Below are positions 1 to 64,000 of a stretch of DNA of 64,000 nt, piece after piece. Location: assembly GCA_964016885.1 (NCBI GenBank), contig OZ024754.1, forward strand, positions 22,010,001 to 22,074,000. The letters run 5' to 3'. Positions within the stretch are counted from its first letter, which is position 1, and each line of letters opens with the position of its first letter. The notes under the pieces were generated by a model. That model worked only from the letters and a program-made list of their open reading frames with translations. It was not told the DNA's origin and searched no databases. This DNA is from Eledone cirrhosa. Lineage: Eukaryota. The translations under genes were made by a program, and so were the position numbers.

Positions 1-2876
1 TGTTTTTTTGTCGTGACACCTACACGATCTCATTTGTTTCGGCCTCGATGGCGCGGCACCAACATAACTTTACATAGAACGGGGTGGTGTGGATCGGGTG
101 GGGGTGGGGGTGGTGGGACGGGGTGTATTTTGTTAGAGATGCCTACTGGCTGGAGTAGGTTTTACTATATATTTAGGTAAGGCGGGTCTTCTCTGTTACT
201 GAGTACCGCCAAAGGTCTCGGTCCAGTGACATTGTCTTGGAGAGGTGTAAGTGTGTGATGTCGGAGTTTATCAGCTCGTCCCAGGTTTTTCTAGGTCTGC
301 CTATTCCGTGACTACCGTCTATCTTTATTGCCCTGCACTTTGTTATACAGCTATCGACTTTCATGCGCATCACGTGTCCATACCAACGTAGCCTTCTCTC
401 GAGTAAACAACATCTGATCCCTCTTATCTCTAATTTATTCCTTAGTTCGTTTATGCTTTGCCGTTCACGTATATTACTGTTACACATCCAGCGGAGCATG
501 CAAGCTTCGTTCCTCTCTAGTCTGCGTATATCCTCTGCACACAATGCCCAGGTCTCACTGCCATGCAGCATTGCTGTTCGTATGCAGGCATCGTACAACC
601 TGCCTTTCATTTTTAGTGAGAACCCTTTAGCAGCTAATAGTGGTATAAGCTCTCTGAACTTTTTCCAACCAGTTCTGACTCTAGCTACAGTACTTTCAGA
701 GCACCCTCCCCCACTGCTGATTTTATCGCCCAGGTAACGGAAGCTGTCCACTATTTCTATAGAACCCTCTGCGCAATTGAAAGAGCTAGTAGTTTGTGGG
801 CACTTGCTGCTACTTATTGCACCAGAGCACCGGCCACATGTAAAATCTATGTTCTTAGTTAGCTTACCTGTGATCCCACTACATCTTTTATGCACCCATA
901 CTTTGCATTTAGGACATAAAATGGAGTTTCTACCTACGCCTTTCCTACACACCGAGCACGACCATTTCCCCGAAGGGACCGCCGCCTTGTTTTCTTTCCT
1001 ACAAACTAGTACTTTGGTCTTAGCCAGGTTAATTTTAAGTCCTTTTGACTCTAGGCCGTGCTTCCATGTTTGGAATTTCTTCTCTAGCTCGGCCATTGAT
1101 TCCGCTATGAGTGTCAGGTCGTCTGCGTATAGGAGTTCCCATGGGCAGCCTGTCTTGAACTCCTCTGTTATAGCCTGAAGGGCAATAATAAATAGTAGTG
1201 GACTGAGAACAGAGCCCTGATGGACGCCGACTTTTACGCTAAACTCTTCACTATATTCGTTGTTAATTCTAACCTTGCTGACTGTTTCTTTATACATGGC
1301 TTGTATAGCCCTCACAAGCCATTCGTCAACGCCTAGTTTTCTAAGAGCCCACCAGATAATGGAGCGGGGGACTCTGTCGAAGGCTTTCTCCAAGTCGACA
1401 AAAGCTAAGTAGAGGGGTTTACCTTTAGCTAGGTACTTCTCCTGTAGTTGTCGTACTATGAAAAGAGCGTCTGTGGTACTTTTGCCTGACACAAACCCGA
1501 ACTGCATTTCATCTAGGTCAATTCTCTCTCTGATTAGTTGCGCTATTACTCTTTCCGTGACCTTCATGACCTGGTCGATTAATTTAATGCCTCTATAGTT
1601 ACTCCTATCTAGGGCGTCTCCTTTACCCTTATAACAGTTAACGATGATGCTGCTATGCCAGTCCTTCGGAACAACCCCGTTCTGTACGACTTGGTTAACT
1701 ATGCGGGTGACCATGGTGTGTCCCACCGTGCCAGATGCCTTCAGCATCTCAGCAACTATTTCCGAAGGCCCAGCCGCCTTACCAGTCTTCATATCCTTGA
1801 TTGCCTTACTTATTATACTCCCCTCGACTAACACTGCTGGTCCCTCTATTGGGTCGATATGGGGGAGACTGCCTTTCTCCCAATTATTCTCCTCATTTAG
1901 AAGCCTTTCATAGTGACACTTCCAAGCTACCTTCTTATCAGCGTCGGTGATGGCAAGTGTGCCATCGTCGTTTAGTACACACTTCTCCCCGACAATATCA
2001 CGGTTTTCCTTGACGCATTGCCTAGCAATCCTGAACACCTCACGTTTTTGGTCATCGCGTTGTAGAACATGCTTGAACTTTCTTTCCTCAGCTTCCCTTC
2101 TTGCTAAGTACACTTGTCTCCTAGCTTCCCTCCTGGCCACTTGATAGTCCTCTCTACTTCCCCCATCCCGCCATACTTTCCAAGCCTGCTTTTTGGCCTT
2201 AATTGACCCCTCCACCTTACTGTTCCACCACCATGTTACTCTCCTCCTGCCTACAGGCCTGCTCCAGCCACAGACCTCGTCTGTCGCCAACAGCAGGTTT
2301 GCTTTCAGAAATTCCCACTCTCCCTCTATATTGTCCGACTCTAAATGTTCTTCCTTACTGTCGAAAGCATCAAGTAATATGCTTTGAAATTTATTCCTGG
2401 CTGTGGGGTCCTTTAGCTTCCATATTTTCCTCCTGAGGATAGTCCTCTTCTGTTGTCGAGTACGTCTCGTCCTGACTATGAGGTCGCTAATTATCAGTCT
2501 ATGTTGGGAGGTGCATTCTTCATGGGGGAGGGATTTAGTGTTAACAACAGACACTCTGTCACGTCTTCTGGTAAGGATATAATCTACCTGGCTTGTGTGT
2601 TCCCCGGATCTATAGGTGATCAGGTGATTGTCACGTTTTTTGAAGTTAGTGTTACAGATAGTTAGGTTATTTGCATCACAGAATTCCAGGATTCTGGAGC
2701 CTTCCTCATTTCTAGTACCAAACCCATAGCCTCCATGGATTTCGTCGTAGCCGTCACAATGTTGTCCAACGTGACCATTTAGGTCGCCTGCGATAATTAT
2801 ATAGTCACTGTCGGATATTTGGGAGGTAGTTAGCATCAGTGTCTCATAGAATCTGTCTTTTATAGTGCCGGGCACT
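1..2876 (-). mobile_element. RTE-clade LINE, 5'-truncated (partial APE endonuclease + RT + PHD-like finger); 3' UTR runs off the window start
   Basis: ORF 173..~2876 has [20 protein letters not shown] (APE), [30 protein letters not shown] (RT) and [10 protein letters not shown]. It ends abruptly in (TA)n at 2877. Confidence 0.92.
173..2876 (-). CDS. Uninterrupted but 5'-truncated EN-RT polyprotein (~900 aa)
   Basis: No internal stops. The N-terminal ~175 aa of the listed 1075-aa ORF come from microsatellite and retrozyme sequence and are not part of the element. Confidence 0.85.
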
Positions 2877-2891
2877 ATATGTATGTATATG

Positions 2892-2948
<57 letters not shown>

Positions 2949-2975
2949 GTATATATATGTATATGTATATATATG

Positions 2976-3006
<31 letters not shown>

Positions 3007-3007
3007 G

Positions 3008-3038
<31 letters not shown>

Positions 3039-3051
3039 GTATATATATATG

Positions 3052-3121
<70 letters not shown>

Positions 3122-3171
3122 CATATATATATATACGTACATACATATATGTATACAGACGTACAGTAGCA

Positions 3172-3217
<46 letters not shown>

Positions 3218-3237
3218 CAGGTACACATACATATACG
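2877..3237. repeat. (TA)n/(TATG)n microsatellite containing an inverted fragment of family A
   Basis: Direct reading; ~3133-3237 is the reverse complement of ~3436-3535. Confidence 0.85.
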
Positions 3238-3265
3238 AACGTTCAACCATCTGGCAGAAGGGTAT

Positions 3266-3308
3266 ACGATGCTGATGATAGCTAACAAGCTTGAAACTAG
3301 TACATCGT
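3266..3308 (+). ncRNA. Type I hammerhead ribozyme (family A)
   Basis: ACGATG-CTGATGA-T AGCT AACA AGCT T-GAAA-CTAG-TA-CATCGT: stem I, core, stem II, palindromic mini stem III, GUA cleavage triplet. Confidence 0.85.
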
Positions 3309-3459
3309 TCCTGTGTCAGTGTTGAACAAAAAGGTGACGTGGTTGCCTTAACACCGTACGGCATAAATTCAGGCTGTTCAGTTTGTTTACAAACGAACAA
3401 AGCGGGCGCTATAATAAGCGTCCGCTAAACTGATACGTACATATATGTATGTGTACCTG

Positions 3460-3495
<36 letters not shown>

Positions 3496-3727
3496 TGCTA
3501 CTGTACGTCTGTATACATATATGTATGTACGTATACATACATACTTACATTTAAGTAAGTGCCGTACTAAGAGTGAGAAATGAAATTTCGTTTTCATTTT
3601 ATTACAACTTGTCGTTCTCGGTACGCCTGGCCGGACTCACTCGATATGCAAATTAGGCTGCTCAGCCGTTAATTTTCATAAGGAAAGTATATACTTTCGA
3701 ACGTTCAACCATCTGGCAGAAGGGTAT

Positions 3728-3770
3728 ACGATGCTGATGATAGCTAACAAGCTTGAAACTAGTACATCGT
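3728..3770 (+). ncRNA. Type I hammerhead ribozyme (family A, second tandem copy)
   Basis: Identical to 3266-3308, 462 nt downstream. Confidence 0.85.
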
Positions 3771-4053
3771 TCCTGTGTCAGTGTTGAACAAAAAGGTGAC
3801 GTGGTTGCCTTAACACCTTACGGCATAAATTCAGGCTGTTCTGTTTGTTTACAAACGAACAAAGCGGGCGCTATAATAAGCGTCCGCTAAACTGATACGT
3901 ACATATATGTATGTGTACCTGTATGTATATATATGCATGCTACTGTGCGTCTGTATACATATATGTATGTACGTATACATACATACTTACATTTAAGTAA
4001 GTGCCGTACTAAGAGTGAGAAATGAAATTTCGTTTTCATTTTATTACAACTTA

Positions 4054-4165
<112 letters not shown>

Positions 4166-4173
4166 CATATACA

Positions 4174-4227
<54 letters not shown>

Positions 4228-4250
4228 TATACATATATATATATATACAT

Positions 4251-4287
<37 letters not shown>

Positions 4288-4288
4288 C

Positions 4289-4351
<63 letters not shown>

Positions 4352-4354
<3 letters not shown>

Positions 4355-5810
4355 CTGACGTGTGTTTGGTTGTGATGATGTTATATGTTTATGTTTTGTA
4401 TTTGGTGTTATGGTACTTATTTGTGGGCCACTTGTATTATAAATTCTTTTATAGTTAATTTTATGTATGTGCGATTCAGTGGAGTATGATAGTTTGATAG
4501 TTTTTATATTAAAGATTTGATGGTTTTATGAATTTTAGGGAAGAGTTTGTCAACTAATTTGAAGAAAGTGTAAGGTAGTTTTGTTTTTATAGAGGAGTTA
4601 AACACTGGATTGAACCATAAGTACTTTCTATCTCTACATCTTTTATAGTTATGAGTGGTCTTTCTATTAGTATTCTGTTCAATTAATTCACGTGCTTGTA
4701 GCCAATTTTTATGTTTAGTCCTAGATTTGTTGTTTCTATAGGTGTGGATAGTGTTATTTCTATTAAGTGAGTTGTTATTTTTTGTATTTGGTATGTATTT
4801 GAGTCTCTCTTTATGGCCTGCCTTAAGTAAAGCTATGTTGTAGTAGTTAGCGTGTTCGTTAAAAATCTCTAGATTAGAAGATAGGCACGAGATTCTAAGG
4901 GATTACTATGTGCTATGGAGTTAATTATGGATCGAGGGTGATTAGAGTTTTAATTAATGTAAGCTAAATTTTCATTATTTTTATGGAAGGGTTCTATTAG
5001 TCCTGAGTTAAGGTTGAGCGATACATCTAAGAAATTAGCTTTTTTAGAATTTTCTAATCTTTTTCTGTAATCTTTCTAAGTTTTGATTATTTAGGTTTTC
5101 AGCTAAAAGTAATGTATCATCTCTATAAATTCCTCCTTGTAGGTTATCAAATTCCTTATGTAAAATGTGTGCTATATAAATTCTGACAATGTCCGTTACT
5201 TGAGCTGAATCATTTGATCCCATAGTTATATCGAAGTTATTTTGTCTATTTTTTTTCTTTCCCAGTAACTATTTTCAAATTTAATGATTGTTCTTATAGC
5301 AGCTAGTATTATTTTAATTTCCTCTGGTGATAGGTCAGAGTTTTTTTGTGCAAAGGATAGTGCCTTATTTAGGATTACTGGGGAAATAGAGTAGTAGTCA
5401 TTAATGCCAAATTGTATGAAGTCGGAAGATTCTCTATTGTCTAATTTATTAAACCAATCAATTGCTTCATTAGTGTTACCCCAGAGTTTGATTATTAGTT
5501 TTTCTTTAATTTGTGGTATTATTCTATCTAGTATAAACTTGCTAATTCTGCCTATATCTGATTTTGATGGACATATTAATCTAATAGTAGGGTTGGTTTC
5601 GAAATTACATTTATGATCCTTCAGATTAAAAGTGGGTTTACAAGGGGTTAGAGGTTCAGTTCGATCAGATATTTTAAGATATCTTACTATGTTAAGACCT
5701 TCCTTAGACTCTAGTTTTTTTTGTATTTTTTATGTAATTCCCGACGTATAAAGTTGTTGTATGTATTAAGGCTCATGGTGTATACGTTTGATGTTTTGTC
5801 TGTCTTTACT
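4352..5810 (-). pseudogene. Decayed PLE (Naiad-type) RT fragment
   Basis: Minus-strand translation gives FDITMGSNDSAQVTD (~5195-5237), GGIYRDDT (~5113-5136) and NFLDVSLNL (~5010-5036), with frameshifts and stops. Confidence 0.8.
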
Positions 5811-6184
5811 ATATATATATATATATGTATATACATATATATTTTTATATATATATACATATATGTATATATAAATTTATATATAGATATATAAATTCAT
5901 ATAGATACATATATATGTATATATACATATATATATGTATATATATATAGATATATAAATTCATATAGATACATATATATATATACACACATATATATAT
6001 GTATATATACATATATATATATACATATATACACATTTATATATGTATATATACATTTATATATGTATATATACATATATATGTGTATATATACATATAT
6101 ATGTGTATATATACATATATATATGTATATATACATATATATATATACACATATATGTATATATACATATAAGTATATACACAC

Positions 6185-7727
6185 ATCATCATCATCATCT
6201 TCGTTTAACATCCTTCTTCCACGTTAGCATGCGTTAGACGGGAGTTGTCCCACTTGAGGCAAGGTTGGTAGGGTGACCGTGTCTCGCTCAAATAGGACTA
6301 TCTGGCAAGTTTTCTATGGCAGGATACTCTTCCTAACACCAACCACATTTACAGTGTGGATTGGGAACTTTTTACCGTGTTACCTACACGGCCACATTAC
6401 AGCGTGGACTGTGTGTTTTTTGGTCGTGACACCTACACGATCTCAATCTCATTATCTCATTTATTTGGACTGGATGTTGTACCAACTTTACAGAGAGAGG
6501 GTGGTGTTGGTGGGAGTGGGAGGATAGGGTAGTGGATTGGGGTGTATATTTGGTTAAGAGGTGCCTACTGACTAGGTTTCACTTTGTACATAGGCAAGGC
6601 GGGTCTTCTGTATTACTGCATAGTGTCAAAGATCTTGGTCCAGAGACATTGTCTTAGAGAGGTGCAAGTGTGTAAGGTCGGAATTTATCAAATCGTCCCA
6701 GGTTTTTCTGGGTCTACCTACTCCGTAACTACCATCAATTTTGATCGCCCTGCACTTTTTTATACAGCTGTCGTCTTTCATGCGCATCACGTGATTATAC
6801 TTCTCTCAAGTAAACAGCATCTGATCCCTCTTATTCCTAATTTCTCATTTAGTTCATTTATGCTTTGCCATATATTACTATTACACATCCAATGGAGCAT
6901 GCATGCTTCGTTCCTTTCCAGTCTACGCATGTCCTCTGAACGCAATGCCCATGTCTCACTGCCATGTAGCATTGCTGTTCGTATACAAGCATCATACAAT
7001 CTGCCTTTCATTTTTAGAGAGAAACCTTTTGTGGCCAACAGCGTTATAAGCTCTCTGAACTTTTTCCATCCCGTTCTGACTCTAGCTATTGTACTTTCAG
7101 AACACCCTCCACCACTGCTGATTTTGTTACCCAGGTAATGGAAAGTGTCCACTATTTCTATAGAACCATCTGGGCAATAGAATGAGCTAGTATCCTGTGG
7201 GCACTTGCTACTTATTGCACCTGAGCATCGGCCACATATAAAGTCTACGTTCTTAGATAGTTTACCTGTGATCCCACTACATCTTTTATGTACCCATAGT
7301 TTGCATTTGGGACATAAAATGGAATTTCTACCTACTCCTTTCCTACACACTGAGCATGGCCATTTCCCAGAGGAGACAGTGCCCTATTTTCTTTTCTACA
7401 AACTAGAACAAGTTAACTTTAAGGCCTTTTGATTCTAGGCCATGCTTCCATGTTTGGAATTTCTTCTCTAGTTCAGCCATAGATTCAGCTATGAGAGTTA
7501 GATCATCTGTGTATAGGAGTTCCATGGGCAGCCGGTCTTAAACTCCTCTGTTATAGCCTGAAGGGCAATAATAAATAGGAGGGGGCTAAGAACAGAGCCT
7601 TGATGAACACCAACTTTTACACTAAATTCTTCACAATATTCATTGTTAATTCTAACCTTACTGACTGTTTCTTTATACTTAGCTTGTATAGCTCTCACAA
7701 GCCATTCATCAACACCTAGTTTTCTAA
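6185..7727 (-). mobile_element. RTE-clade LINE, 5'-truncated diverged copy with (ATG)n tail
   Basis: [19 protein letters not shown] and PHD-like motifs with frameshifts; (CAT)n at 6185-6198 on the plus strand. Confidence 0.9.
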
Positions 7728-7741
7728 ATATATATATATAT

Positions 7742-9690
7742 AAAACAACTCCCCGACAGCCCACAGCACGCTCAACCCACCCACATAGGAATAGACGAAG
7801 AAAAATCACGTGGTACAACCCACCCTACTCAACAACCCTAAAAAACAGCCTGGCCCATTCATTCTTTAGAGCACTAAATAAATGCTTCCCAAGGGACCAT
7901 AGATACTACAAGATCTTCAACAGACACTCTGTGAAGCTCTCGTATTCTACCACCCGAAATGTAGCCCAGCACATAGCTAGCATCAATAGGGGTAGACTTA
8001 AAAACTACACAACCAGAAGCTGGCAATATAAGCACCCAGCAGAGCCATGTGGAGGGAAGGAAAGGTGGACCCAGTTCCCACCCTGGGAACCCAAACAGAC
8101 CCAGGGAGCCCCCACCGGGCCCGGGAGAGGAACACCCTATAATACGCAACGGGAACCCCACATTAGGCACTCGGGGGTCGACCACCTCCTGCAACTGCAG
8201 AACCCCCACATTATGCCCCCTTAGTAATGAATGCCTAAGGAAGAACTTAATATACGGATGTAGAGTAAAAACCCCCAACTCTGAACACCTTTACATAGGA
8301 GCCACATCAACGAGCTTCAAAGACCAATGGTATAACCATCGCCATTCCTTTAATAGGGAGGACAAAAGGAAAAGTATGGCTCTTTCCAAACTGATCTGGA
8401 AGCTCAAGCTGGACAGGACCCCATAATCTCTGGCCTGATTCAAGATCAGGAAAGTACCACCTGATAGAGGGGGATCTGGCATCTGCAAACTATGTCTGAG
8501 CGAGACCCTCGAGATACTCAGCGGTGGAAGCAGTCTAATAAGCCTCAGGACTGACTTCGGTACATGTAGACACCTCAGGGCCGGGACCTTCCTCAAGCTA
8601 TACGGACATTAACAACACATTGGGATGAGAACTTCCCTCAAGCTATAGGGACACCGAGCCCAAGGTAAACCACCCCCTACACCCTCACCACCCCTACTCC
8701 TGCCTCGATCGACACCTATGGCAACACATACTTATACATATGTCCATACATAGATACTGTTGTTTAAAATTATACATGCATAGATACTTGCATGTATGTG
8801 TGTGTGAGTATATATATATGTGTGTGTGTGTGTGTGTATATACATATGGGATGCACCTGAGCCTGTGTTTGTGCGTGTGTGCTTGTAACGATGTGCGTTG
8901 ACATACACGCATATGTACTTTATGCCGAAATAGGAACTGTAGTCCTTTGCATTTCCGGATTTTGACACGGGTTTTGGTGTTTTACACTCCACTTTTATCT
9001 CATTTGCTCTTAAAACGCACCACTCGATGATAGTGTAAGGATTGTAATTCTTTACACTTCTTGATTCTGACACACAGGTTTTCTACTTCAGTCAATATTT
9101 TCCAAATCTTTCAAATTTTGATATTGGTTATAGCACACACGCATTTTATTTTTTTGATTTGTTTGGCACCCCCACCATGTGAAATGGTGGCAGGATAGAT
9201 GCCAACCCCCACACACAAATTCTTCTGAACATAGTAGCAGCAAACCAAAGCTGACCTGCCAGCTGACCCCTTAACACCACTACCACTACCAACACAATGG
9301 ATGAGGTCAGCTGTACTTAAACAAAAACAACAACAACAGATTGTCTTGCCTCAGAAAAATTTCTGTAGACTTTTGACTGAGGAATGTTTTCACAACTGAC
9401 CAATGGGATGAGAGAGTGTCCTATGACACTGAAATTCGTTTGTTCTAAATCATATGATTCCAGTTCCTCAGAGAAATAACAAGCAACCAGGAGCTGGACA
9501 TATCAATGAACAGTGACTAAAAACACTTCAAAAACACACTTCAACAACATGTGTACCTGTCTCTACCACACCAATTTGGACTGCCTGAAGAGGACACAGC
9601 CAATGATGGCTGTCACCGAAATATATATAGCAGTATATCTATAATTTATAATAAACGAAGCCAAATTTTACCTATTTGACTTAATTATTT
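7742..9690 (+). mobile_element. PLE (Naiad-type) 3' fragment: linker + GIY-YIG endonuclease + long 3' UTR ending in an HHR
   Basis: WYNPPYS, KLSYST, CNCR..CPL..CL, LIYGC..LYIGAT, CKLCLSE; stops and a frameshift present. Confidence 0.88.
9580..9634 (+). ncRNA. Type I hammerhead ribozyme in PLE 3' UTR
   Basis: ACTGC-CTGAAGA-GG..ACAGCCA/TGGCTGT..CC-GAAA-TATATA-TA-GCAGT. Confidence 0.85.
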
Positions 9691-9778
<88 letters not shown>

Positions 9779-9781
9779 TAT

Positions 9782-11935
9782 ATTCAATGATATTAAATAA
9801 ATGGAAACTATATTTATAAAACCATATTTATTTTATATATATTTCAAGGGCAACCAAGACAACATTGGTACGCTTTCATCAGATAAAATACAAAGTTTGT
9901 TTTATAAATAGAGACATAACCATGAAAATCATACCTTATCAGTTGGAAATTCACTGGATAGTGGAAATATATTATGGATTATTCAAACTTATGTGTGAAT
10001 ATGTAAATAATTGAAAAACAACCGTTTATTTAAATGACACTGGAGAAAGAGAGAGAAAAAATAAATTATATTACGAGAGAGATAGAGAGAAGAAATTAAC
10101 AAGAGGATGAATAGAACTCATGTAATGTTAATATGGGGGGAATATATTTTAAGTATAAATCTACTAATGGTACATGTATTTACGATTAATTAGTTGTTAA
10201 CATTTTTTTTCTAATATATTTACTGTTATAAGTAGATAGAAAAATAAATATAAATAGATATAAAATAGATGGAAAAATCAATAAATAGATAAATAAATGG
10301 ATATATGGGTATATCGTGCTATAGATAATTGTTTTAATGAGTTATGAGGGATATTGGTTTATACTTAATGTAAGTAATATTGAGTTAAATTACATTAACT
10401 GAGTTAATTCTCTTTCAAACCTGATATGGGACTTAAAATGCAAAAAATATGGACTATTCTTTAACTTGGGAAATAATTTCGAAAGCACTGGCGTATCGAA
10501 ACACAGCTTTATTTAGATTTTGCAAATTGTGTGTTGAGGAAATTTTCTTCATACTTAAATGTAAAAACTCTATTAATGTAAGGACGAATTTATTTAGTTC
10601 TTGTAGACATCGCCTAAATTCAACATTTAGAACTATATATAAATTATAATTACACTTATAATATTTCTACTTATTTCCATAACAATCTTATCCACTCTGT
10701 TTTAATATATTGATATCTCTAAATCATATCTATAATATTTGCTATAATTTCACTTCTTAAAATTTCTTAAAATATATGATCCTAATTTTTAATTTTTTAA
10801 TTTTAATCTTTAATTTTAATTTTAATATTTTTTAATTCTTGATTTTTTATTTATTTATTTCTTAAATTTTTCATATATTTTTAAAAATTACTTTTTGTTT
10901 TTTAAATTACTTATTTTTTTAAAATTTGCTTATCTCTTAAATTATTTTTTTTAAAGATTTTCCCGAATATTTAATATTTTTTAATAAAATTTTTTAATAT
11001 ATTTTATTAGATTTATAACCACTAACTAATTCAGGCTAAATATATCTTTCAACATGTATATCTTTAATATTTATACTTATTTTGACAAAATAGTCTCATA
11101 CTAACGAATAAATAAACAAAACGAGTTTTTTCCGTATCTTCCCATTTTATAAATATAAATATTCTTATTAACTCAGTTAACTTAATTTAATTTAACTCAA
11201 TATTATTTACTTACATTAAGTATAAACCAATATCCCTCATAACTCATTAAAACAATTATCTATAACACGATATACCCATATATCCATTTATTTATCTATT
11301 TATTGATTTATTTTTCTATTTATTTTTCTATCTATCTATTTTCTATCTATTTATTTTTCTATATATATTTATTTTTCTATCTACTTATAACAGTAAATAT
11401 TATATTAGAAAAAAATGTTAACAAATTAATCGTAAATACACGTACCATTAGTAGATTTATACTTAAAATATATTCCCCCATATTAACATTACATGAGTTC
11501 TATTTATCCTCTTGTTAATTTCTTCTCTCTATCTCTCTCGTAATATTTTTTATTTTTTCTCTCTCTCTTTCTCCAGTGTCATTTAAATAAACGGTTGTTT
11601 TTCAATTATTTACATATTCATTTGCATATTCACACATAAGTTTGAATAATCCATAATATATTTACACTATCCAGTGAATTTCCAACCGATAAGGTACGAT
11701 TTCCATGGTTATGTCTCTATTTATAAAACAAACTTTGTATTTTATCTGATGAAAGCGTACCAATGTTGTCTTGGTTGCCCTTGAAATATAATCAAATAAA
11801 TATAGTTTTATAAATATAGTTTCCATTTATTTAATATCATTGAATATTTACTCCACTTTCTGTTGAGTGCTCTAAATCAGTTATAAACATTTATGTTTGT
11901 CGGACTTCCAACAAATTAAATAAAACTTCTACTTA
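9782..11935 (+). mobile_element. PLE 3' fragment with inverted pseudo-LTR (9782-10407 is the reverse complement of ~11168-11847)
   Basis: GIY-YIG C-terminus DYSLTWEII..FCKLCVEE..SSCRH (10449-10649); ~630-bp inverted duplication; partly degenerate HHRs at ~9828-9888(-) and ~11740-11800(+). Confidence 0.85.
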
Positions 11936-12089
11936 TATATGTATATATTTAAAGGTTAAACAAGGTTCAATGAATAAATCAAAGAATGAGTTTTACAATA
12001 GATTGGAAGCACTCCACAGCAATGGTTTTCCGGGGTTATTAATATTAATTCAAAATATTAACAAAAATAGACATTCGTGTGATCAAGTA

Positions 12090-12156
12090 TATTTTATTAT
12101 ACATATTTCAGAGGTACTGAGCTATCTTCAACAGTACGTCCTCATCAGATAAAATA
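12090..12156 (-). ncRNA. Type I hammerhead ribozyme (pLTR)
   Basis: Reverse complement of 15910-15976. Confidence 0.85.
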
Positions 12157-12872
12157 AGATGATGCATGACATACCCTGACTTAGTAGATGGTTAAGATTC
12201 AGTCATAGCAGTGAATAAGATATGACAAAACTCAATATTTATATACCTTAAGATTGAGACATGAAAAAATTACATATAATACAGAGGGTGCGTGTGAGAA
12301 AGCTTATAAAAATACATAATAGCAATTTACATAACTGTTAGAGATTCAAATAATTTAAATTATTGAAGAAAGAAGAAAGACAGAGAGAGAAACAGATGGG
12401 GAAAAAGATAGTTACTAGAAGTATAGAAATATCTTGTGCACGAAAGCAAAAGAGAATTGATTAAGGATAGAGAGACAAGGAAGAATAATTTTTATAGTAT
12501 AAAGCATAGGGAAGGAGATTTGTATTGTGGATAAATAGCGTATAATTAGATGATGCAAAAATATATATATATATAAATAAATACATAAACATACATTTGG
12601 GCATAGCTTTGTGAAAGAATAATTTCGAATCGTTGAATTATCTAGAAATAATCAATCAATCTAAATATCAAATATATCTGGGTGTAGTTATATGAGGGTT
12701 TAATTTCGAGTCCTTAGTTAATTAGAAATATACTAACAATTAATTATATACACTATATATATCCAAATGTATCCGGCTGACCGTTAAATTTCGAATCATT
12801 TATGTTAGTTCAAAATAGTGAATTAATCTAAAGGTATAATATTTCGGGCTATAAAAATTTATAATTATTTAT

Positions 12873-13960
12873 ATTATAGTATAATATATTTAAAGTATTT
12901 GCAAACATGAGAAATAAAAGACTTAATATTTTCTTCATCCCGAAGGTAATCCACATTAAATTATATTTAAAAAATTTATATTAAAGAGATTTTATATAAA
13001 AAAATAATAATCATTATATAATTTAGAAAGTAATTACAATTATAACTTTAAAAATTTTAAATTAACAATTAGAATGCCCTAAAGTATCCAAAGGCCTTAT
13101 AATTATACTTAAAAAGGATATTATTAAACTAGATATACGCATTTGTCTAAATTTATACAAAGAATATATTGTTTAAAGTTTAAGATGATATTAGTCAGTT
13201 ATATATAATATAATATAATAAATAAGTTACTGTTAATATTGTTAAAAGTAGGGTTTTACATCAATTATTATATTAGGATCATGTAATACATATATACCAT
13301 AAATATACAAATCAAAATTCATGAATCATAAAAGATAAGAACCAGATTCAAAATAAATAAATAAATGGTTTGCGATCCTATAAGTGTCAAATATCTAAGC
13401 TATATAATTTAAAAATACAAGAACTTTTTTAAGGATCTATATTATAGTATAATATCATATTTAACGTTTCTGCAAACATGAGAAAGAAAATACTTAAGAT
13501 TTTCATCAACCCGAAGGTAACCCAAATTTAATTATATTAAAAAAATAATCATTATATAATTTAGAAAATATTTAACAATTATAACACTAGAATGTCCTTA
13601 GGTATCAAAGGTACTTATAAATGTACCTAGAAGGATGTTATTAAACTAGATATACACATTTGTCTAAATACATAAAGAGTATTCTGTTTAAAACTCAAGA
13701 CGATATTAGTGATCTATATACATATAATAAGTAATAAATACAATTATTGTTAATAATGTTATAATTGAAGATTTACATCAAGTTAAGTGGAAAAAGTTTG
13801 TCGACTAGGATCGTGTGCGACACATATACCATAAATATATAAATCAAACGTCTTGAACCTTAACAACAACATATTCCAAATAAATAAATGAATGATATAC
13901 GGTTCCTTGTAACTGTTAACCATATAATCTATATATTTAAAAAAATAGAAAATCACAACA
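12873..13960. repeat. Diverged tandem duplication (~570-bp period) inside the PLE 3' UTR
   Basis: ATTATAGTATAATAT..GCAAACATGAGAAA..CCCGAAGGTAA begins at both ~12873 and 13441. Confidence 0.8.
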
Positions 13961-15465
13961 AAATTAAATGTACTTACACAATCAAATGATATGCATATTC
14001 ATCAAGAGATCATGTTAACAGTCTATATGTTTATATATTTATATAGAACCCTTAATCTAACATTAATCATATCGTAAATGAATAAAAATTATTATAAGGT
14101 TTTATAATCTGTTATAGTATCATTTTACGCACTCAGTTGATAAGAAACGTCAAAAATTAGAACTTATTTATTCAGTGTTTTTTCCTGACTTTTTGCGAGG
14201 CTTGGAATGTAGAAGAAGCTTTATGTAGGCAATTTGAGAATAATTCACTATTTTTGTTAATTAAATTTTCATAATTATTAATTATTAATAGGGTGTCCAT
14301 AGTACAAAGATTGCAGTTAGGTGATATTGAAGAATTCAAGTAGATTCGACTATTACACAGCTTTGACCAAGAAATCGAGTATTTTAAATTTTTGTCTTTT
14401 AATGACCATATAAGTTGTGATAAAGAAATCGAAGATTTCCTATTAGGATTCGAAAAAGAACATTTGTGATTCGAAAATCTTAATTTAAATGTCGATGAAG
14501 TTGCACCAATATAGTTGTATGTGATGTTATTTGCTTTTACGGTGCATTTATAGACCAGATTGCTATCCAGACAATAATTTTGCAGAGGGAAATTTGATCT
14601 ATTTCTACAATTACATTTCAATTTATTGTTATTACTATAAATTGGACAATTGACATTAACATTGCTAGTACTTTGAAGTGTTCTATTGATAGTGCTTAGA
14701 TTAATGTTATTGTTATTCCTAGTATTAATATTGCTAGTGTTATTATATTCCTTATCCCTAATTGTTTGTTGGTTATGATTTAGAATTCTACTATTTATTT
14801 TTGATATGTTCTGGGCCATATTCATAGTTGTAGAATAAGAAAGCTTAATTATGTGTCTGTTAAATATGGAACGGTATTTGAGTTGAATGGGGAAGCATTT
14901 ATCTAAAGCTTTAAAGAATAGATTTGCGAGTGGTGTTTTTATTGCTACAGATGCAGGAGGAGCAAACCATATAACTGATTTAGTTCTGATTTTTTTCCCC
15001 CAATTTATTCACGGTATTGGTGTTTGTATTATAATTTTTAGAGTCTCGTTTATATATGTTAGTCTTATTTTTATCAGGATTATAATTCAAATTATTATTA
15101 TCTATATATTCAATATTATTTTTATAACCTGCCTTACGTAGCGCGTCATTATAATATCCTGCGTTTTCATAAAATATGGATTTATTAGTGGATATTCTAG
15201 TTATGCGTTTCTGTACTCTCTTGACTATTGCATTTTTCACGGATTTAGGGTGATTAACGTAATTTAAGTTTTCATTGGGCTTATGGAAAGGGTAATAAAA
15301 TCCTGAGTTTAATAGTCTATTTCTAATTAACTTAAGGACTCGAAATTAAACCCTCATATAACTACACCCAGATATATTTGATATTTAGATTGATTGATTA
15401 TTTCTAGATAATTCAATGATTCAAAATTATTCTTTCACAAAGCTATGCCCAAATGTATATTTATA

Positions 15466-15507
<42 letters not shown>

Positions 15508-15909
15508 CATCATCTAATTATACGCTATTTATCCACGACAATACAAATCTCCCTCCCTATGCTTTATACTATAAAAAATATTCTTCCTTGTCTCTCTATC
15601 CTTAATCAATTCTCTATTGCTTTCGTGCATAAGATATTTCTATACTTCTAGTAACTATCTTTTTCCCCATCTGTTTCTCTCTCTGTCTTTCTTCTTTCTT
15701 CAATAATTTAAATTATTTGAATCTCTAACAGTTATGTAAATTGCTATTATGTATTTTTATAAGCTTTCTCACACGCACCCTCTGTATTATATGTAATTTT
15801 TTCATGTATCAATCTTAAGGTATATAAATATTGAGTTTTGTCATATCTTATTCCCCGCTATGACTGAATCTTAACTATCTACTAAGTCAGGGTATGTCAT
15901 GCATCATCT

Positions 15910-15976
15910 TATTTTATCTGATGAGGACGTACTGTTGAAGATAGCTCAGTACCTCTGAAATATGTATAATAAAATA
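15910..15976 (+). ncRNA. Type I hammerhead ribozyme (inverted pLTR)
   Basis: TATTTTAT-CTGATGA-GGAC GTACTG..CAGTAC CTCT-GAAA-TATGTA-TA-ATAAAATA; 8-bp stem I. Confidence 0.87.
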
Positions 15977-16020
15977 TACTTGATCACACGAATGTCTATT
16001 TTTGTTAATATTTTGAATTA

Positions 16021-16051
<31 letters not shown>

Positions 16052-16245
16052 CATATATATTAATTCAAAATATTAACAAAAATAGACATTAAATAAATAT
16101 ACACGGATGTGTATGATTGTGTATAGAAGATTATATTAATAAAAGGAATTCCAACTTTGTCTGATTTACTCGTTTTATTTACAATCCTTTGAAATGTATA
16201 ATGGTATTAGAATGAATGGTACAATATTAAATGTTAAGTGTTAAT

Positions 16246-16284
16246 TGAACAAGTTCTTTCATGCTTTCGCAATCTTCAGGTTCA
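16246..16284 (-). ncRNA. Candidate HHR lacking stem II (minizyme-like)
   Basis: TGAAC-CTGAAGA-TTGC-GAAA-G..C-TT-GTTCA. Confidence 0.45.
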
Positions 16285-16316
16285 CATTCTGTAGTAACAG
16301 TCAAGTTTGCGATTTT

Positions 16317-16374
<58 letters not shown>

Positions 16375-16448
16375 TTATACATATATATTTATATATATAT
16401 ATATATATATATACATACATATATATATATATTTATATATATATATAT

Positions 16449-16483
<35 letters not shown>

Positions 16484-16489
<6 letters not shown>

Positions 16490-17958
16490 CATCATCACCG
16501 TTTTACGTCCGTTCTTCCACGCTAGCATGGGTTAGACGGGTTGTCCTGTTGTGGGCAGTGTCTGGTCGGCTGACCATGCCTTGCTCATACAGGAACTGAT
16601 CTGGCTTGATTTCTACAGCTGGATGCCCTTCCTAACACCAACCTCATTTACAGTGAGTGCTGGGTGCTTTTTCGTGGCGCCTACACGTCCACTTTACAGT
16701 GTGGGCTGGGTGCTTTTTTGCCGTGGCACCTCCACGGCCACCTTGCGGTGGGGGGGGGGGGCATATTGTTTATATGCTTCAGCATGTACCCATGGGAGGT
16801 CGGGTACCCTGTATTACTGCGTGACGCCAGAAGTCACGGTCGTGTGTCATTGACTTTGAGAGGTGTAGTTGGGTAAGGTCGGCTTTTATCACCTCATCCC
16901 AAGTCATCTTGGGTCTCCCCACTCCGCGGTTTCCATCAACTTCTAGTGCTCTGCACCTTTTTATGCAGCTGTCATCCTTCATACGCATCACATGTCCATA
17001 CCAGCGTAACCGCCTCTCCTGCACGCAGCATTTGATTCCTTTTATGCTCAGTCTCTCTCTCAATTCCTTTATGCTTTGTCGTTCACGTATATTACTGTTA
17101 CACATCCATCGGAGCATGCAGGCTTCGTTTCTCTCTAATCTACGTAAGTCTTCCACCTTCAGTGCCCAGGTCTCACTACCATGCAACATCGCTGTTCGGA
17201 TACACGCATCATACAGTCTGCCTTTCATTCTGAGGGAGAAGCCTTTTGCAGCTAGCAGTGGTAGTAGTTCCCTAAACTTCTTCCATCCCGTTCTTACCCT
17301 AGTTATTGTACTTTCTGAGCACCCACCTCCGTTGCTAATTCGGTCACCTAGGTAGCAGAAGCTGTCTACTGTTTCTACAGGGCCCTCCCAGAGATTGGTG
17401 GTACTTGTTTCCTGTGGCTGTTTGCTTGCTGTTTCAGCACAGCTGCTGCATGTGAATCCTACATTCTTAATTAAGCTTCCTGAGATCCCGCTACATCTCT
17501 TGTGTACCCATTGTTTGCATTTGGGGCAGAGAATGGAGTTCCTACCTACACCTTTCCTACATACTGAGCAAGGCCATTTCCCTGAGGGGATCTGGGTTCT
17601 GTTTTCTCGTCTACTTACAAGGACCTTAGTCTTTGTCATGTTGACTTTGAGGCCCTTTCTCTCTAGTCCCTGCTTCCAGGTTTGGAATTTATTCTCTAGT
17701 TCTACCATAGATTCAGCTATGAGTGCGAGGTCATCAGCATACAGGAGTTCCCATGGGCATCCGGTCTTAAACTCCTCCGTTATTGCCTGCAGGACTATGA
17801 TGAACAGGAGAGGGCTAAGAACAGAGCCCTGGTGGACCCCAACCTGTACGCTAAATTCCTCGCTATACTCATTGCCAATCCTAACTTTGCTGACTGCTCC
17901 CCTATACATGGCTTGTACCGCTTTCACAAGCCATTCATCTACTCCTAGTTTTCTAAGA
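16484..17958 (-). mobile_element. RTE-clade LINE, 5'-truncated, distinct subfamily, open ORF 16779..17958
   Basis: LLYADDL, PHD-like finger, [10 protein letters not shown], (ATG)n tail. Confidence 0.92.
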
Positions 17959-19092
<1,134 letters not shown>

Positions 19093-19095
<3 letters not shown>

Positions 19096-19529
19096 CATAC
19101 ATATATATATACATGGTGGCTGCCAACTCGTTTTCAAGTACGGCCACTACTTTATATCCATGTAGGAGAACCCCTACCGATGCGCTGAACGAGTGTGACT
19201 TTTTAGTCCAGCCAGCGACTTGAAAACTCTGGTACAAACACTACAATTGCGACAATTATTGACACATAGTGCTGGGCCCATGGTACCATGTGACGACAAG
19301 TGCAGAGAGATCTCCAGATATAAAGCAATGCCTGTGCCGTGAAGTTTTTATAGTGAGCAAAGGCACTGCACAAAGCCAGTCCCACTCTCTTAACCAAGAT
19401 GATATTTACCAAAAAGAACAAGTCAACATCATTGGATACCAACAGGGTTGCAGGTGTTATATCAGAGTTTTCCTTCTCCTAGAATTCTGCCTTGACAAAG
19501 GCTAAGGGGTCATCTCTCACCTTTGCCCT
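19093..19529 (-). mobile_element. Bipartite non-autonomous RTE derivative (5' UTR segment joined to the 3' zinc-finger/3' UTR end)
   Basis: The 5' part resembles 29580-29665. The 3' part encodes [22 protein letters not shown] and ends GGCCGTACTTGAAAACGAGTTGGCAGCCACCAT, like 39606-39638. Confidence 0.7.
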
Positions 19530-19787
19530 TATATATGTATATATATATATATATATATATACATACATATATATACATATATGCATATATATACATATAT
19601 ATATGTATGTATATTTATACATATATATATATATGTATGTATATTTATACATATATATATATATGTAAATATAATGTATTTTGCAATACACTTTATGCTT
19701 AATTAAAAGCATTTTGAAGACCGTAAGCTATTGTTTTAAAGTAGTGACAAATTCACTCACTTCGATCTCAGCAAACAGGAGGAGATA

Positions 19788-19835
19788 AGCCGACATGACA
19801 TGTTTCGCTTTTGTTGAAGCTTATCAAGGCCAACT
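19788..19835 (-). ncRNA. Variant HHR with U3-A8 core
   Basis: AGTTGGC-C-TTGATAA-GCTT..AAGC-GAAA-CATG-TC-AT-GTCGGCT; stem I is wobble-rich. Confidence 0.6.
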
Positions 19836-20143
19836 ACCCCGCCCGTCTACTGAGATCAATGATGTTATATTCTTATAGAAATCTAGTAAATAATCAGGAG
19901 CTGATTATGCAGAGCGGTTGTTGGTCAGGCAGAAATTAAAAATTAGAATTGTAGCTCTGAAATAGCAATATATATATGGATGTAAATATAATGTATTTTG
20001 CAATACACTTTATGCTTAATTAAAAGCATTTTAAAGACCGTAAGCTATTGTTTTAAAGTAGTGACAAATTCACTCACTTCGATCTCAGCAAACAGGAGGA
20101 GATAAGCCGACATGACATGTTTCGCTCAGTAGACGGGCGGGGT

Positions 20144-20191
20144 AGTTGGCCTTGATAAGCTTCAACAAAAGCGAAACATGTCATGTCGGCT
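20144..20191 (+). ncRNA. Variant HHR with U3-A8 core (inverted copy)
   Basis: Same motif as 19788-19835 on the plus strand. Confidence 0.6.
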
Positions 20192-20200
20192 TATCTCCTC

Positions 20201-20319
20201 CTTATGGCTAAGTCTCCCAGGTAGGAAATTTTACTCATGTTAGTTAGTTTCACCAGGCCTCTGACATTCAGCAGCAGCACTGGTGTGACTTTTTGGGTGC
20301 GAGTAATGGCTGTCGTTAT

Positions 20320-20323
<4 letters not shown>
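20201..20323 (-). mobile_element. Short 5' fragment of the CR1-group element
   Basis: Near-identical reverse complement of ~25830-25952. Confidence 0.85.
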
Positions 20324-20357
<34 letters not shown>

Positions 20358-20358
<1 letters not shown>

Positions 20359-20517
20359 CAAAGGAAATGTGGTAAGGAACCAGACGGACCATAACGCACC
20401 AAAGTACTCAATACTTAGGGTAGTAGAGTGGGTAATAGGAACGAGTAGGACCCCGACGGCTGAGCTCAAGCCGTTTCGACGGCTAATTCTGGACTAGTCC
20501 AGAATTAGCCGTGGAAA
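20358..20517 (-). mobile_element. Probable PLE-type 3' tip with half HHR and fold-back palindrome
   Basis: Minus strand reads GAAA-CGGCT..AGCCG-TC; 44-bp palindrome at 20474-20517 with one mismatch. Confidence 0.5.
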
Positions 20518-20559
20518 TATATATATATATATAAATATATCTAAGGCGGGTAAAATCCC

Positions 20560-20873
20560 GAGATCCATGGACGAGTTCTCTCCAGCGGTCTCTGTCCCTC
20601 ATTATCGCTGCCATGTCCTGAGGATGGCTCTGAACATTAATCAGTATACACTGAGGATGAAAAACTCAGAGTTGTATGGGAGCATCCCAAAAGTCAGCTC
20701 AAAAGTGACACAGAGGCAACTGAGGTTAGCTGGACATGCTCACCGACATCCAGAGTTGACATTGCACTCAGTGCTCCTGTGGAAGCCCCTACATGGACAC
20801 ACTAGAAGAGGAAGACCAAGGTTAACGTATGTTGATGCCCTAAGGACAGACACTGGTCTGTTGGAGACGCAGG
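20560..20873 (+). pseudogene. RTE-group LINE C-terminal fragment
   Basis: [34 protein letters not shown]. Confidence 0.8.
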
Positions 20874-20974
20874 ATATATATATATATATACATATATATA
20901 TACATATATATATATACATATATATATACATATATATATATATACATATATATATATACATACATATATATATA

Positions 20975-21454
20975 TGTATGTATGTACACGTACATACATA
21001 TATGTATACAGACGTACAGTAGTATGTATATATATATATACATATATGTACACATATATATGTACGTATGGATTCACCGAACATTTATTATAATGCTCGT
21101 TGTGTTTGTAAACAAACATCCCGAATTAAGCCGTACAGTGTCTAGCAACCATCGTTGCTCATTTGTTCAACACTGACAAAGGAACGCTGTACTAGTTTCA
21201 AGCTTATTAGCTATCGTCAGCAACGTATACCTTCCTGCCAGATGGTTGAACGTCTGAAAGTATATACTTTCCTTATGTATATTAACGGCTGAGCAGCCTA
21301 ATTTGCATATCAAGTGAGTTAATCGGCCGGGGTACCGAACTAGTACAGTGTTCCTTTGTCAGTATTGAACAAATGAGCAACGTGTACATACTTATATTTA
21401 GGTAACAGCCGTACTAAGAGTGAGAAATGAAATTTCGTTTCATTTTTTCCGTTT
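20975..21454 (-). mobile_element. Family A copy (minus strand) with inverted, internally deleted segment 21340-21454
   Basis: Homology to 3238-4051; HHR at 21184-21226(-) with CTGACGA core and stem I ACGTTG/CAGCGT. Confidence 0.85.
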
Positions 21455-21462
21455 ATATAGAT

Positions 21463-21614
<152 letters not shown>

Positions 21615-21618
21615 ATAT

Positions 21619-21649
<31 letters not shown>

Positions 21650-21832
21650 CAATATATTAAATGGAAACTATATTTGTAAAACCATATTTATTTCATTATA
21701 CATACTTCAAGGACACCAAAGCAAATTATGGTGCGCTTTCATCAGATAAAATATAATATAGATAAGTTTTATAAACAAATATTGACATACCCTTAAAGAA
21801 TGCAACCATGTCGGTTGGAAGCTCCCGGATAT
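21650..21832 (-). mobile_element. PLE 3' tip related to the 9782 family, with degenerate HHR (GAAG instead of GAAA)
   Basis: Similar to 9785-9960; HHR-like motif at 21689-21752. Confidence 0.7.
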
Positions 21833-21917
21833 TTTATTCCAAAAAATTTGTTGTGTGCTTTATATCAGTTATAAAAAATATGTGCTTGTTGTATCCCAAC
21901 AAATTAAATACAACTTC

Positions 21918-21950
<33 letters not shown>

Positions 21951-21951
<1 letters not shown>

Positions 21952-24900
21952 AACGTTTGAATATGTATAATAAAGCCAAAACAATGCAGGTATGGACATA
22001 GAAAAAAGAATGCAATTGCAAAAGATATTGTTGACAATTCGTCTTTTACCTTAGATTTATTTAAATGTCCTTAATTTTCGAGATAATATCTCTTCTTCAG
22101 AGGGAAATAAAGGTCTCAAACCAGCGTTCTAAATATCTTGCCAAGCCATGCTGCCAGGAAATAGTATAGATTATCTGTTCTATCTCTAATGTCAAAGAGT
22201 TAAAATTAGGTGGATAAAGAGTAGTCTCCCTTTAAAAGGGGTTTGTTTAGGTTTTTTTTTATATACATGCCTGTTTAAGTGTGTGGGAGAATGCATGAAG
22301 GTGTGAGTGTGTGTGTGTGCGTGTGAGAAGATAAGTCTATTCGTAAATGTGGGGGATAGGTGTTATCTGGTGTTAGAACTGGTTTTGTGTGTGTATGTGT
22401 GAGAGAGAATAAGTGGAGGTGTAAGCGTGCGTGTGTGTGTATGGGGTGTGTAAATATAGGGCTAGAAGCCCTATCAGGTTATAAATTGGGTGTTGAGTTC
22501 TAGTCTATTATTGATAGGTGGTTGTGTTTTATCTATAATTAGTGCTTCCTTAATTCTAAGATTGCCGAGGTTTCTTTCCTTAGTTTCTATCCTAACTGTT
22601 ATGGTTTTGTCGGTGTTTTTGCATTTAACTAGGTGTTTCTTAAATGAGGAAGCGTTAGTATTGAGGTGTTCTTTTATTCTTATGTGGAGTGGTCTGGTGG
22701 TACTACCTACATAGAAGTTGTTGCATTTGTCACACTCTAGTCTGTATATGACGTAAGCCTGGTGGCATAGGTCTGTGTCGTTGATGGGGCAGTTGGCTAG
22801 TCTGCAGCAGTTGTCATGTCTGGTGGAGTGTCTTTTGGCTAGCTGTCCGCGCAGAGAAGGACCTGAGTGGGCCAGTTGGATATCTAGTCCTTCTCGTCTG
22901 ATGGCTCTGCGGATGGCTGTTGTTGTTTCTTCACTGAAGTGTGGGAGCTTCAGGAAGCAAGTGTTAGTGCCTCGGGTGTGGTGTCCTCTGTTCTTTCTGG
23001 CACGGTTTGTGGTGGATGTAGTGTATCCGTTCAGTTTGAGTACTTCCAGGAAATGTGTGGTGTGTGTGTCTCGGTCTCTGGCGTCGGTGCATTTGTTTTT
23101 GATACGTGCCAGTTCGTTCCTTATGTATCCGAACTTGGCACCGAGTGGGAGGGCCGATCTGAAATGTACGAACAGGTCCCTGCTGGCGGATTTTTTATAG
23201 AAGCAGGTGTGGATGTTGCCTTCCTCTGTTACCCTGAGTTGGAAGTCCAGCAGGGATAGGGATCCGCGGTCATCGGGGTATTCCATGCTGAACTTTATAC
23301 TGGCGTCCATGCTGGAGAATATTGTGTATATTTTATCTGCCTCCTCACGGGATGTAAGGATGAGTATGTCATCTACATATCGGGTGAAGAAGGCATGGGA
23401 ATGGCAGGTGTTGAGGGCTCGGTATTCTAGCTGGTTCATGTAGGTGATGGCCAGCAGGCCCGAAAGGCTGGATCCCATGGGTAATCCTGTTGTCTGTCTG
23501 TATGTGTGGTGGTGGAAGGTGAAGTACGTGTTGTCTACTGTGAAGGACAAAAGCTGGTGTATGTCCGTCGGGTGGAGGCCGTAGCAGTGGATGTTCTCTG
23601 CGACCACGCAGTCCGTCAATAAATCGACAGCTGGGTGAGCGGGGACTGTAGTGTAGAGGGAGACAACGTCGAGGCTAAAAGCGTATTTATTTAGTTTAAG
23701 TTGTTCTGGCTGGAGTTGGTGTAGTCTACGTATGACTTCGTCGGAGCTACTGACATGCCCGGGAAAGGTGGAGAGTAGAGGCTTGAGGACCTGGGAGAGA
23801 AGCCAGGAAATTTTGTATAGGGGTCCTTCTATGCTAGAGACGATGGGTCTTATTTGCGTCTTAGTGCTATTCTTGTGGGTCTTGATGAGGTGGTAGAAAG
23901 TGGGCAGCCTGCTATTTCTAGTGGTGTAGTTGAGCTTAACTTTATTTGGGAGTTGTCTTCTCCTACAGATATCGAACCAGATGGAGTTGGTCTGTTTTTC
24001 GATCTGGGCTGCAGTCATGTCCGGCATCTCTGTGTATAGTTCATTGTCGCTTAGGTGTTCAAAGGCTAGGTTATTGTATGTGGCTTGAGAGATGACGCAA
24101 AACTCTTTACCTTTGTCGGATGGTAAGTATATAAGTTCCTTATTCCGTAGGTTCTTCAGGGCGAGTTGTTGTGTCCTGGAGAGGTTTGGGGCTATCTTCT
24201 TCTGTTTCCGTAAGATGTTAAATACGGAATGTTTTAGTCTCGAGAGTTTTTCTTCAAGCTCGCGGTTGGCAGGCGGTGGCCAGAGTGGGTGATCTAGTTG
24301 GTATATCGGGAATCTGGGTTTGATAGATTCCGTGGTGTTGTTGCCGAGAGTCGATATCCATTTTAGTTGGTATGCAGCCCGACAGAAATTCGTTACTATG
24401 TCGAGCCATAGTTTGTCATCCAGTCTCTGTTTCAATATGAACTTGGGACCCAGGCTGAGGAGGTCTAATTCCTCTCTTCTATAAAAAAGCCGCCAGCAGG
24501 GACCTGTTCGTACATTTCAGATCGGCCCTCCCACTCGGTGCCAAGTTCGGATGCATAAGGAACGAACTGGCACATATCCGGAACAAATGCACCGACGCCA
24601 GAGACCGAGACACACACACACCACACATTTCCTGGAAGTACTCAAACTGAACGGATACACGACATCCACCACAAACCGTGCCAGAAAGAACAGAGAACAC
24701 CACACCCGAGGCACTAACACTTGCTTCCTGAAGCTCCCACACTTCAGTGAAGAAACAACAACAGCCATCCGCAGAGCCATCAGACGAGAAGGACTAGATA
24801 TCCAACTGGCCCACTCAGGTCCTTCTCTTCGCGGACAGCTAGCCAAAAGACACTCCACCAGACATGACAACTGCTGCAGACTAGCCAACTGCCCCATCAA

Positions 24901-25803
24901 CGACACAGACCTATGCCACCAGGCTTACGTCGTATACAGACTAGAGTGTGACAAATGCAACAACTTCTACATAGGTAGCACCACCAGACAACTCCACATA
25001 AGAATAAAAGAACACCTCAATACTAACGCTTCCTCATTTAAGAAACACCTAGTTAAATGCAAAAACACCAACAAAACCATAACAGTTAGGATAGAAACTA
25101 AGGAAAGAAACCTCGGCAATCTTAGAATTAAGGAAGCACTAATTATAGATAAAACACAACCACCAATCAATAATAGACTAGAACTCAACACCCAATTTAT
25201 AACCTGATAGGGCTTCTAGCCCCATATTTACACACCCCATACACACACACGCACGCACACACACACACGCTTACACCTCCACTTATTCTCTCTCACACAT
25301 ACACACACAAAACCAGTTCTAACACCAGATAACACCTATCCCCCACATTTACGAATAGACTTATCTTCTCACACACACACACTCACATACTTACACCTTC
25401 ATGCATTCTCCCACACACTTAAACAGGCATGTATATAAAAAATATATATTAAAAAAACCCTAAACAAACTCCTTTTAAAGGGAGACTACTCTTTATCCAC
25501 CTAATTTTAACTCTTTGACATTAGAGATAGAACAGATACTCTATACTATTTCCTGGCAGCATGGCTTGGCAAGATATTTAGAACGCTGGTTTGAGACCTT
25601 TATTTCCCTCTGAAGAAGAGATATTATCTCGAAAATTAAGGACGTTTAAAATAAATCTAAGGTAAAAGACAAATTGTCAACAATATCTTTTGCAATTGCA
25701 TTCTTTTTTCTATGTCCATACCTGCATTGTTTTGGCTTTATTATACATATTCAAACGTTTATACCTCATTACACAATGCTTCAAGTGAACTATAACCTCC
25801 TCC
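21951..25803 (-). mobile_element. PLE (YVDD type, Penelope/Poseidon-like) with ~1.25-kb inverted duplication
   Basis: Minus-strand ORF, then plus-strand inverted copy 24476-25759 of 21951-23203. Minimal HHR-like motifs at 22067-22105(-) and 25605-25643(+): CCT-CTGAAGA-AGAGAT..ATCTC-GAAA-AT-TA-AGG. Confidence 0.92.
22474..24478 (-). CDS. PLE RT + GIY-YIG endonuclease, 5'-truncated, uninterrupted
   Basis: SDKG, KTHK, IRPIVS, SLDVVSLYT, GLPMGSSLS, RYVDDI, VIYRLECDKC..YVGST.R. Confidence 0.9.
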
Positions 25804-25830
25804 TATATATATATATATATATATATATAT

Positions 25831-28800
25831 GTCATAACGACAGCCATTATTGGCACCCCAAAAGTCACACCAGTGCTGCTGCTGAACGTCAGAGGCCTGG
25901 TGAAACTAACTAACATGAGTAAAATTTCCTACCTGGGAGACTTAGCCATAAGCAATCAAGCATTATGCATGGCACTAACCGAAACGCACCTGACAAGCAG
26001 TATAGCAGATGCAGAAATACATATAACGAAATATACTGTATTTTGTTTGGACAGGAAGGAGAGAACCCATGGTGGAGTTGCTCTGTATATCCGTGAAGAT
26101 GTCACACCAATTGTACTGTTGACACATTCAAACTCAGTCTATGACACACTGATAGTACATATGAAGCAACTAAAGACAATAATATGTGTCACATATCGGC
26201 CGCCCGATACCCCCAGTCATGAGGGTAAATTTGAGGATAGCCTCAGTAGGATAGAAGAGGTCCTTGACAAACTGGACCAGGGTCTCAACATTCTACTGAT
26301 GGGAGACTTCAACCTACCAAAGGTAAAATGGTCTGAGGGCCACCTCCTCCCTGGAATGACGTCAATAGAACAGAGACAGACGGAATCCCTGCTGGCCCTC
26401 ACACACAGGCTGTTCATGGAACAAGCAGTACTCCTCCCAACAAGAGGCGAAAATGTCCTGAACCTCTGTTTTACAAACAACGAAGTGCTCATCCACAATG
26501 TAAAGATGACACCAACAATTTTCTCGGATCATAACTTAGTAGAACTAATGATATGTGGTCCGAGGGAACCAACAGAGACACAACACCAAGATGCTCCGGG
26601 ACGTTATCCAGCCTTAACTTCTACAAGGCTAATTGGAAAAAGATAAAGAGAGAAATCCGAAAGCAAATATGGAGCGAAAACACCGCCACACTAGACACCA
26701 ACACACAATTTCAACACTTCATGACAATGATACACACTATATGCAAAATGTTTGTCCCGGAGAAAAAGGCAAACAGACACAAAAATCTTATTTCTAGAGA
26801 TAGGAAAATCCTTATGAGACGTAGGACCAAGCTCTCGAACCAGTTGAATGCTCAACAAGAAAACAAAAACAAGAAGGAATCCTATTTGAAACGTGCACTA
26901 CTTGACACCGAGATTGCAATCAAACTTTCCCATGAAAATGAGAGGGCAAAGAAAGAAAGCAGGGCTATAGAAAATATTAAAACACACTCTAAGGCCTTCT
27001 TCAAATTTGCAAAAGAAACTGCCTCGGTACACTGCAAGATTGGGCCACTCTTCCATACAGACGGTTCATTAACCGAGAATCCCCACGAGATATGTGAAAT
27101 ACTGAACGAACAGTACAAAAGTGTGTTCATATGTCCACTGAGGCACATGCAAATAACAAAGCCAGAGGAGTTCTTTGATGCCACAACACTACAAGAAGAA
27201 ATGGCGACCATCAACCACATAGACATAACGGAGGAGGATGTGGTATACGCCATAGATGAAATTTGAACAGACTCAGCTGCTGGATCTGATGGATTCCCAG
27301 CAGTTCTCTTAAAAACATGTAAGCGGGCCTTAGCAACTCCACTGAAGATGCTCTTCAGAAGCTCCTTGGATAGCGGCATACTACCCAGGGAGCTGAAAGA
27401 AGGCACAATATGCCCTATCCATAAAGGAGGTAGCAGAGCGGAGGCCAAAAACTATAGGCCAGTCTCCCTGACGTCGCATATCAGTAAGGTCATGGAGCGA
27501 ATCATCAGAAAGAAACTGATCACTTTCCTCGAGCAAAATGACCGCCTGACTAGCACGCAGCATGGCTTCCGCCCAGGAAGAAGCTGCCTTACACAGCTGC
27601 TACATCACTACGACTGGGTACTGAAACAAGTTCTAGAGAGCTCACATGTGGACCTGATATATCTTGACTTTGCGAAGGCCTTTGATAAGGTTGACCATGG
27701 AATGATATGTCCCAAACTACACGGACTCGGCATAACTGGAAAAGTAGGTGAGTGGCTGCATGACTTCTTAAAGGACAGAAGCCAGACAGTCGCAGCAAAC
27801 GGGGCCCTCTCAAAGGAAAGATCAATAACAAGTGGCGTGCCCCAAGGGACAGTCTTGGGACCACTACTGTTTTTGGTGGCTCTCTCAGACATGCCCTCTG
27901 TAGTACATACAACAACATCCCTCACTAGCTATACTGATGACACTAAGGTAGCACAGGCAATCAAAAACCCGGCTGACGCTGCCCTTTTACAACAAGATCT
28001 GGATGCCATATACAAATGGGCGGAAGAAAACAACATGCAGTTTAATGCTGGCAAATTCCAAGCCCTACAATACAAACCTGCAAACACAAATACAGTAAAA
28101 CACAGTTGTTACGCAGGACCAGGAGGGACCGATATCCCCGTGTCAAAATCAAATACGAGACCTGGGTATAGACATGAGCGATGATGCATCTTTTTCCTCA
28201 CACATCATGAAAGTGGCAACAATGTGCAGACGACTCGCTGGCTGGATCTTGAGGACTTTCCGAACAAGAGACCGAGACACCATGTTGACACTATGGAGGA
28301 CATTTGTCCTAAGCTGCCTGGACTATTGCTCCCAGTTGTGGTCACCCCATAGTGTCAAACTAAACACGGAGCTTGAGACAATCCAGCGAAGCTACACCAA
28401 GAGGATTGCCACGATGAAGGAGATAAGCTACTGGGAGAGGCTAAAAGAACTGCAACTCTACTCCTTGGAACGAAGACGGGAGAGATACTCAGTGATCTAC
28501 ATAAGAAAAATCCTGGAGGGACTAGCACCAAACTTTGGCATTGGGAGCTGGACCAACTGTCGAACAGGACGTCACTGTGTGGTGCCAAAGGTCCCGTCTT
28601 CCACATCTAGAATAAGGAGCAGATATTGCAATAGCCTGGGGTTCAAGGGCCCTCAACTCTTCAACAAGCTGCCGAGGGATCTGAGATATCTTCATGGTGT
28701 GGATGTCTTCAAGAAACATCTCGACACCTTGCTATCCAGGATCCCGGATGAGCCCACAGCAAGGCACGAGGGAAACCTAAGGGCAGCGGCAACAAATCCC

Positions 28801-28915
28801 TCTTACACCAGTGGCCAACCTATACAGGCTGGAGATAAAATGTGTAGCAACAAGGGCGGTGCCCCAGCATGGCCTCAGCCGGATGGCTTGAACAGGTAAA
28901 AGAGTAAAAGAGTAA
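25831..28915 (+). mobile_element. CR1-group LINE ORF2, decayed (APE + RT split by frameshifts and stops) with (GTAAAAGA)n tail
   Basis: LTETHL, YRPP, GDFN, SDH; YLDFAKAFDKVDH, SGVPQGTVLGPLLF, SYTDDTK; LYSLERRRERY. Pieces at 25873-26646, 26553-27266, 27348-28184 and 28174-28899. Confidence 0.92.
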
Positions 28916-28997
28916 TATATATATGTATATATATACATACATATATATATATATATATGTATATATATACATATATGTATATATATGTATCTATATG

Positions 28998-29051
<54 letters not shown>

Positions 29052-29166
29052 CATATATATATATACATATATGTATATATATGTATCTATATGTATGTAT
29101 ATATATACATATATGTATATATATGTATCTATATGTATGTATATATATATATATACATATATATAT

Positions 29167-29381
29167 GAAGGCGTGTGGCTGAGTGGTTAGAGAATTGGAT
29201 TCGCAATCGTAAGGTTGTGAGTTCGATTCCTGGACCAGGTGATACGTTATGTCCTTGAGCAAGACACTTTATTTCACGTTGCTCCTTCTACCTGGAGTTG
29301 CGACCGATAGATAGTATTAGCAATTGGAAAGACCAACGGAAACATTGTTCCCTCGGTCCGATTTGACGAAAGTCGATCGTT

Positions 29382-29383
<2 letters not shown>
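29167..29383 (+). mobile_element. tRNA-derived SINE with CORE-like segment
   Basis: A box TGGCTGAGTGG, B box GAGTTCGATTCC, then GTCCTTGAGCAAGACACTT. Confidence 0.75.
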
Positions 29384-29441
<58 letters not shown>

Positions 29442-30058
29442 CGCATATGTATGCGCGTGTGTGTATGTCGTACGTATAAGTGTCAATAAGTGATTTTTTT
29501 TTTTTTTTTTTTTTTTTTTTGCACGGGGACATAGAAATAATCGGGCTGGATGCCCGATCGCGCAGTTAAACCACTGGGAGTGAAGAACCCCTAGCCCTCG
29601 TCAGGGCATTCTTATAGGAGAAGGCATCTCAGGAAACTGGGTGAACTCCGACATAAAACCTGCGGCTCAGTAGTTACCGATGATGTTGATCTTTTCTTCT
29701 TTTCGGGTTATAGCTACTGTCGCTCAGAGAGTGGGATTGACTCAGTGCACAGTCTTTCCTCACTTTAAAAATATTCGTCACGCACAGGCATTGCACGAGT
29801 GCATTAATAATTATTAATGGTGTACTATTATTATTATTATTATTATTGACGAAAGTGGATGTACGTTTTTTGAAGCTCCGTGAGTAAGCAATTTTTTGAG
29901 GATTAATTGTGGAGAATTGTTTATTTTTTTGTACCGCTGAAGCATTATAAGACATTAATTTGTATCCTGTGAAGGAATAACTCATAATATTTGGGCCTTT
30001 TGGCCCAAATATTTGAACTTTATTTTGGAAAAATAATAATATTTTTTCTCAAAAAAAC

Positions 30059-31963
30059 ATGGCGGAGCCACGCCCCCTAGAGGCGGGTCTGCTGTCGTGC
30101 AACGGCGACTTGAGCGTTGAGAGGAGAGGTGGGGCGAGGAGCGCCACCAGCACGAGTGTGAGCAGCGACAGTGCCAGCACCAACGGGCCGAGCGGCGCGG
30201 AAGGTGGTAACAACGACAACACCAACACCAACAAGCCGAACAGCGCAGAAGGTGGTAATAGCGAGAGCACCAACAAAACGAACAGCACAGAGAGTAATAG
30301 TAGCGACAGCAGCAGCACCAACAAGGCCAACAGCACAGAGGGTAACCACGACACAGGGGAGAACAACAACAGCAATAGCAGCAGCAACACCAACAAGAAC
30401 AACAACAGTGACAACAAGAACACCTTCGCTGCTGTGGCAGCGGCTAAAAGGAGACCATGCTACAGCACCGACTTAACCAACAGAGAGGAAAAGTTGGCCC
30501 AGGCCTGGAAAATCATAAATCAAGAGCAGACCTGGGCAAACTTAACTGTCCCGGCAGAAGCCATTGAGGCAGTGGAAAAAAGAACGGTGCATTTCAGATG
30601 CATCTCAGTAGAGACAAAGAGGGCAGCGATAATCGCCCAAGCTGATATAGAAGCCGCACTGAAATACATCAGAGAGGACACAGACTTCATAGAGAGGGGC
30701 AGGCAATACGGCACCGTTTCGGTGCTGTTCAAGTCTGAAGCCCTCGCTGTGAAGCATTCAATGACCCCTTGCAAAACCAGCAAGGTCATAATGTACCCCT
30801 CCCACATGGGAAAACGAATAGCACGTGTGCGCATTCCCAGGATTCCACCAGGACTTGATATGTGGTGGCTCCTGGGTTGCGTAATCGTGGAAGGAACGGA
30901 TACAGTCCCGGTAGAGGCAACGAGAACTGCCAGGGACGACTGGTCCGGGGTTGATCTGGAGATACTGCTCCAAATCAGACCCGAAAACATAAAAGCAATC
31001 CCGGACCACATCCGCCTCCAAAACGGGAGGGTGTTGCATATAATGACTGAGGGCAAAAGGCCGCATTGTTTCCTTTGTGGGGAAACGACACACTTGCGAG
31101 CCTTCTGCCCTCAACTGCCGAAAAGCGCAAGGGGTTGAAAGATTCCACTGCTGGCGACGCCGGGACAAGGACCACCAGCAACACCGTCAACAATGGAACC
31201 ACCAAAATTGCACACCCAGGGGGGAAACGAGGAAAGCTCTCCCATTCCCCCTCCCACCCAAAATACACACACGAACAAGAACATAAACACTCACTCAGAC
31301 ACAAACACGCTCACAGCCACAGACCCCTCATCCTCCAGCAGTGAAGATGAGGGAAAACCAAAGTCCCCCAAAATACAAAAAACAAAACACAAAAAAAAAA
31401 GAAATCCACAAAGCACAAACACCCCCACAAAAAAAAATACACACACCACCCACACAAACACTTTCCCCACAGCATCACCAACACAACCACCAAAATCCCC
31501 CAAACGCAAACAAGCTAAACAGACACAAGAACAAATAGACACACAAACATCAGAAACTACAGACACCCCACCCACAACAAACGCAGACACAATAGAAACA
31601 ACACTAACAAAGCTATCACCTCCACAATCACACGAACAAATAAAACCCGAGCAACAAAACATTAAAAACTTCGTGCTTGCCAGAAGGGCCAACAAGGAAT
31701 TGATGGCCCATGTAGCACGAAGCACAAACATCGAAAAAGAGGGGGAAACATTTGAAGCGAGCACATTTCGCGTACCAGATAATTTGCTTCTGATGCGAAT
31801 GTCGCTCGCTTCATACAAAGAAATTCGAAAGAGCTTTCCTCGGGATGTGGGAACCCCGAACGTAAAACCCACTTCAAGACTATTAAAGGGGTTCCCAAAA
31901 GAAACCCCACAAACCATGGAGGTCGAACCACCCGACCTTCACAAGACCCCGGAAGGTAAGTAA
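30059..31963 (+). CDS. L1/Tx1 ORF1 (gag-like, CCHC zinc knuckle) with one in-frame TGA at 31136-31138
   Basis: CFLCGETTHLRAFC. ORFs 30059-31138 and 31193-31963 are in the same frame (offset 1134) and the intervening codons are open. Confidence 0.8.
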
Positions 31964-31992
31964 ACCTTTCCTCTCCCATTCATCCTGCCAGC

Positions 31993-34900
31993 ATGGCCAT
32001 AAGAGTAGGAAGTTTAAATGTTCGTGGCCTGGGGTCGCCCTGGAAGCAAGGTCACTTGCTCAACGACCGCAGGTCACTAGGAATGGATGTAATTGCCATC
32101 AGCGAGACCAGAATTTCCGACACACGCGCACTGGCGCCGATTTTCGATGATTATCAGATCTTTGCATCTGTTAGTCGGCCGGGAATGGGAGGTGGAGTGG
32201 CTGTGCTGTTTAGGAAATGTCTGGATCTCGAGGTAAGGTCAATCTTCCGGGATCCTGACGGAAAGTTGGTGGTCCTGGACGTGAGCAATAGCGAAGGTGG
32301 TGCCTTTAGACTGGTGGCCGTCTACGCCCCTACTGGGGCCGGTCGGCCGGACTTCTTTAGGCGCCTGGAAAACTTTCTGCTTACGTCTCGCCCTTTACTG
32401 TTAATAGGGGATTGGAATGGCATCTTAGAAGCACGCTGGGATTGTGTGGGAGTATCTGATAGGAGCGGGGGGTGCAAAAGCCTCAAGTACCTGATCAGCC
32501 AGTTTCAACTGTCTGACAGGTACCGACTAGATTTCCCTAATGCGCCAGTATGGACCTGGATCAATCGCATAGGGTCATCTAGATCGTACATAGATAGGAT
32601 TTTCATTAGGAAAAGAGATAGAAATAGTGTAGGATGTCCACATTTTAAAACGGTTGCCTATTCAGATCACAAGCTTGTGATCTGTATGGTCGACCTAGAT
32701 AAGACACGTAGGTTAGGACCTAGCTACTGGAAGCTAAACATGTCGTTTCCGGCACGTAGAGCTTACAGGGACCGGGTCAACAACTTAGTTAAGCAAAAGT
32801 TGACAGGGGGGGTTGTCAACAACAGGTGGTGGGGGGCTCTCAAAAGAGAGATTAGAGCAACCTCGATAGGATTTAGCAAAGAAGTAGCAATAGAGAAAAA
32901 TAGAAAGGAGGAGGGGCTGATAGCTAAGTTAGACGAGGCTATTTGTAGTGGCATTGCAACAGACGTGCTAGCGGCGAGAATGGCACTAGATCATTTCTTC
33001 AATGCGAAACACGAAGGTTGCATTGTTAGAGCTAAGGCGCGTGCTCTGAGGAACGAGGGAACCAAAGCTGCCCGATGGGCTCGCTTTGCAGAGACGCAGC
33101 GTGGAAATAAAACCACAATTCGGTCTTTGACGGATCGAGATGGACACGAACTGAGCGATTCCAAGCAGATGTGTGAGGCCTTTCGTCAGCACTTTGCTCG
33201 ATTGTTCGGGAGGATGGGTGAGCCGGAGACGGCGGCGGACTTCAGTCCCTACCTCGACGGCTTGCCACGCCTCTCGACGGCCGACGCTGAGCGCTGTGAA
33301 GAGCCAATAACATCAGTCGAAATTCAGGACGCCCTTGTCGGCTGCTCGAGTCGCAAGTCACCCGGTTTGGATGGTCTGCCCTACGAGCTTTACGTAAATA
33401 TGCCAGACTTGTTCTCCGATCTCCTCGAAGCGCTCTACTGCAACTGGCAGCAGAACGGGAGCATTCCCGGTTCTGTGAGCCATGGCGTAGTGACGCTGAT
33501 AAGGAAAGACGAGAACAAGAGGGACACACTAGATAATTTCAGGCCCATAACCCTGCTCAACACAGAGTTTAAGATTTTGGCCAAGGTGTTAGCGAAAAGG
33601 TTGGCGCTTGTCGTCAAAGATTTGGTTGGGGAGGCGCAAACTTGCGCAATCCCGACCAGGTCCATACACGACAACCTCCACCTCATGCGATACATCATAG
33701 AGAGGGTTGGGTGCAAACCTGGCTTCGGTGGGGCTCTGATCAATTTAGATCAATCGAAAGCATTCGATAGGGTCGACCATCGGTACTTGGAGGCTGTCCT
33801 CGAGGCGGCTGGCTTTGGCCCCGTCTTCAGAAGCTGGATCGCTGCAATGCACAGCTGCACATGCTCGGTGGTCAAGGTTAATGGCCACCTCTCGGAACCA
33901 TTTCAGATCTCTCGATCGGTCCGTCAAGGGTTCCCTCTCTCTTACCTTCTGTACGTACTGACTCTCGAGCCTTTACTGCGGAAGCTGGAGCTGTTGCAGG
34001 GCATCCCACTTGAACCGGGACGTGGAAAGGTGGTGTCGGCTTATGCGGACGACATCACCGTGATGGTGTCGGACACCTCGGAAATCGAGGTGATCCGCAC
34101 CCATTTGGAGGAATATGAAAGGTTGACGGGAGCAAAACTTAACCCGGAAAAGTCGGTGGGCTTGCAGCTCAGAACCTGGAGAGGCAAGTCCATGCCGTCC
34201 AACAGCGCCGTTGGGCGCTGGACAGACGGACCGGTAAAGTTGCTCGGGGTTTGGTTCGGACCAGACCTCCAGGTGGATAAGAATTGGGACGAGGTGACGA
34301 GCAGGATAGCCAACCTCACCCAGAAATGGGCTGAGAGAAAGCTATCACTGAAAGGGCGGGTGGAGGTGGCGAACGCGTACATCGCGTCCGTCATCTACTA
34401 CCGCCTGACCGTCGTGCCTTGCCCCCGTCCACGCCTCGCCAATTTGGAACGGCTCCTTTTCAAATTTTTGTGGAGGGGACGGGTCCCGTTGGTGAGGCGG
34501 TCCATCTGCTGCCAGCACCCTCTTCGTGGAGGGCTGGGCATGCCGTGGCTAATGATGCGCAGACATGCGCTGAGGCTGCGACATCTCCAGATATTTTGCC
34601 TAAACGGTGAACAGGTGTGGTCGCCGTTTGTTAGACGGGCCTTTCCGCAGCTCATCTCTTTGACTGAGCTGCAGTCCTGGGTCAAGAAGAGACAGAGACT
34701 GGGCGACTGGCATCTGGAATGTTGCCAGGCGCTCACTGCACTCTGCAAGGTGGGCAATGCGGTCAGTGGAACTTCCACTCAAGATTTCTATAGAGGATTA
34801 GTGGAGGGCAAGTACGATGACGTACTAGGAGAGGCTCTAGGCGTCAACGAAGTAGAACTGACCAGTATGTTCCGGAGGACTTTCGAGCCGGGGACGATGG

Positions 34901-35412
34901 ATAACTTCCAGAAATCCCTCGCTTGGCAGTGCTACCGGGGGGCGCTGCCGGTTCGGGATAAACTCTACAGGCACGGAAGTGCTGTCAGACGAACCTGCCC
35001 GAGATGCGCGCAGAGCGACGAAACCGTTCTGCACGCACTCGTCCAGTGTCCGTGCATTGCTGACTTGTGGGGTTATGTCGAACAGCTATTGTCGCGTGTA
35101 GAACGGATCCGGCTATCGTCCGAGTCCATAGTGAAGATTGACCCACCGCCTTCTTTTGGTCAGGAAGGGCAGGCAATTTTCCTCTGCCTGGTGGCAGTAG
35201 CGAAAGAGGTTGCATGGTGGACCAGGTTGAAAGGACTGAAGACAGACACTTTTCTCTTCGGCCAATCCCTCATCAACTTCTTCAAGTTTCACTTGGAAAG
35301 GAAGGTGAGGGTGGAGAGAGAAGTGCTGCTCCCCAGTACATTTGCTGAAAGGTGGGTGAATGTGGCGAGAATGGCCTGCGTGAGTGGGCCTACTCTGATC
35401 ATGCACCTGTAG
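31993..35412 (+). CDS. L1/Tx1 ORF2: APE endonuclease, RT, C-terminal CCHC; intact 1139 aa
   Basis: SLNVRGL, ISETR, VYAP, GDWN, SDHK; KSPGLDG, NFRPITLLN, LDQSKAFDRVDH, AYADD; CPRC..ETVLHALVQC. Confidence 0.95.
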   Translation: MAIRVGSLNVRGLGSPWKQGHLLNDRRSLGMDVIAISETRISDTRALAPIFDDYQIFASVSRPGMGGGVAVLFRKCLDLEVRSIFRDPDGKLVVLDVSNSEGGAFRLVAVYAPTGAGRPDFFRRLENFLLTSRPLLLIGDWNGILEARWDCVGVSDRSGGCKSLKYLISQFQLSDRYRLDFPNAPVWTWINRIGSSRSYIDRIFIRKRDRNSVGCPHFKTVAYSDHKLVICMVDLDKTRRLGPSYWKLNMSFPARRAYRDRVNNLVKQKLTGGVVNNRWWGALKREIRATSIGFSKEVAIEKNRKEEGLIAKLDEAICSGIATDVLAARMALDHFFNAKHEGCIVRAKARALRNEGTKAARWARFAETQRGNKTTIRSLTDRDGHELSDSKQMCEAFRQHFARLFGRMGEPETAADFSPYLDGLPRLSTADAERCEEPITSVEIQDALVGCSSRKSPGLDGLPYELYVNMPDLFSDLLEALYCNWQQNGSIPGSVSHGVVTLIRKDENKRDTLDNFRPITLLNTEFKILAKVLAKRLALVVKDLVGEAQTCAIPTRSIHDNLHLMRYIIERVGCKPGFGGALINLDQSKAFDRVDHRYLEAVLEAAGFGPVFRSWIAAMHSCTCSVVKVNGHLSEPFQISRSVRQGFPLSYLLYVLTLEPLLRKLELLQGIPLEPGRGKVVSAYADDITVMVSDTSEIEVIRTHLEEYERLTGAKLNPEKSVGLQLRTWRGKSMPSNSAVGRWTDGPVKLLGVWFGPDLQVDKNWDEVTSRIANLTQKWAERKLSLKGRVEVANAYIASVIYYRLTVVPCPRPRLANLERLLFKFLWRGRVPLVRRSICCQHPLRGGLGMPWLMMRRHALRLRHLQIFCLNGEQVWSPFVRRAFPQLISLTELQSWVKKRQRLGDWHLECCQALTALCKVGNAVSGTSTQDFYRGLVEGKYDDVLGEALGVNEVELTSMFRRTFEPGTMDNFQKSLAWQCYRGALPVRDKLYRHGSAVRRTCPRCAQSDETVLHALVQCPCIADLWGYVEQLLSRVERIRLSSESIVKIDPPPSFGQEGQAIFLCLVAVAKEVAWWTRLKGLKTDTFLFGQSLINFFKFHLERKVRVEREVLLPSTFAERWVNVARMACVSGPTLIMHL

Positions 35413-35719
35413 GCTGGTGAATTCGAGAAGGAGAGGGGTGCCCTTCCCGGGTGCCCTAGGAGCGTCGGGTGGCTCAGGACTGGTGGGGTGCTTGAGTCAA
35501 CCCTGGGTGGTGATCCCTCTTATTGGGGAACTTTCATTGTTGTATTTTTATTGTTATTTTGTTTTTTGTTATTTATACTTACTCGATCTCTATGTAAACC
35601 CCCACTGTCCCTGTCTATTGTGTTGTCCCCTATATGTCGGCCCTTGTGGCCAATAAATGAAATCATTATTATTATTATTACTATTATTATTACTTTTTTT
35701 TTTTTTTTTTTCCAATTCA

Positions 35720-38700
35720 ATGATGTTCCAGAACAATATAAAAGAGATAATTGGCAATTTAGGTTCTGGAACAAAAAAGATCATTGGCAATAAGGGCAGG
35801 GGCCCCAGGTTATCACAGCCTGGGCCCGCTCGTCATCGTGCCATTGTAATAGAGCCAAACAAGGCATTTAGTCTTGGCTGCTGGAACGTACGGACGCTGC
35901 TTGACAGGGATTCCTTGGGGCGTCCTGAACGAAGGACCGCTCTAGTTGCAAAGGAGCTTCGACGTTACGATCTTGACATCGTGGCTTTATCTGAGACGAG
36001 GTTAGCTGGAGATGGTCATCTTACGGAATTTTGTGGAGAATATACATTCTTCTGGAAAGGAAGAGATGAAGGAACCAGAAGAGAGGCTGGGGTAGGATTT
36101 GCTGTTAAGACTGTGCTTGTGAACAAATTAGAAGAATTCCCAGTAGGGATTAGTGAGCGTCTTATGTCCATGAGAGTTCCGCTGGACAAGGGAAGATATG
36201 CTACCCTGGTGAGTGTGTATGCTCCAACTATGAGTTCTGTCGATGAGGAAAAGGTGTCCTTTTACCATGCCTTGAAAGGTGTTTTAAGAAATATCCCTCA
36301 GGCAGACAAAGTCATCGTGCTTGGTGACTTTAATGCTAGAGTGGGTAGGGATTTTAACACATGGAATGTAATCGGAAGGCATAGGGTGGGACAGTGTAAC
36401 AGCAATGGTATGCTCCTGCTGCAGATGTGTGAGGAGCTGGATCTGTGTGTTACCAACACCATGTTCCAACAAAAGAACAAATTCAAGACCACATGGATGC
36501 ATCCTGCATCTAAGGAATGGCATCTTTTGGACTACGTCCTAGTCAGGATGCGTGACAGACAGGATGTGCAGTGTGTTTGTGTTCTTCGTGGAGCTAAGTG
36601 CTGGACGGACCACCGCCTGGTACCCGCAAAAGTGAAACTAATCACTAAACGTAAAATCCGGGCTCCTGGTGTTGCCCTGCCCAAAAGATTGAATGCTGCT
36701 CGTCTTAAGGATAAAAATGTGAAGAGGACATTGGAAGAAGAGATGCAGGCTGCAGATCTTGGTGAGGATTGGCCGACCCTTAAAAAGTCGGTTTATGATG
36801 TAGGCAGGCGTGTTCTGGGATTGGCGCAGAGGAAACATCAGGACTGGTTTGATGAGAATGATGTACATATAGAAGACTTGTTGGCTGATAAGAGGCGTGC
36901 TCTGTCACGCTACTTGACGGCAAAACCACAGGAGAGGAATACGTTGCATGAGGAACTCAGGGATGTAAAATCACGTGTTAGGCGGAGTCTTTCTCAGATG
37001 AAGGATCAGTGGTGGAGTGAGAAGGCTGGTGAGATACAAACTGCGTCTGATTCCAATAACACAAAGCTGTTGTACAGTCTCTTGCGTGAGGTTTATGGAC
37101 CGTCTTCTTCTCTGGTGACACCGCTTCGCAGCAAGGATGGCAAAGAACTTCTTCGTGACTCACAAGGAATTCTACGAAGGTGGTGAGAGCACTTTGATGA
37201 TCTTTTGAATCAGCCGTCTGTCGTCAGTGAAGATTTCCTCAATCTCATTCCAGAAAGTCCTGTGAAAGTAGCTCTCGCAGAACCTCCGACGCTTGTGGAG
37301 GTTGCAGTGGCTATTTCGAAGCTGAACAGTGGAAGATCTCAAGGTATGGATGGCATACATGCTGAGCTCCTACAATATGGTGGTGAGAGACTCCTGCAAC
37401 ATCTTCACTCTTTGTTTGGAAGGATATGGGCTAATGAATCCGTACCTGAGGACTGGAGAGATGCAGTAATGGTGGTCTTGTACAAGGGAAAGGGTAACAG
37501 GAACGATTGTGGGAACTACAGAGGTATATCATTGCTTTCTGTCGTAGGGAAAGTTTTATGTAGGGTGCTTCTGGACCGTCTGCTGACACACATTGCAGAT
37601 TGTGTTCTTCCTGAAAGTCAATCTGGTTTTCGTGCTGGACGCGGCACTACTGATATGATCTTCTCAGCTAGACAGCTCCAGGAGAAGTGCATGGAACAAG
37701 GCTTGGATCTGTATCAGGTTTTTGTCGATCTGACAAAAGCTTTCGATACTGTTAACAGAGATGCATTGTGGAAGGTTCTCCAGAAACTTGGTTGCCCTGA
37801 TAAGTTCCTTGCTTTAGTTAGGTCTTTCCATGACGACATGAAGGCTTGGATTAATGTCGGGGGTAACATGTCGGAGCCTATCTCAGTAAAAAATGGAGTG
37901 AAACAGGGGGATATTCCAGCACCGACCCTGTTTGCCATATACTTTGCAATGGTTTTCTGTATTGCATTCAGGAATAGCGAGCATGGTGTTTACATCCGAT
38001 ATCTAACCTCAGGCAGCATATTCAACATCAGGCGCTTTGCTGCGAAGACAAAGGTATTTACATCAATCATAAGAGATCTCTTGTATGCAGATGATTGCGA
38101 TCTTGTAGCGCACACAGAGAGTGATATGCAGCACATTTTGAATACATTTTCTGACGCTTGCACTGCCCTAGGTCTGACTGTCAGTCTCAAGAAAACCGTC
38201 GTCATGTACCAACCTGCCCCTGGTAAGCAGTACACTGAACCAAACATCTATGTGTATGGCAAACGACTTGGAGTGGTTGATCAGTTTGTCTACCTGGGAA
38301 GCACTGTCAATCGATACAGCAACCTTGACGGTGAAATCTCACTTAGGATTAGGAAAGCAAGTGATGCTTTCGGAAAGCTAGAAAGGCGACTCTGGGGTCG
38401 GCGAGATATATGCAGGAAGACAAAGGTAAAGGTGTACAGGGCATGTGTGCTCTCTTGTCTTCTTTATGCCTGCGAGACCTGGGTCACATATCGACACCAC
38501 TTTAAGCAATTGGAGCGTTTCCATCAGATGTGTTTCAGACGGATCCATGGCGTTCACTGGAGGGACCACATCAGTGATGTCGAGATTTTGGAAAGCTCTC
38601 TGTGTGACAGTATAGAAGCTCTTGTGCTTAAGCAACGACTCCGTTGGAGTGGTCACCTTGCCAGGATGAAGGATTCTAGAATACCAAAACAACTCTTTCA

Positions 38701-39265
38701 TGGAGAGTTGTTTAAAGGAAAACGACCGCCACATAAACCAAAAAAGAGGTATAAGGATTCCTTGAAAGCCTCTCTGAAATACGCTAACATCTCTGCTGAT
38801 ATATGGGAAAATATTGCTGCTGATCGTAATAAATTGAGAAAGACTGTATATGAGGGAAAAGTTGCCTTTGAGGCATCTCGAATCGCATACGAGAAAGTAA
38901 AGCGGGATGTGAGGAAGGGCATTGCTGTTGCACTTCCAGACGGCGAAGGTCCTCCTATGGTGCTGACATGCAGCGTATGTGCGAGACTCTGCCTAAGCAA
39001 AGCTGGACTCGAAAGTCATCTTCGCAGTCATAAAGTAAGACCAGTGGTTGACTACCAGGCTGCTGTTGGAGATGCTACTCATCATGCTTGCCAAACAAGT
39101 GGTAGAGAATGTAAATCAGCAGGAGGGCTCAAGCGACATGCAAAAGTACACGAACTCCAACCACAGCCGACTATTCCCAGTGAATGTTTTGGTTGCCGAC
39201 TCTGTGCAAGACATTTTAGATCATTGGCTGGGCTAAAAAGCCACATTCGATCGCAGCGCTGTTAG
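35720..39265 (+). pseudogene. RTE EN-RT ORF with a single in-frame TGA (37184-37186) and three C-terminal C2H2-like fingers
   Basis: WNVRTL, LSETR, GDFNARVG, WTDH; FVDLTKAFDTV, GVKQG, LYADD; the two listed ORFs share a frame (RW*EHF). Confidence 0.9.
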
Positions 39266-39456
39266 TTGCTATCGTGTGTGTGTGTGTGTATAGATATGCT
39301 TATGTGTGTGTGCGTGTGTGTGTATATATATATGTATATGTATATTATTATTGTTGTTGTCGTTATTATTATTGTTGTTATTATTATTATTATTATTATT
39401 GTTATTAATGTATGTGTGTGTGTATATGTGTGTGTGAGTGTGTGTGTGTATATGTG

Positions 39457-39487
<31 letters not shown>

Positions 39488-39517
39488 CTTTTTTTTTAAT
39501 TATTTTTATTTTATTTT

Positions 39518-39577
<60 letters not shown>

Positions 39578-39584
39578 TTCTTCT

Positions 39585-39767
39585 TTTTTTTTCTCCTCGT
39601 GCAATGGCCATACTCGATAACGAGGGGGCAGCCATCATATATATATATATATATGTATATATCATTTTTTCATCATTTTTTTGATGAAAAAATGATATAT
39701 ACATATATATATATATATATGATGGCTGCCCCCTCGTTATCGAGTATGGCCATTGCACGAGGAGAAA

Positions 39768-39775
<8 letters not shown>
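39585..39775. repeat. Long fold-back palindrome (~90-bp arms) of the RTE 3' terminus plus flank
   Basis: TCTCCTCGTGCAATGGCC...TTTTTTCATC is mirrored by GATGAAAAAA...GGCCATTGCACGAGGAGA around ~39678. Confidence 0.9.
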
Positions 39776-39832
<57 letters not shown>

Positions 39833-39847
39833 TATATATGAGAATAG

Positions 39848-39929
39848 ACTCCCTGATGACGCAATGAATTCTCGACAGTTGGATTATGTAACTGTCTTTA
39901 TCCCATTGCAGAAACTAATTAGTTGGAGT
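39848..39929 (+). ncRNA. Type I hammerhead ribozyme (family B)
   Basis: ACTCC-CTGATGA-C GCAATG..GACAGTT/AACTGTC..CATTGC A-GAAA-CTAATTAG-TT-GGAGT. Confidence 0.85.
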
Positions 39930-40401
39930 GAAAATTTAAGTAAGTAAGTAAAAAAATTTTTAAAAATTTTTTTAAAAAATATTTTCTTATTTTACGTCTT
40001 TTATATTATTGTTCTGCACCCTCCTGCATTGAACCACCTAGGTACTATGACATAACCTGTGTATTTGCTGGCATGGACGTGCATCTGTGCGCCTATGTTA
40101 GTTGATATATTAAATTATCTATATTTATCTCCAAATCACTGATTTGTCGAGCAAACCTGCCAAAACCACTTCAAAATTTTTTTTGGGGTGTTAGTAGGCG
40201 TCAGTCATCTTACCATCCCATTCCTTCTAACTAGCCTCTATGTCACGTGATTGATTCTTTAGAATCGGCCATTTGACTGGAAGCAGTGAGAATTTCAGTA
40301 CATAGAATCCAGTCCTCGCCTAGCTGTTCTTTCTACCGAATTATTATTTTTATATGAGCCGCCAGTGTCCGCGCATTGCCTGGAGGCTCAGCTGAGAATA
40401 G

Positions 40402-40483
40402 ACTCCCTGATGACGCAATGAATTCTCGACAGTTGGATTATGTAACTGTCTTTATCCCATTGCAGAAACTAATTAGTTGGAGT
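40402..40483 (+). ncRNA. Type I hammerhead ribozyme (family B, second copy)
   Basis: Identical to 39848-39929. Confidence 0.85.
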
Positions 40484-40555
40484 GAAAATTTAAGTAAGTA
40501 AGTAAAAAAATTTTAAAAAATTTTTTTAAAAAATATTTTCTTATTTTACGTCTTT

Positions 40556-40642
<87 letters not shown>

Positions 40643-40689
40643 ATATACATATATGTATGTATATATATATATATATATGTATATATATG

Positions 40690-40720
<31 letters not shown>

Positions 40721-40805
40721 GTATATATATACATATATGTATATATATGTATATATATATATATGTATATATATACATATATGTATATATATGTATATAT
40801 ATATG

Positions 40806-40852
<47 letters not shown>

Positions 40853-41793
40853 ATATATATATGTATGTATATTGGAAAATGTGTGTAATCCTTGGTACAG
40901 TTAGGTATATTAAGACAGGGGGAAGAAAAAATGGCTTCACTTGTGCTTTCAACAAATTTATTTTCTTCACAAAATCCCAAAAGAATTTTTCTTAAAAAAA
41001 ATTATTTTATAAATTAAGTTGTTGGTTGTTGGTTAGGTCTTAGGAGTTCTTGTTTAACGTAGGAGGTATTGTTTCGTTTTTAGAAAAACTTTTCACGCTG
41101 AGGTGCGCTTGTCAAACTGATGTGTATGTGGTGTGTTGTTCTATATATAGGGATTTAACATGTCTGTGGTGTGGTGGGGGTTTCTTTTCTCCCCCTTTAA
41201 TAAGTGCATGGGTGTAGGTGTGTTGAAAAAGTGTTCATAGCAGTAATGAGTTGAGACGGTGAGTAGGGTTGGGTGGGGAGAAATGTAGCAAGTGCGGCCT
41301 GCCCCGGTCATTCTCGAAAAATTCCTTTATTCAGGGGAAAAAGCTTTTAGCATTGCTTTTGTGTTGAGAATGGTCACAGGCAAATCGCACCTGTCAAGTT
41401 TGTGAATAATTATTTTTTTCTTCTTTTTTTTCCCTGAAGAATTTTTCTACGTCCATCCCAAAGTTAGTCCTTCGTTCAACACACACATATGTGCGCATAT
41501 ACGTACATACACACACGGGCATATGTAGAAATATATAGGCACACACCATCAATCACACACCCATGCACAAATACATCCACATACATACACAAAAACATAT
41601 AGAGACACATATAAAAACACACATATACATACGTACACACACGAATATGTACTCATACCTCCACATGGGTATATATATATATATATACATACACATACAC
41701 ATATACATATATATATATACACATATATATACATACATATACACATACACACACATACACACACACATATATATATATACACACACATATATA

Positions 41794-43879
41794 TCATCAT
41801 CATCATCATCATCAACGTTTAACGTCCGTGTTCCACGCTTGCATGGGTTTGGACGGGGGTAGTCCCACTTGAGGCAAGAGTGATTGTCTTGCTCGCATAG
41901 GACTGTCTGGCAGGTTTTCTACAGTTGGATGCCCTTCCTAACACCAACCACATTTACAGTGTGGGTCTGGGAGGTTTTTACCGTGTTGCCTACACGGCCA
42001 CATTACAGCGTGGACTGTGTGTTTTTTTGTCGTGACACCTACACGATCTCATTTGTTTCGGCCTCGATGGCGCGGCACCAACATAACTTTACATAGAACG
42101 GGGTGGTGTGGATCGGGTGGGGGTGGTGGGACGGGGTGTATTTGTTAGAGATGCCTACTGGCTGGAGTAGGTTTTACTATATATTTAGGTAAGGCGGGTC
42201 TTCTCTGTTACTGAGTACCGCCAAAGGTCTCGGTCCAGTGACATTGTCTTGGAGAGGTGTAAGTGTGTGATGTCGGAGTTTATCAGCTCGTCCCAGGTTT
42301 TTCTAGGTCTGCCTATTCCGTGACTACCGTCTATCTTTATTGCCCTGCACTTTGTTATACAGCTATCGACTTTCATGCGCATCACGTGTCCATACCAACG
42401 TAGCCTTCTCTCGAGTAAACAACATCTGATCCCTCTTATCTCTAATTTATTCCTTAGTTCGTTTATGCTTTGCCGTTCACGTATATTACTGTTACACATC
42501 CAGCGGAGCATGCAAGCTTCGTTCCTCTCTAGTCTGCGTATATCCTCTGCACACAATGCCCAGGTCTCACTGCCATGCAGCATTGCTGTTCGTATGCAGG
42601 CATCGTACAACCTGCCTTTCATTTTTAGTGAGAACCCTTTAGCAGCTAATAGTGGTATAAGCTCTCTGAACTTTTTCCAACCAGTTCTGACTCTAGCTAC
42701 AGTACTTTCAGAGCACCCTCCCCCACTGCTGATTTTATCGCCCAGGTAACGGAAGCTGTCCACTATTTCTATAGAACCCTCTGCGCAATTGAAAGAGCTA
42801 GTAGTTTGTGGGCACTTGCTGCTACTTATTGCACCAGAGCACCGGCCACATGTAAAATCTATGTTCTTAGTTAGCCTACCTGTGATCCCACTACATCTTT
42901 TATGCACCCATACTTTGCATTTAGGACATAAAATGGAGTTTCTACCTACGCCTTTCCTACACACCGAGCACGACCATTTCCCAGAAGGGACCGCCGCCTT
43001 GTTTTCTTTCCTACAAACTAGTACTTTGGTCTTAGCCAGGTTAATTTTAAGTCCTTTTGACTCTAGGCCGTGCTTCCATGTTTGGAATTTCTTCTCTAGC
43101 TCGGCCATTGATTCCGCTATGAGTGTCAGGTCGTCTGCGTATAGGAGTTCCCATGGGCAGCCTGTCTTGAACTCCTCTGTTATGGCCTGAAGGGCAATAA
43201 TAAATAGTAGTGGACTGAGAACAGAGCCCTGATGGACGCCGACTTTTACGCTAAACTCTTCACTATATTCGTTGTTAATTCTAACCTTGCTGACTGTTTC
43301 TTTATACATGGCTTGTATAGCCCTCACAAGCCATTCGTCAACGCCTAGTTTTCTAAGAGCCCACCAGATAATGGAGCGGGGGACTCTGTCGAAGGCTTTC
43401 TCCAAGTCGACAAAAGCTAAGTAGAGGGGTTTACCTTTAGCTAGGTACTTCTCTTGTAGTTGTCGTACTATGAAAAGAGCGTCTGTGGTACTTTTGCCTG
43501 ACACAAACCCGAACTGCATTTCATCTAGGTCAATTCTCTCTCTGATTAGTTGCGCTATTACTCTTTCCGTGACCTTCATGACCTGGTCGATTAATTTAAT
43601 GCCTCTATAGTTACTCCTATCTAGGGCGTCTCCTTTACCCTTATAACAGTTAACGATGATGCTGCTATGCCAGTCCTTCGGAACAACCCCGTTTTGTACG
43701 ACTTGGTTAACTATGCGGGTGACCATGGTGTGTCCCACCGTGCCAGATGCCTTCAGCATCTCAGCAACTATTTCCGAAGGCCCAGCCGCCTTACCAGTCT
43801 TCATATCCTTGATTGCCTTACTTATTATACTCCCCTCGACTAACACTGCTGGTCCCTCTATTGGGTCGATATGGGGGAG
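41794..43879 (-). mobile_element. RTE-clade LINE, 5'-truncated, nearly identical to 1-1868
   Basis: Open ORF 42185..~43877; one visible aa change (GKL vs GRL); (ATG)n tail. Confidence 0.93.
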
Positions 43880-44118
43880 ACATATACATATATACATACA
43901 TATACATACATACACACACATAAAAATACATAACTAAATATACATATATACACATACACACACACACACACGCACGTGTATACACACACACATATACATA
44001 TGTCCGCATATATACCCCTCCGTTCACACATACATGCATACACACACACACATACACACATACATCTATATATATATACACATATAAAGAGAGAGGCATA
44101 CACACACACACATACACA

Positions 44119-44395
44119 TACTTTCAGATATTCAATCATCTGACAGGAAGGTACACGATGCTGACGATAGCTAATAAGCTTGAAACTAGTACATCGTTCC
44201 TGTGTCAATGTTGAACAAAAAGGTAACGGTGGTTGCTAGACACTGTACGGCGTAATTCGGGCTGTTTGTTTACAAACAAACCGAACATTATAATAAATGT
44301 TCGGTAAACCCATACGTACATATATATATATATGTGTGCATGTATGTATATATAAATACATACTACTGTACGTCTGTATACATATATGTATGTAT
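44119..44395 (+). mobile_element. Family A partial copy with intact HHR at 44155-44197
   Basis: ACGATG-CTGACGA-TAGCT AATA AGCTT-GAAA-CTAG-TA-CATCGT. Confidence 0.85.
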
Positions 44396-44792
44396 ATATA
44401 CATATATTTATATATACATATATTTATATATACTTATATGTATATATACATATATGTGCATATATATATATATGTATATATACATATATAAATAAATGTA
44501 TATATATAAATATATATATATATATGCGGGTGTATGCGGGTGCTCATGCTTATGCATATACTTGTATGTAGCTGTATGTTAACGGAACCCTGCCCAACTG
44601 TGAGTGATAACATTTCTTATTTTTCATTCTTATTTTTATTTTTATTCTTATTTTTATGTTTACTTTTATTTTACTCTTTTCTTATTTTACTCCTTTTACT
44701 TTACTCTTTAAACTCCTCCCAACTTATGGTATCCCCACATATATTCTTGTTTTGGCTTTGTCAATGCTTGTATACTATGTATTTACTCTTTA

Positions 44793-44838
44793 TGCTCTGA
44801 AGAGTCCCACTTCTAGTGTGGACGAAACACTGTTAGCA
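44793..44838 (+). ncRNA. Type I hammerhead ribozyme (orphan pLTR-like fragment ~44560-44968)
   Basis: TGCT-CTGAAGA-GTCC CACT TCT AGTG T GGAC-GAAA-CACTG-TT-AGCA. Confidence 0.8.
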
Positions 44839-44983
44839 ATTAAAGATATACCTATGTTCTAAGCGCTCTTTGTTGTTAATTGTATTACGGCTCTGTCCTC
44901 TGACATTGAGTAACCATATACTGCCTATTTGATAAGTGGAGTGTTACACACTCCCAATTCTCTCCCTTATATATATATATATG

Positions 44984-45046
<63 letters not shown>

Positions 45047-45125
45047 GTATATATATATGTATATATATATGTATATATATATGTATATATATATGTATAT
45101 ATATATGTATATATATATGTATATA

Positions 45126-45158
<33 letters not shown>

Positions 45159-45205
45159 GGATATATATATATATTGATATATATGGATATATATATATAT
45201 ATATG

Positions 45206-45240
<35 letters not shown>

Positions 45241-45261
45241 GGATATATATGGTTATATATG

Positions 45262-45297
<36 letters not shown>

Positions 45298-45579
45298 TAT
45301 GGATATGTATATATATATGTATATATATATATATATGTATATATATATGGATATATATGTATATGTATATATATATGGATATATATGTATGTATATATAT
45401 ATATATGGATATATATATATATGGATATATATATATGTGTATATATATATAGGTATATATATATATATGGATATATATAAGCAAGATGTATGTTAGGTGT
45501 AGGTCGTACGTAAATCGCGATGATCACGCCTGACCTACCAAATATGCGACGGTAGCTAGTTAAGCTCTATGCGTATAAG

Positions 45580-48500
45580 CAGAGCAGAAATATTAAGGAA
45601 AAAGAACAAAGGAACTTTTATGACAATATAACAAGTTTATTGCCGACAGCCGTTTCGTCCGACCATATGGTGGGTATTTTCAAGGCATATAACAGATAAT
45701 TGTAAGTTCATTATTTTCATCAACGTTTCACTCAAGATTAGCAGTTTGAAATCGTGGTATACATCAACAGCTCAGCTTGTATATTTGGGGTCTATATTCT
45801 AAGGGGGCTCTTTTATATTAGTTGTAGGAGTTGTAAAAGGGATGGGTTATAGGGAATTAAGAGAATTTGAAAAGGGCCTAAAAGTTAGGGATTGAAGGTT
45901 AAAAATTAAAGAATTTATAAGTTACGCACTAAAAGTAAAAGACTTGGGATCTTTTCTAAGAAATTCCCTTAAAAAATTTAAGAAAATTTACGAAGATTTA
46001 ATAATCCCTACGAAAGTTCTAAACTCAAAAATTAAAAATTGAAAATTAAAAATTAGGGAAAATAACTTTCAATAAGATTTAAGAGGTTAATAGAGTTAAT
46101 GATTTAGGGAATCCATAATATAAAGATTAAGATTTAAGTTAGGATTTGAAGTTTAAGAGTTCCAAACCCAGAAATTAAAAAATTTAATGAATTTAAGATT
46201 AAGCAATCTTATATATCCAAGATTAAAAATTAAAGATTAAGAGGTTGAACATTAAATTTAATTTAAAAAATTAAGAAATAAATAGTTGAAAGAAATTAAT
46301 CAATTAAAGGTTAATTCAAAAAGCCTTCAAAAAATCCCTCAGAAAAGGCCCCTTTAATATTTTTAATAAAAACCTCTTCCGAAAGACCCTTCAAAGAATT
46401 AAAATTTTAGAGAACCTTTAAAAATATATATAAAAATGAGTTGAGGAAAATTACAAATTAAAAATTACGGGATTTGGGAGATCCGAGGAATTTCCAAAGG
46501 GTTGCTTCAACAGATACAACAACTTAGGTATAATAAATAAAGTAATTTAAGTAATCTAATTAAGGAGCAATTCAAAGAGCTTATCAAGTTGGGCTCGAAG
46601 ATTAAAGAAAATGATAAGTAAGAAAATATATAATCAAAAAAACAATAATTATAAAATGTATTTTTAAGAAGGTATTAAATAGCTTAAGTAATCTAATAAT
46701 GTATTATCAAAAAATTATTAATATAGGATTAACAAAGATATACTAGTATATTCCTGCCTAATTAACAAACAATCAATAAACAATTAACAGTCAAGCAAAT
46801 TTACTCAGAGATATCCCACACACGGATACTTTACACACATACAGCAAGATGAACAATACAGGTGACCTTGTAGGTGTGATATCCATTGTGCGCATGCAAT
46901 CATCTGCATAGCTCCAGGCACAGTTGGTCTTGTTGAAACGTTCCGAGTTTAATGAATCAACTGGGATTCACTATCAGCTGTGTGCACTCTCTGGGAGATG
47001 GACCTGCAGATCAAACATCTAGTGGTCGCAGGGTGTGGTCCGTTCGATCTTTTCCATGTAGTTTCGGTCGTGCCAGTTATTAAGCAATGCGTGGGATCGC
47101 ACGCGTTTGCGATAGATCAGCCTGCCGGTTCTAAATCCAAGGTTTTGCTGTATAGGATGTATTGGTGTACATGATATATTGGTAAAAAAGTCCAGTATGG
47201 ACTTGACTGGGGTGGTATATTGCGTCTCTCGCTATTATCCCCTCCTCTCACCAATTCCAAGTTCACACGCGACTGGTCAAATGCTAAGGGCTGTCCCCTC
47301 TTTGTTTGTTGTAGGGGTCGGTTCTTGCTTAGATGGTGGTCGTGTTATCCATGTTGCTTCTATATCCTGTCAGTCACGTATATTCAAGACAGATCACGGT
47401 ATATATGCAGATATTTGCGGGTATGGTCCGGCGTCTACGCTATCCAAAGGATCTCTCTTGTGGTATTTTCAAATTCGCATGTCATCTCCCGGTTAAGTCT
47501 GCGCATGCTTCCGTGAATCCCGTGCATGGAATATTGGGGTATCATATTACACGGGGTGACTAGCAGAAAATACATACTCCATGCTAGCGCGCACGCGCAG
47601 GCCTGTGGCTACGACCATGTCCAGTCTCGGGTAGTAGCTGACAGCAGGTAGACCAGCAAGACACACCCCAGTTCAAGGGGCACAACCCCTAACTTATCGA
47701 GTGGTCAGACATCAAGGGAGTCAACTCTCCAAACCCATTATGTCAATCGTGGTAATATACAAAAAAATCCTTATTAATAAATAAAGAACTAACTAAAAAA
47801 AAACCCTATTAATAAAGAAATAGCTAAAAAAAAATGAATGGGAAAGAATGGAGAGGGGGAGCAATTGGGGCGGGGGTTTACTAGGAGGGGGGGGGGGGTG
47901 ATTGGTTACAGGCAGGGAACGGCCGCCACATTGGGTGCTCCGCTACTGTTCCCTTGGGCAAATTCCCGAATTTGTTGATATGTATCCCCGACAGTACATC
48001 CTCAGACCAGGCAGCGTGGGTCCAGGCACTCGCAATATCCCACACTGCAGGCATCAGCGGCCCCCAGAGCGCCCAGTAACAATGCTGCCACCAATCCCAC
48101 TTTGGCAAGTGGGACACAGGATCGACTGTTCCTCACCAGAGTCCCCATCGGCAAGTGGGGAGCCGAGGCATCAATGGGGCCGGGGTTACCCAAGAGCACC
48201 CTATTCGCCAGCGAGGCAGCCATGTGCGAGACAGGGTGGGGTCAGGGTTAGGTGTCTGGTCTGAAGAAAAAGAAAGAGCTAAGTATAGTATGGGGGCAGG
48301 ACGAGAGGATTTCTGACCTCCTGTTGAGCAAGTTAAGTCCTGAGAATACTATGGCATGAGATTCAGTTAGGCACAGGCTACAAAACCTGCTCAACGAGCT
48401 ATATGGAGGAGCTTTAGTAAGGCATCTCCAGCTTAGTGTGTAGGGGGTTTTTGCTTGTTTTAAGTTATGTATGTGTCCCGCTAACGACGTGGTATTTTTA

Positions 48501-48878
48501 AGCTTCTCATTTCGGAAGCTATTCTGGTGGGCGTTGAATCTCGTCTTGAACTGGTTAGCGGTTGCCCCCACATACGTCTTAGTATACGTGTCTGTGGTTA
48601 CGTTACAAGCATATACTACGTTATTAATAAGGCAGTGTCCAGCTAGTAGGCATTTGTCCTTCCGTCGGCAATTACACTTCCTAATAGGGTCATGCTCCTC
48701 AATCAGGGGTGCATGTCCCTCCAAGCGGCCGCGGGGCTGCCTAGTGGGACCGGGTCTATTACATGTTATCCCCCTGGGTCTTTCTCTCAGTGGGTCGGTC
48801 CCATGTTGTCGTGTGTACTGGCGTGGTTCACTATTTCGGATGGCCTTAAGTCCCTCTTTAATCTTACTCTTAGCTTGG
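45580..48878 (-). mobile_element. PLE (Naiad-type) 3' fragment: GIY-YIG ORF 48248-48724 plus a presumed ~2.6-kb 3' UTR ending in an HHR
   Basis: CNCRR..CL..VVYAC..YVGAT..CSLCLTE. Linkage to the distal HHR is inferred from the same strand and the absence of an intervening (TA)n. Confidence 0.65.
45637..45692 (-). ncRNA. Variant HHR with U3-A8 core
   Basis: TTATATGCC-TTGAAAA-TACC CACCATATGGT CGGAC-GAAA-CGGCTG-TC-GGCAATAA. Confidence 0.65.
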
Positions 48879-48895
48879 ATATATATATATATGTG

Positions 48896-48927
<32 letters not shown>

Positions 48928-48934
48928 TATGTAA

Positions 48935-49687
48935 TTATGTACACGTACATACATATATGTATACAGACGTACAGTAGTATGTATATGCATACATACATGC
49001 ACACCTATATATATGTACGTATGGGTTTACCGAACATTTATTATAATGTTCGGTGTGTTTCTAAACAAACAGCCCGAATTATTAGCTGTACAATTATTAA
49101 CATTATAATAAATGTTCGGAAAACCCATACGTACATATATATATGTGTGCATGTATATACATACTACTGTACGTCCGTATACATATATGTATATACGTGT
49201 ACATACTTATATTTAGGTATCAGCCGTACTAAGAGTGAGAAATGAAATTTCATTTTTTCCATTTATCATTCACGGTACGCCCGGCCGACTAACTCACTCG
49301 ATATGCAAATTAGGCTACTCAGCCGTTAATATGCATAAGGAAAGTATATACTTTCAAACGTTCACTCATCTAACAGGAAGGTATACGGTGTTGATGACAG
49401 CTAATAAGCTAGAAACTAGATCATCGTTCCTTTGTCAGTGTTGAACAAAATGGCAACGATGGTTGCCGAACTCTGTACGGCTTAATTCGGGCTGTTTGTT
49501 TACAAACAAACCGAACATTATAATAAATGTTCGGTAAACCCATACGTACATATATATATGTGTGCATGTATGTATATATATACATACAACTGTACGTCTG
49601 TATACATATATGTATGTACGTATACATACTTGCATTTAAGTATCAGCCGTACGAAGAGTGAGAAATGAAATTTCATTTTTTTCATCT
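48935..49687 (+). mobile_element. Family A partial tandem with inverted 5' segment (48935-49082); HHR degenerate
   Basis: The TACTAAGAGTGAGAAATGAAATTTC segment occurs twice (~49227, ~49650). HHR at 49385-49427 has a TTGATGA core and GAAACTAGAT. Confidence 0.82.
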
Positions 49688-50233
49688 ATATTTCATTCGT
49701 CGGACAATGGCCCGTTGATAAAGTTATTCCGGTCCCTCTTCTCCCTAGAAGTCTTATATATTTTTATGTGGGCTGATAGGGGACGGATTAAGGAATAGCA
49801 GAAACCCAAGAAGCTAGATTTACCACCTGTCTAGTGGATCCGGGTAAGCTTTTTACATTCATATGATTTATTGATTTATTGATATTTTATCTGAGTGACC
49901 CGAATCTTCTTGGTCGTAATTTTTCGGCTGCACGGGTGATTTTAGGCATAATCTTTGTGTGTTGGTATCTTAACGATAGTTATAGCTCTGATTTATCTGA
50001 ATTATTGAGCCCTCTGCCACTCATGTCGGATTTTGTTTATCGTAAATTCGTGAGCTGATTTTTCGATACTCGATTATTCTATTATATATGTATGTATACA
50101 TATATATATATGTGTATGTGTATATATATGTATGTACATATACATGTATGTATATATATATGTGTATATGTATATATATGTATATATATATATATATGTA
50201 TATATATGTGTATATATATGTATATATATATAA

Positions 50234-50388
50234 GTATGTACACGTACATACATATATGTATACAGACGTACAGTAGTATGTATATATATATATACATACA
50301 TGCACACATATATATATGTACGTATGGATTCACCGAACATTTATTATAATGTGTACATACTTATATTTAAGTAACAGCCGTACTAAGA
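50234..50388 (-). mobile_element. Family A small rearranged fragment
   Basis: CAGACGTACAGTAG..GGATTCACCGAACATTTATTATAATG, then inverted GTGTACATACTTATATTTAAGTAACAGCCGTACTAAG. Confidence 0.75.
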
Positions 50389-51499
50389 CTATATTTTTAA
50401 TATATACTAATATTACCATTAGAGAAATTTTGTAAACATATTTTTTTGACGTTATATTTTTTTCTTCCTTGAATCTCTTCTTTCTTCTCTCCTTCCGTGC
50501 TCGGATTAAATCTATTATTTACTTTTTCCTATTACAATATATGGAAACAAACTTGGACCCTAATTAATTCCTCTAAGTTCATAATCCATTTAACCTTATC
50601 TTCATTCACCTTATCTTCTTAATATATTTTATTTTAATAATATATTTTAATAAATTCCTTTTCGCACATATTATTAAACCCTTCAATATATAAACCTTAA
50701 ATAAATAGTATTCTTAGTTCCTTTTTCTTTAATCATAAGCAGCACCATTCATAAACCTCATTAACTTTTAATTTATAAATTTTAAAAAATTATGTATTAT
50801 CTTAAAACGGTTTTTTTAAATTTTTCTCTGTGAGAGTGTTTCTCAGTATTAAAGGTTATCTCTCTCTCTCACTCATTTTCTCCTCCTCTCTCATCCTTCC
50901 TTCTTATGCTCCTCCTCCGTTTTATTTCTAAATTTATAGATACATTTATAAATAGGCAGTTCGCTGACACCGCTAAATACTGACCTCTTCTCCCCCCCCC
51001 CCCCACCTACTTTCTGTATCTGGATCTAAATATGTGTGGCAGTGTTTATGTGCGCGCATTAATGTCCATATGCTTATGATAATAGTATATACACATATAT
51101 GTGTGTGGGGGTGTGTGTGTGTATGTATGTTCGTGGTTGTGTGTATGTTTATGCGTATACGCGCGTGTGTGTGTGAATGTACGTATATGTGTGAGTATAT
51201 GAATGTGTGTATATATTTATTTTTTTATTTTTATATTTATATGTCTATATGAGTATACGTATTTTATCTGTAGATTATAAACATACAGAGACATTAGCCT
51301 TGAATTTTTGTATTTACATACATCTTTTCGGCATGCGTATACATGTGAACATATATTTTTATGCATATCTGTGAACGAAGTTACTTACATATATACACAC
51401 ACCTAACTGTATAAATTTTTGTGTTTTCATTGGTCAATTTGAACTCTGTTCCCAAACAGACCTGTAATTTTGAATTGTTGTTATTATCAATAAATATAT

Positions 51500-51653
51500 T
51501 TCATTATTTCTGAAGACGGCATATATATGTGTTGGTATGTATATTTAATTTTGATAGTTTGTATAATTTTGTATAATTTTGTACATAGATCTGTTGAATA
51601 TGCATGCCAATTCTAACACATATATATCCTAGAAACGATCGTTAAATAATGAA
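51500..51653 (+). ncRNA. HHR with ~115-nt stem II, at the end of a PLE 3' UTR-like fragment (~50390-51715)
   Basis: TTCATTATTT-CTGAAGA-[ATATATATGTGTTGG...CTAACACATATATAT]-GAAA-CGATCG-TT-AAATAATGAA. Confidence 0.8.
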
Positions 51654-51707
51654 CTTTTTTTGTTTAATATAAGGAACTGTTTCATTGTTTTATTCATTAT
51701 TTTTTAA

Positions 51708-51738
<31 letters not shown>

Positions 51739-51746
51739 TTATTTAT

Positions 51747-52410
51747 AACGCTGTACTAGTTTCAAGCTTATTAGCTTGAAACTAGTACAGCGTTCCTTTG
51801 TCCGTGTTGAACAAACGAGCAACGATGGTGGCTGGACACTACGGCTTAATACGGGATGTTTGTTTACAAACACACCGAGCATTATAATAAATGTTCGGTG
51901 AATCCATACGTACATATATATATATGTGTGCATGTATGTATATATATATATACATACTACTGTACGTCTGTATACATATATGTATGTACGTGTACATACT
52001 TATATTTAAGTAATAGCCGTACTAAGAGTGGGTAAATGAAATTTCGTTTCATTTTTTTCGTTTATCGTTTTCTGTGCACCCGGCCGATTAACCCACTCGA
52101 TATGTAAATTGGGCTACTCAGCCGTTAATATGCATAAGGTAAGTATATACGTTCAACAATCTGGCAGGAAGGTATACGTTGCTGACGATAGCTAATAAGC
52201 TTGAAACTAGTACAGCGTTCCTTTGTCAGTGTTGAACAAACGAGCAACGATGGTTGCTGGACACTACGGCTTAATACGGGATGTTTGTTTACAAACACAC
52301 CGAGCATTATAATAAATGTTCGGTGAATCCATACGTACATATATATATATGTGTGCATGTATGTATATATATACATACTACTGTACTTCTGTATACATAT
52401 ATGTATGTAC

Positions 52411-52416
<6 letters not shown>
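51747..52416 (+). mobile_element. Family A partial tandem (425-bp period) starting with a fold-back in HHR stem II; intact HHR at 52176-52218
   Basis: GAAACTAGTACAGCG at 51778 and 52203; 22-bp perfect inverted repeat 51747-51768/51773-51794. Confidence 0.87.
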
Positions 52417-52464
<48 letters not shown>

Positions 52465-52613
52465 GATATATATATGTATATATATGTATATATGATATAT
52501 ATATCTATCTATATATATATGTATGTGTGTATATATATATATGTATATATATATATGTAAAATGGCGTAGGATAGAAGAAAGAAAAGGCACAGAAACGAA
52601 GAAAGGAATCCCC

Positions 52614-52658
52614 AGTCACTGAAGAGGTCACAGAGTGTGTGACGAAAGGACTATGACT
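52614..52658 (+). ncRNA. Type I hammerhead ribozyme (orphan ~260-bp fragment between TA tracts)
   Basis: AGTCA-CTGAAGA-G GTCACA..TGTGAC-GAAA-GGAC-TA-TGACT. Confidence 0.78.
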
Positions 52659-52921
52659 ATATATATAAACAACTATCTGGTTGTGGAACCAACCAACCAG
52701 AAATTTATAGTTTATAAGTTTGTAGATTTGTAAATTTATAAATATATAATAAATTGAAGTGAAAGCCACTGGTGCGTGTGTTTCTTATTGGCAACATGAC
52801 CCTCCCAAAGTATAACAATATATATATATATGTATATGTATATATATATGTATATATGTATATATAAGTATGTATATACAGTATATATGTATATATATGT
52901 ATGTATATATATATATATATC

Positions 52922-54203
52922 CAACAAATATAGATGATTATAACTGATTCAGAGCCCTCAACAGATTTTCTGGAGTAAGTATTCAATGGTATTAAATAAA
53001 TGGAAACTATATTTATAAAACCATATTTATTCTATTATATATATTTCAAGGGTACCAAAAATTTTGGTTACGCTATCATCAGATAAAATACAAAATGTTT
53101 TATAAATATTTGACATGACCAAGCATAATATACCTTAACGGTTCAAGTTATCCCTGGAAAGTGAAGGGAAGAGAGAAGAAAAGTCAGATATTTAAAATTA
53201 TTAATATGAGTATGCAAATGATGTTTATATTAAACATTTTCAGAATATTGTTAATTTAACGAAGCTATATAAATTATCAAACAAAAATTGTTAAAGAAGA
53301 AGGAAGGTAAGAAGAAGGAAAAGGAAGACCACTTAAACATTAATTTGGGGGAAATATATTCAGACATTTGTCTATATTTATATGAAAAATTATTTATTTT
53401 ATTATAATAATATATAAATATCTATATATATTTTAATAATACCATATATATTTTTTTTATTAAAAGGATAGTTTGTTTATAATATGAGTTACGAGGGATG
53501 TTGATTTATAAATAAATAAATAAATAAATAAATAGGTGGTTGTTCATAATATAAGGTACTAGGGATGTTGATTTTATGTAAATAAATAGGTAGTTACAAT
53601 TGATAAGGTTTAAATTAAATTAACGGAGTTATGTATAAAAAGTTTTTATGATTGAAAAAAGAAAAGATAACTACGATTTTTTTTATTAATCGCTAGTGTG
53701 GGATTAATTATTTAGTCTAAAGAAATATGAATATTTAAACATCATCTTCAATAAGATACATTTTACTAAAAGAAGTTAATGGTTATTAATCTACATTTAA
53801 AAATTAGCTTTAGAGGGTGTCATTAGAAAAATAAAGAATTAAGAAAAAAAGAATTAAAGAATTTAAAAAAATTAAAATTAAAATTAAAATTAGAATTATA
53901 CAGAAGTACATAATATAGAAGTACATAAATATATATATAAATATCTATACACATACACACGTACATCATTTACAGAATCTTGATAAGGCCGTGTTTCGGT
54001 AAGCAGGTGCTTTCGAAATCGTTTTCCAAGAAAATGAATAGTCTATATTTTGGCTTTTTAAGTTCCAAATAAGATGTGAGGGGGTAGTAGAATATTTTTT
54101 GTCAGATCTTCTAAAAGAATGAGTGTGGTTATTCCAGCGAAGTTTAAATTCTGTAGAAATGGCACCGACATAGATGAATATATTATCACTAGTTTCAACT
54201 GTA
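52922..54203 (-). mobile_element. PLE 3' fragment related to the 9782 family, HHR at 53028-53090(-)
   Basis: Minus strand IYVGAISTEFKLRWNNH..DYSFSWK..AYRNTALSRFCK; HHR TATTTTAT-CTGATGA..GAAA-TATATA-TA-ATAGAATA. Confidence 0.83.
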
Positions 54204-54204
54204 C

Positions 54205-54236
<32 letters not shown>

Positions 54237-54245
54237 GAATATATA

Positions 54246-54631
<386 letters not shown>

Positions 54632-54717
54632 AATAAAAACAACTATAAACAGGAAGGTCAGTAATTTCCTATTACCTTATTACCAGTAAGAGAAATAGCT
54701 AAATGTATTTATATATG

Positions 54718-54790
<73 letters not shown>

Positions 54791-54807
54791 GTATATTTAT
54801 GATGTAT

Positions 54808-55024
54808 ATATAAAGGAAATGAATACAGAGAGATTAAAACCGTTAGAACATGTTTATGTATTAGTGCGCCTACGTACGTTTCGCCCGTAATGGGTTTATC
54901 AAGGGCATGGAAAGCAAAATAATAATGTCCCTGATAATCCCATTCCGGGCGAAACGTACCTAGGCGCACTATTATATAAACATGTTCTAACGGTTTTAAA
55001 CTCCTTGTATTCATTTCCTTTATA
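54808..55024. repeat. Imperfect ~100-bp inverted repeat with an outward-facing HHR in each arm
   Basis: 54808-54908 vs 54925-55024; HHR-like motifs at 54865-54907(-) (TTGATAA) and 54926-54968(+) (CTGATAA). Confidence 0.75.
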
Positions 55025-55153
55025 ATCGCTCTGCTTATTTTTTCTCGCCCATTAAATATTGACGCCTCTAATATTTAGCCCTGTAGGTACGAGTATTGAA
55101 CACACATGCATAAACTATTGGCAACTAAATATATGTATTTCCATTTCTTCTCT

Positions 55154-55191
55154 CTCTCGATACTTAATCATTCTATATGTATATATATGTG

Positions 55192-55242
<51 letters not shown>

Positions 55243-55257
55243 GTATATATATATATG

Positions 55258-55302
<45 letters not shown>

Positions 55303-55702
55303 GTATGTATATATATATTTATGTATATACATATATGTATATATATATATATGTGTATATATATGTATATATATATATATGTGTGTGTGTATATATGTAT
55401 ATATGTGTGTATATATGTGTGTATATATGTATATATATATGTATATATATATGTATATATATACAGTATATATATATATGTGTATATATATGTATATATA
55501 TATATATGTATATATATATGTATATATATATATGTGTGTATATATATATATGTATATATGTATATATATATGTATATATATATATGCATATATATATTTA
55601 TGTATATATATATTTATGTATACATATATATATATATGTATATATATATATGTATATATATATGTATATATATATGTATATATATATGTATATATATTTA
55701 TA

Positions 55703-55735
<33 letters not shown>

Positions 55736-55966
55736 ATATGTATATATGTATATATATATATGTTTATATATATATGTATATATATATATGTATATATATA
55801 TACGTATATATATATATGTATATATATACATATGTATATATGTATATATATGTATATATATATATGTATATATATATGTATATATATATGTATATATATA
55901 TGTATGTATATATATATATGTATATATATATGTATATATATATATACATATATATATATATACATG

Positions 55967-56002
<36 letters not shown>

Positions 56003-56020
56003 TGTAATATATATATATAC

Positions 56021-56068
<48 letters not shown>

Positions 56069-56200
56069 GCATATATATATGTATATATATATGTACATAT
56101 ATATATATGTATATATATGTATATATATATGTATATATATATATGTATATATATGTATATATATATGTATATATATATATGTATATATATATGTATATAT
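55154..56200. repeat. ~1-kb compound (TA)n/(TATG)n microsatellite
   Basis: Direct reading. Confidence 0.95.
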
Positions 56201-56286
56201 AATGTAGGAGGTGAGTTTTATTGTAGTACAATAAAGCAATGCAGATATCGGATAAGAAGCACTCTACAGTTTGTAGGACTGGAGTA

Positions 56287-56396
56287 TACATAATATAAGA
56301 TCAAAAGATGGTTAAAGGAGTTCCATGATGTTTGTTTTTGAAATGCGCATAATAAAATACATGGAACTCCTTTAACCATCTTTTGATCTTATATTA

Positions 56397-56400
<4 letters not shown>
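56287..56400. repeat. Perfect 41-bp inverted repeat with 32-bp spacer
   Basis: TACATAATATAAGATCAAAAGATGGTTAAAGGAGTTCCATG and its reverse complement at 56360-56400. Confidence 0.9.
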
Positions 56401-56433
<33 letters not shown>

Positions 56434-56526
56434 GCATATATATATGTATATATATATGTATCTATATGTATATATATATGTATATATATATATGTATATA
56501 TATATGTATATATATATGTGTATATA

Positions 56527-56581
<55 letters not shown>

Positions 56582-56648
56582 ATATAAATATGTATATATA
56601 TATACATATATATATATACATATATATATATATGTATATATATATATA

Positions 56649-59158
56649 TTACTATGGGCTCTAGTGATTCTACCCAAATTACCGATCTTGTGGACCTCTT
56701 TCTTCTATTTAACATAAATTCTTCTTTTCCCCACCTTAAAGGTGGTTTATATCGTGATGACTCTCTTCTTCTTTCCACTAATCTGAGCCTATCAGAAATT
56801 GAAAAAAAAACAAAACTTATTAGAACTTTCCTCAAAGACTATTACAATCTCACTTTTACATTTGAAAACACCAGTAAAATAGTTAATTTCCTAGATATAA
56901 CTTTAGGCTTATCTACGGGTATCTACCAACCTTACCATAAACCTAACCAAAACTTACATTACATACACTCACAATCCAATCACCCTAGATCTATCCTTAA
57001 AAACCTAGCATATAATATCTCACTCAGAATCTCTAACCTTTCATCTAACCTGGATGTATTCGATAAAAATGCGTCCTTTTATAACGAAGCTTTAGCTAGA
57101 AGCGGCCACAAAAACAAATTAGTCTATATACCTTGCACCAATAATACTTCAAACATACAACCCAATATTACTCACAAACACCAAATGAAAAACCCACACC
57201 TAAATGCCACTCACACTACACCCAAAAATACCAACCTAAAACTTAATTTCTCTACCTCTTCTCACATAAAATATAATGACTTTCAAAAAACCATTCATCC
57301 TAATACTCCAATATATGTTAACAACATTACTAACAAAATTCCTAATAATCAGACTAAAACACCTAAATCAGTTAATCTAACTAAACCTATATATAATAAA
57401 TTCACTAATAGTAACTCTCTTAGTAAACATCCTGATACATCGTATAAATATAAAAAAAACAATATCGAAACCGTAATAGATGAGTTACTTGGTATAATGC
57501 TCCATTTAATCTACAAATTAAAGATAATATTCCTAAAAAAATTGTTACTATCCTAGAGAAAAACTTCCCGCCAAACCATAAATACCATCAAATTTTAAAT
57601 AGATCAACTGTCAAATTTTCCGACTCCACTACCAAAAATATACAACAAAATATAAGTGCGTACAACGCATATAAATGTTTAAAAAAACACGAATATACCA
57701 CCAACACATCAAACCAACCATAATACTAAATTAAACCGAAACAAACCACCATCTCCTTCACATATAACAAGTCGAGTAAATTCCACACCAAATTTGAATA
57801 ACTCCCCTGATATAATATTCACGAATGGTTGTAACTGTAGAAACAAAAGAAATTGCCCATTAAAGGGAAATTGTCTTATTAATAACATAGTCTATAAATG
57901 TAAAATTAGCACTAAGGACTCCATTTATTCATATATAGGAGCTACGTCTAACCAATTTAAAGTAAGATTTAATACCCACAAACATAGTTTTAAAAATGCC
58001 GCATTAGCTAATACAACATCCTTGGCTGAAACAATTAATAATTATAGAAAAAAGAATATTGATTACAACCTGACCTGGAGTGTGCTCAAAAGGGCTACCC
58101 CTTATCAAAATAACAGATATGAGTGTCGATTATGCTCCCAGAAACTTTTTGAAATAATGAAATCTAAAGATATCCTATTAAATAAGCGACAAGAATTAAT
58201 TATATCTTGCAATCATAGAATTAGAAGAACCTTCAAATATTATAAACCTAATTAATATACACCTTACACTTATATTTTACATATTATTATAATTATTTTT
58301 TTTATTTTAGCTAACCTATAATTAGTACTTTACTACAGAGAACTTCACAATTTTATTTCCCACTTACAGCTCTCTTTTCCTAAAATTAATACCTAAAAGT
58401 ATACATATAAATTAATTTAATTTCCTGTTATGAATCTAGATTCCTTGTAGTTTATATAAGATTGGTATTTCTCACTACTACCCTTATCCCAAAATCTTAT
58501 TTTCCTTCGTTTTTAACAACATTCTTTAATAACACCTAATTCTTATTTATCACATCCATATGAATTAATATAAATTTATTCCTATAAGTATACCTATCAA
58601 TTAATTTAATTTCTTGTTATAGATCTAGATTCCTTGTGGTTTAAATAAGATTTGTATTTCTCACTAATACCCTTACCCTAAAATTTTACTTTCCTTCGTT
58701 TTTAACATTATTCTTTAATAATATCAAATTTTCGTGTACCTTTCACCGGCTTGAGCTCTTTTCATTCCCAAAGTATTCTTTTCTTTCAAAGTATTCTTTC
58801 CATTGAAAACATAAGTCTGCACTCCTCTACCCCTAAATTAAATTTCTACTACTACTATTCTATCAACTTGACCTCTAACTACTTTTCTATTGGTCAATTC
58901 AAAACCTGTTCCCAAACAGACCAATTATATTAAATCTTTGTTGGTTTTTTTTCCAATAAACAAATAAAATCATTTCTGAAGACAGCATATATATGTGAAG
59001 GTATGTATATTTCCTCTGATAGTTTGTAATATTTTTACACAGATCTATATAATATACATACCAACACACATATATATATCCTAGAAACGATCGTAAAATG
59101 ATGAATTTTTTAATATAAGGAACTTGTTCTTTGTTTTTATTCATTGTTTTTATTAATC
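56649..59158 (+). mobile_element. PLE (Naiad-type), 5'-truncated: RT part, linker, GIY-YIG (frameshifted), 3' UTR with ~189-bp tandem duplication and HHR
   Basis: [26 protein letters not shown]; CNCRNKRNCPLKGNCL, IVYKC, YIGATS, CRLC, SCNH. Confidence 0.9.
58969..59102 (+). ncRNA. HHR with ~100-nt stem II
   Basis: ATCATTT-CTGAAGA-[ATATATATGTG..GGTATGTATATT...AATATACATACC..CACATATATAT]-GAAA-CGATCG-TA-AAATGAT. Confidence 0.82.
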
Positions 59159-59399
59159 TATATATATATATATATGTATATATATGTTTATATATATATA
59201 TGTGTATATATATATATATGTATGTATATATATATGTATATATATATGTATATATATGTGTATATCCTAAACGGACGGTAGTCCGTTTAGTAATATTGTT
59301 GTGGTCGTGTTTTCGTTGGCAATCGTCTGTTTATGACAGTACAGCGCGGCTCTACTTTATTTAACTGAGATAAAACTTATATGAGCATGAACAGTAGAT

Positions 59400-59676
59400 C
59401 ATTACGCATCTTTTGGCTTAAAAATCTAAAAATTTGGTCCAGCGGGAAAAAGTTTATAATCAAAGTTTGCTGATAAATCTTGTGTTCAAGTGAGTGAGTA
59501 GTAAGCGTGACGCTGCGAAGGCGGGGGGGGGGGGGGGGTAATTACGGGTCTCTCTCTCTCCAGAAATGACGAATTTTTTTTGACGGAACTCTTGTGATTG
59601 TGATTACGTTAGTCAAATGTAGTCAAATCGCCGAATCCCCTCCTCCTAATTGGCTACGTCATTTCTGAACGGCCCT
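59400..59676. mobile_element. Possible MITE-like remnant
   Basis: CAGAAATGACG (59561) is inverted as CGTCATTTCTG-AACGGCCC (~59657-59675); poly-G run nearby. Confidence 0.3.
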
Positions 59677-60105
59677 ACTTGCGTCAGTGTAAAACATTAC
59701 TTCACTTTTCACTGCTAAAATGCTTTTTAAATACTTCGTTAAAAATTTATGTTTATTATCAAAGCTATTTTTTGTACCAATCTATCAATAGTTTGCGAAA
59801 ATATAGGTAAACATGTGAGTTAAATTTTAATCGCATCGATCGCTTTGTCGCACCGACTGTGACACTGTCTGACTGTCTGTCTGACTGACACCTTTGTCGG
59901 ACCGACACCTTTGTTCAAGCGGACAACTTTGTGTCACTGACACCTTTGTTCGTGCCGGCATCTCTGCGAAACACCGATGACAATAACCAGACCAAAATTT
60001 CACTTCATTCTTCATTCTTCTTCAAGACCGATCGCCGACCGATCGTATCGGTTGCTCTTCATATACCAGGTATTCAACAGATAGTTTGCACTTCTAGTAT
60101 TATTA

Positions 60106-60212
60106 ACCCGCCGAGGTTAACTTTGCCTTTCATCCTTACAGGGTCGATAAAATAAAGTACCAGTAATACACTGGGTAATTGGTGGCCTTGTGCCTAACGT
60201 TGAAACAATTAT
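60106..60212 (+). mobile_element. 5'-truncated Nin-like SINE
   Basis: TTGCCTTTCATCCTTACAGGGTCGATAAAATAAAGTACC; homologous to 54246-54345. Confidence 0.7.
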
Positions 60213-60335
60213 TAACAGTCGTGCGATTTTTTGTACCGATAGGTGCGAATAGTGCGCTATAATTTTGTACCGATAGGTGCGAATAGTGTACAATATTTTC
60301 TGAGATTTGCATCCACTAATTTCGCTTAATTAAAA

Positions 60336-62298
60336 ATGATGTTTCGCGGCTTTTTGATCGGCTTATTCATTTTTTCCATGGCACGGAAATGGAGTATTTC
60401 CATTACGAATCAAAACTTTTCACTTAAATCGGGCAATTGGACTGATCAAATTCACATTCATGCCAGTTTTTACAAATCCAAAAAACGAAATTATCCTATT
60501 TCCAATCATAAATATAGAACGCGCGCGTTAATCTTATCATTACTCATAATCGGTTGTGACGAATTAAATCCTGGACCTGAATTTGAATTCAATGAGACTG
60601 ACAAAGATCAAAACATTGATAAAGAGAATGAAAAACGGAGAAAAACTGCAATTAGGAATAGGGAGTACAGACAACGGAAAGCTGCAGAAATAAGAGAAAA
60701 AAGACAATCAGACGAAGCAAAATTTAAAAATAAGGCATGGCAAAAAGCATATAGACTGAGAAGAGGCGATGAGGGCAAAAGTCAGGAGGCATCGTATCAA
60801 AAAGTGCGCAGACTGAGGGCAGGTGATGAGGGCAAAAATCAGCATGCATTGAATCAAAAAGAGCACAGAGTGAGAGCAGGCGATGAGGGCAAAAGTCAAC
60901 AGGCATTGTATCAAAAAGCACACAGATTGAGAACAGGAGAAGAAGGAAAAGAAAAAGATGCCAGATATTTTTCACATTATTATTTTACAAATGCACGGTT
61001 GATACAACAAAAACAAATTTTTGTACAGAAAAAAACGAATTCAACGATTTAAAGACATTCGCATGCAAAGGGAAATCATGTTACACAAATTCACAAAATC
61101 ATATTTGGCTTCGAAAAAAGAAAAACCAAAAAATCGGGCACAGTATAGGAAGAAATTCAAACAGGGCCTTGAAAAAGTTTCCAAAATCTACAGAGAAGCA
61201 CAGGGAATTCGAAATTTCATGTTTAATGAATTGAAAAAAACAATGGCTTCAGTTTATGCACACATCAAATTAGCTAAGAAGGAGGGGTTGACTGCATACT
61301 GGGGGGAAATATTTTACCATACTTTCACAAATGAACACTTTCTATTCCCAAAAAGTACAGTTGATTATTTTCCTCTAACACAACTTGAAAACCACAAATT
61401 TCTGACTGATGACTGTCCAACAAATGAGTGCAGGTGTAAAGATGGTGATGAGCCAAGTGAGGGAGGTGCACAAGGAGAGGGAGGTGAGCAAAGTGAGAAA
61501 GGTGCACAAAGAGGGGGGATGAGCCAAGTGAGAAAGGTGCACAAAGAGGGGGAGATGAGCCAAGTAAGGGAGGTGCACAAGGAGAGGGAGGTGAGCAAAG
61601 TGAGAAATGTGCACAAAGAGGGGGGTGAGCCAAGTGAGAAAGGGGCACAAAGAGGGGGAGATGAGCCAAGTGAGGGAGGTGCACAAAGAGGGGGGATGAG
61701 CCAAGTGAGAAATGTCCACAAAGAGGGGTAGATGAGCCAACTGATGGAGGTGAGCAAAGTGAGACAGGTGCACAAAAAGAGGGGGGGTGAGCAAAGTGAC
61801 CAGGAAGATTTTGATGGCAGAAAATGTACAGAACTTCTGACTTTGGCTAGATTGTGCAAATTTGGTCCCCCATCAAATTGCCCAGATCCCACTGCACGTC
61901 TAAAGCTAGCTAAACGAATGCACAAGGCCATACACGAACTTTCACTTGATTTGACTGTGTCCCAAATTCGGAAAAAAATGGAAATCTTTGAGCAGTGTAA
62001 AGGATTCCATAGGGACAACATCTATTGCATAGGACAGTCTGACTGCACAAATGGACTTGAACTGATTCGAAGTATAGCTCCTCACTCTCCTCGCATCCGT
62101 ACACTTCTGAGATGTGTGTACAAAGTGAGATCAGTCTGTGTCTGGCTAGACTCCTATGACATTTCAATCTTGGAAGGAAATTGGTCAATGTTTGATGATC
62201 TAGTAAATCCCAGGTGGTCGATAACAACTTCTATAAGATTAGTTACATGCTCACACATTGGATCACCTCTCATCAATGGCATTGGGTGTCTGAGATAA
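60336..62298 (+). pseudogene. Frameshifted large ORF, tentatively the N-terminal region of a Helitron/Helentron-type protein
   Basis: Three consecutive same-strand ORFs; 2A-like ELNPGP; 20-aa basic repeats; Cys/His segment C..GLELIRSIAPHSPRIRTLLRCVY; upstream (GTCT)n-like tract at ~59855-59890. No Rep or helicase motifs are visible. Confidence 0.4.
61443..61800. repeat. Minisatellite, ~36-38-bp unit, ~10 copies
   Basis: Unit like GGAGATGAGCCAAGTGAGGGAGGTGCACAAAGAGGG. Confidence 0.9.
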
Positions 62299-62879
62299 TC
62301 GTGGAGATAACTGATGAAGTCACAAATGAAGTGATGGTCTTCCAGTGTGAACAACTCCCTATATCCATTGATATATGTGATGGCTTCCGATTCATAGGTG
62401 CATTTTATGAGGAATTCCATGCATCCGATTTTCAGTGATTCAATGGGCATTTTATCAGAGATGATAAGGTATTTGACCAAGTTTTGCTTTGTAAGTAAAT
62501 TGGAGAGAATCACTGCAGTCAAAGTCATTTCTTTGCATGGGTTTTTGTCCATTCTAAAAGGTTAAAATGATAAAGTATTACTACTATATAACTTACATCT
62601 ATTGTTGTAACACAATTGAAATGCACAAGTTTCACCAATTCACTATTATGCACTAATCATCTCAAATGCATTCAAGATTTACTAGCTTTGTCATTAAGCC
62701 AGTTGCCTCAACTAGATTGCAATTATACTCAAAAGAACTTTAAAATGTCAATCACTTGTCAGTAATTCACTATGATCATTTAATTATTAGATAGTTGTTG
62801 CTTGCATTGCACTGCCTTAAAAAATAGTAGACCAGATAGAAAAATGCGTACAGTAAAAAAAAGTAATATTGTTGGAATA

Positions 62880-63012
62880 TAAACCTTTAAAAATACAGGA
62901 CAAGAAACTAAAATAAAACTTTAAAAGAATAGGACAAGAAACTAAGATAAAACTTTAAAAGAATAGGACAAGAAACTAAGATAAAACTTTAAAGAATTGG
63001 ACAAGAAATAAA
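62880..63012. repeat. Tandem repeat, ~34-bp unit, ~4 copies
   Basis: AAAACTTTAAAAGAATAGGACAAGAAACTAAGAT. Confidence 0.88.
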
Positions 63013-63721
63013 AAATTTTACAATAATATGAGTGGCAAAATTTTTTTATTCGTTTCCTGTGCTATGCCCCAGTATCTTCTTGATTAGTGCATAGTAATTG
63101 TCATGCTCTCATTGTGCGTTGCCCCTGAGCGGTTGGGGTTGGTTGGCTGAGCAGTTCTGCTCCGTCAGAATGACCATTGCAAGAAGAATTGGCCGATGCA
63201 GCTGCAGGTCTCCTCCAAGAATGCACTTCTGGTCCCGCAACACCAGACGAAGATGGAGAAGACGACCGGGACAAGATGTCGACTCTGACCACCGACTACG
63301 GCACCTCCCTCAACCACTGGTCCTCCCTCCCTCTGTCCCGTCATCCCTCCAGTCCTCCTGCTCCCCTTCCTGTACCAGAAAGCTGTGGCACGCATTCATC
63401 TGGACTGCCGGACTTAAACTCAAGGACAAGATGCAAGGAGAAGATGGACGGGTTGGTCAAGATCAAGGATGAGCGGGACGACAAGACCGTCCGCTGCTAC
63501 TCAAGATCTGTGCTCATGGGCCCATGGGTCCATTCACATTATGCATGACACATGAGGCGTGTCGCCGAATGATGAAATAGGGGTGTGGTTATGGCCCAAT
63601 TGGTGTTCAAACCAGGATCAAATGATCCCCCCGGTCTGACGACGACCTCTGAATGTGGAACCCAGAGCCTATGAATGTGGAACTCGATTTTTTACCAATA
63701 ATATATATATGTATATATATA

Positions 63722-64000
63722 TCTTAGTCTTAGATTCTTCCGCGCCGTTCGGCGCATCGAGCAGGAAGTAATCACCAACGGTCACGATCAGCGGCAACAT
63801 TTTCGAGACCGTGTCCGGTGATGTTGACTGCCATCAGGCCCCTCCGGAATGTTCGTCGCCAGGTGATCCTTGGGCAACCCCGCCTCCGTTTACCGCCAGA
63901 CGGAGTCCAGTTCATCGCTGTTTTCGAATGCCGTTCATTTGGCAAACGCAGAATATGGCCAGCCAGACGGCACCGATGCTCCGTGACCACCCTCTGTAGC
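63722..64000 (-). mobile_element. 3' end of another RTE-group LINE with (CTAAGA)n tail, continuing beyond the window
   Basis: RLAGHILRLP..AMNWTP.GGKRRRGCPRITWRRT; TCTTAGTCTTAG at 63722. Confidence 0.85.

What the first reader, a model, noticed from the sequence alone, without database searches (positions are those of the whole stretch)
3133..4051. Family A: dispersed non-coding retrozyme-like element (425-462-nt HHR-delimited units) at six loci
Seen: a protein-free unit with a minimal type I HHR occurs at 3133-4051, 20975-21454, 44119-44395, 48935-49687, 50234-50388 and 51747-52416. Copies lie on both strands, in or beside (TA)n, usually as partial tandems with an inverted 5' piece. Tandem HHRs predict monomers of 462 nt (cleavage after 3302 and 3764) and 425 nt. 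Established: non-LTR retrozymes in other metazoans are HHR-containing tandem repeats that give circular RNAs and are thought to be mobilised by PLEs, and partial tandems with inverted 5' ends are PLE insertion hallmarks. Inference: this is a high-copy, possibly undescribed retrozyme family parasitising the co-resident PLEs. It is the best candidate for the hidden system.
Basis: partly seen in the sequence, partly recalled or inferred. Interest (0 to 1): 0.88.

Follow-up and report, generated by a model that had tools for sequence, protein, structure and literature searches.

The report
Self-cutting RNA repeat riding Penelope transposons
A 420-540-base protein-free repeat with a hammerhead ribozyme motif has been copied tens of thousands of times into TA microsatellites of this animal genome with the exact end pattern that Penelope-like retrotransposons leave, and it carries what is likely its own small-nuclear-RNA-type promoter, which makes it a good test case for how such 'retrozymes' are transcribed and spread.

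Summary
The element is real and is a non-LTR retrozyme family. Its 34-nt hammerhead core has 23,085 exact matches in the 3.0-Gb genome (reversed control 0). Units are 419-538 nt, in arrays of up to 8, and none of 135 mapped arms runs into a PLE reading frame. New here: (1) 114 of 135 arm 3' ends fall at two sites about 57-60 nt apart, none at the ribozyme cut, and 32 of 32 classifiable head-to-head pairs have one long and one short end. That is the PLE 'tail' made by two-site internal priming. (2) Each unit carries a motif matching the host's U6/U6atac/MRP promoters plus the TCAG-TATA spacing of its U1/U2 promoters, predicting a start 46 nt before the cut. Corrections: the ribozyme is not the 'minimal' type; one listed locus has none, one is degenerate, and the 425-nt locus has only half of its first one. 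Cleavage, circles, promoter activity and the helper PLE are untested or not found. The scan noted a similar PLE-patterned unit, without a ribozyme, in another genome.

The parts
3236..4051 (+). Direct arm, 1.8 units, 5'-truncated, ending at the long 3' end next to (TA)n
3133..3242 (-). Inverted arm (reverse complement of 3435-3534), joined head to head, ending near the short 3' end
3260..3312 (+). Type I hammerhead motif 1; predicted cut after 3302
3303..3764 (+). Predicted 462-nt monomer, cut to cut; highly self-paired, 5' end pairs with 3' end
3435..3540 (+). Internal TA-rich long hairpin of variable length
3542..3557 (+). 6-bp hairpin whose loop holds the short 3' end of insertions (after 3549-3552)
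3551..3610 (+). The 57-60-nt 'tail' between the short and the long 3' end (long end after 3608-3610; 4051 in the second unit)
3644..3718 (+). Promoter-like module: octamer-type motif at 3646, TCAG at 3662, TATA at 3688, predicted start at 3718 (activity inferred)
3722..3774 (+). Type I hammerhead motif 2; predicted cut after 3764; weak Rfam HH9 match (19.3 bits, E 0.021, below cut-off)
20967..21338 (-). Older-subfamily arm with an intact motif (cut after 21190), short end
21350..21454 (+). Inverted arm of the same insertion, long end
44118..44407 (+). Single truncated arm with an intact motif (cut after 44191), short-type end
48935..49104 (-). Inverted arm, short end
49104..49687 (+). Direct arm with a degenerate motif at 49385-49427
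50234..50388 (.). Small head-to-head remnant (TA-rich part and part of the tail); no ribozyme
51747..52423 (+). Arm of 1.5 units with an inverted stub at 51747-51778; first motif only half, second intact (cut after 52212); short end

Best explanation
It is a protein-free hammerhead-bearing tandem repeat (a non-LTR retrozyme) whose insertions end at two fixed sites as Penelope-like elements (PLEs) do, so it is likely copied by a borrowed PLE enzyme from an RNA that is predicted to start at its own snRNA-type promoter, cut itself and close into a circle. Steps: (1) inferred: the module at 3646-3718 starts transcription about 46 nt before the ribozyme, most likely by Pol II in snRNA mode, and reads through neighbouring units. 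(2) Predicted: ribozymes cut, probably as dimers through the palindromic helix III, releasing a cut-to-cut monomer that contains the whole promoter sequence; a host ligase would close it (as shown for other retrozymes). (3) Shown at DNA level, inferred as enzymology: a PLE RT-endonuclease nicks (TA)n on both strands and primes at two internal RNA sites 57-60 nt apart, one per strand. (4) Inferred: each RT runs a variable distance, often more than once round, and the two cDNAs join head to head, giving the long-end/short-end inverted arrays. Any arm longer than about one unit restores promoter plus ribozyme, so copies can be sources again.
For: Copy number and dispersal. 114 of 135 arm ends at two sites (uniform expectation 9%); 0 of 135 at the cut; 32 of 32 classifiable inverted pairs long+short, p 2e-10 (one pair is a duplicate); TATA beside 98 of 114 ends. 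Autonomous PLEs of the same genome show the same two ends in (TA)n, and the purified anole PLE primes at two adjacent internal sites on both target strands (PMC11167929). 5' starts are uniform round the unit (KS p 0.30), 112 of 135 arms cross the cut site and 78 exceed one unit. Catalytic core intact in 163 of 175 motifs, helix III palindromic in 171; 15 of 28 pairs show two-sided changes, mostly against a second family; 13 of 119 pairs covary within the family. Promoter: matrix from five host Pol III promoters scores the unit 20.6 bits, background 2.5e-6 per site; TCAG at -56 to -58 in 9 of 9 U1/U2 upstream regions (several near-identical paralogues) and 0 of 5 Pol III ones, with the same TCAG-TATA gap (26 nt) in the unit; same geometry in three diverged sister families.
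Against: No RNA evidence of any kind was obtained. The end pattern fits an uncut linear multimer as well as a circle, and ribozyme cutting was dispensable for the anole PLE in vitro. The U.U pair at 10.1-11.1 replaces a G-C that PMC4209133 calls highly conserved, and 8 of 9 Xenopus retrozymes did not cleave in vitro. No PLE sharing sequence with the unit was found in 1.65 Mb fetched. The promoter module is a hybrid: octamer-TATA spacing is 42 nt against 46-48 in the host Pol III genes, U1/U2 lack the octamer, TCAG is only four letters, and these bases also pair in the predicted RNA fold, which could explain their conservation. The second family (fam2) lacks the octamer match (6.8 bits).
Confidence: 0.6

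Rival explanations
1. Same PLE-driven insertion, but the template is an uncut linear read-through multimer; the ribozyme only trims 5' leaders or is rarely active, and circles are a by-product or absent.
For: No arm end and only 3 of 135 starts lie at the cut; unprocessed RNA was the main substrate of the anole PLE; U.U at 10.1-11.1 may slow cleavage; the same-template test gave no answer.
Against: Core kept in 163 of 175 copies across subfamilies 81% alike; helices that pair the monomer's two ends are conserved; both arms can be multimeric, up to 8 units, and units in one locus are 99.5% alike, which a circle explains simply.
Confidence: 0.25
2. The unit is only the pseudo-LTR of an autonomous PLE not sampled here; the copies are 5'-truncated PLE insertions.
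For: It has every PLE end feature; Xenopus retrozymes resemble PLE pLTRs; only 73 loci and the window were mapped, of many thousands.
Against: 0 of 135 arms continue into an ORF; pure arrays of up to 8 units; shared upstream flanks are unrelated repeats; the ORF-linked ribozymes seen in this genome have other sequences.
Confidence: 0.06
3. The module is a Pol III (U6-type) promoter, or is no promoter at all and transcription comes from host read-through, as the 2020 review proposes for retrozymes.
For: The octamer-type motif matches only the host Pol III genes; the youngest subfamily has no T run above 4, and host U6 terminators are T7-T9; PMC7761336 states retrozymes seem to lack promoters.
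Against: 31 of 63 monomers hold T6-T7 runs yet form arrays; spacing and TCAG match U1/U2; four diverged families keep the geometry while the rest of the sequence differs.
Confidence: 0.2
4. A satellite or MITE-like repeat spread at DNA level (unequal crossover, extrachromosomal circles), with no RNA step.
For: Tandem arrays with near-identical units.
Against: Fixed asymmetric 3' ends, random 5' truncation, head-to-head arms and RNA-structure covariation are not made by those processes.
Confidence: 0.02

Closest known systems
Non-LTR retrozymes of coral, mussel and axolotl (Cervera & de la Pena 2020, PMC7229834) and of vertebrates (Li, Clavereau & Pollet 2026, bioRxiv 10.64898/2026.07.22.740005)
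   Same: Protein-free tandem units of a few hundred bases, low GC, one type I hammerhead per unit, self-paired monomer, co-occurrence with PLEs.
   Different: Units of 419-538 nt (above the 150-450 of the first paper, inside the 51-972 of the second); U.U at 10.1-11.1; mostly dispersed short head-to-head insertions in (TA)n. In the parts I read, neither paper maps a two-end tail or a promoter.
EN+ PLE insertions and their tail (Craig et al. 2021, PMC8557442; Frangieh et al. 2024, PMC11167929); non-autonomous Chlamys elements such as MRC1
   Same: Partial tandems, inverted 5'-truncated arm, tail at one end only, (TA)n targets, 3' ends internal to the RNA and not at the ribozyme cut.
   Different: No ORF; tail 57-60 nt rather than 30-40; hammerhead of canonical helix sizes rather than the minimal PLE type; no parent PLE found.
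Newt satellite 2 and schistosome satellite (known to me second-hand from PMC2220036; the originals were not held)
   Same: Hammerhead tandem repeats transcribed from internal promoters: snRNA-type Pol II in the newt, Pol III in the schistosome.
   Different: Here the module joins a motif of the host's Pol III genes to the spacing of its U1/U2 genes; activity untested.

Membership tests
Non-LTR retrozyme | Type I hammerhead motif in each unit | tested here: met
   (core intact in 163 of 175)
Non-LTR retrozyme | Head-to-tail units of a few hundred bases, at least two with whole motifs | tested here: met
   63 cut-to-cut monomers of 419-538 nt; arms of 2-8 motifs in 28 of 112 runs
Non-LTR retrozyme | No protein-coding capacity; GC below 50% | tested here: met
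   longest ATG frame in dimers median 66 aa, maximum 137; GC 36.5%; no PLE frame attached
Non-LTR retrozyme | No LTR, primer-binding site or polypurine tract | not tested
   no LTR layout is seen in the 73 loci, but PBS and PPT were not searched
Non-LTR retrozyme | Highly self-paired monomer | tested here: met
   z = -9.8, 68% paired as a circle; covariation
Non-LTR retrozyme | Self-cleavage as monomer or dimer | not testable with these tools
   needs a transcription assay
Non-LTR retrozyme | Accumulation as circular RNA | not testable with these tools
   no run on record as RNA was offered
Element mobilised by EN+ PLE machinery | Inverted 5'-truncated arm and tail at one end only | tested here: met
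   44 head-to-head pairs; 32 long+short, 0 long+long, 0 short+short, 12 with an unclassified end
Element mobilised by EN+ PLE machinery | Sequence shared with the pLTR of an autonomous PLE | tested here: inconclusive
   none in 1.65 Mb fetched, which covers only part of the PLE families
Autonomous PLE (unit as pLTR) | Attached RT-GIY-YIG reading frame | tested here: not met
   0 of 135 arms
Minimal PLE hammerhead (PMC4209133) | Helix II 7-8 bp, helix I 4-5 bp with poorly defined loop 1 | tested here: not met
   helix I 6 bp with a conserved internal loop and further helices, helix II 4 bp
Canonical type I hammerhead (PMC4209133) | Helix I 6 bp, helix II 4 bp, short palindromic helix III | tested here: met
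Canonical type I hammerhead (PMC4209133) | G10.1-C11.1 pair | tested here: not met
   U.U in 173 of 175 motifs; so it is a variant motif
snRNA-type promoter | Host proximal elements and TATA at host spacing | tested here: inconclusive
   octamer as in 5 Pol III genes but 4-6 nt nearer TATA; TCAG-TATA-start spacing as in 9 U1/U2 regions
snRNA-type promoter | Drives transcription from the predicted start | not testable with these tools
   needs 5' mapping or a reporter

The most novel reading that the evidence does not exclude
A self-sufficient circular-RNA retroposon: each unit carries a captured hybrid snRNA promoter, the ribozyme removes the leader so that the circle keeps its own promoter, and a PLE dimer primes at two sites on that circle and rolls round it in both target directions. 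The genome then holds a whole superfamily (at least four families) that shares this promoter while swapping ribozymes, and the insertion anatomy is direct genomic evidence that PLE enzymes mobilise retrozymes.
Probability: 0.4. Interest if true: 0.72.

Novelty: new member of a known kind. Interest (0 to 1): 0.58.

Why it matters
That PLEs mobilise animal retrozymes has rested on co-occurrence and pLTR similarity. Here thousands of young copies carry the two-site priming signature recently shown for a purified PLE, with both sites mapped to the base, so the RNA template and the expected product for an in vitro test are defined. The promoter-like module addresses a second open point, since a 2020 review says retrozymes seem to lack promoters; it would also explain why a ribozyme and tandem units are needed. 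A 460-nt RNA that a PLE enzyme inserts at TA repeats is also a compact model cargo.

Tried and rejected
Rfam scan of the whole window: the 150 of 316 rows shown are microRNA models on TA repeats, all below cut-off; only narrow scans gave weak HH9 matches. PLE fragments near copies (L089, L091, L102, L112 and others) looked like a parent but are a separate family with its own end, parted by (TA)n. An apparent PLE-family A chimera in L118 is an insertion into an older PLE with a 9-bp target duplication. Test whether both arms come from one RNA molecule: inconclusive (shared private changes 3 of 18 against 2 of 41 in controls; divergence comparison p 0.06). Helper search by GIY-YIG hits, long frames and a profile: no shared sequence. 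No RNA holder listed; contigs of runs of unknown kind X1, X2, X6 cover the unit, X4 and X5 gave none, and nothing on expression follows. My first structure string had two outer helices off by one (corrected), and the energy check at the end was mis-set and is not used. Long end as a Pol III terminator: rejected, as it lies 6-9 nt past the T run and autonomous PLEs show the same ends. The scan's own index held nothing for this genome or sequence.

Full report
Observation. The repeat is present at all six loci. At 3133-4051 it consists of an inverted arm (3133-3242) joined head to head with 1.8 direct units (3236-4051) inside (TA)n. A structural scan finds type I hammerhead motifs with cuts after 3302, 3764, 44191, 52212 and 21190 (minus strand). 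The motif near 49400 is degenerate, the first motif at 51747-51790 is only half, and 50234-50388 has none.

Copy number. The window lies in a 3.0-Gb genome, G000. A 34-nt core pattern has 11,864 + 11,221 exact matches, and the reversed control has none. A looser pattern gives 34,997, of which 9,220 belong to a second family. In 59 evenly placed 10-kb stretches, 5 hold the family (0.21% of bases in its non-TA parts, 3 cores), so six loci in 64 kb is a rich window. The 40 scored candidates for 3236-3440 all came back at 100% listed identity, on eleven contigs, so one subfamily is very young.

Sample. I fetched 18 loci chosen from those best hits and 55 loci covering the first 100 listed core matches on contig 1. 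The second set is consecutive but favours copies with an intact core. These 73 loci and the window gave 175 cores and 63 cut-to-cut monomers of 419-538 nt, in two main groups about 81% alike. GC is 36.5%, and units within a locus are 99.5% alike against 96.4% between loci of one group.

No attached enzyme. PLE fragments are common nearby, but none of 135 arms continues into a PLE frame. Shared upstream flanks are other repeats, and the two cases that looked linked dissolved.

Ribozyme. Helix I has 6 bp, followed by a conserved 3x1 internal loop and three more helices; helix II has 4 bp; helix III is a 2-bp palindrome. On 21 distinct sequences, 94.7% of cells pair and 15 of 28 pairs change on both sides (0 of 500 shuffles; slid controls 32-42%). 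Most two-sided changes come from the two rows of the second family, so they are few events. Within family A, 13 of 119 pairs covary. By PMC4209133 (parts 1-2 of 4 read; one of two supplement files searched) these are canonical helix sizes, not the minimal PLE form, but 10.1-11.1 is U.U in 173 of 175 copies. The palindrome is kept in 171 of 175 and stays a palindrome with other letters in the second family, which points to dimeric cutting (inference). Rfam gives only a weak HH9 match.

Ends. Of 135 arms, 62 end at a long site (window 3608-3610), 52 at a short site (3549-3552, in the loop of a 6-bp hairpin) and 21 elsewhere; in the consecutive set alone it is 77 of 95. None ends within 10 nt of the ribozyme cut. 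5' starts are uniform round the unit. Of 44 head-to-head pairs, 32 are long+short, none long+long or short+short, and 12 have an unclassified end; one pair is a local duplicate, and very short inverted arms were missed by the pairing rule. 112 arms cross the cut site and 78 exceed one unit. Craig et al. describe inverted arms and a one-sided tail for PLEs (PMC8557442, passages). Frangieh et al. show that the tail lies between two internal priming sites used on both target strands, and that ribozyme cutting was not needed in vitro (PMC11167929, parts 1-2 of 4). The autonomous PLE at 21950-25801 of this window and at least four other PLE families show the same two ends in (TA)n, with tails of roughly 35-90 nt read by eye. 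PLE mobilisation is therefore well supported; the helper is not identified.

Promoter. A profile search found diverged sister families (L294, L176; L229 by its ribozyme) that keep an octamer-type word and a TATA 42-43 nt apart upstream of different ribozymes. The host's three distinct U6 promoters, its best U6atac hit and its RNase MRP gene carry the same word at -76 to -78 with TATA at -30; two other U6 hits, one interrupted cluster copy and seven weaker U6atac hits lack it at that place and were left out. A matrix from these five scores family A at 20.6 bits (leave-one-out 19.4-20.2; background 2.5e-6 per site; antisense best 8.9). All 9 U1/U2 upstream regions compared have TCAG at -56 to -58, none of the 5 Pol III ones does, and family A has TCAG 16 nt after the octamer, TATA 26 nt later and a CA step 56 nt after TCAG, at 3718. 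TCAG is kept in 60 of 63 monomers. T6-T7 runs in 31 of 63 monomers favour Pol II. This is sequence evidence only, and the same bases also pair in the RNA fold. PMC7761336 (passages) says retrozymes seem to lack promoters; PMC2220036 (passages) cites an snRNA-type Pol II promoter in newt satellite 2 and a Pol III one in the schistosome repeat, whose original papers were not held.

Mechanism. Shown: anatomy, copy number, structure conservation, two fixed ends, absence of an ORF. Inferred: transcription from 3718, dimeric cutting, circle formation, two-site priming by a PLE dimer, rolling-circle extension. The uncut linear multimer remains the main rival, because the ends cannot tell it from a circle.

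Known relatives and novelty. It meets every retrozyme feature I could test (PMC7229834, passages and sections 13-14; supplement unreadable; Li et al. 2026, parts 1-3 of 5; its supplements are closed). Searches listed no paper on this family, on a retrozyme tail signature or on a U6/U1-matched retrozyme promoter, judged from titles and abstract starts plus the passages named; the unread supplements, Dfam and Repbase could hold it. The host lineage was not determined; my use of 'octopus' in searches is a guess from genome size and TA content. Verdict: a new member of a known kind, with two features that make open questions about the class testable.

Noticed in passing
L091:5634-8001; L126:91-2540: Second retrozyme family, 310-nt units, same hammerhead layout with compensatory stems, 9,220 exact cores, arrays over 20 units, also long and short ends in (TA)n.
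   Followed up: partly
window 19651-20202 (minus strand); L117, L131, L234: Third tandem non-coding family sharing the end region of the 310-nt family (74%); it seems to carry a hammerhead with a U3-A8 core.
   Followed up: partly
L294:2421-2680; L229:5750-6250; L176:9250-10000: Diverged sister families with the same promoter-like geometry but different ribozyme stems; L294 is 70% like family A.
   Followed up: partly
window 21950-25801: Autonomous-type PLE (RT and GIY-YIG, 680-aa open frame at 22474-24516, minus strand) with an inverted arm, own hammerhead-like motif and a tail of about 45 nt; copies 94-97% alike.
   Followed up: partly
window 9585, 12148, 15918, 16279, 21745, 44797, 52619, 53082: Hammerhead motifs of several other PLE families; one (52619 type) has a 60-nt tail like family A and is a helper candidate on that ground only.
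   Followed up: partly
L263, L264, L272, L274; L234, L257: Two PLE families with long open frames carry U3-A8 core hammerheads.
   Followed up: no
L347, L348, L353: U6atac-like copies without promoter sit directly after (TA)n or TA-rich repeats, as if retroposed into microsatellites.
   Followed up: no
L096, L109, L090; window 51765: Some head-to-head junctions lie exactly on palindromes of the unit, suggesting the two cDNAs anneal there.
   Followed up: partly
window 173-2850, 16779-17950, 42185-43880: RTE-like LINE frames with a PHD finger after the RT domain (for the first).
   Followed up: no

What the first reader, a model, noticed from the sequence alone, without database searches (positions are those of the whole stretch)
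3401..3426. Covarying hairpins show family A is selected for RNA structure
Seen: the hairpin AGCGGGCGCT-ATAATA-AGCGTCCGCT (3401-3426) becomes ACCGAACATT-ATAATA-AATGTTCGGT at 44280-44305 and ACCGAGCATT/AATGTTCGGT near 51874. The loop is the same, the stem is rewritten, and pairing is kept. HHR stem I varies between ACGATG/CATCGT and ACGTTG/CAGCGT, also keeping pairing. Other hairpins recur in the unit (GTTTGTTTACAAAC, GAAATGAAATTTC, GAAAGTATATACTTTC). Inference: a highly structured, viroid-like RNA with at least two subfamilies; the conserved AUAAUA loop may be a protein or RT recognition site.
Basis: partly seen in the sequence, partly recalled or inferred. Interest (0 to 1): 0.72.

Follow-up and report, generated by a model that had tools for sequence, protein, structure and literature searches.

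The report
Retrozyme hairpin covaries, loop is dispensable
This hairpin belongs to an abundant animal jumping repeat with a predicted self-cutting RNA motif; its stem changes on both sides while staying paired, likely because the RNA must stay folded, but thousands of very young copies lack the loop, so the loop is not a required recognition site.

Summary
The hairpin is real. It lies in a 420-560-nt tandem unit with a type I hammerhead motif and over 24,000 copies in this 3.0-Gb animal genome: a non-LTR retrozyme. Insertions are two back-to-back arms in (TA)n with two fixed ends, a Penelope-type footprint.

Across 276 copies (123 insertions), stem variants shared by subfamilies keep pairing in 15 of 17 cases, against 115 of 385 private changes. 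They favour sense-strand G-U over A-C and form a series of single steps, two of them mismatches. Helices whose arms lie 65 and 200 nt apart also covary. This supports soft selection on RNA structure. Template-switch repair and A-to-I editing left no detectable trace.

The loop idea fails: a very young subfamily (4,531 exact matches) lacks AUAAUA and has the same insertion ends. The GAAAG...CTTTC hairpin is also lost in 4,477 copies. Nothing supports viroid-like replication. Expression, cleavage and circles are untested.

The scan found this class before on other DNA of this genome. Verdict: new member of a known kind, with a clear compensatory series.

The parts
3401..3426 (+). The ATAATA-loop hairpin (10 bp, one G-U); the fastest-changing stem of the unit
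   Evidence: 11 of the 19 subfamily-variable paired columns lie here
3119..4052 (.). Whole two-armed insertion: inverted partial arm (3119-about 3235, short end) back to back with 1.8 tandem units (long end at 4052), between (TA)n tracts
3266..3308 (+). Type I hammerhead motif 1: stem I 3266-3271/3303-3308, CUGAUGA 3272-3278, stem II 3280-3291 with U-U at its base, GAAA, palindromic CUAG, predicted cut after GUA 3302
   Evidence: activity untested
3728..3770 (+). Hammerhead motif 2; predicted cut after 3764, giving a 462-nt monomer 3303-3764
3356..3567 (+). Long-range helix P1 (3356-3363 with 3560-3567), enclosing the hairpin and the TA palindrome; two pairs change on both sides
3571..3642 (+). 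Long-range helix P2 (3571-3577 with 3636-3642); one pair A-U in 63 and G-C in 9 of 73 copies
3433..3545 (+). Long imperfect palindrome with a variable (TA)n core; source of most unit-length variation; left out of the pair counts
3550..3610 (+). Stretch between the short and long fixed insertion ends (Penelope-type tail; inferred RT start sites)
   Evidence: PMC11167929
3646..3693 (+). Candidate U6-like promoter: ATGCAAATTAG (3646-3656) and TATATA (3688-3693); the hairpin around the TATA (3683-3698) is dispensable
   Evidence: function inferred
3863..3888 (+). Second tandem copy of the hairpin
44131..44407 (+). Partial copy of another subfamily; hairpin 44280-44305
48925..49682 (.). Two-armed insertion of a more decayed subfamily; hammerhead core and cut triplet mutated
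51747..52429 (+). Tandem copy of the subfamily with U-G in stem I and without the TATA hairpin; hairpins 51874-51899 and 52299-52324
20967..21456 (-). Rearranged copy on the minus strand

Best explanation
The hairpin is one stem of a non-coding tandem repeat with a type I hammerhead motif and more than 24,000 genomic copies; its RNA is likely cut into units and likely copied back into (TA)n tracts by a Penelope-type reverse transcriptase, and the stem likely changes in pairs because copies that stay folded spread better. Shown: copy number, tandem and two-armed layout, two fixed ends, stepwise stem variants that keep pairing, loss of the loop in a young subfamily. Inferred: transcription (probably from the U6-like promoter in the unit, reading through the array), self-cleavage (probably as a dimer, since stem III is one pair plus palindromic CUAG), circularisation, and the enzyme's identity. 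The hairpin most likely acts as a structural spacer that keeps the RNA self-paired: its sequence is free, its pairing is preferred, its loop is not needed.
For: Pair types shared by subfamilies keep pairing in 15 of 17 alternatives, private changes in 115 of 385 (p 1.8e-6). For stems defined beforehand (this hairpin and the hammerhead) it is 11 of 13 against 49 of 153 (p 2.9e-4). G-U:A-C on the sense strand is 9:1 against 91:73 (p 0.045). Paired columns vary less at subfamily level (19 of 129 against 34 of 117, p 0.008) though private changes fall evenly (417 and 358). Single-step intermediates exist as multi-locus subfamilies. P1, P2, P9, P10 and stem I also have both-side changes. The sense strand folds better than the antisense (-161.9 against -127.9 kcal/mol). 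158 of 180 arm ends lie at two narrow sites; 47 of 58 arm pairings are short plus long. An RT plus GIY-YIG element in the window has the same back-to-back layout in (TA)n.
Against: The changes are about 11 events on one tree, not hundreds. The tool's shuffles ignore relatedness, and its count of both-side pairs is not beyond shuffles for the whole structure (12 against 9.8, 53 of 500); for the hairpin alone it is 6 against 3.9 (9 of 500). G-G (5 insertions) and A-C (3) intermediates spread. Two hairpin losses spread to about 4,500 copies each and are not among the 17; adding them gives 15 of 19. Stem I also has U-U in 5 loci. P10 is only 84.9% paired. Part of the structure was derived from the same alignment. 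The sample is pattern-picked, mostly from the first 107 Mb of one contig. Rfam finds nothing at gathering scores. No Penelope element sharing the unit's sequence was found among those tested.
Confidence: 0.8

Rival explanations
1. DNA-level template switching or hairpin correction rewrites one arm from the other, so covariation needs no selection on RNA.
For: Some steps end in a perfect inverted repeat (AGCGAACATT/AATGTTCGCT), which a template switch could make. The fastest-changing stem is the one with the closest arms. The unit and its insertions are rich in palindromes.
Against: The G-U at pair 6 persists in 83 insertions while pairs 1-4 positions away change. Inserted copies show no excess repair of wobbles: G>A 11 of 680 against 101 of 9,876 (p 0.17), T>C 3 of 710 against 61 of 14,572 (p 1.0). 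Changes come one base at a time. Arms 65 and 200 nt apart covary too. DNA has no reason to prefer G-T on one strand.
Confidence: 0.08
2. A-to-I editing of the paired RNA, fixed by reverse transcription, turns A-U into G-U and A-C into G-C, so the pattern is structure-directed mutation rather than selection.
For: 7 of the 9 subfamily-level G-U types have an A-U alternative. The A-C form of pair 5 sits next to a G-C form on the tree; A opposite C is a favoured editing site (recalled). An earlier AI note reports editing scars in a family of this genome (not checked on that family).
Against: No sense-strand A>G excess: 59 against 53 T>C in 775 private changes; 4 against 4 of 30 in the loop-less subfamily and 16 against 11 of 200 in a second young subfamily. 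Editing cannot give the C-G/G-C, U-A/A-U or A-U/U-G switches.
Confidence: 0.07
3. The AUAAUA loop is a required binding site for the reverse transcriptase or a host protein.
For: The loop is intact in 96 of 100 and 97 of 100 listed matches whose pattern left it free; no subfamily has a substituted loop.
Against: 4,531 exact matches lack it, in both orientations and long arrays, more than the 2,308 matches of the pattern for its loop-bearing sister forms. These copies differ by 0.0022 per site. 32 of their 33 mapped ends lie at the same two sites.
Confidence: 0.03
4. A viroid-like RNA that replicates RNA to RNA and is only occasionally written into the genome.
For: Small, highly self-paired, hammerhead-bearing unit.
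Against: Only a sense-strand hammerhead motif was found in the unit. Young insertions at different loci are nearly identical, unlike an error-prone RNA swarm. Promoter-like DNA motifs are kept in the unit.
Confidence: 0.02

Closest known systems
Metazoan non-LTR retrozymes (Cervera and de la Pena 2020, PMC7229834; parts 2-3 of 6, Discussion and passages read)
   Same: Type I hammerhead in each unit of a short non-coding tandem repeat, thousands of copies, self-paired fold, Penelope elements in the same genome. Stem III is like axolotl HHR_Amex1 (one pair plus palindromic tetraloop); the U-U at the base of stem II is like HHR_Amex2.
   Different: The unit (416-556 nt) mostly exceeds their 150-450 range. 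The parts read describe no two-armed insertions, fixed ends, internal promoter or subfamily covariation. They showed cleavage and circles; here both are untested. Supplements not read.
Animal retrozymes as non-autonomous Penelope derivatives (Li, Clavereau, Pollet 2026, 10.64898/2026.07.22.740005; parts 1-3 of 5 read; supplements closed)
   Same: Meets their definition of an active retrozyme (two or more consecutive units with a complete motif); the length is within their 51-972 bp; Penelope elements co-occur.
   Different: They link families to pLTRs by sequence; no such partner was found here in a small test. Only 1 of their 9 tested dimers cleaved, so a motif does not prove activity.
Penelope-like element tail and internal RT initiation (Frangieh et al. 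2024, PMC11167929; parts 1-2 of 4 read)
   Same: Two fixed insertion ends a few dozen bases apart, AT-rich targets, hammerhead in the repeat.
   Different: This unit encodes no protein; the ends are about 57-60 nt apart against their 30-40; the start sites are inferred from DNA, not measured.
Newt satellite 2 (snRNA-type promoter, Pol II; seen only as a passage in PMC2220036; the original paper was not held)
   Same: Hammerhead satellite with an internal snRNA-like promoter.
   Different: Here the motifs resemble the host's TATA-containing U6 promoters; the polymerase is unknown.

Membership tests
Metazoan non-LTR retrozyme | Type I hammerhead motif in every unit | tested here: met
   Core and stems by motif; 24,546 matches, control 0. 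Rfam has no match at gathering score.
Metazoan non-LTR retrozyme | Short tandem repeats dispersed at many loci | tested here: met
   Arrays on many contigs; 78 distinct monomers of mostly 416-556 nt.
Metazoan non-LTR retrozyme | Non-coding, low GC, no LTR pair | tested here: met
   Frames over the unit are microsatellite read-through only; GC 0.37 over 2001-4000. PBS and PPT were not searched.
Metazoan non-LTR retrozyme | Self-cleavage of the RNA | not testable with these tools
   Needs in vitro transcription of a dimer.
Metazoan non-LTR retrozyme | Expressed as linear and circular monomers | not testable with these tools
   Needs RNA data of this organism.
Metazoan non-LTR retrozyme | Penelope elements in the same genome | tested here: met
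   680-aa RT plus GIY-YIG frame at 22477-24516.
Non-autonomous Penelope derivative | Two fixed ends (tail) and AT-rich target | tested here: met
   158 of 180 ends at two sites, with (TA)n flanks; 32 of 33 in the loop-less subfamily.
Non-autonomous Penelope derivative | Sequence shared with the pLTR of an autonomous element | tested here: inconclusive
   No match at E below 0.4 with one Penelope element and four other hammerhead repeats of the window; the rest of the genome was not tested.
Conserved structured RNA (covariation) | Both-side changes beyond relatedness and mutation bias | tested here: met
   Shared against private variants. The tool's shuffles are mixed. No tree-aware R-scape run.
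Viroid or viroid-like replicon | No DNA phase; RNA-to-RNA replication, often ribozymes on both strands | tested here: not met
   Over 24,000 DNA copies with retrotransposition ends; motif on the sense strand only.
U6-type (Pol III type 3) promoter | Upstream element and TATA at host U6 spacing | tested here: inconclusive
   ATGC(A/T)AAT(T/G)AG lies upstream of 7 of 14 printed U6 loci (3 places; 15 fetched), 46-48 nt before TATA; in the unit the gap is 42 nt. Internal T4-T6 runs would hinder Pol III read-through (recalled).

The most novel reading that the evidence does not exclude
The family is a natural mutagenesis map of what a Penelope RT needs in a hijacking RNA. The two long-range helices that covary (P1, P2) frame the two RT start sites and form the recognition domain; the ATAATA and TATA hairpins are expendable. 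The unit carries a captured U6-like external promoter, which survives copying only because tandem read-through plus hammerhead cuts (or a circle) bring it into the RNA.
Probability: 0.3. Interest if true: 0.62.

Novelty: new member of a known kind. Interest (0 to 1): 0.38.

Why it matters
Retrozyme folds are so far mostly single-sequence predictions in the papers read. This family gives evolutionary evidence that the fold is selected, and shows compensatory change step by step, through wobbles and short-lived mismatches. Two natural deletions narrow what mobilisation needs. That points tests at P1, P2 and the tail rather than at the loop. Two paper searches (listings only) showed no study of covariation among retrozyme subfamilies; subscription journals are not covered. 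The class itself is known, and this scan has noted it repeatedly in this genome.

Tried and rejected
Rfam at gathering score: no match in the window. Sequencing runs: no RNA holder listed, so nothing follows for expression. Contigs of four runs laid on the unit showed subfamily variants but no start, end or strand. Blind sampling was inefficient: 1 of 20 stretches of 10 kb held the family, so pattern-picked loci were used. The order of the stem changes is not polarised; direction rests only on tree neighbours and copy age. Several pattern tables returned nothing through my errors and were redone. An apparent four-base simultaneous change in the TATA hairpin was an arm-junction artefact; it leaves 4 false Watson-Crick events in the private control, which works against my reading. 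Editing bias and wobble repair were tested and not found. No partner pLTR among the elements tested. A sequence look-up of earlier scan notes gave two unrelated hits. The newt promoter paper was not held.

Full report
Observation. The window holds six hammerhead motifs of this family, one of them degenerate, and nine loop copies. The genome, G000, has 3.0 Gb. Tight patterns match 27,932 places for the hairpin region (control 4) and 24,546 for the hammerhead (control 0).

What it is. The unit is a non-coding tandem repeat, 462 nt here, with a type I hammerhead motif whose stem III is one pair plus a palindromic CUAG. By comparison with axolotl HHR_Amex1 (PMC7229834) it would cut best as a dimer. 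Rfam does not detect it at gathering score, so the call rests on the motif. The finding's insertion spans 3119-4052: an inverted partial arm back to back with 1.8 units, inside (TA)n. Of 180 arm ends mapped, 84 lie at a short site and 74 at a long site about 57 nt further on; 47 of 58 arm pairings join one of each, some pairings crossing between neighbouring insertions. This matches the Penelope tail, which marks two internal RT start sites (PMC11167929). An RT plus GIY-YIG element in the window has the same layout, with ends about 40 nt apart. It shares no sequence with this unit, so the partner is unknown.

Data for covariation. Loci were picked by pattern, mostly from the first 107 Mb of contig C1. 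A profile search gave 420 hits; 144 under 120 columns were dropped, leaving 276 copies in 123 insertions. Of 374 columns, 128 poorly aligned ones were left out. A pair type counted as shared if a copy and two of its three nearest copies from other insertions had it. A change counted as private if it differed from five near neighbours.

The series. On a tree of 155 full units the hairpin forms are neighbours by small steps: ACCGA(A/G)CATT/AATGTTCGGT; AGCGAACATT/AATGTTCGGT (G-G); AGCGAACATT/AATGTTCGCT; a side form AGCGAATGTT/AATATTCGCT; AGCGAGCGTT/AACGTCCGCT (A-C); AGCGGGCGTT/AACGT(C/T)CGCT; AGCGGGCGTT/AGCGTCCGCT (U-G); AGCGGGCGCT/AGCGTCCGCT, the finding's form. The direction is not polarised. 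Five of ten pairs have both-side alternatives at subfamily level. Other helices add more: P1 U-A 39/A-U 25 and G-C 58/A-U 7, P2 A-U 63/G-C 9, P10 A-U 43/G-C 29, stem I G-U 44/U-G 16/A-U 9 among 73 copies; P9 has G-C, G-U and A-U forms.

Is it selection? Shared alternatives keep pairing in 15 of 17 cases, private changes in 115 of 385 (p 1.8e-6). For stems defined beforehand it is 11 of 13 against 49 of 153 (p 2.9e-4). G-U:A-C is 9:1 against 91:73 (p 0.045). Paired columns vary less among subfamilies (19 of 129 against 34 of 117; p 0.008) while private changes fall evenly. Against: these are about 11 events on one tree, and the p values treat them as independent. The tool's count of both-side pairs is 12 against 9.8 in shuffles (53 of 500), and 6 against 3.9 for the hairpin alone (9 of 500); its other measures beat all shuffles but ignore relatedness. 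Two hairpin losses are outside the count; with them it is 15 of 19. The sense strand folds at -161.9 (z -8.9), the antisense at -127.9 (z -4.65), though much of that energy is the TA palindrome.

Rivals. Template-switch repair should remove wobbles and change arms together. The pair-6 wobble persists in 83 insertions while its neighbours change, inserted copies show no excess wobble repair, and arms 65 and 200 nt apart covary. A-to-I editing, a lead from an earlier AI note, should give sense-strand A>G excess. None is seen: 59 against 53, 4 against 4 and 16 against 11. Editing as a rare source of variants is not excluded.

The loop. With the loop left free in the pattern, 96 and 97 of 100 listed matches keep ATAATA. 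But one locus lacked it in every tandem copy, and a search for that form gave 4,531 exact matches. Across 115 copies at 18 loci they differ by 0.0022 per site. 32 of 33 ends lie at the same two sites, and 13 of 19 loci show both. A shortened stem remains. The loop is therefore not needed for mobilisation. Likewise the hairpin around the TATA is lost in 4,477 copies that keep the TATA.

Promoter. ATGCAAATTAG and TATATA upstream of the hammerhead resemble host U6 promoters at three places (7 of 14 printed loci), with a gap 4-6 nt shorter. 'Octamer' and 'TATA' are recalled labels. A start near 3718 is predicted by analogy. Internal T runs argue against easy Pol III read-through (recalled), so the polymerase is open. 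Newt satellite 2 is a precedent, seen only as a passage.

Verdict. A new member of the metazoan non-LTR retrozymes (PMC7229834; bioRxiv 10.64898/2026.07.22.740005) with Penelope footprints. Earlier scan notes describe the same class and anatomy elsewhere in this genome and call the host a cephalopod; I did not test the host label. Supplements of the cited papers were not read and may describe similar families. Interest 0.38.

Noticed in passing
window 21950-25800: Penelope-like element with a 680-aa RT plus GIY-YIG frame, two-armed, inserted in (TA)n, ends about 40 nt apart, with its own hammerhead-like motif at 22100 (-) and 25610 (+).
   Followed up: partly
window 9882 (-), 11746 (+), 53082 (-): A second hammerhead-repeat family; at 11746 and 53082 a reverse-oriented ATGCAAAT-like motif lies about 120-130 nt upstream of the core.
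   Followed up: no
window 12148 (-), 15918 (+): A third hammerhead-like family with a longer stem II.
   Followed up: no
window 173-2875 and 42185-43933: Two nearly identical copies of one LINE (RT and PHD; endonuclease in the longer one), each lying next to a copy of this retrozyme across a microsatellite; perhaps a shared target preference.
   Followed up: no
window 49357-49430; L041, L111, L188, L190: A more decayed subfamily has C and A in place of the U-U at the base of stem II and a GUU cut triplet (8 insertions).
   Followed up: partly
L173 (G000:C1:5539600-5545300): An array whose hairpin has extra bases and a G-A mismatch in all six units; a further tolerated variant.
   Followed up: no
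runs X5 and X6: Contigs like the unit, up to 285 nt at about 94% identity, occur in runs labelled as two other organisms, at low depth in X5; relatives or carry-over.
   Followed up: partly
L203-L213 (G000:C19:31.78-31.84 Mb): A tandem U6 cluster with two alternating upstream types; 6 of 11 fetched copies lack the ATGC(A/T)AAT element.
   Followed up: no
window 31960-35412, 35657-39265, 25789-28899: Further LINE frames (one of 1150 aa with endonuclease, RT and zinc finger); the window is mostly mobile DNA and microsatellite.
   Followed up: no

Follow-up and report, generated by a model that had tools for sequence, protein, structure and literature searches.

At positions 39839-40557 of the window (the whole 64,000-nt stretch of DNA that was analysed, which is animal sequence rich in retroelements and microsatellites) lies a real, well-preserved copy of a non-coding genomic parasite with a 554-nt unit (Table 1). 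The insertion sits in a microsatellite with (TA)n on either side, in which a target-site duplication (TSD) is not readable, and its 3´ junction has TATAT microhomology with the target. It is bounded by two direct repeats of 168 nt each, spaced by 554 nt. These had been described as identical copies of ~165 bp; the direct repeats are there, but they differ at a single place, T39961 versus A40515, at the boundary between a T-run and an A-run. One difference in 165 bounds their divergence at 0.02-3.3%, which lends weak support to the proposed youth of the insertion, as a recent member of an older family that is itself diverse. The longest ATG-started frame in the element has 27 codons in both linear and circular reading, in agreement with the non-coding interior that had been claimed, and the GC content of the unit is 0.37, i.e. 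below 50%. No tRNA gene was found in the element, and an ORF for reverse transcriptase (RT) and GIY-YIG is absent between its repeats. Two complete hammerheads are present 554 nt apart, but the 1.3 units fall short of two full ones. The element begins 9 nt before stem I, and double cleavage at the predicted sites would release a monomer of exactly 554 nt, both as foreseen and the latter in line with the anatomy and the family data described below.

Table 1. Features of the element and of the Penelope-type element (PLE) in the window. Hammerhead parts are given for the first repeat; those of the second lie at +554.
Feature	Positions	Strand	Basis
Whole insertion, 1.3 copies of 554-nt non-coding unit within (TA)n	39839-40557	+	sequence, repeat comparison, frame scan
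5´ terminal redundancy (first repeat); final letters TA-like, common to flank	39839-40006	+	repeat comparison
3´ terminal redundancy (second repeat), one mismatch to first	40393-40560	+	repeat comparison
Predicted monomer freed by double cleavage, 554 nt	39925-40478	+	motif positions, folding
Internal non-coding hairpin region	40005-40392	+	folding, family variants
Left flank, (TA)n target microsatellite	39776-39838	n/a	sequence
Right flank, (TA)n/(TG)n target microsatellite	40558-40870	n/a	sequence
Type I hammerhead 1, predicted cut after 39924	39848-39929	+	motif, folding, shuffle scan
Type I hammerhead 2, same sequence, predicted cut after 40478	40402-40483	+	motif, folding, shuffle scan
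Stem I, 5 bp	39848-39852/39925-39929	+	
CUGAUGA box	39853-39859	+	
Stem IIa, 6 bp	39861-39866/39904-39909	+	
Stem IIb, 8 bp, beyond internal loop	39874-39881/39889-39896	+	
GAAA box	39911-39914	+	
Stem III, CUAAUUAG	39915-39922	+	
12-nt perfect palindrome (second copy 40467-40478)	39913-39924	+	sequence, folding
Candidate pseudoknot, leader strand (second copy 40394-40399)	39840-39845	+	complementarity
Candidate pseudoknot, partner strand in 5´ internal loop of stem II (second copy 40422-40427)	39868-39873	+	complementarity
Two-sided pair changes among family variants	40076/40093, 40240/40278, 40304/40330, 40359/40386	+	variant list
5´-truncated PLE, not part of element; inverted pLTR copy, minimal hammerheads, ~41-nt tail, (TA)n flanks	21950-25800	-	
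RT (RVT_1) + GIY-YIG of window PLE, open 680-codon frame	22474-24516	-	domain match
Hammerhead cores of window PLE	22100; 25610	-; +	

Motif search and folding agree on the extended stem II and on a predicted cleavage site of GUU type in each repeat, as originally predicted. GUU sites are cleaved more slowly than GUC sites. Stem I is the open stem, which makes the hammerhead type I and not the type III of plant LTR retrozymes. The core had been called canonical, which overstates the case because C39860 and A39910 oppose each other as a mismatch at the base of stem II. Stem III is palindromic as described, with a palindrome of 12 rather than 8 nt, and this can form a 10-bp stem III shared by a dimer, or 3 bp and a tetraloop in a monomer. 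The strict motif occurs twice in the window versus 0 times in 100 block-wise dinucleotide shuffles, and a looser scan gave 12 occurrences versus a shuffle mean of 0.05. Rfam returned no hammerhead match over the element at E up to 10, probably because the long stem II defeats the hammerhead model; three snoRNA matches had E 3.9-8.9, and over the window the 150 of 316 matches listed held microsatellite-driven miRNA noise alone. Pattern scans gave 0 matches in metagenomes and 0 in viral contigs. Twelve matches to an 18-mer were discarded as chance, none extending beyond 28 nt or continuing into a hammerhead, as was a sigma-70 scan (1 site versus 2.6 expected), which is irrelevant to a eukaryote.

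In build, the ribozyme resembles the hammerheads of metazoan PLE pLTRs. In these, helix I has 4-5 bp, helix II is long, the base that follows A9 is unpaired, G10.1-C11.1 is present and helix III is a palindrome; their activity in vitro was low (PMC4209133). The element has the short helix I, the long helix II, G10.1-C11.1 and the palindromic helix III; it also has the unpaired base after A9, if C39860 is that base, and an extra A before G12. Mismatches at the base of helix II, in the form of U·U, are tolerated in other natural hammerheads (PMC7229834; PMC3088659), e.g. axolotl HHR_Amex2 (PMC7229834).

Dimerisation through the palindrome, part of the original prediction, draws its support from folding energies. 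Folding of the 719-nt RNA into the dimer-active form is 4.8 kcal/mol less favourable than its free ensemble, whereas both monomer folds together cost 11.1 kcal/mol (6.3-7.3 for single monomer folds), such that a dimer is favoured on paper; stem III can also close as the 3-bp monomer hairpin. An inactive fold, in which the core pairs with the palindrome, is better by 3.0 kcal/mol in the isolated motif and by 3.8 kcal/mol in the circle, in energies that ignore tertiary contacts. The description of the element as the cleanest test substrate was thus too strong, given the stem II base mismatch, the GUU site, this competing fold, and the frog retrozyme dimers of which 1/9 was cleaved in vitro and 8/9 were not (bioRxiv 10.64898/2026.07.22.740005). 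The 554-nt monomer folds far better than its shuffles (z -4.4 linear, -4.0 circular) with 64% of its positions paired, and the internal region alone has z -3.3 on the + strand and -1.55 on the - strand.

Six nucleotides of the 9-nt leader that precedes stem I could pair with the 5´ internal loop of stem II, a match with a chance of ~0.017 when two flanks and three loops are allowed for in what is a post hoc count. Best runs in seven other hammerheads of the window reach 2-4. The two strands of this candidate pseudoknot are unchanged in a divergent contig, X4 record 11; no covariation between them was seen among the family variants. Pseudoknots between stem I and stem II strongly raise rates in tested cases (PMC3088659).

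Seventeen public sequencing runs contain some words of the element, three of them half or more. None of the seventeen is listed as RNA, which has no bearing on expression. Three of them (X1, X8 and X4) and a raw run of the same species (X18) were aligned to the element at 80% identity. X4 has a different organism code, and X4 and X8 are of unrecorded kind and were not treated as RNA. X1 has 1117 contigs on the element at 80-100% identity (253 at ≥99%, 311 at 95-99%, 383 at 90-95% and 170 below 90%). With the AT-rich tail and low-complexity stretches masked, its summed depth, which is no copy number, is 19,500-439,000 in all 25 unmasked bins, and rare single contigs have 13-15. We infer a family of hundreds to thousands of copies. 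Because depth is highest just past the junction of tail and internal region (40007-40054), this junction is a feature of the family; the peak might reflect a PLE-like tail of 30-50 nt, a point for which summed depth is too noisy. The depth dips at 40271-40342, where X8 record 14 and an X1 joint (40275-40338) show the segment exchanged for another of similar length.

Both internal junctions of the unit are also present in independent runs. One X4 contig (39918-40213; 1 other letter, 5 gaps) is unbroken across the 3´ repeat end and a second (40353-40485) across the 5´ repeat start; both fit head-to-tail DNA or a circle, which contigs cannot tell apart. One X8 contig exits into (TA)n at 40128, at another place of the unit. 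Because reads cover the whole unit including the head-to-tail junction, we are dealing with a unit-length family and not with a one-off pLTR remnant. Both repeats of the element carry T (39887/40441) where C makes up 96-100% of X1 depth. This common minority T fits a model in which both were copied from one template in one RT pass of more than unit length, although a subfamily difference, a species difference or conversion would give the same result. Read-end pile-ups in X18 were considered as signs of cleavage and rejected, since all six listed (of eight) fall on AATT sites and are enzyme cuts of a RAD library. A further contig, X4 record 9, shares the 3´ half of the hammerhead at 39897-39931 and has different sequence upstream; it represents a sister family with a different stem II, possibly closer to an autonomous partner.

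Variation within the family points to selection on RNA structure. The variants listed come from 40 of 131 rows, and most are unphased. Among 39 distinct listed variants, 11 are unpaired, 11 keep their pair, 13 break it and four are rescued by a listed change of the partner. The four two-sided changes compare with a null mean of 0.48 (P 0.005), while the depletion of pair-breaking variants in the same list is not significant (13 versus 16.2 expected, P 0.13). The change at 40359/40386 is phased in the single contig X4 record 11 and that at 40304/40330, by depth arithmetic, in two X8 contigs; the other two are unphased, and their majority form has G·U pairs. Both these G·U pairs and the better folding of the + strand suggest that the + strand RNA is under selection. 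X4 record 11 has 12 changes over 133 places, all of them outside the 44 that make up the core, stems I and III and the pseudoknot strands (P 0.006, post hoc); three substitutions break pairs of stem II, and the C·A opposition is retained. The compensatory changes suggest that the non-coding interior is selected as RNA.

Machinery of the kind that could mobilize such a unit is present in the same window. A PLE, truncated at its 5´ side by inversion and with a ~41-nt tail at one end, has the anatomy described for such elements (PMC8557442; PMC3846280). Among the 120 matches listed for its protein, Octopus bimaculoides provides the best named relative (62% over half of the length), which makes an octopod host likely. 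Penelope expansions in octopus have been reported (PMC8967140). PLEs are known to insert into microsatellites, where a TSD is not discernible (PMC8557442). The 3´ non-coding part of the window PLE is 524 nt, close to the 554-nt unit; neither blastn nor tblastn found homology between the element and this PLE, the single one in the window. Because the two have no sequence in common, the window PLE represents the candidate class of helper and not the parent.

The surroundings contain at least five other hammerhead families. One has a head-to-tail unit of ~460 nt (3237-4052, 21062-21453 on the - strand, 44118-44319, 49207-49695 and 51765-52338) and a compact type I ribozyme with a 6-bp stem I, a U·U base of a 4-bp stem II, a CUAG palindrome and a GUA site. 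Its copies start and end at differing positions of the unit and show a two-sided change in stem I; the copy at 3237-4052, with two ribozymes 462 nt apart, may equal the element as a test substrate. Inverted end sequence of this family forms a long hairpin at 49007-49142. A further hammerhead repeat occurs as an inverted pair at 12042-12735 and 15313-16024 (cores at 12148 on the - strand and 15918 on the + strand). Its ribozymes have an 8-bp stem I and an extended stem II and are 99% alike over the 323 nt that bear them; between the two copies are frames of 278 (no Pfam match) and 121 codons. Single type I hammerheads of different sequence at 44797, 52619 and 16279 (- strand), the first two shortly before a (TA)n tract, are probably solo pLTR ends of other PLE families.

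Nearer to the element, a near-perfect 190-nt foldback at 39584-39773, 65 nt upstream, has 92-nt arms, a nested (TA)n and an inner palindrome. It has no similarity to the element and no second copy of its arm in the window, and is possibly the self-primed, inverted stump of another mobile element. Two head-to-tail APE-RT LINEs lie on the + strand at 31960-35412 and 35657-39265. The latter, interrupted by one in-frame stop (37184-37186), carries C2H2 fingers at its C-terminus; its end lies ~570 nt upstream of the element, such that read-through could supply a + strand precursor. Four further LINE copies, all on the - strand (173-3424, 6202-7727, 16484-18893 and 41801-43933), belong to a family in which the RT is followed by a C-terminal PHD finger.

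We classify the element as a non-autonomous Penelope-type retroelement, that is, an animal non-LTR retrozyme, with a probability of roughly 0.85-0.9. This builds on its anatomy, the high copy number, the family-wide head-to-tail junction, the conservation of structure on the hammerhead strand, the insertion into (TA)n and the PLE machinery in the same genome, and it sustains the earlier view of a complete, retrozyme-like insertion. The original prediction had set a retrozyme against the pLTR of an RT-encoding PLE. This is no true either/or, since animal retrozymes are argued to be non-autonomous PLE derivatives (bioRxiv 10.64898/2026.07.22.740005).

The full path of a retrozyme, with cleavage and a circle, we consider the likelier course of events, at somewhat better than even odds. 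A + strand transcript would span both hammerheads and fold, probably as a dimer via the 12-nt palindrome and perhaps helped by the leader/stem II pseudoknot. It would cut itself after 39924 and 40478, and a host ligase would close the 554-nt monomer into a circle. RtcB-type ligation of retrozyme RNA is far better than self-ligation, and circles have been shown in coral, mussel and axolotl (PMC7229834). An endonuclease-bearing PLE would then nick (TA)n and prime at an AU-rich patch of the RNA, and its RT would copy more than one turn, giving the 1.3-mer; such reverse transcription of circles beyond unit length has been proposed as the origin of partial tandems (PMC4209133). Because the copying would run more than once round, the repeats would be a terminal redundancy and not LTRs, and only copies longer than one unit would keep two hammerheads and be able to seed new rounds.

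The alternative that survives best, although we think it unlikely, is that the same non-autonomous PLE-type family is copied from linear uncleaved multimers or read-through RNA, or by template jumps, with no need for a circle and with a hammerhead that is weak or active on occasion. The weak-looking core and the competing inactive fold fit this view, as do the low in vitro activity of PLE hammerheads (PMC4209133) and the uncut frog dimers. Naiad and most Chlamys PLEs, including non-autonomous head-to-tail copies, form partial tandems without a canonical hammerhead (PMC8557442). Linear copying accounts for every DNA observation made here, and evidence from DNA cannot separate it from the path through a circle. 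It explains less well why a divergent copy with another organism code has kept core, stem I, stem III and leader intact, and why structure is conserved over the full unit on the strand of the hammerhead, as is the case in circle-forming retrozymes.

Clearly less probable is the remnant of an autonomous PLE, either a partial-tandem pLTR or a rare internal deletion, without spread of its own. The PLE-type hammerhead and the closeness of the unit length to the 524-nt 3´ part of the window PLE would suit it; some helper must exist, and an ORF-bearing parent is possible given the masked stretches and the 19 of 244 loose ends listed. Against it, unmasked depth is nowhere near the single-contig level (13-15), replacement of a segment, not an ORF, accounts for the dip at 40271-40342, the tail-to-internal junction is common to many contigs, and there is no coding remnant. 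A satellite or minisatellite unit that is spread by DNA-level recombination and carries a relic ribozyme is more improbable still. The unbranched head-to-tail X4 contigs would fit a DNA array equally well, and frog retrozyme multimers are thought to grow via unequal crossover (bioRxiv 10.64898/2026.07.22.740005), but the copy studied here, a 1.3-mer, is dispersed and ends sharply in (TA)n, and the majority G·U pairs and the folding strand bias speak for selection on the + strand RNA. An assembly artefact or chance duplication, suggested by the very low-complexity flanks and a sole mismatch at a homopolymer boundary, is highly implausible because independent runs hold both internal junctions and the ~460-nt family has the same head-to-tail design at several loci.

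Returning to the retrozyme reading, one may combine its parts into a more far-reaching model, which as a whole we regard as doubtful. Here, the ribozyme would be a fast, pseudoknot-stabilised type I hammerhead in which the leader docks on the internal loop of the long stem II and may compensate for the C·A base and the GUU site. The insertion would start exactly at the leader because a shorter copy would no longer have two functional ribozymes. Once the circle is ligated, the leader would pair instead with an AU-rich patch at ~40343-40352 (predicted fold), and this sequestration would inactivate the ribozyme. Octopods would then contain the family as a very abundant, structured circRNA, alongside other hammerhead families that likewise depend on PLEs targeting (TA)n. 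PMC7229834 leaves open what keeps the circles of animal retrozymes from being cut again; if leader pseudoknot and sequestration hold, they would offer a simple model for circles that turn their own ribozyme off. A pseudoknotted build of this kind is not reported for animal retroelements in the portions of the literature covered. The closest tested case is the pseudoknot-stabilised hammerhead of PMC3088659, which likewise has Watson-Crick pairing between a stem I flank and a stem II loop (6 bp in the tested example, with at least 4 pairs needed for rate). That pseudoknot was tested in a type II metagenomic ribozyme, whereas the element's is predicted, involves an internal loop and lacks covariation. 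The element also differs from the pistol-like PK hammerhead (PMC11300833), where the pseudoknot replaces helix II.

Among known systems, the non-LTR animal retrozymes (PMC7229834; bioRxiv 10.64898/2026.07.22.740005) are the most similar. By definition, such repeats contain two or more complete type I hammerheads; units of 51-972 bp were found, and 24/57 frog families matched known elements, nearly all of them PLE termini (bioRxiv 10.64898/2026.07.22.740005). The element is alike in that its unit is non-coding and head-to-tail, with two type I ribozymes and a GC content below 50%. It also occurs in many copies and alongside PLEs, its circle is predicted to be self-paired, and its palindromic helix III lends itself to dimers. 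At 554 nt it is longer than the 150-450 nt given in 2020 (PMC7229834) and within the 51-972 bp of 2026; it has 1.3 units and a probable cephalopod host. Its hammerhead is PLE-built, with a 5-bp helix I and a long helix II, whereas non-LTR retrozymes have a 6-bp/4-bp form with a loop-loop contact, in place of which the element has the candidate pseudoknot. It has every sequence-testable feature of a retrozyme except two full units and an identified parent. No cephalopod retrozyme was found in the literature covered by title and start of abstract.

Compared with PLE pLTR hammerheads (PMC4209133), the element lacks the RT/GIY-YIG ORF between the repeats, has the extra A before G12, and carries on its helix II an extension made of an internal loop and another stem of 8 bp. 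The non-autonomous Chlamys PLEs MRC1 and Chlamys-N4 (PMC8557442; PMC9977147) are similarly non-coding and head-to-tail, with pLTR-like redundancy and a microsatellite target. They differ in a 3´ end that generally resembles the autonomous partner, in being mostly without canonical hammerheads, and in an algal host and (C)n/(CA)n targets. Plant LTR retrozymes also have two ribozyme-bearing direct repeats around a non-coding interior, with a monomer of 0.6-1 kb. Theirs are type III hammerheads within true LTRs, accompanied by PBS, PPT, a 4-bp TSD and Gypsy helpers, as opposed to type I and (TA)n in the element. In conclusion, the class of animal retrozymes is already described in other animals, and what we report is a further family of that class, one more in a known and widespread group, that extends it to a probable cephalopod. 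The still unproven link between retrozymes and PLEs also gains a concise example here: a 1.3-mer with a minority variant common to its two repeats, a PLE-type ribozyme, a (TA)n target and a PLE nearby.
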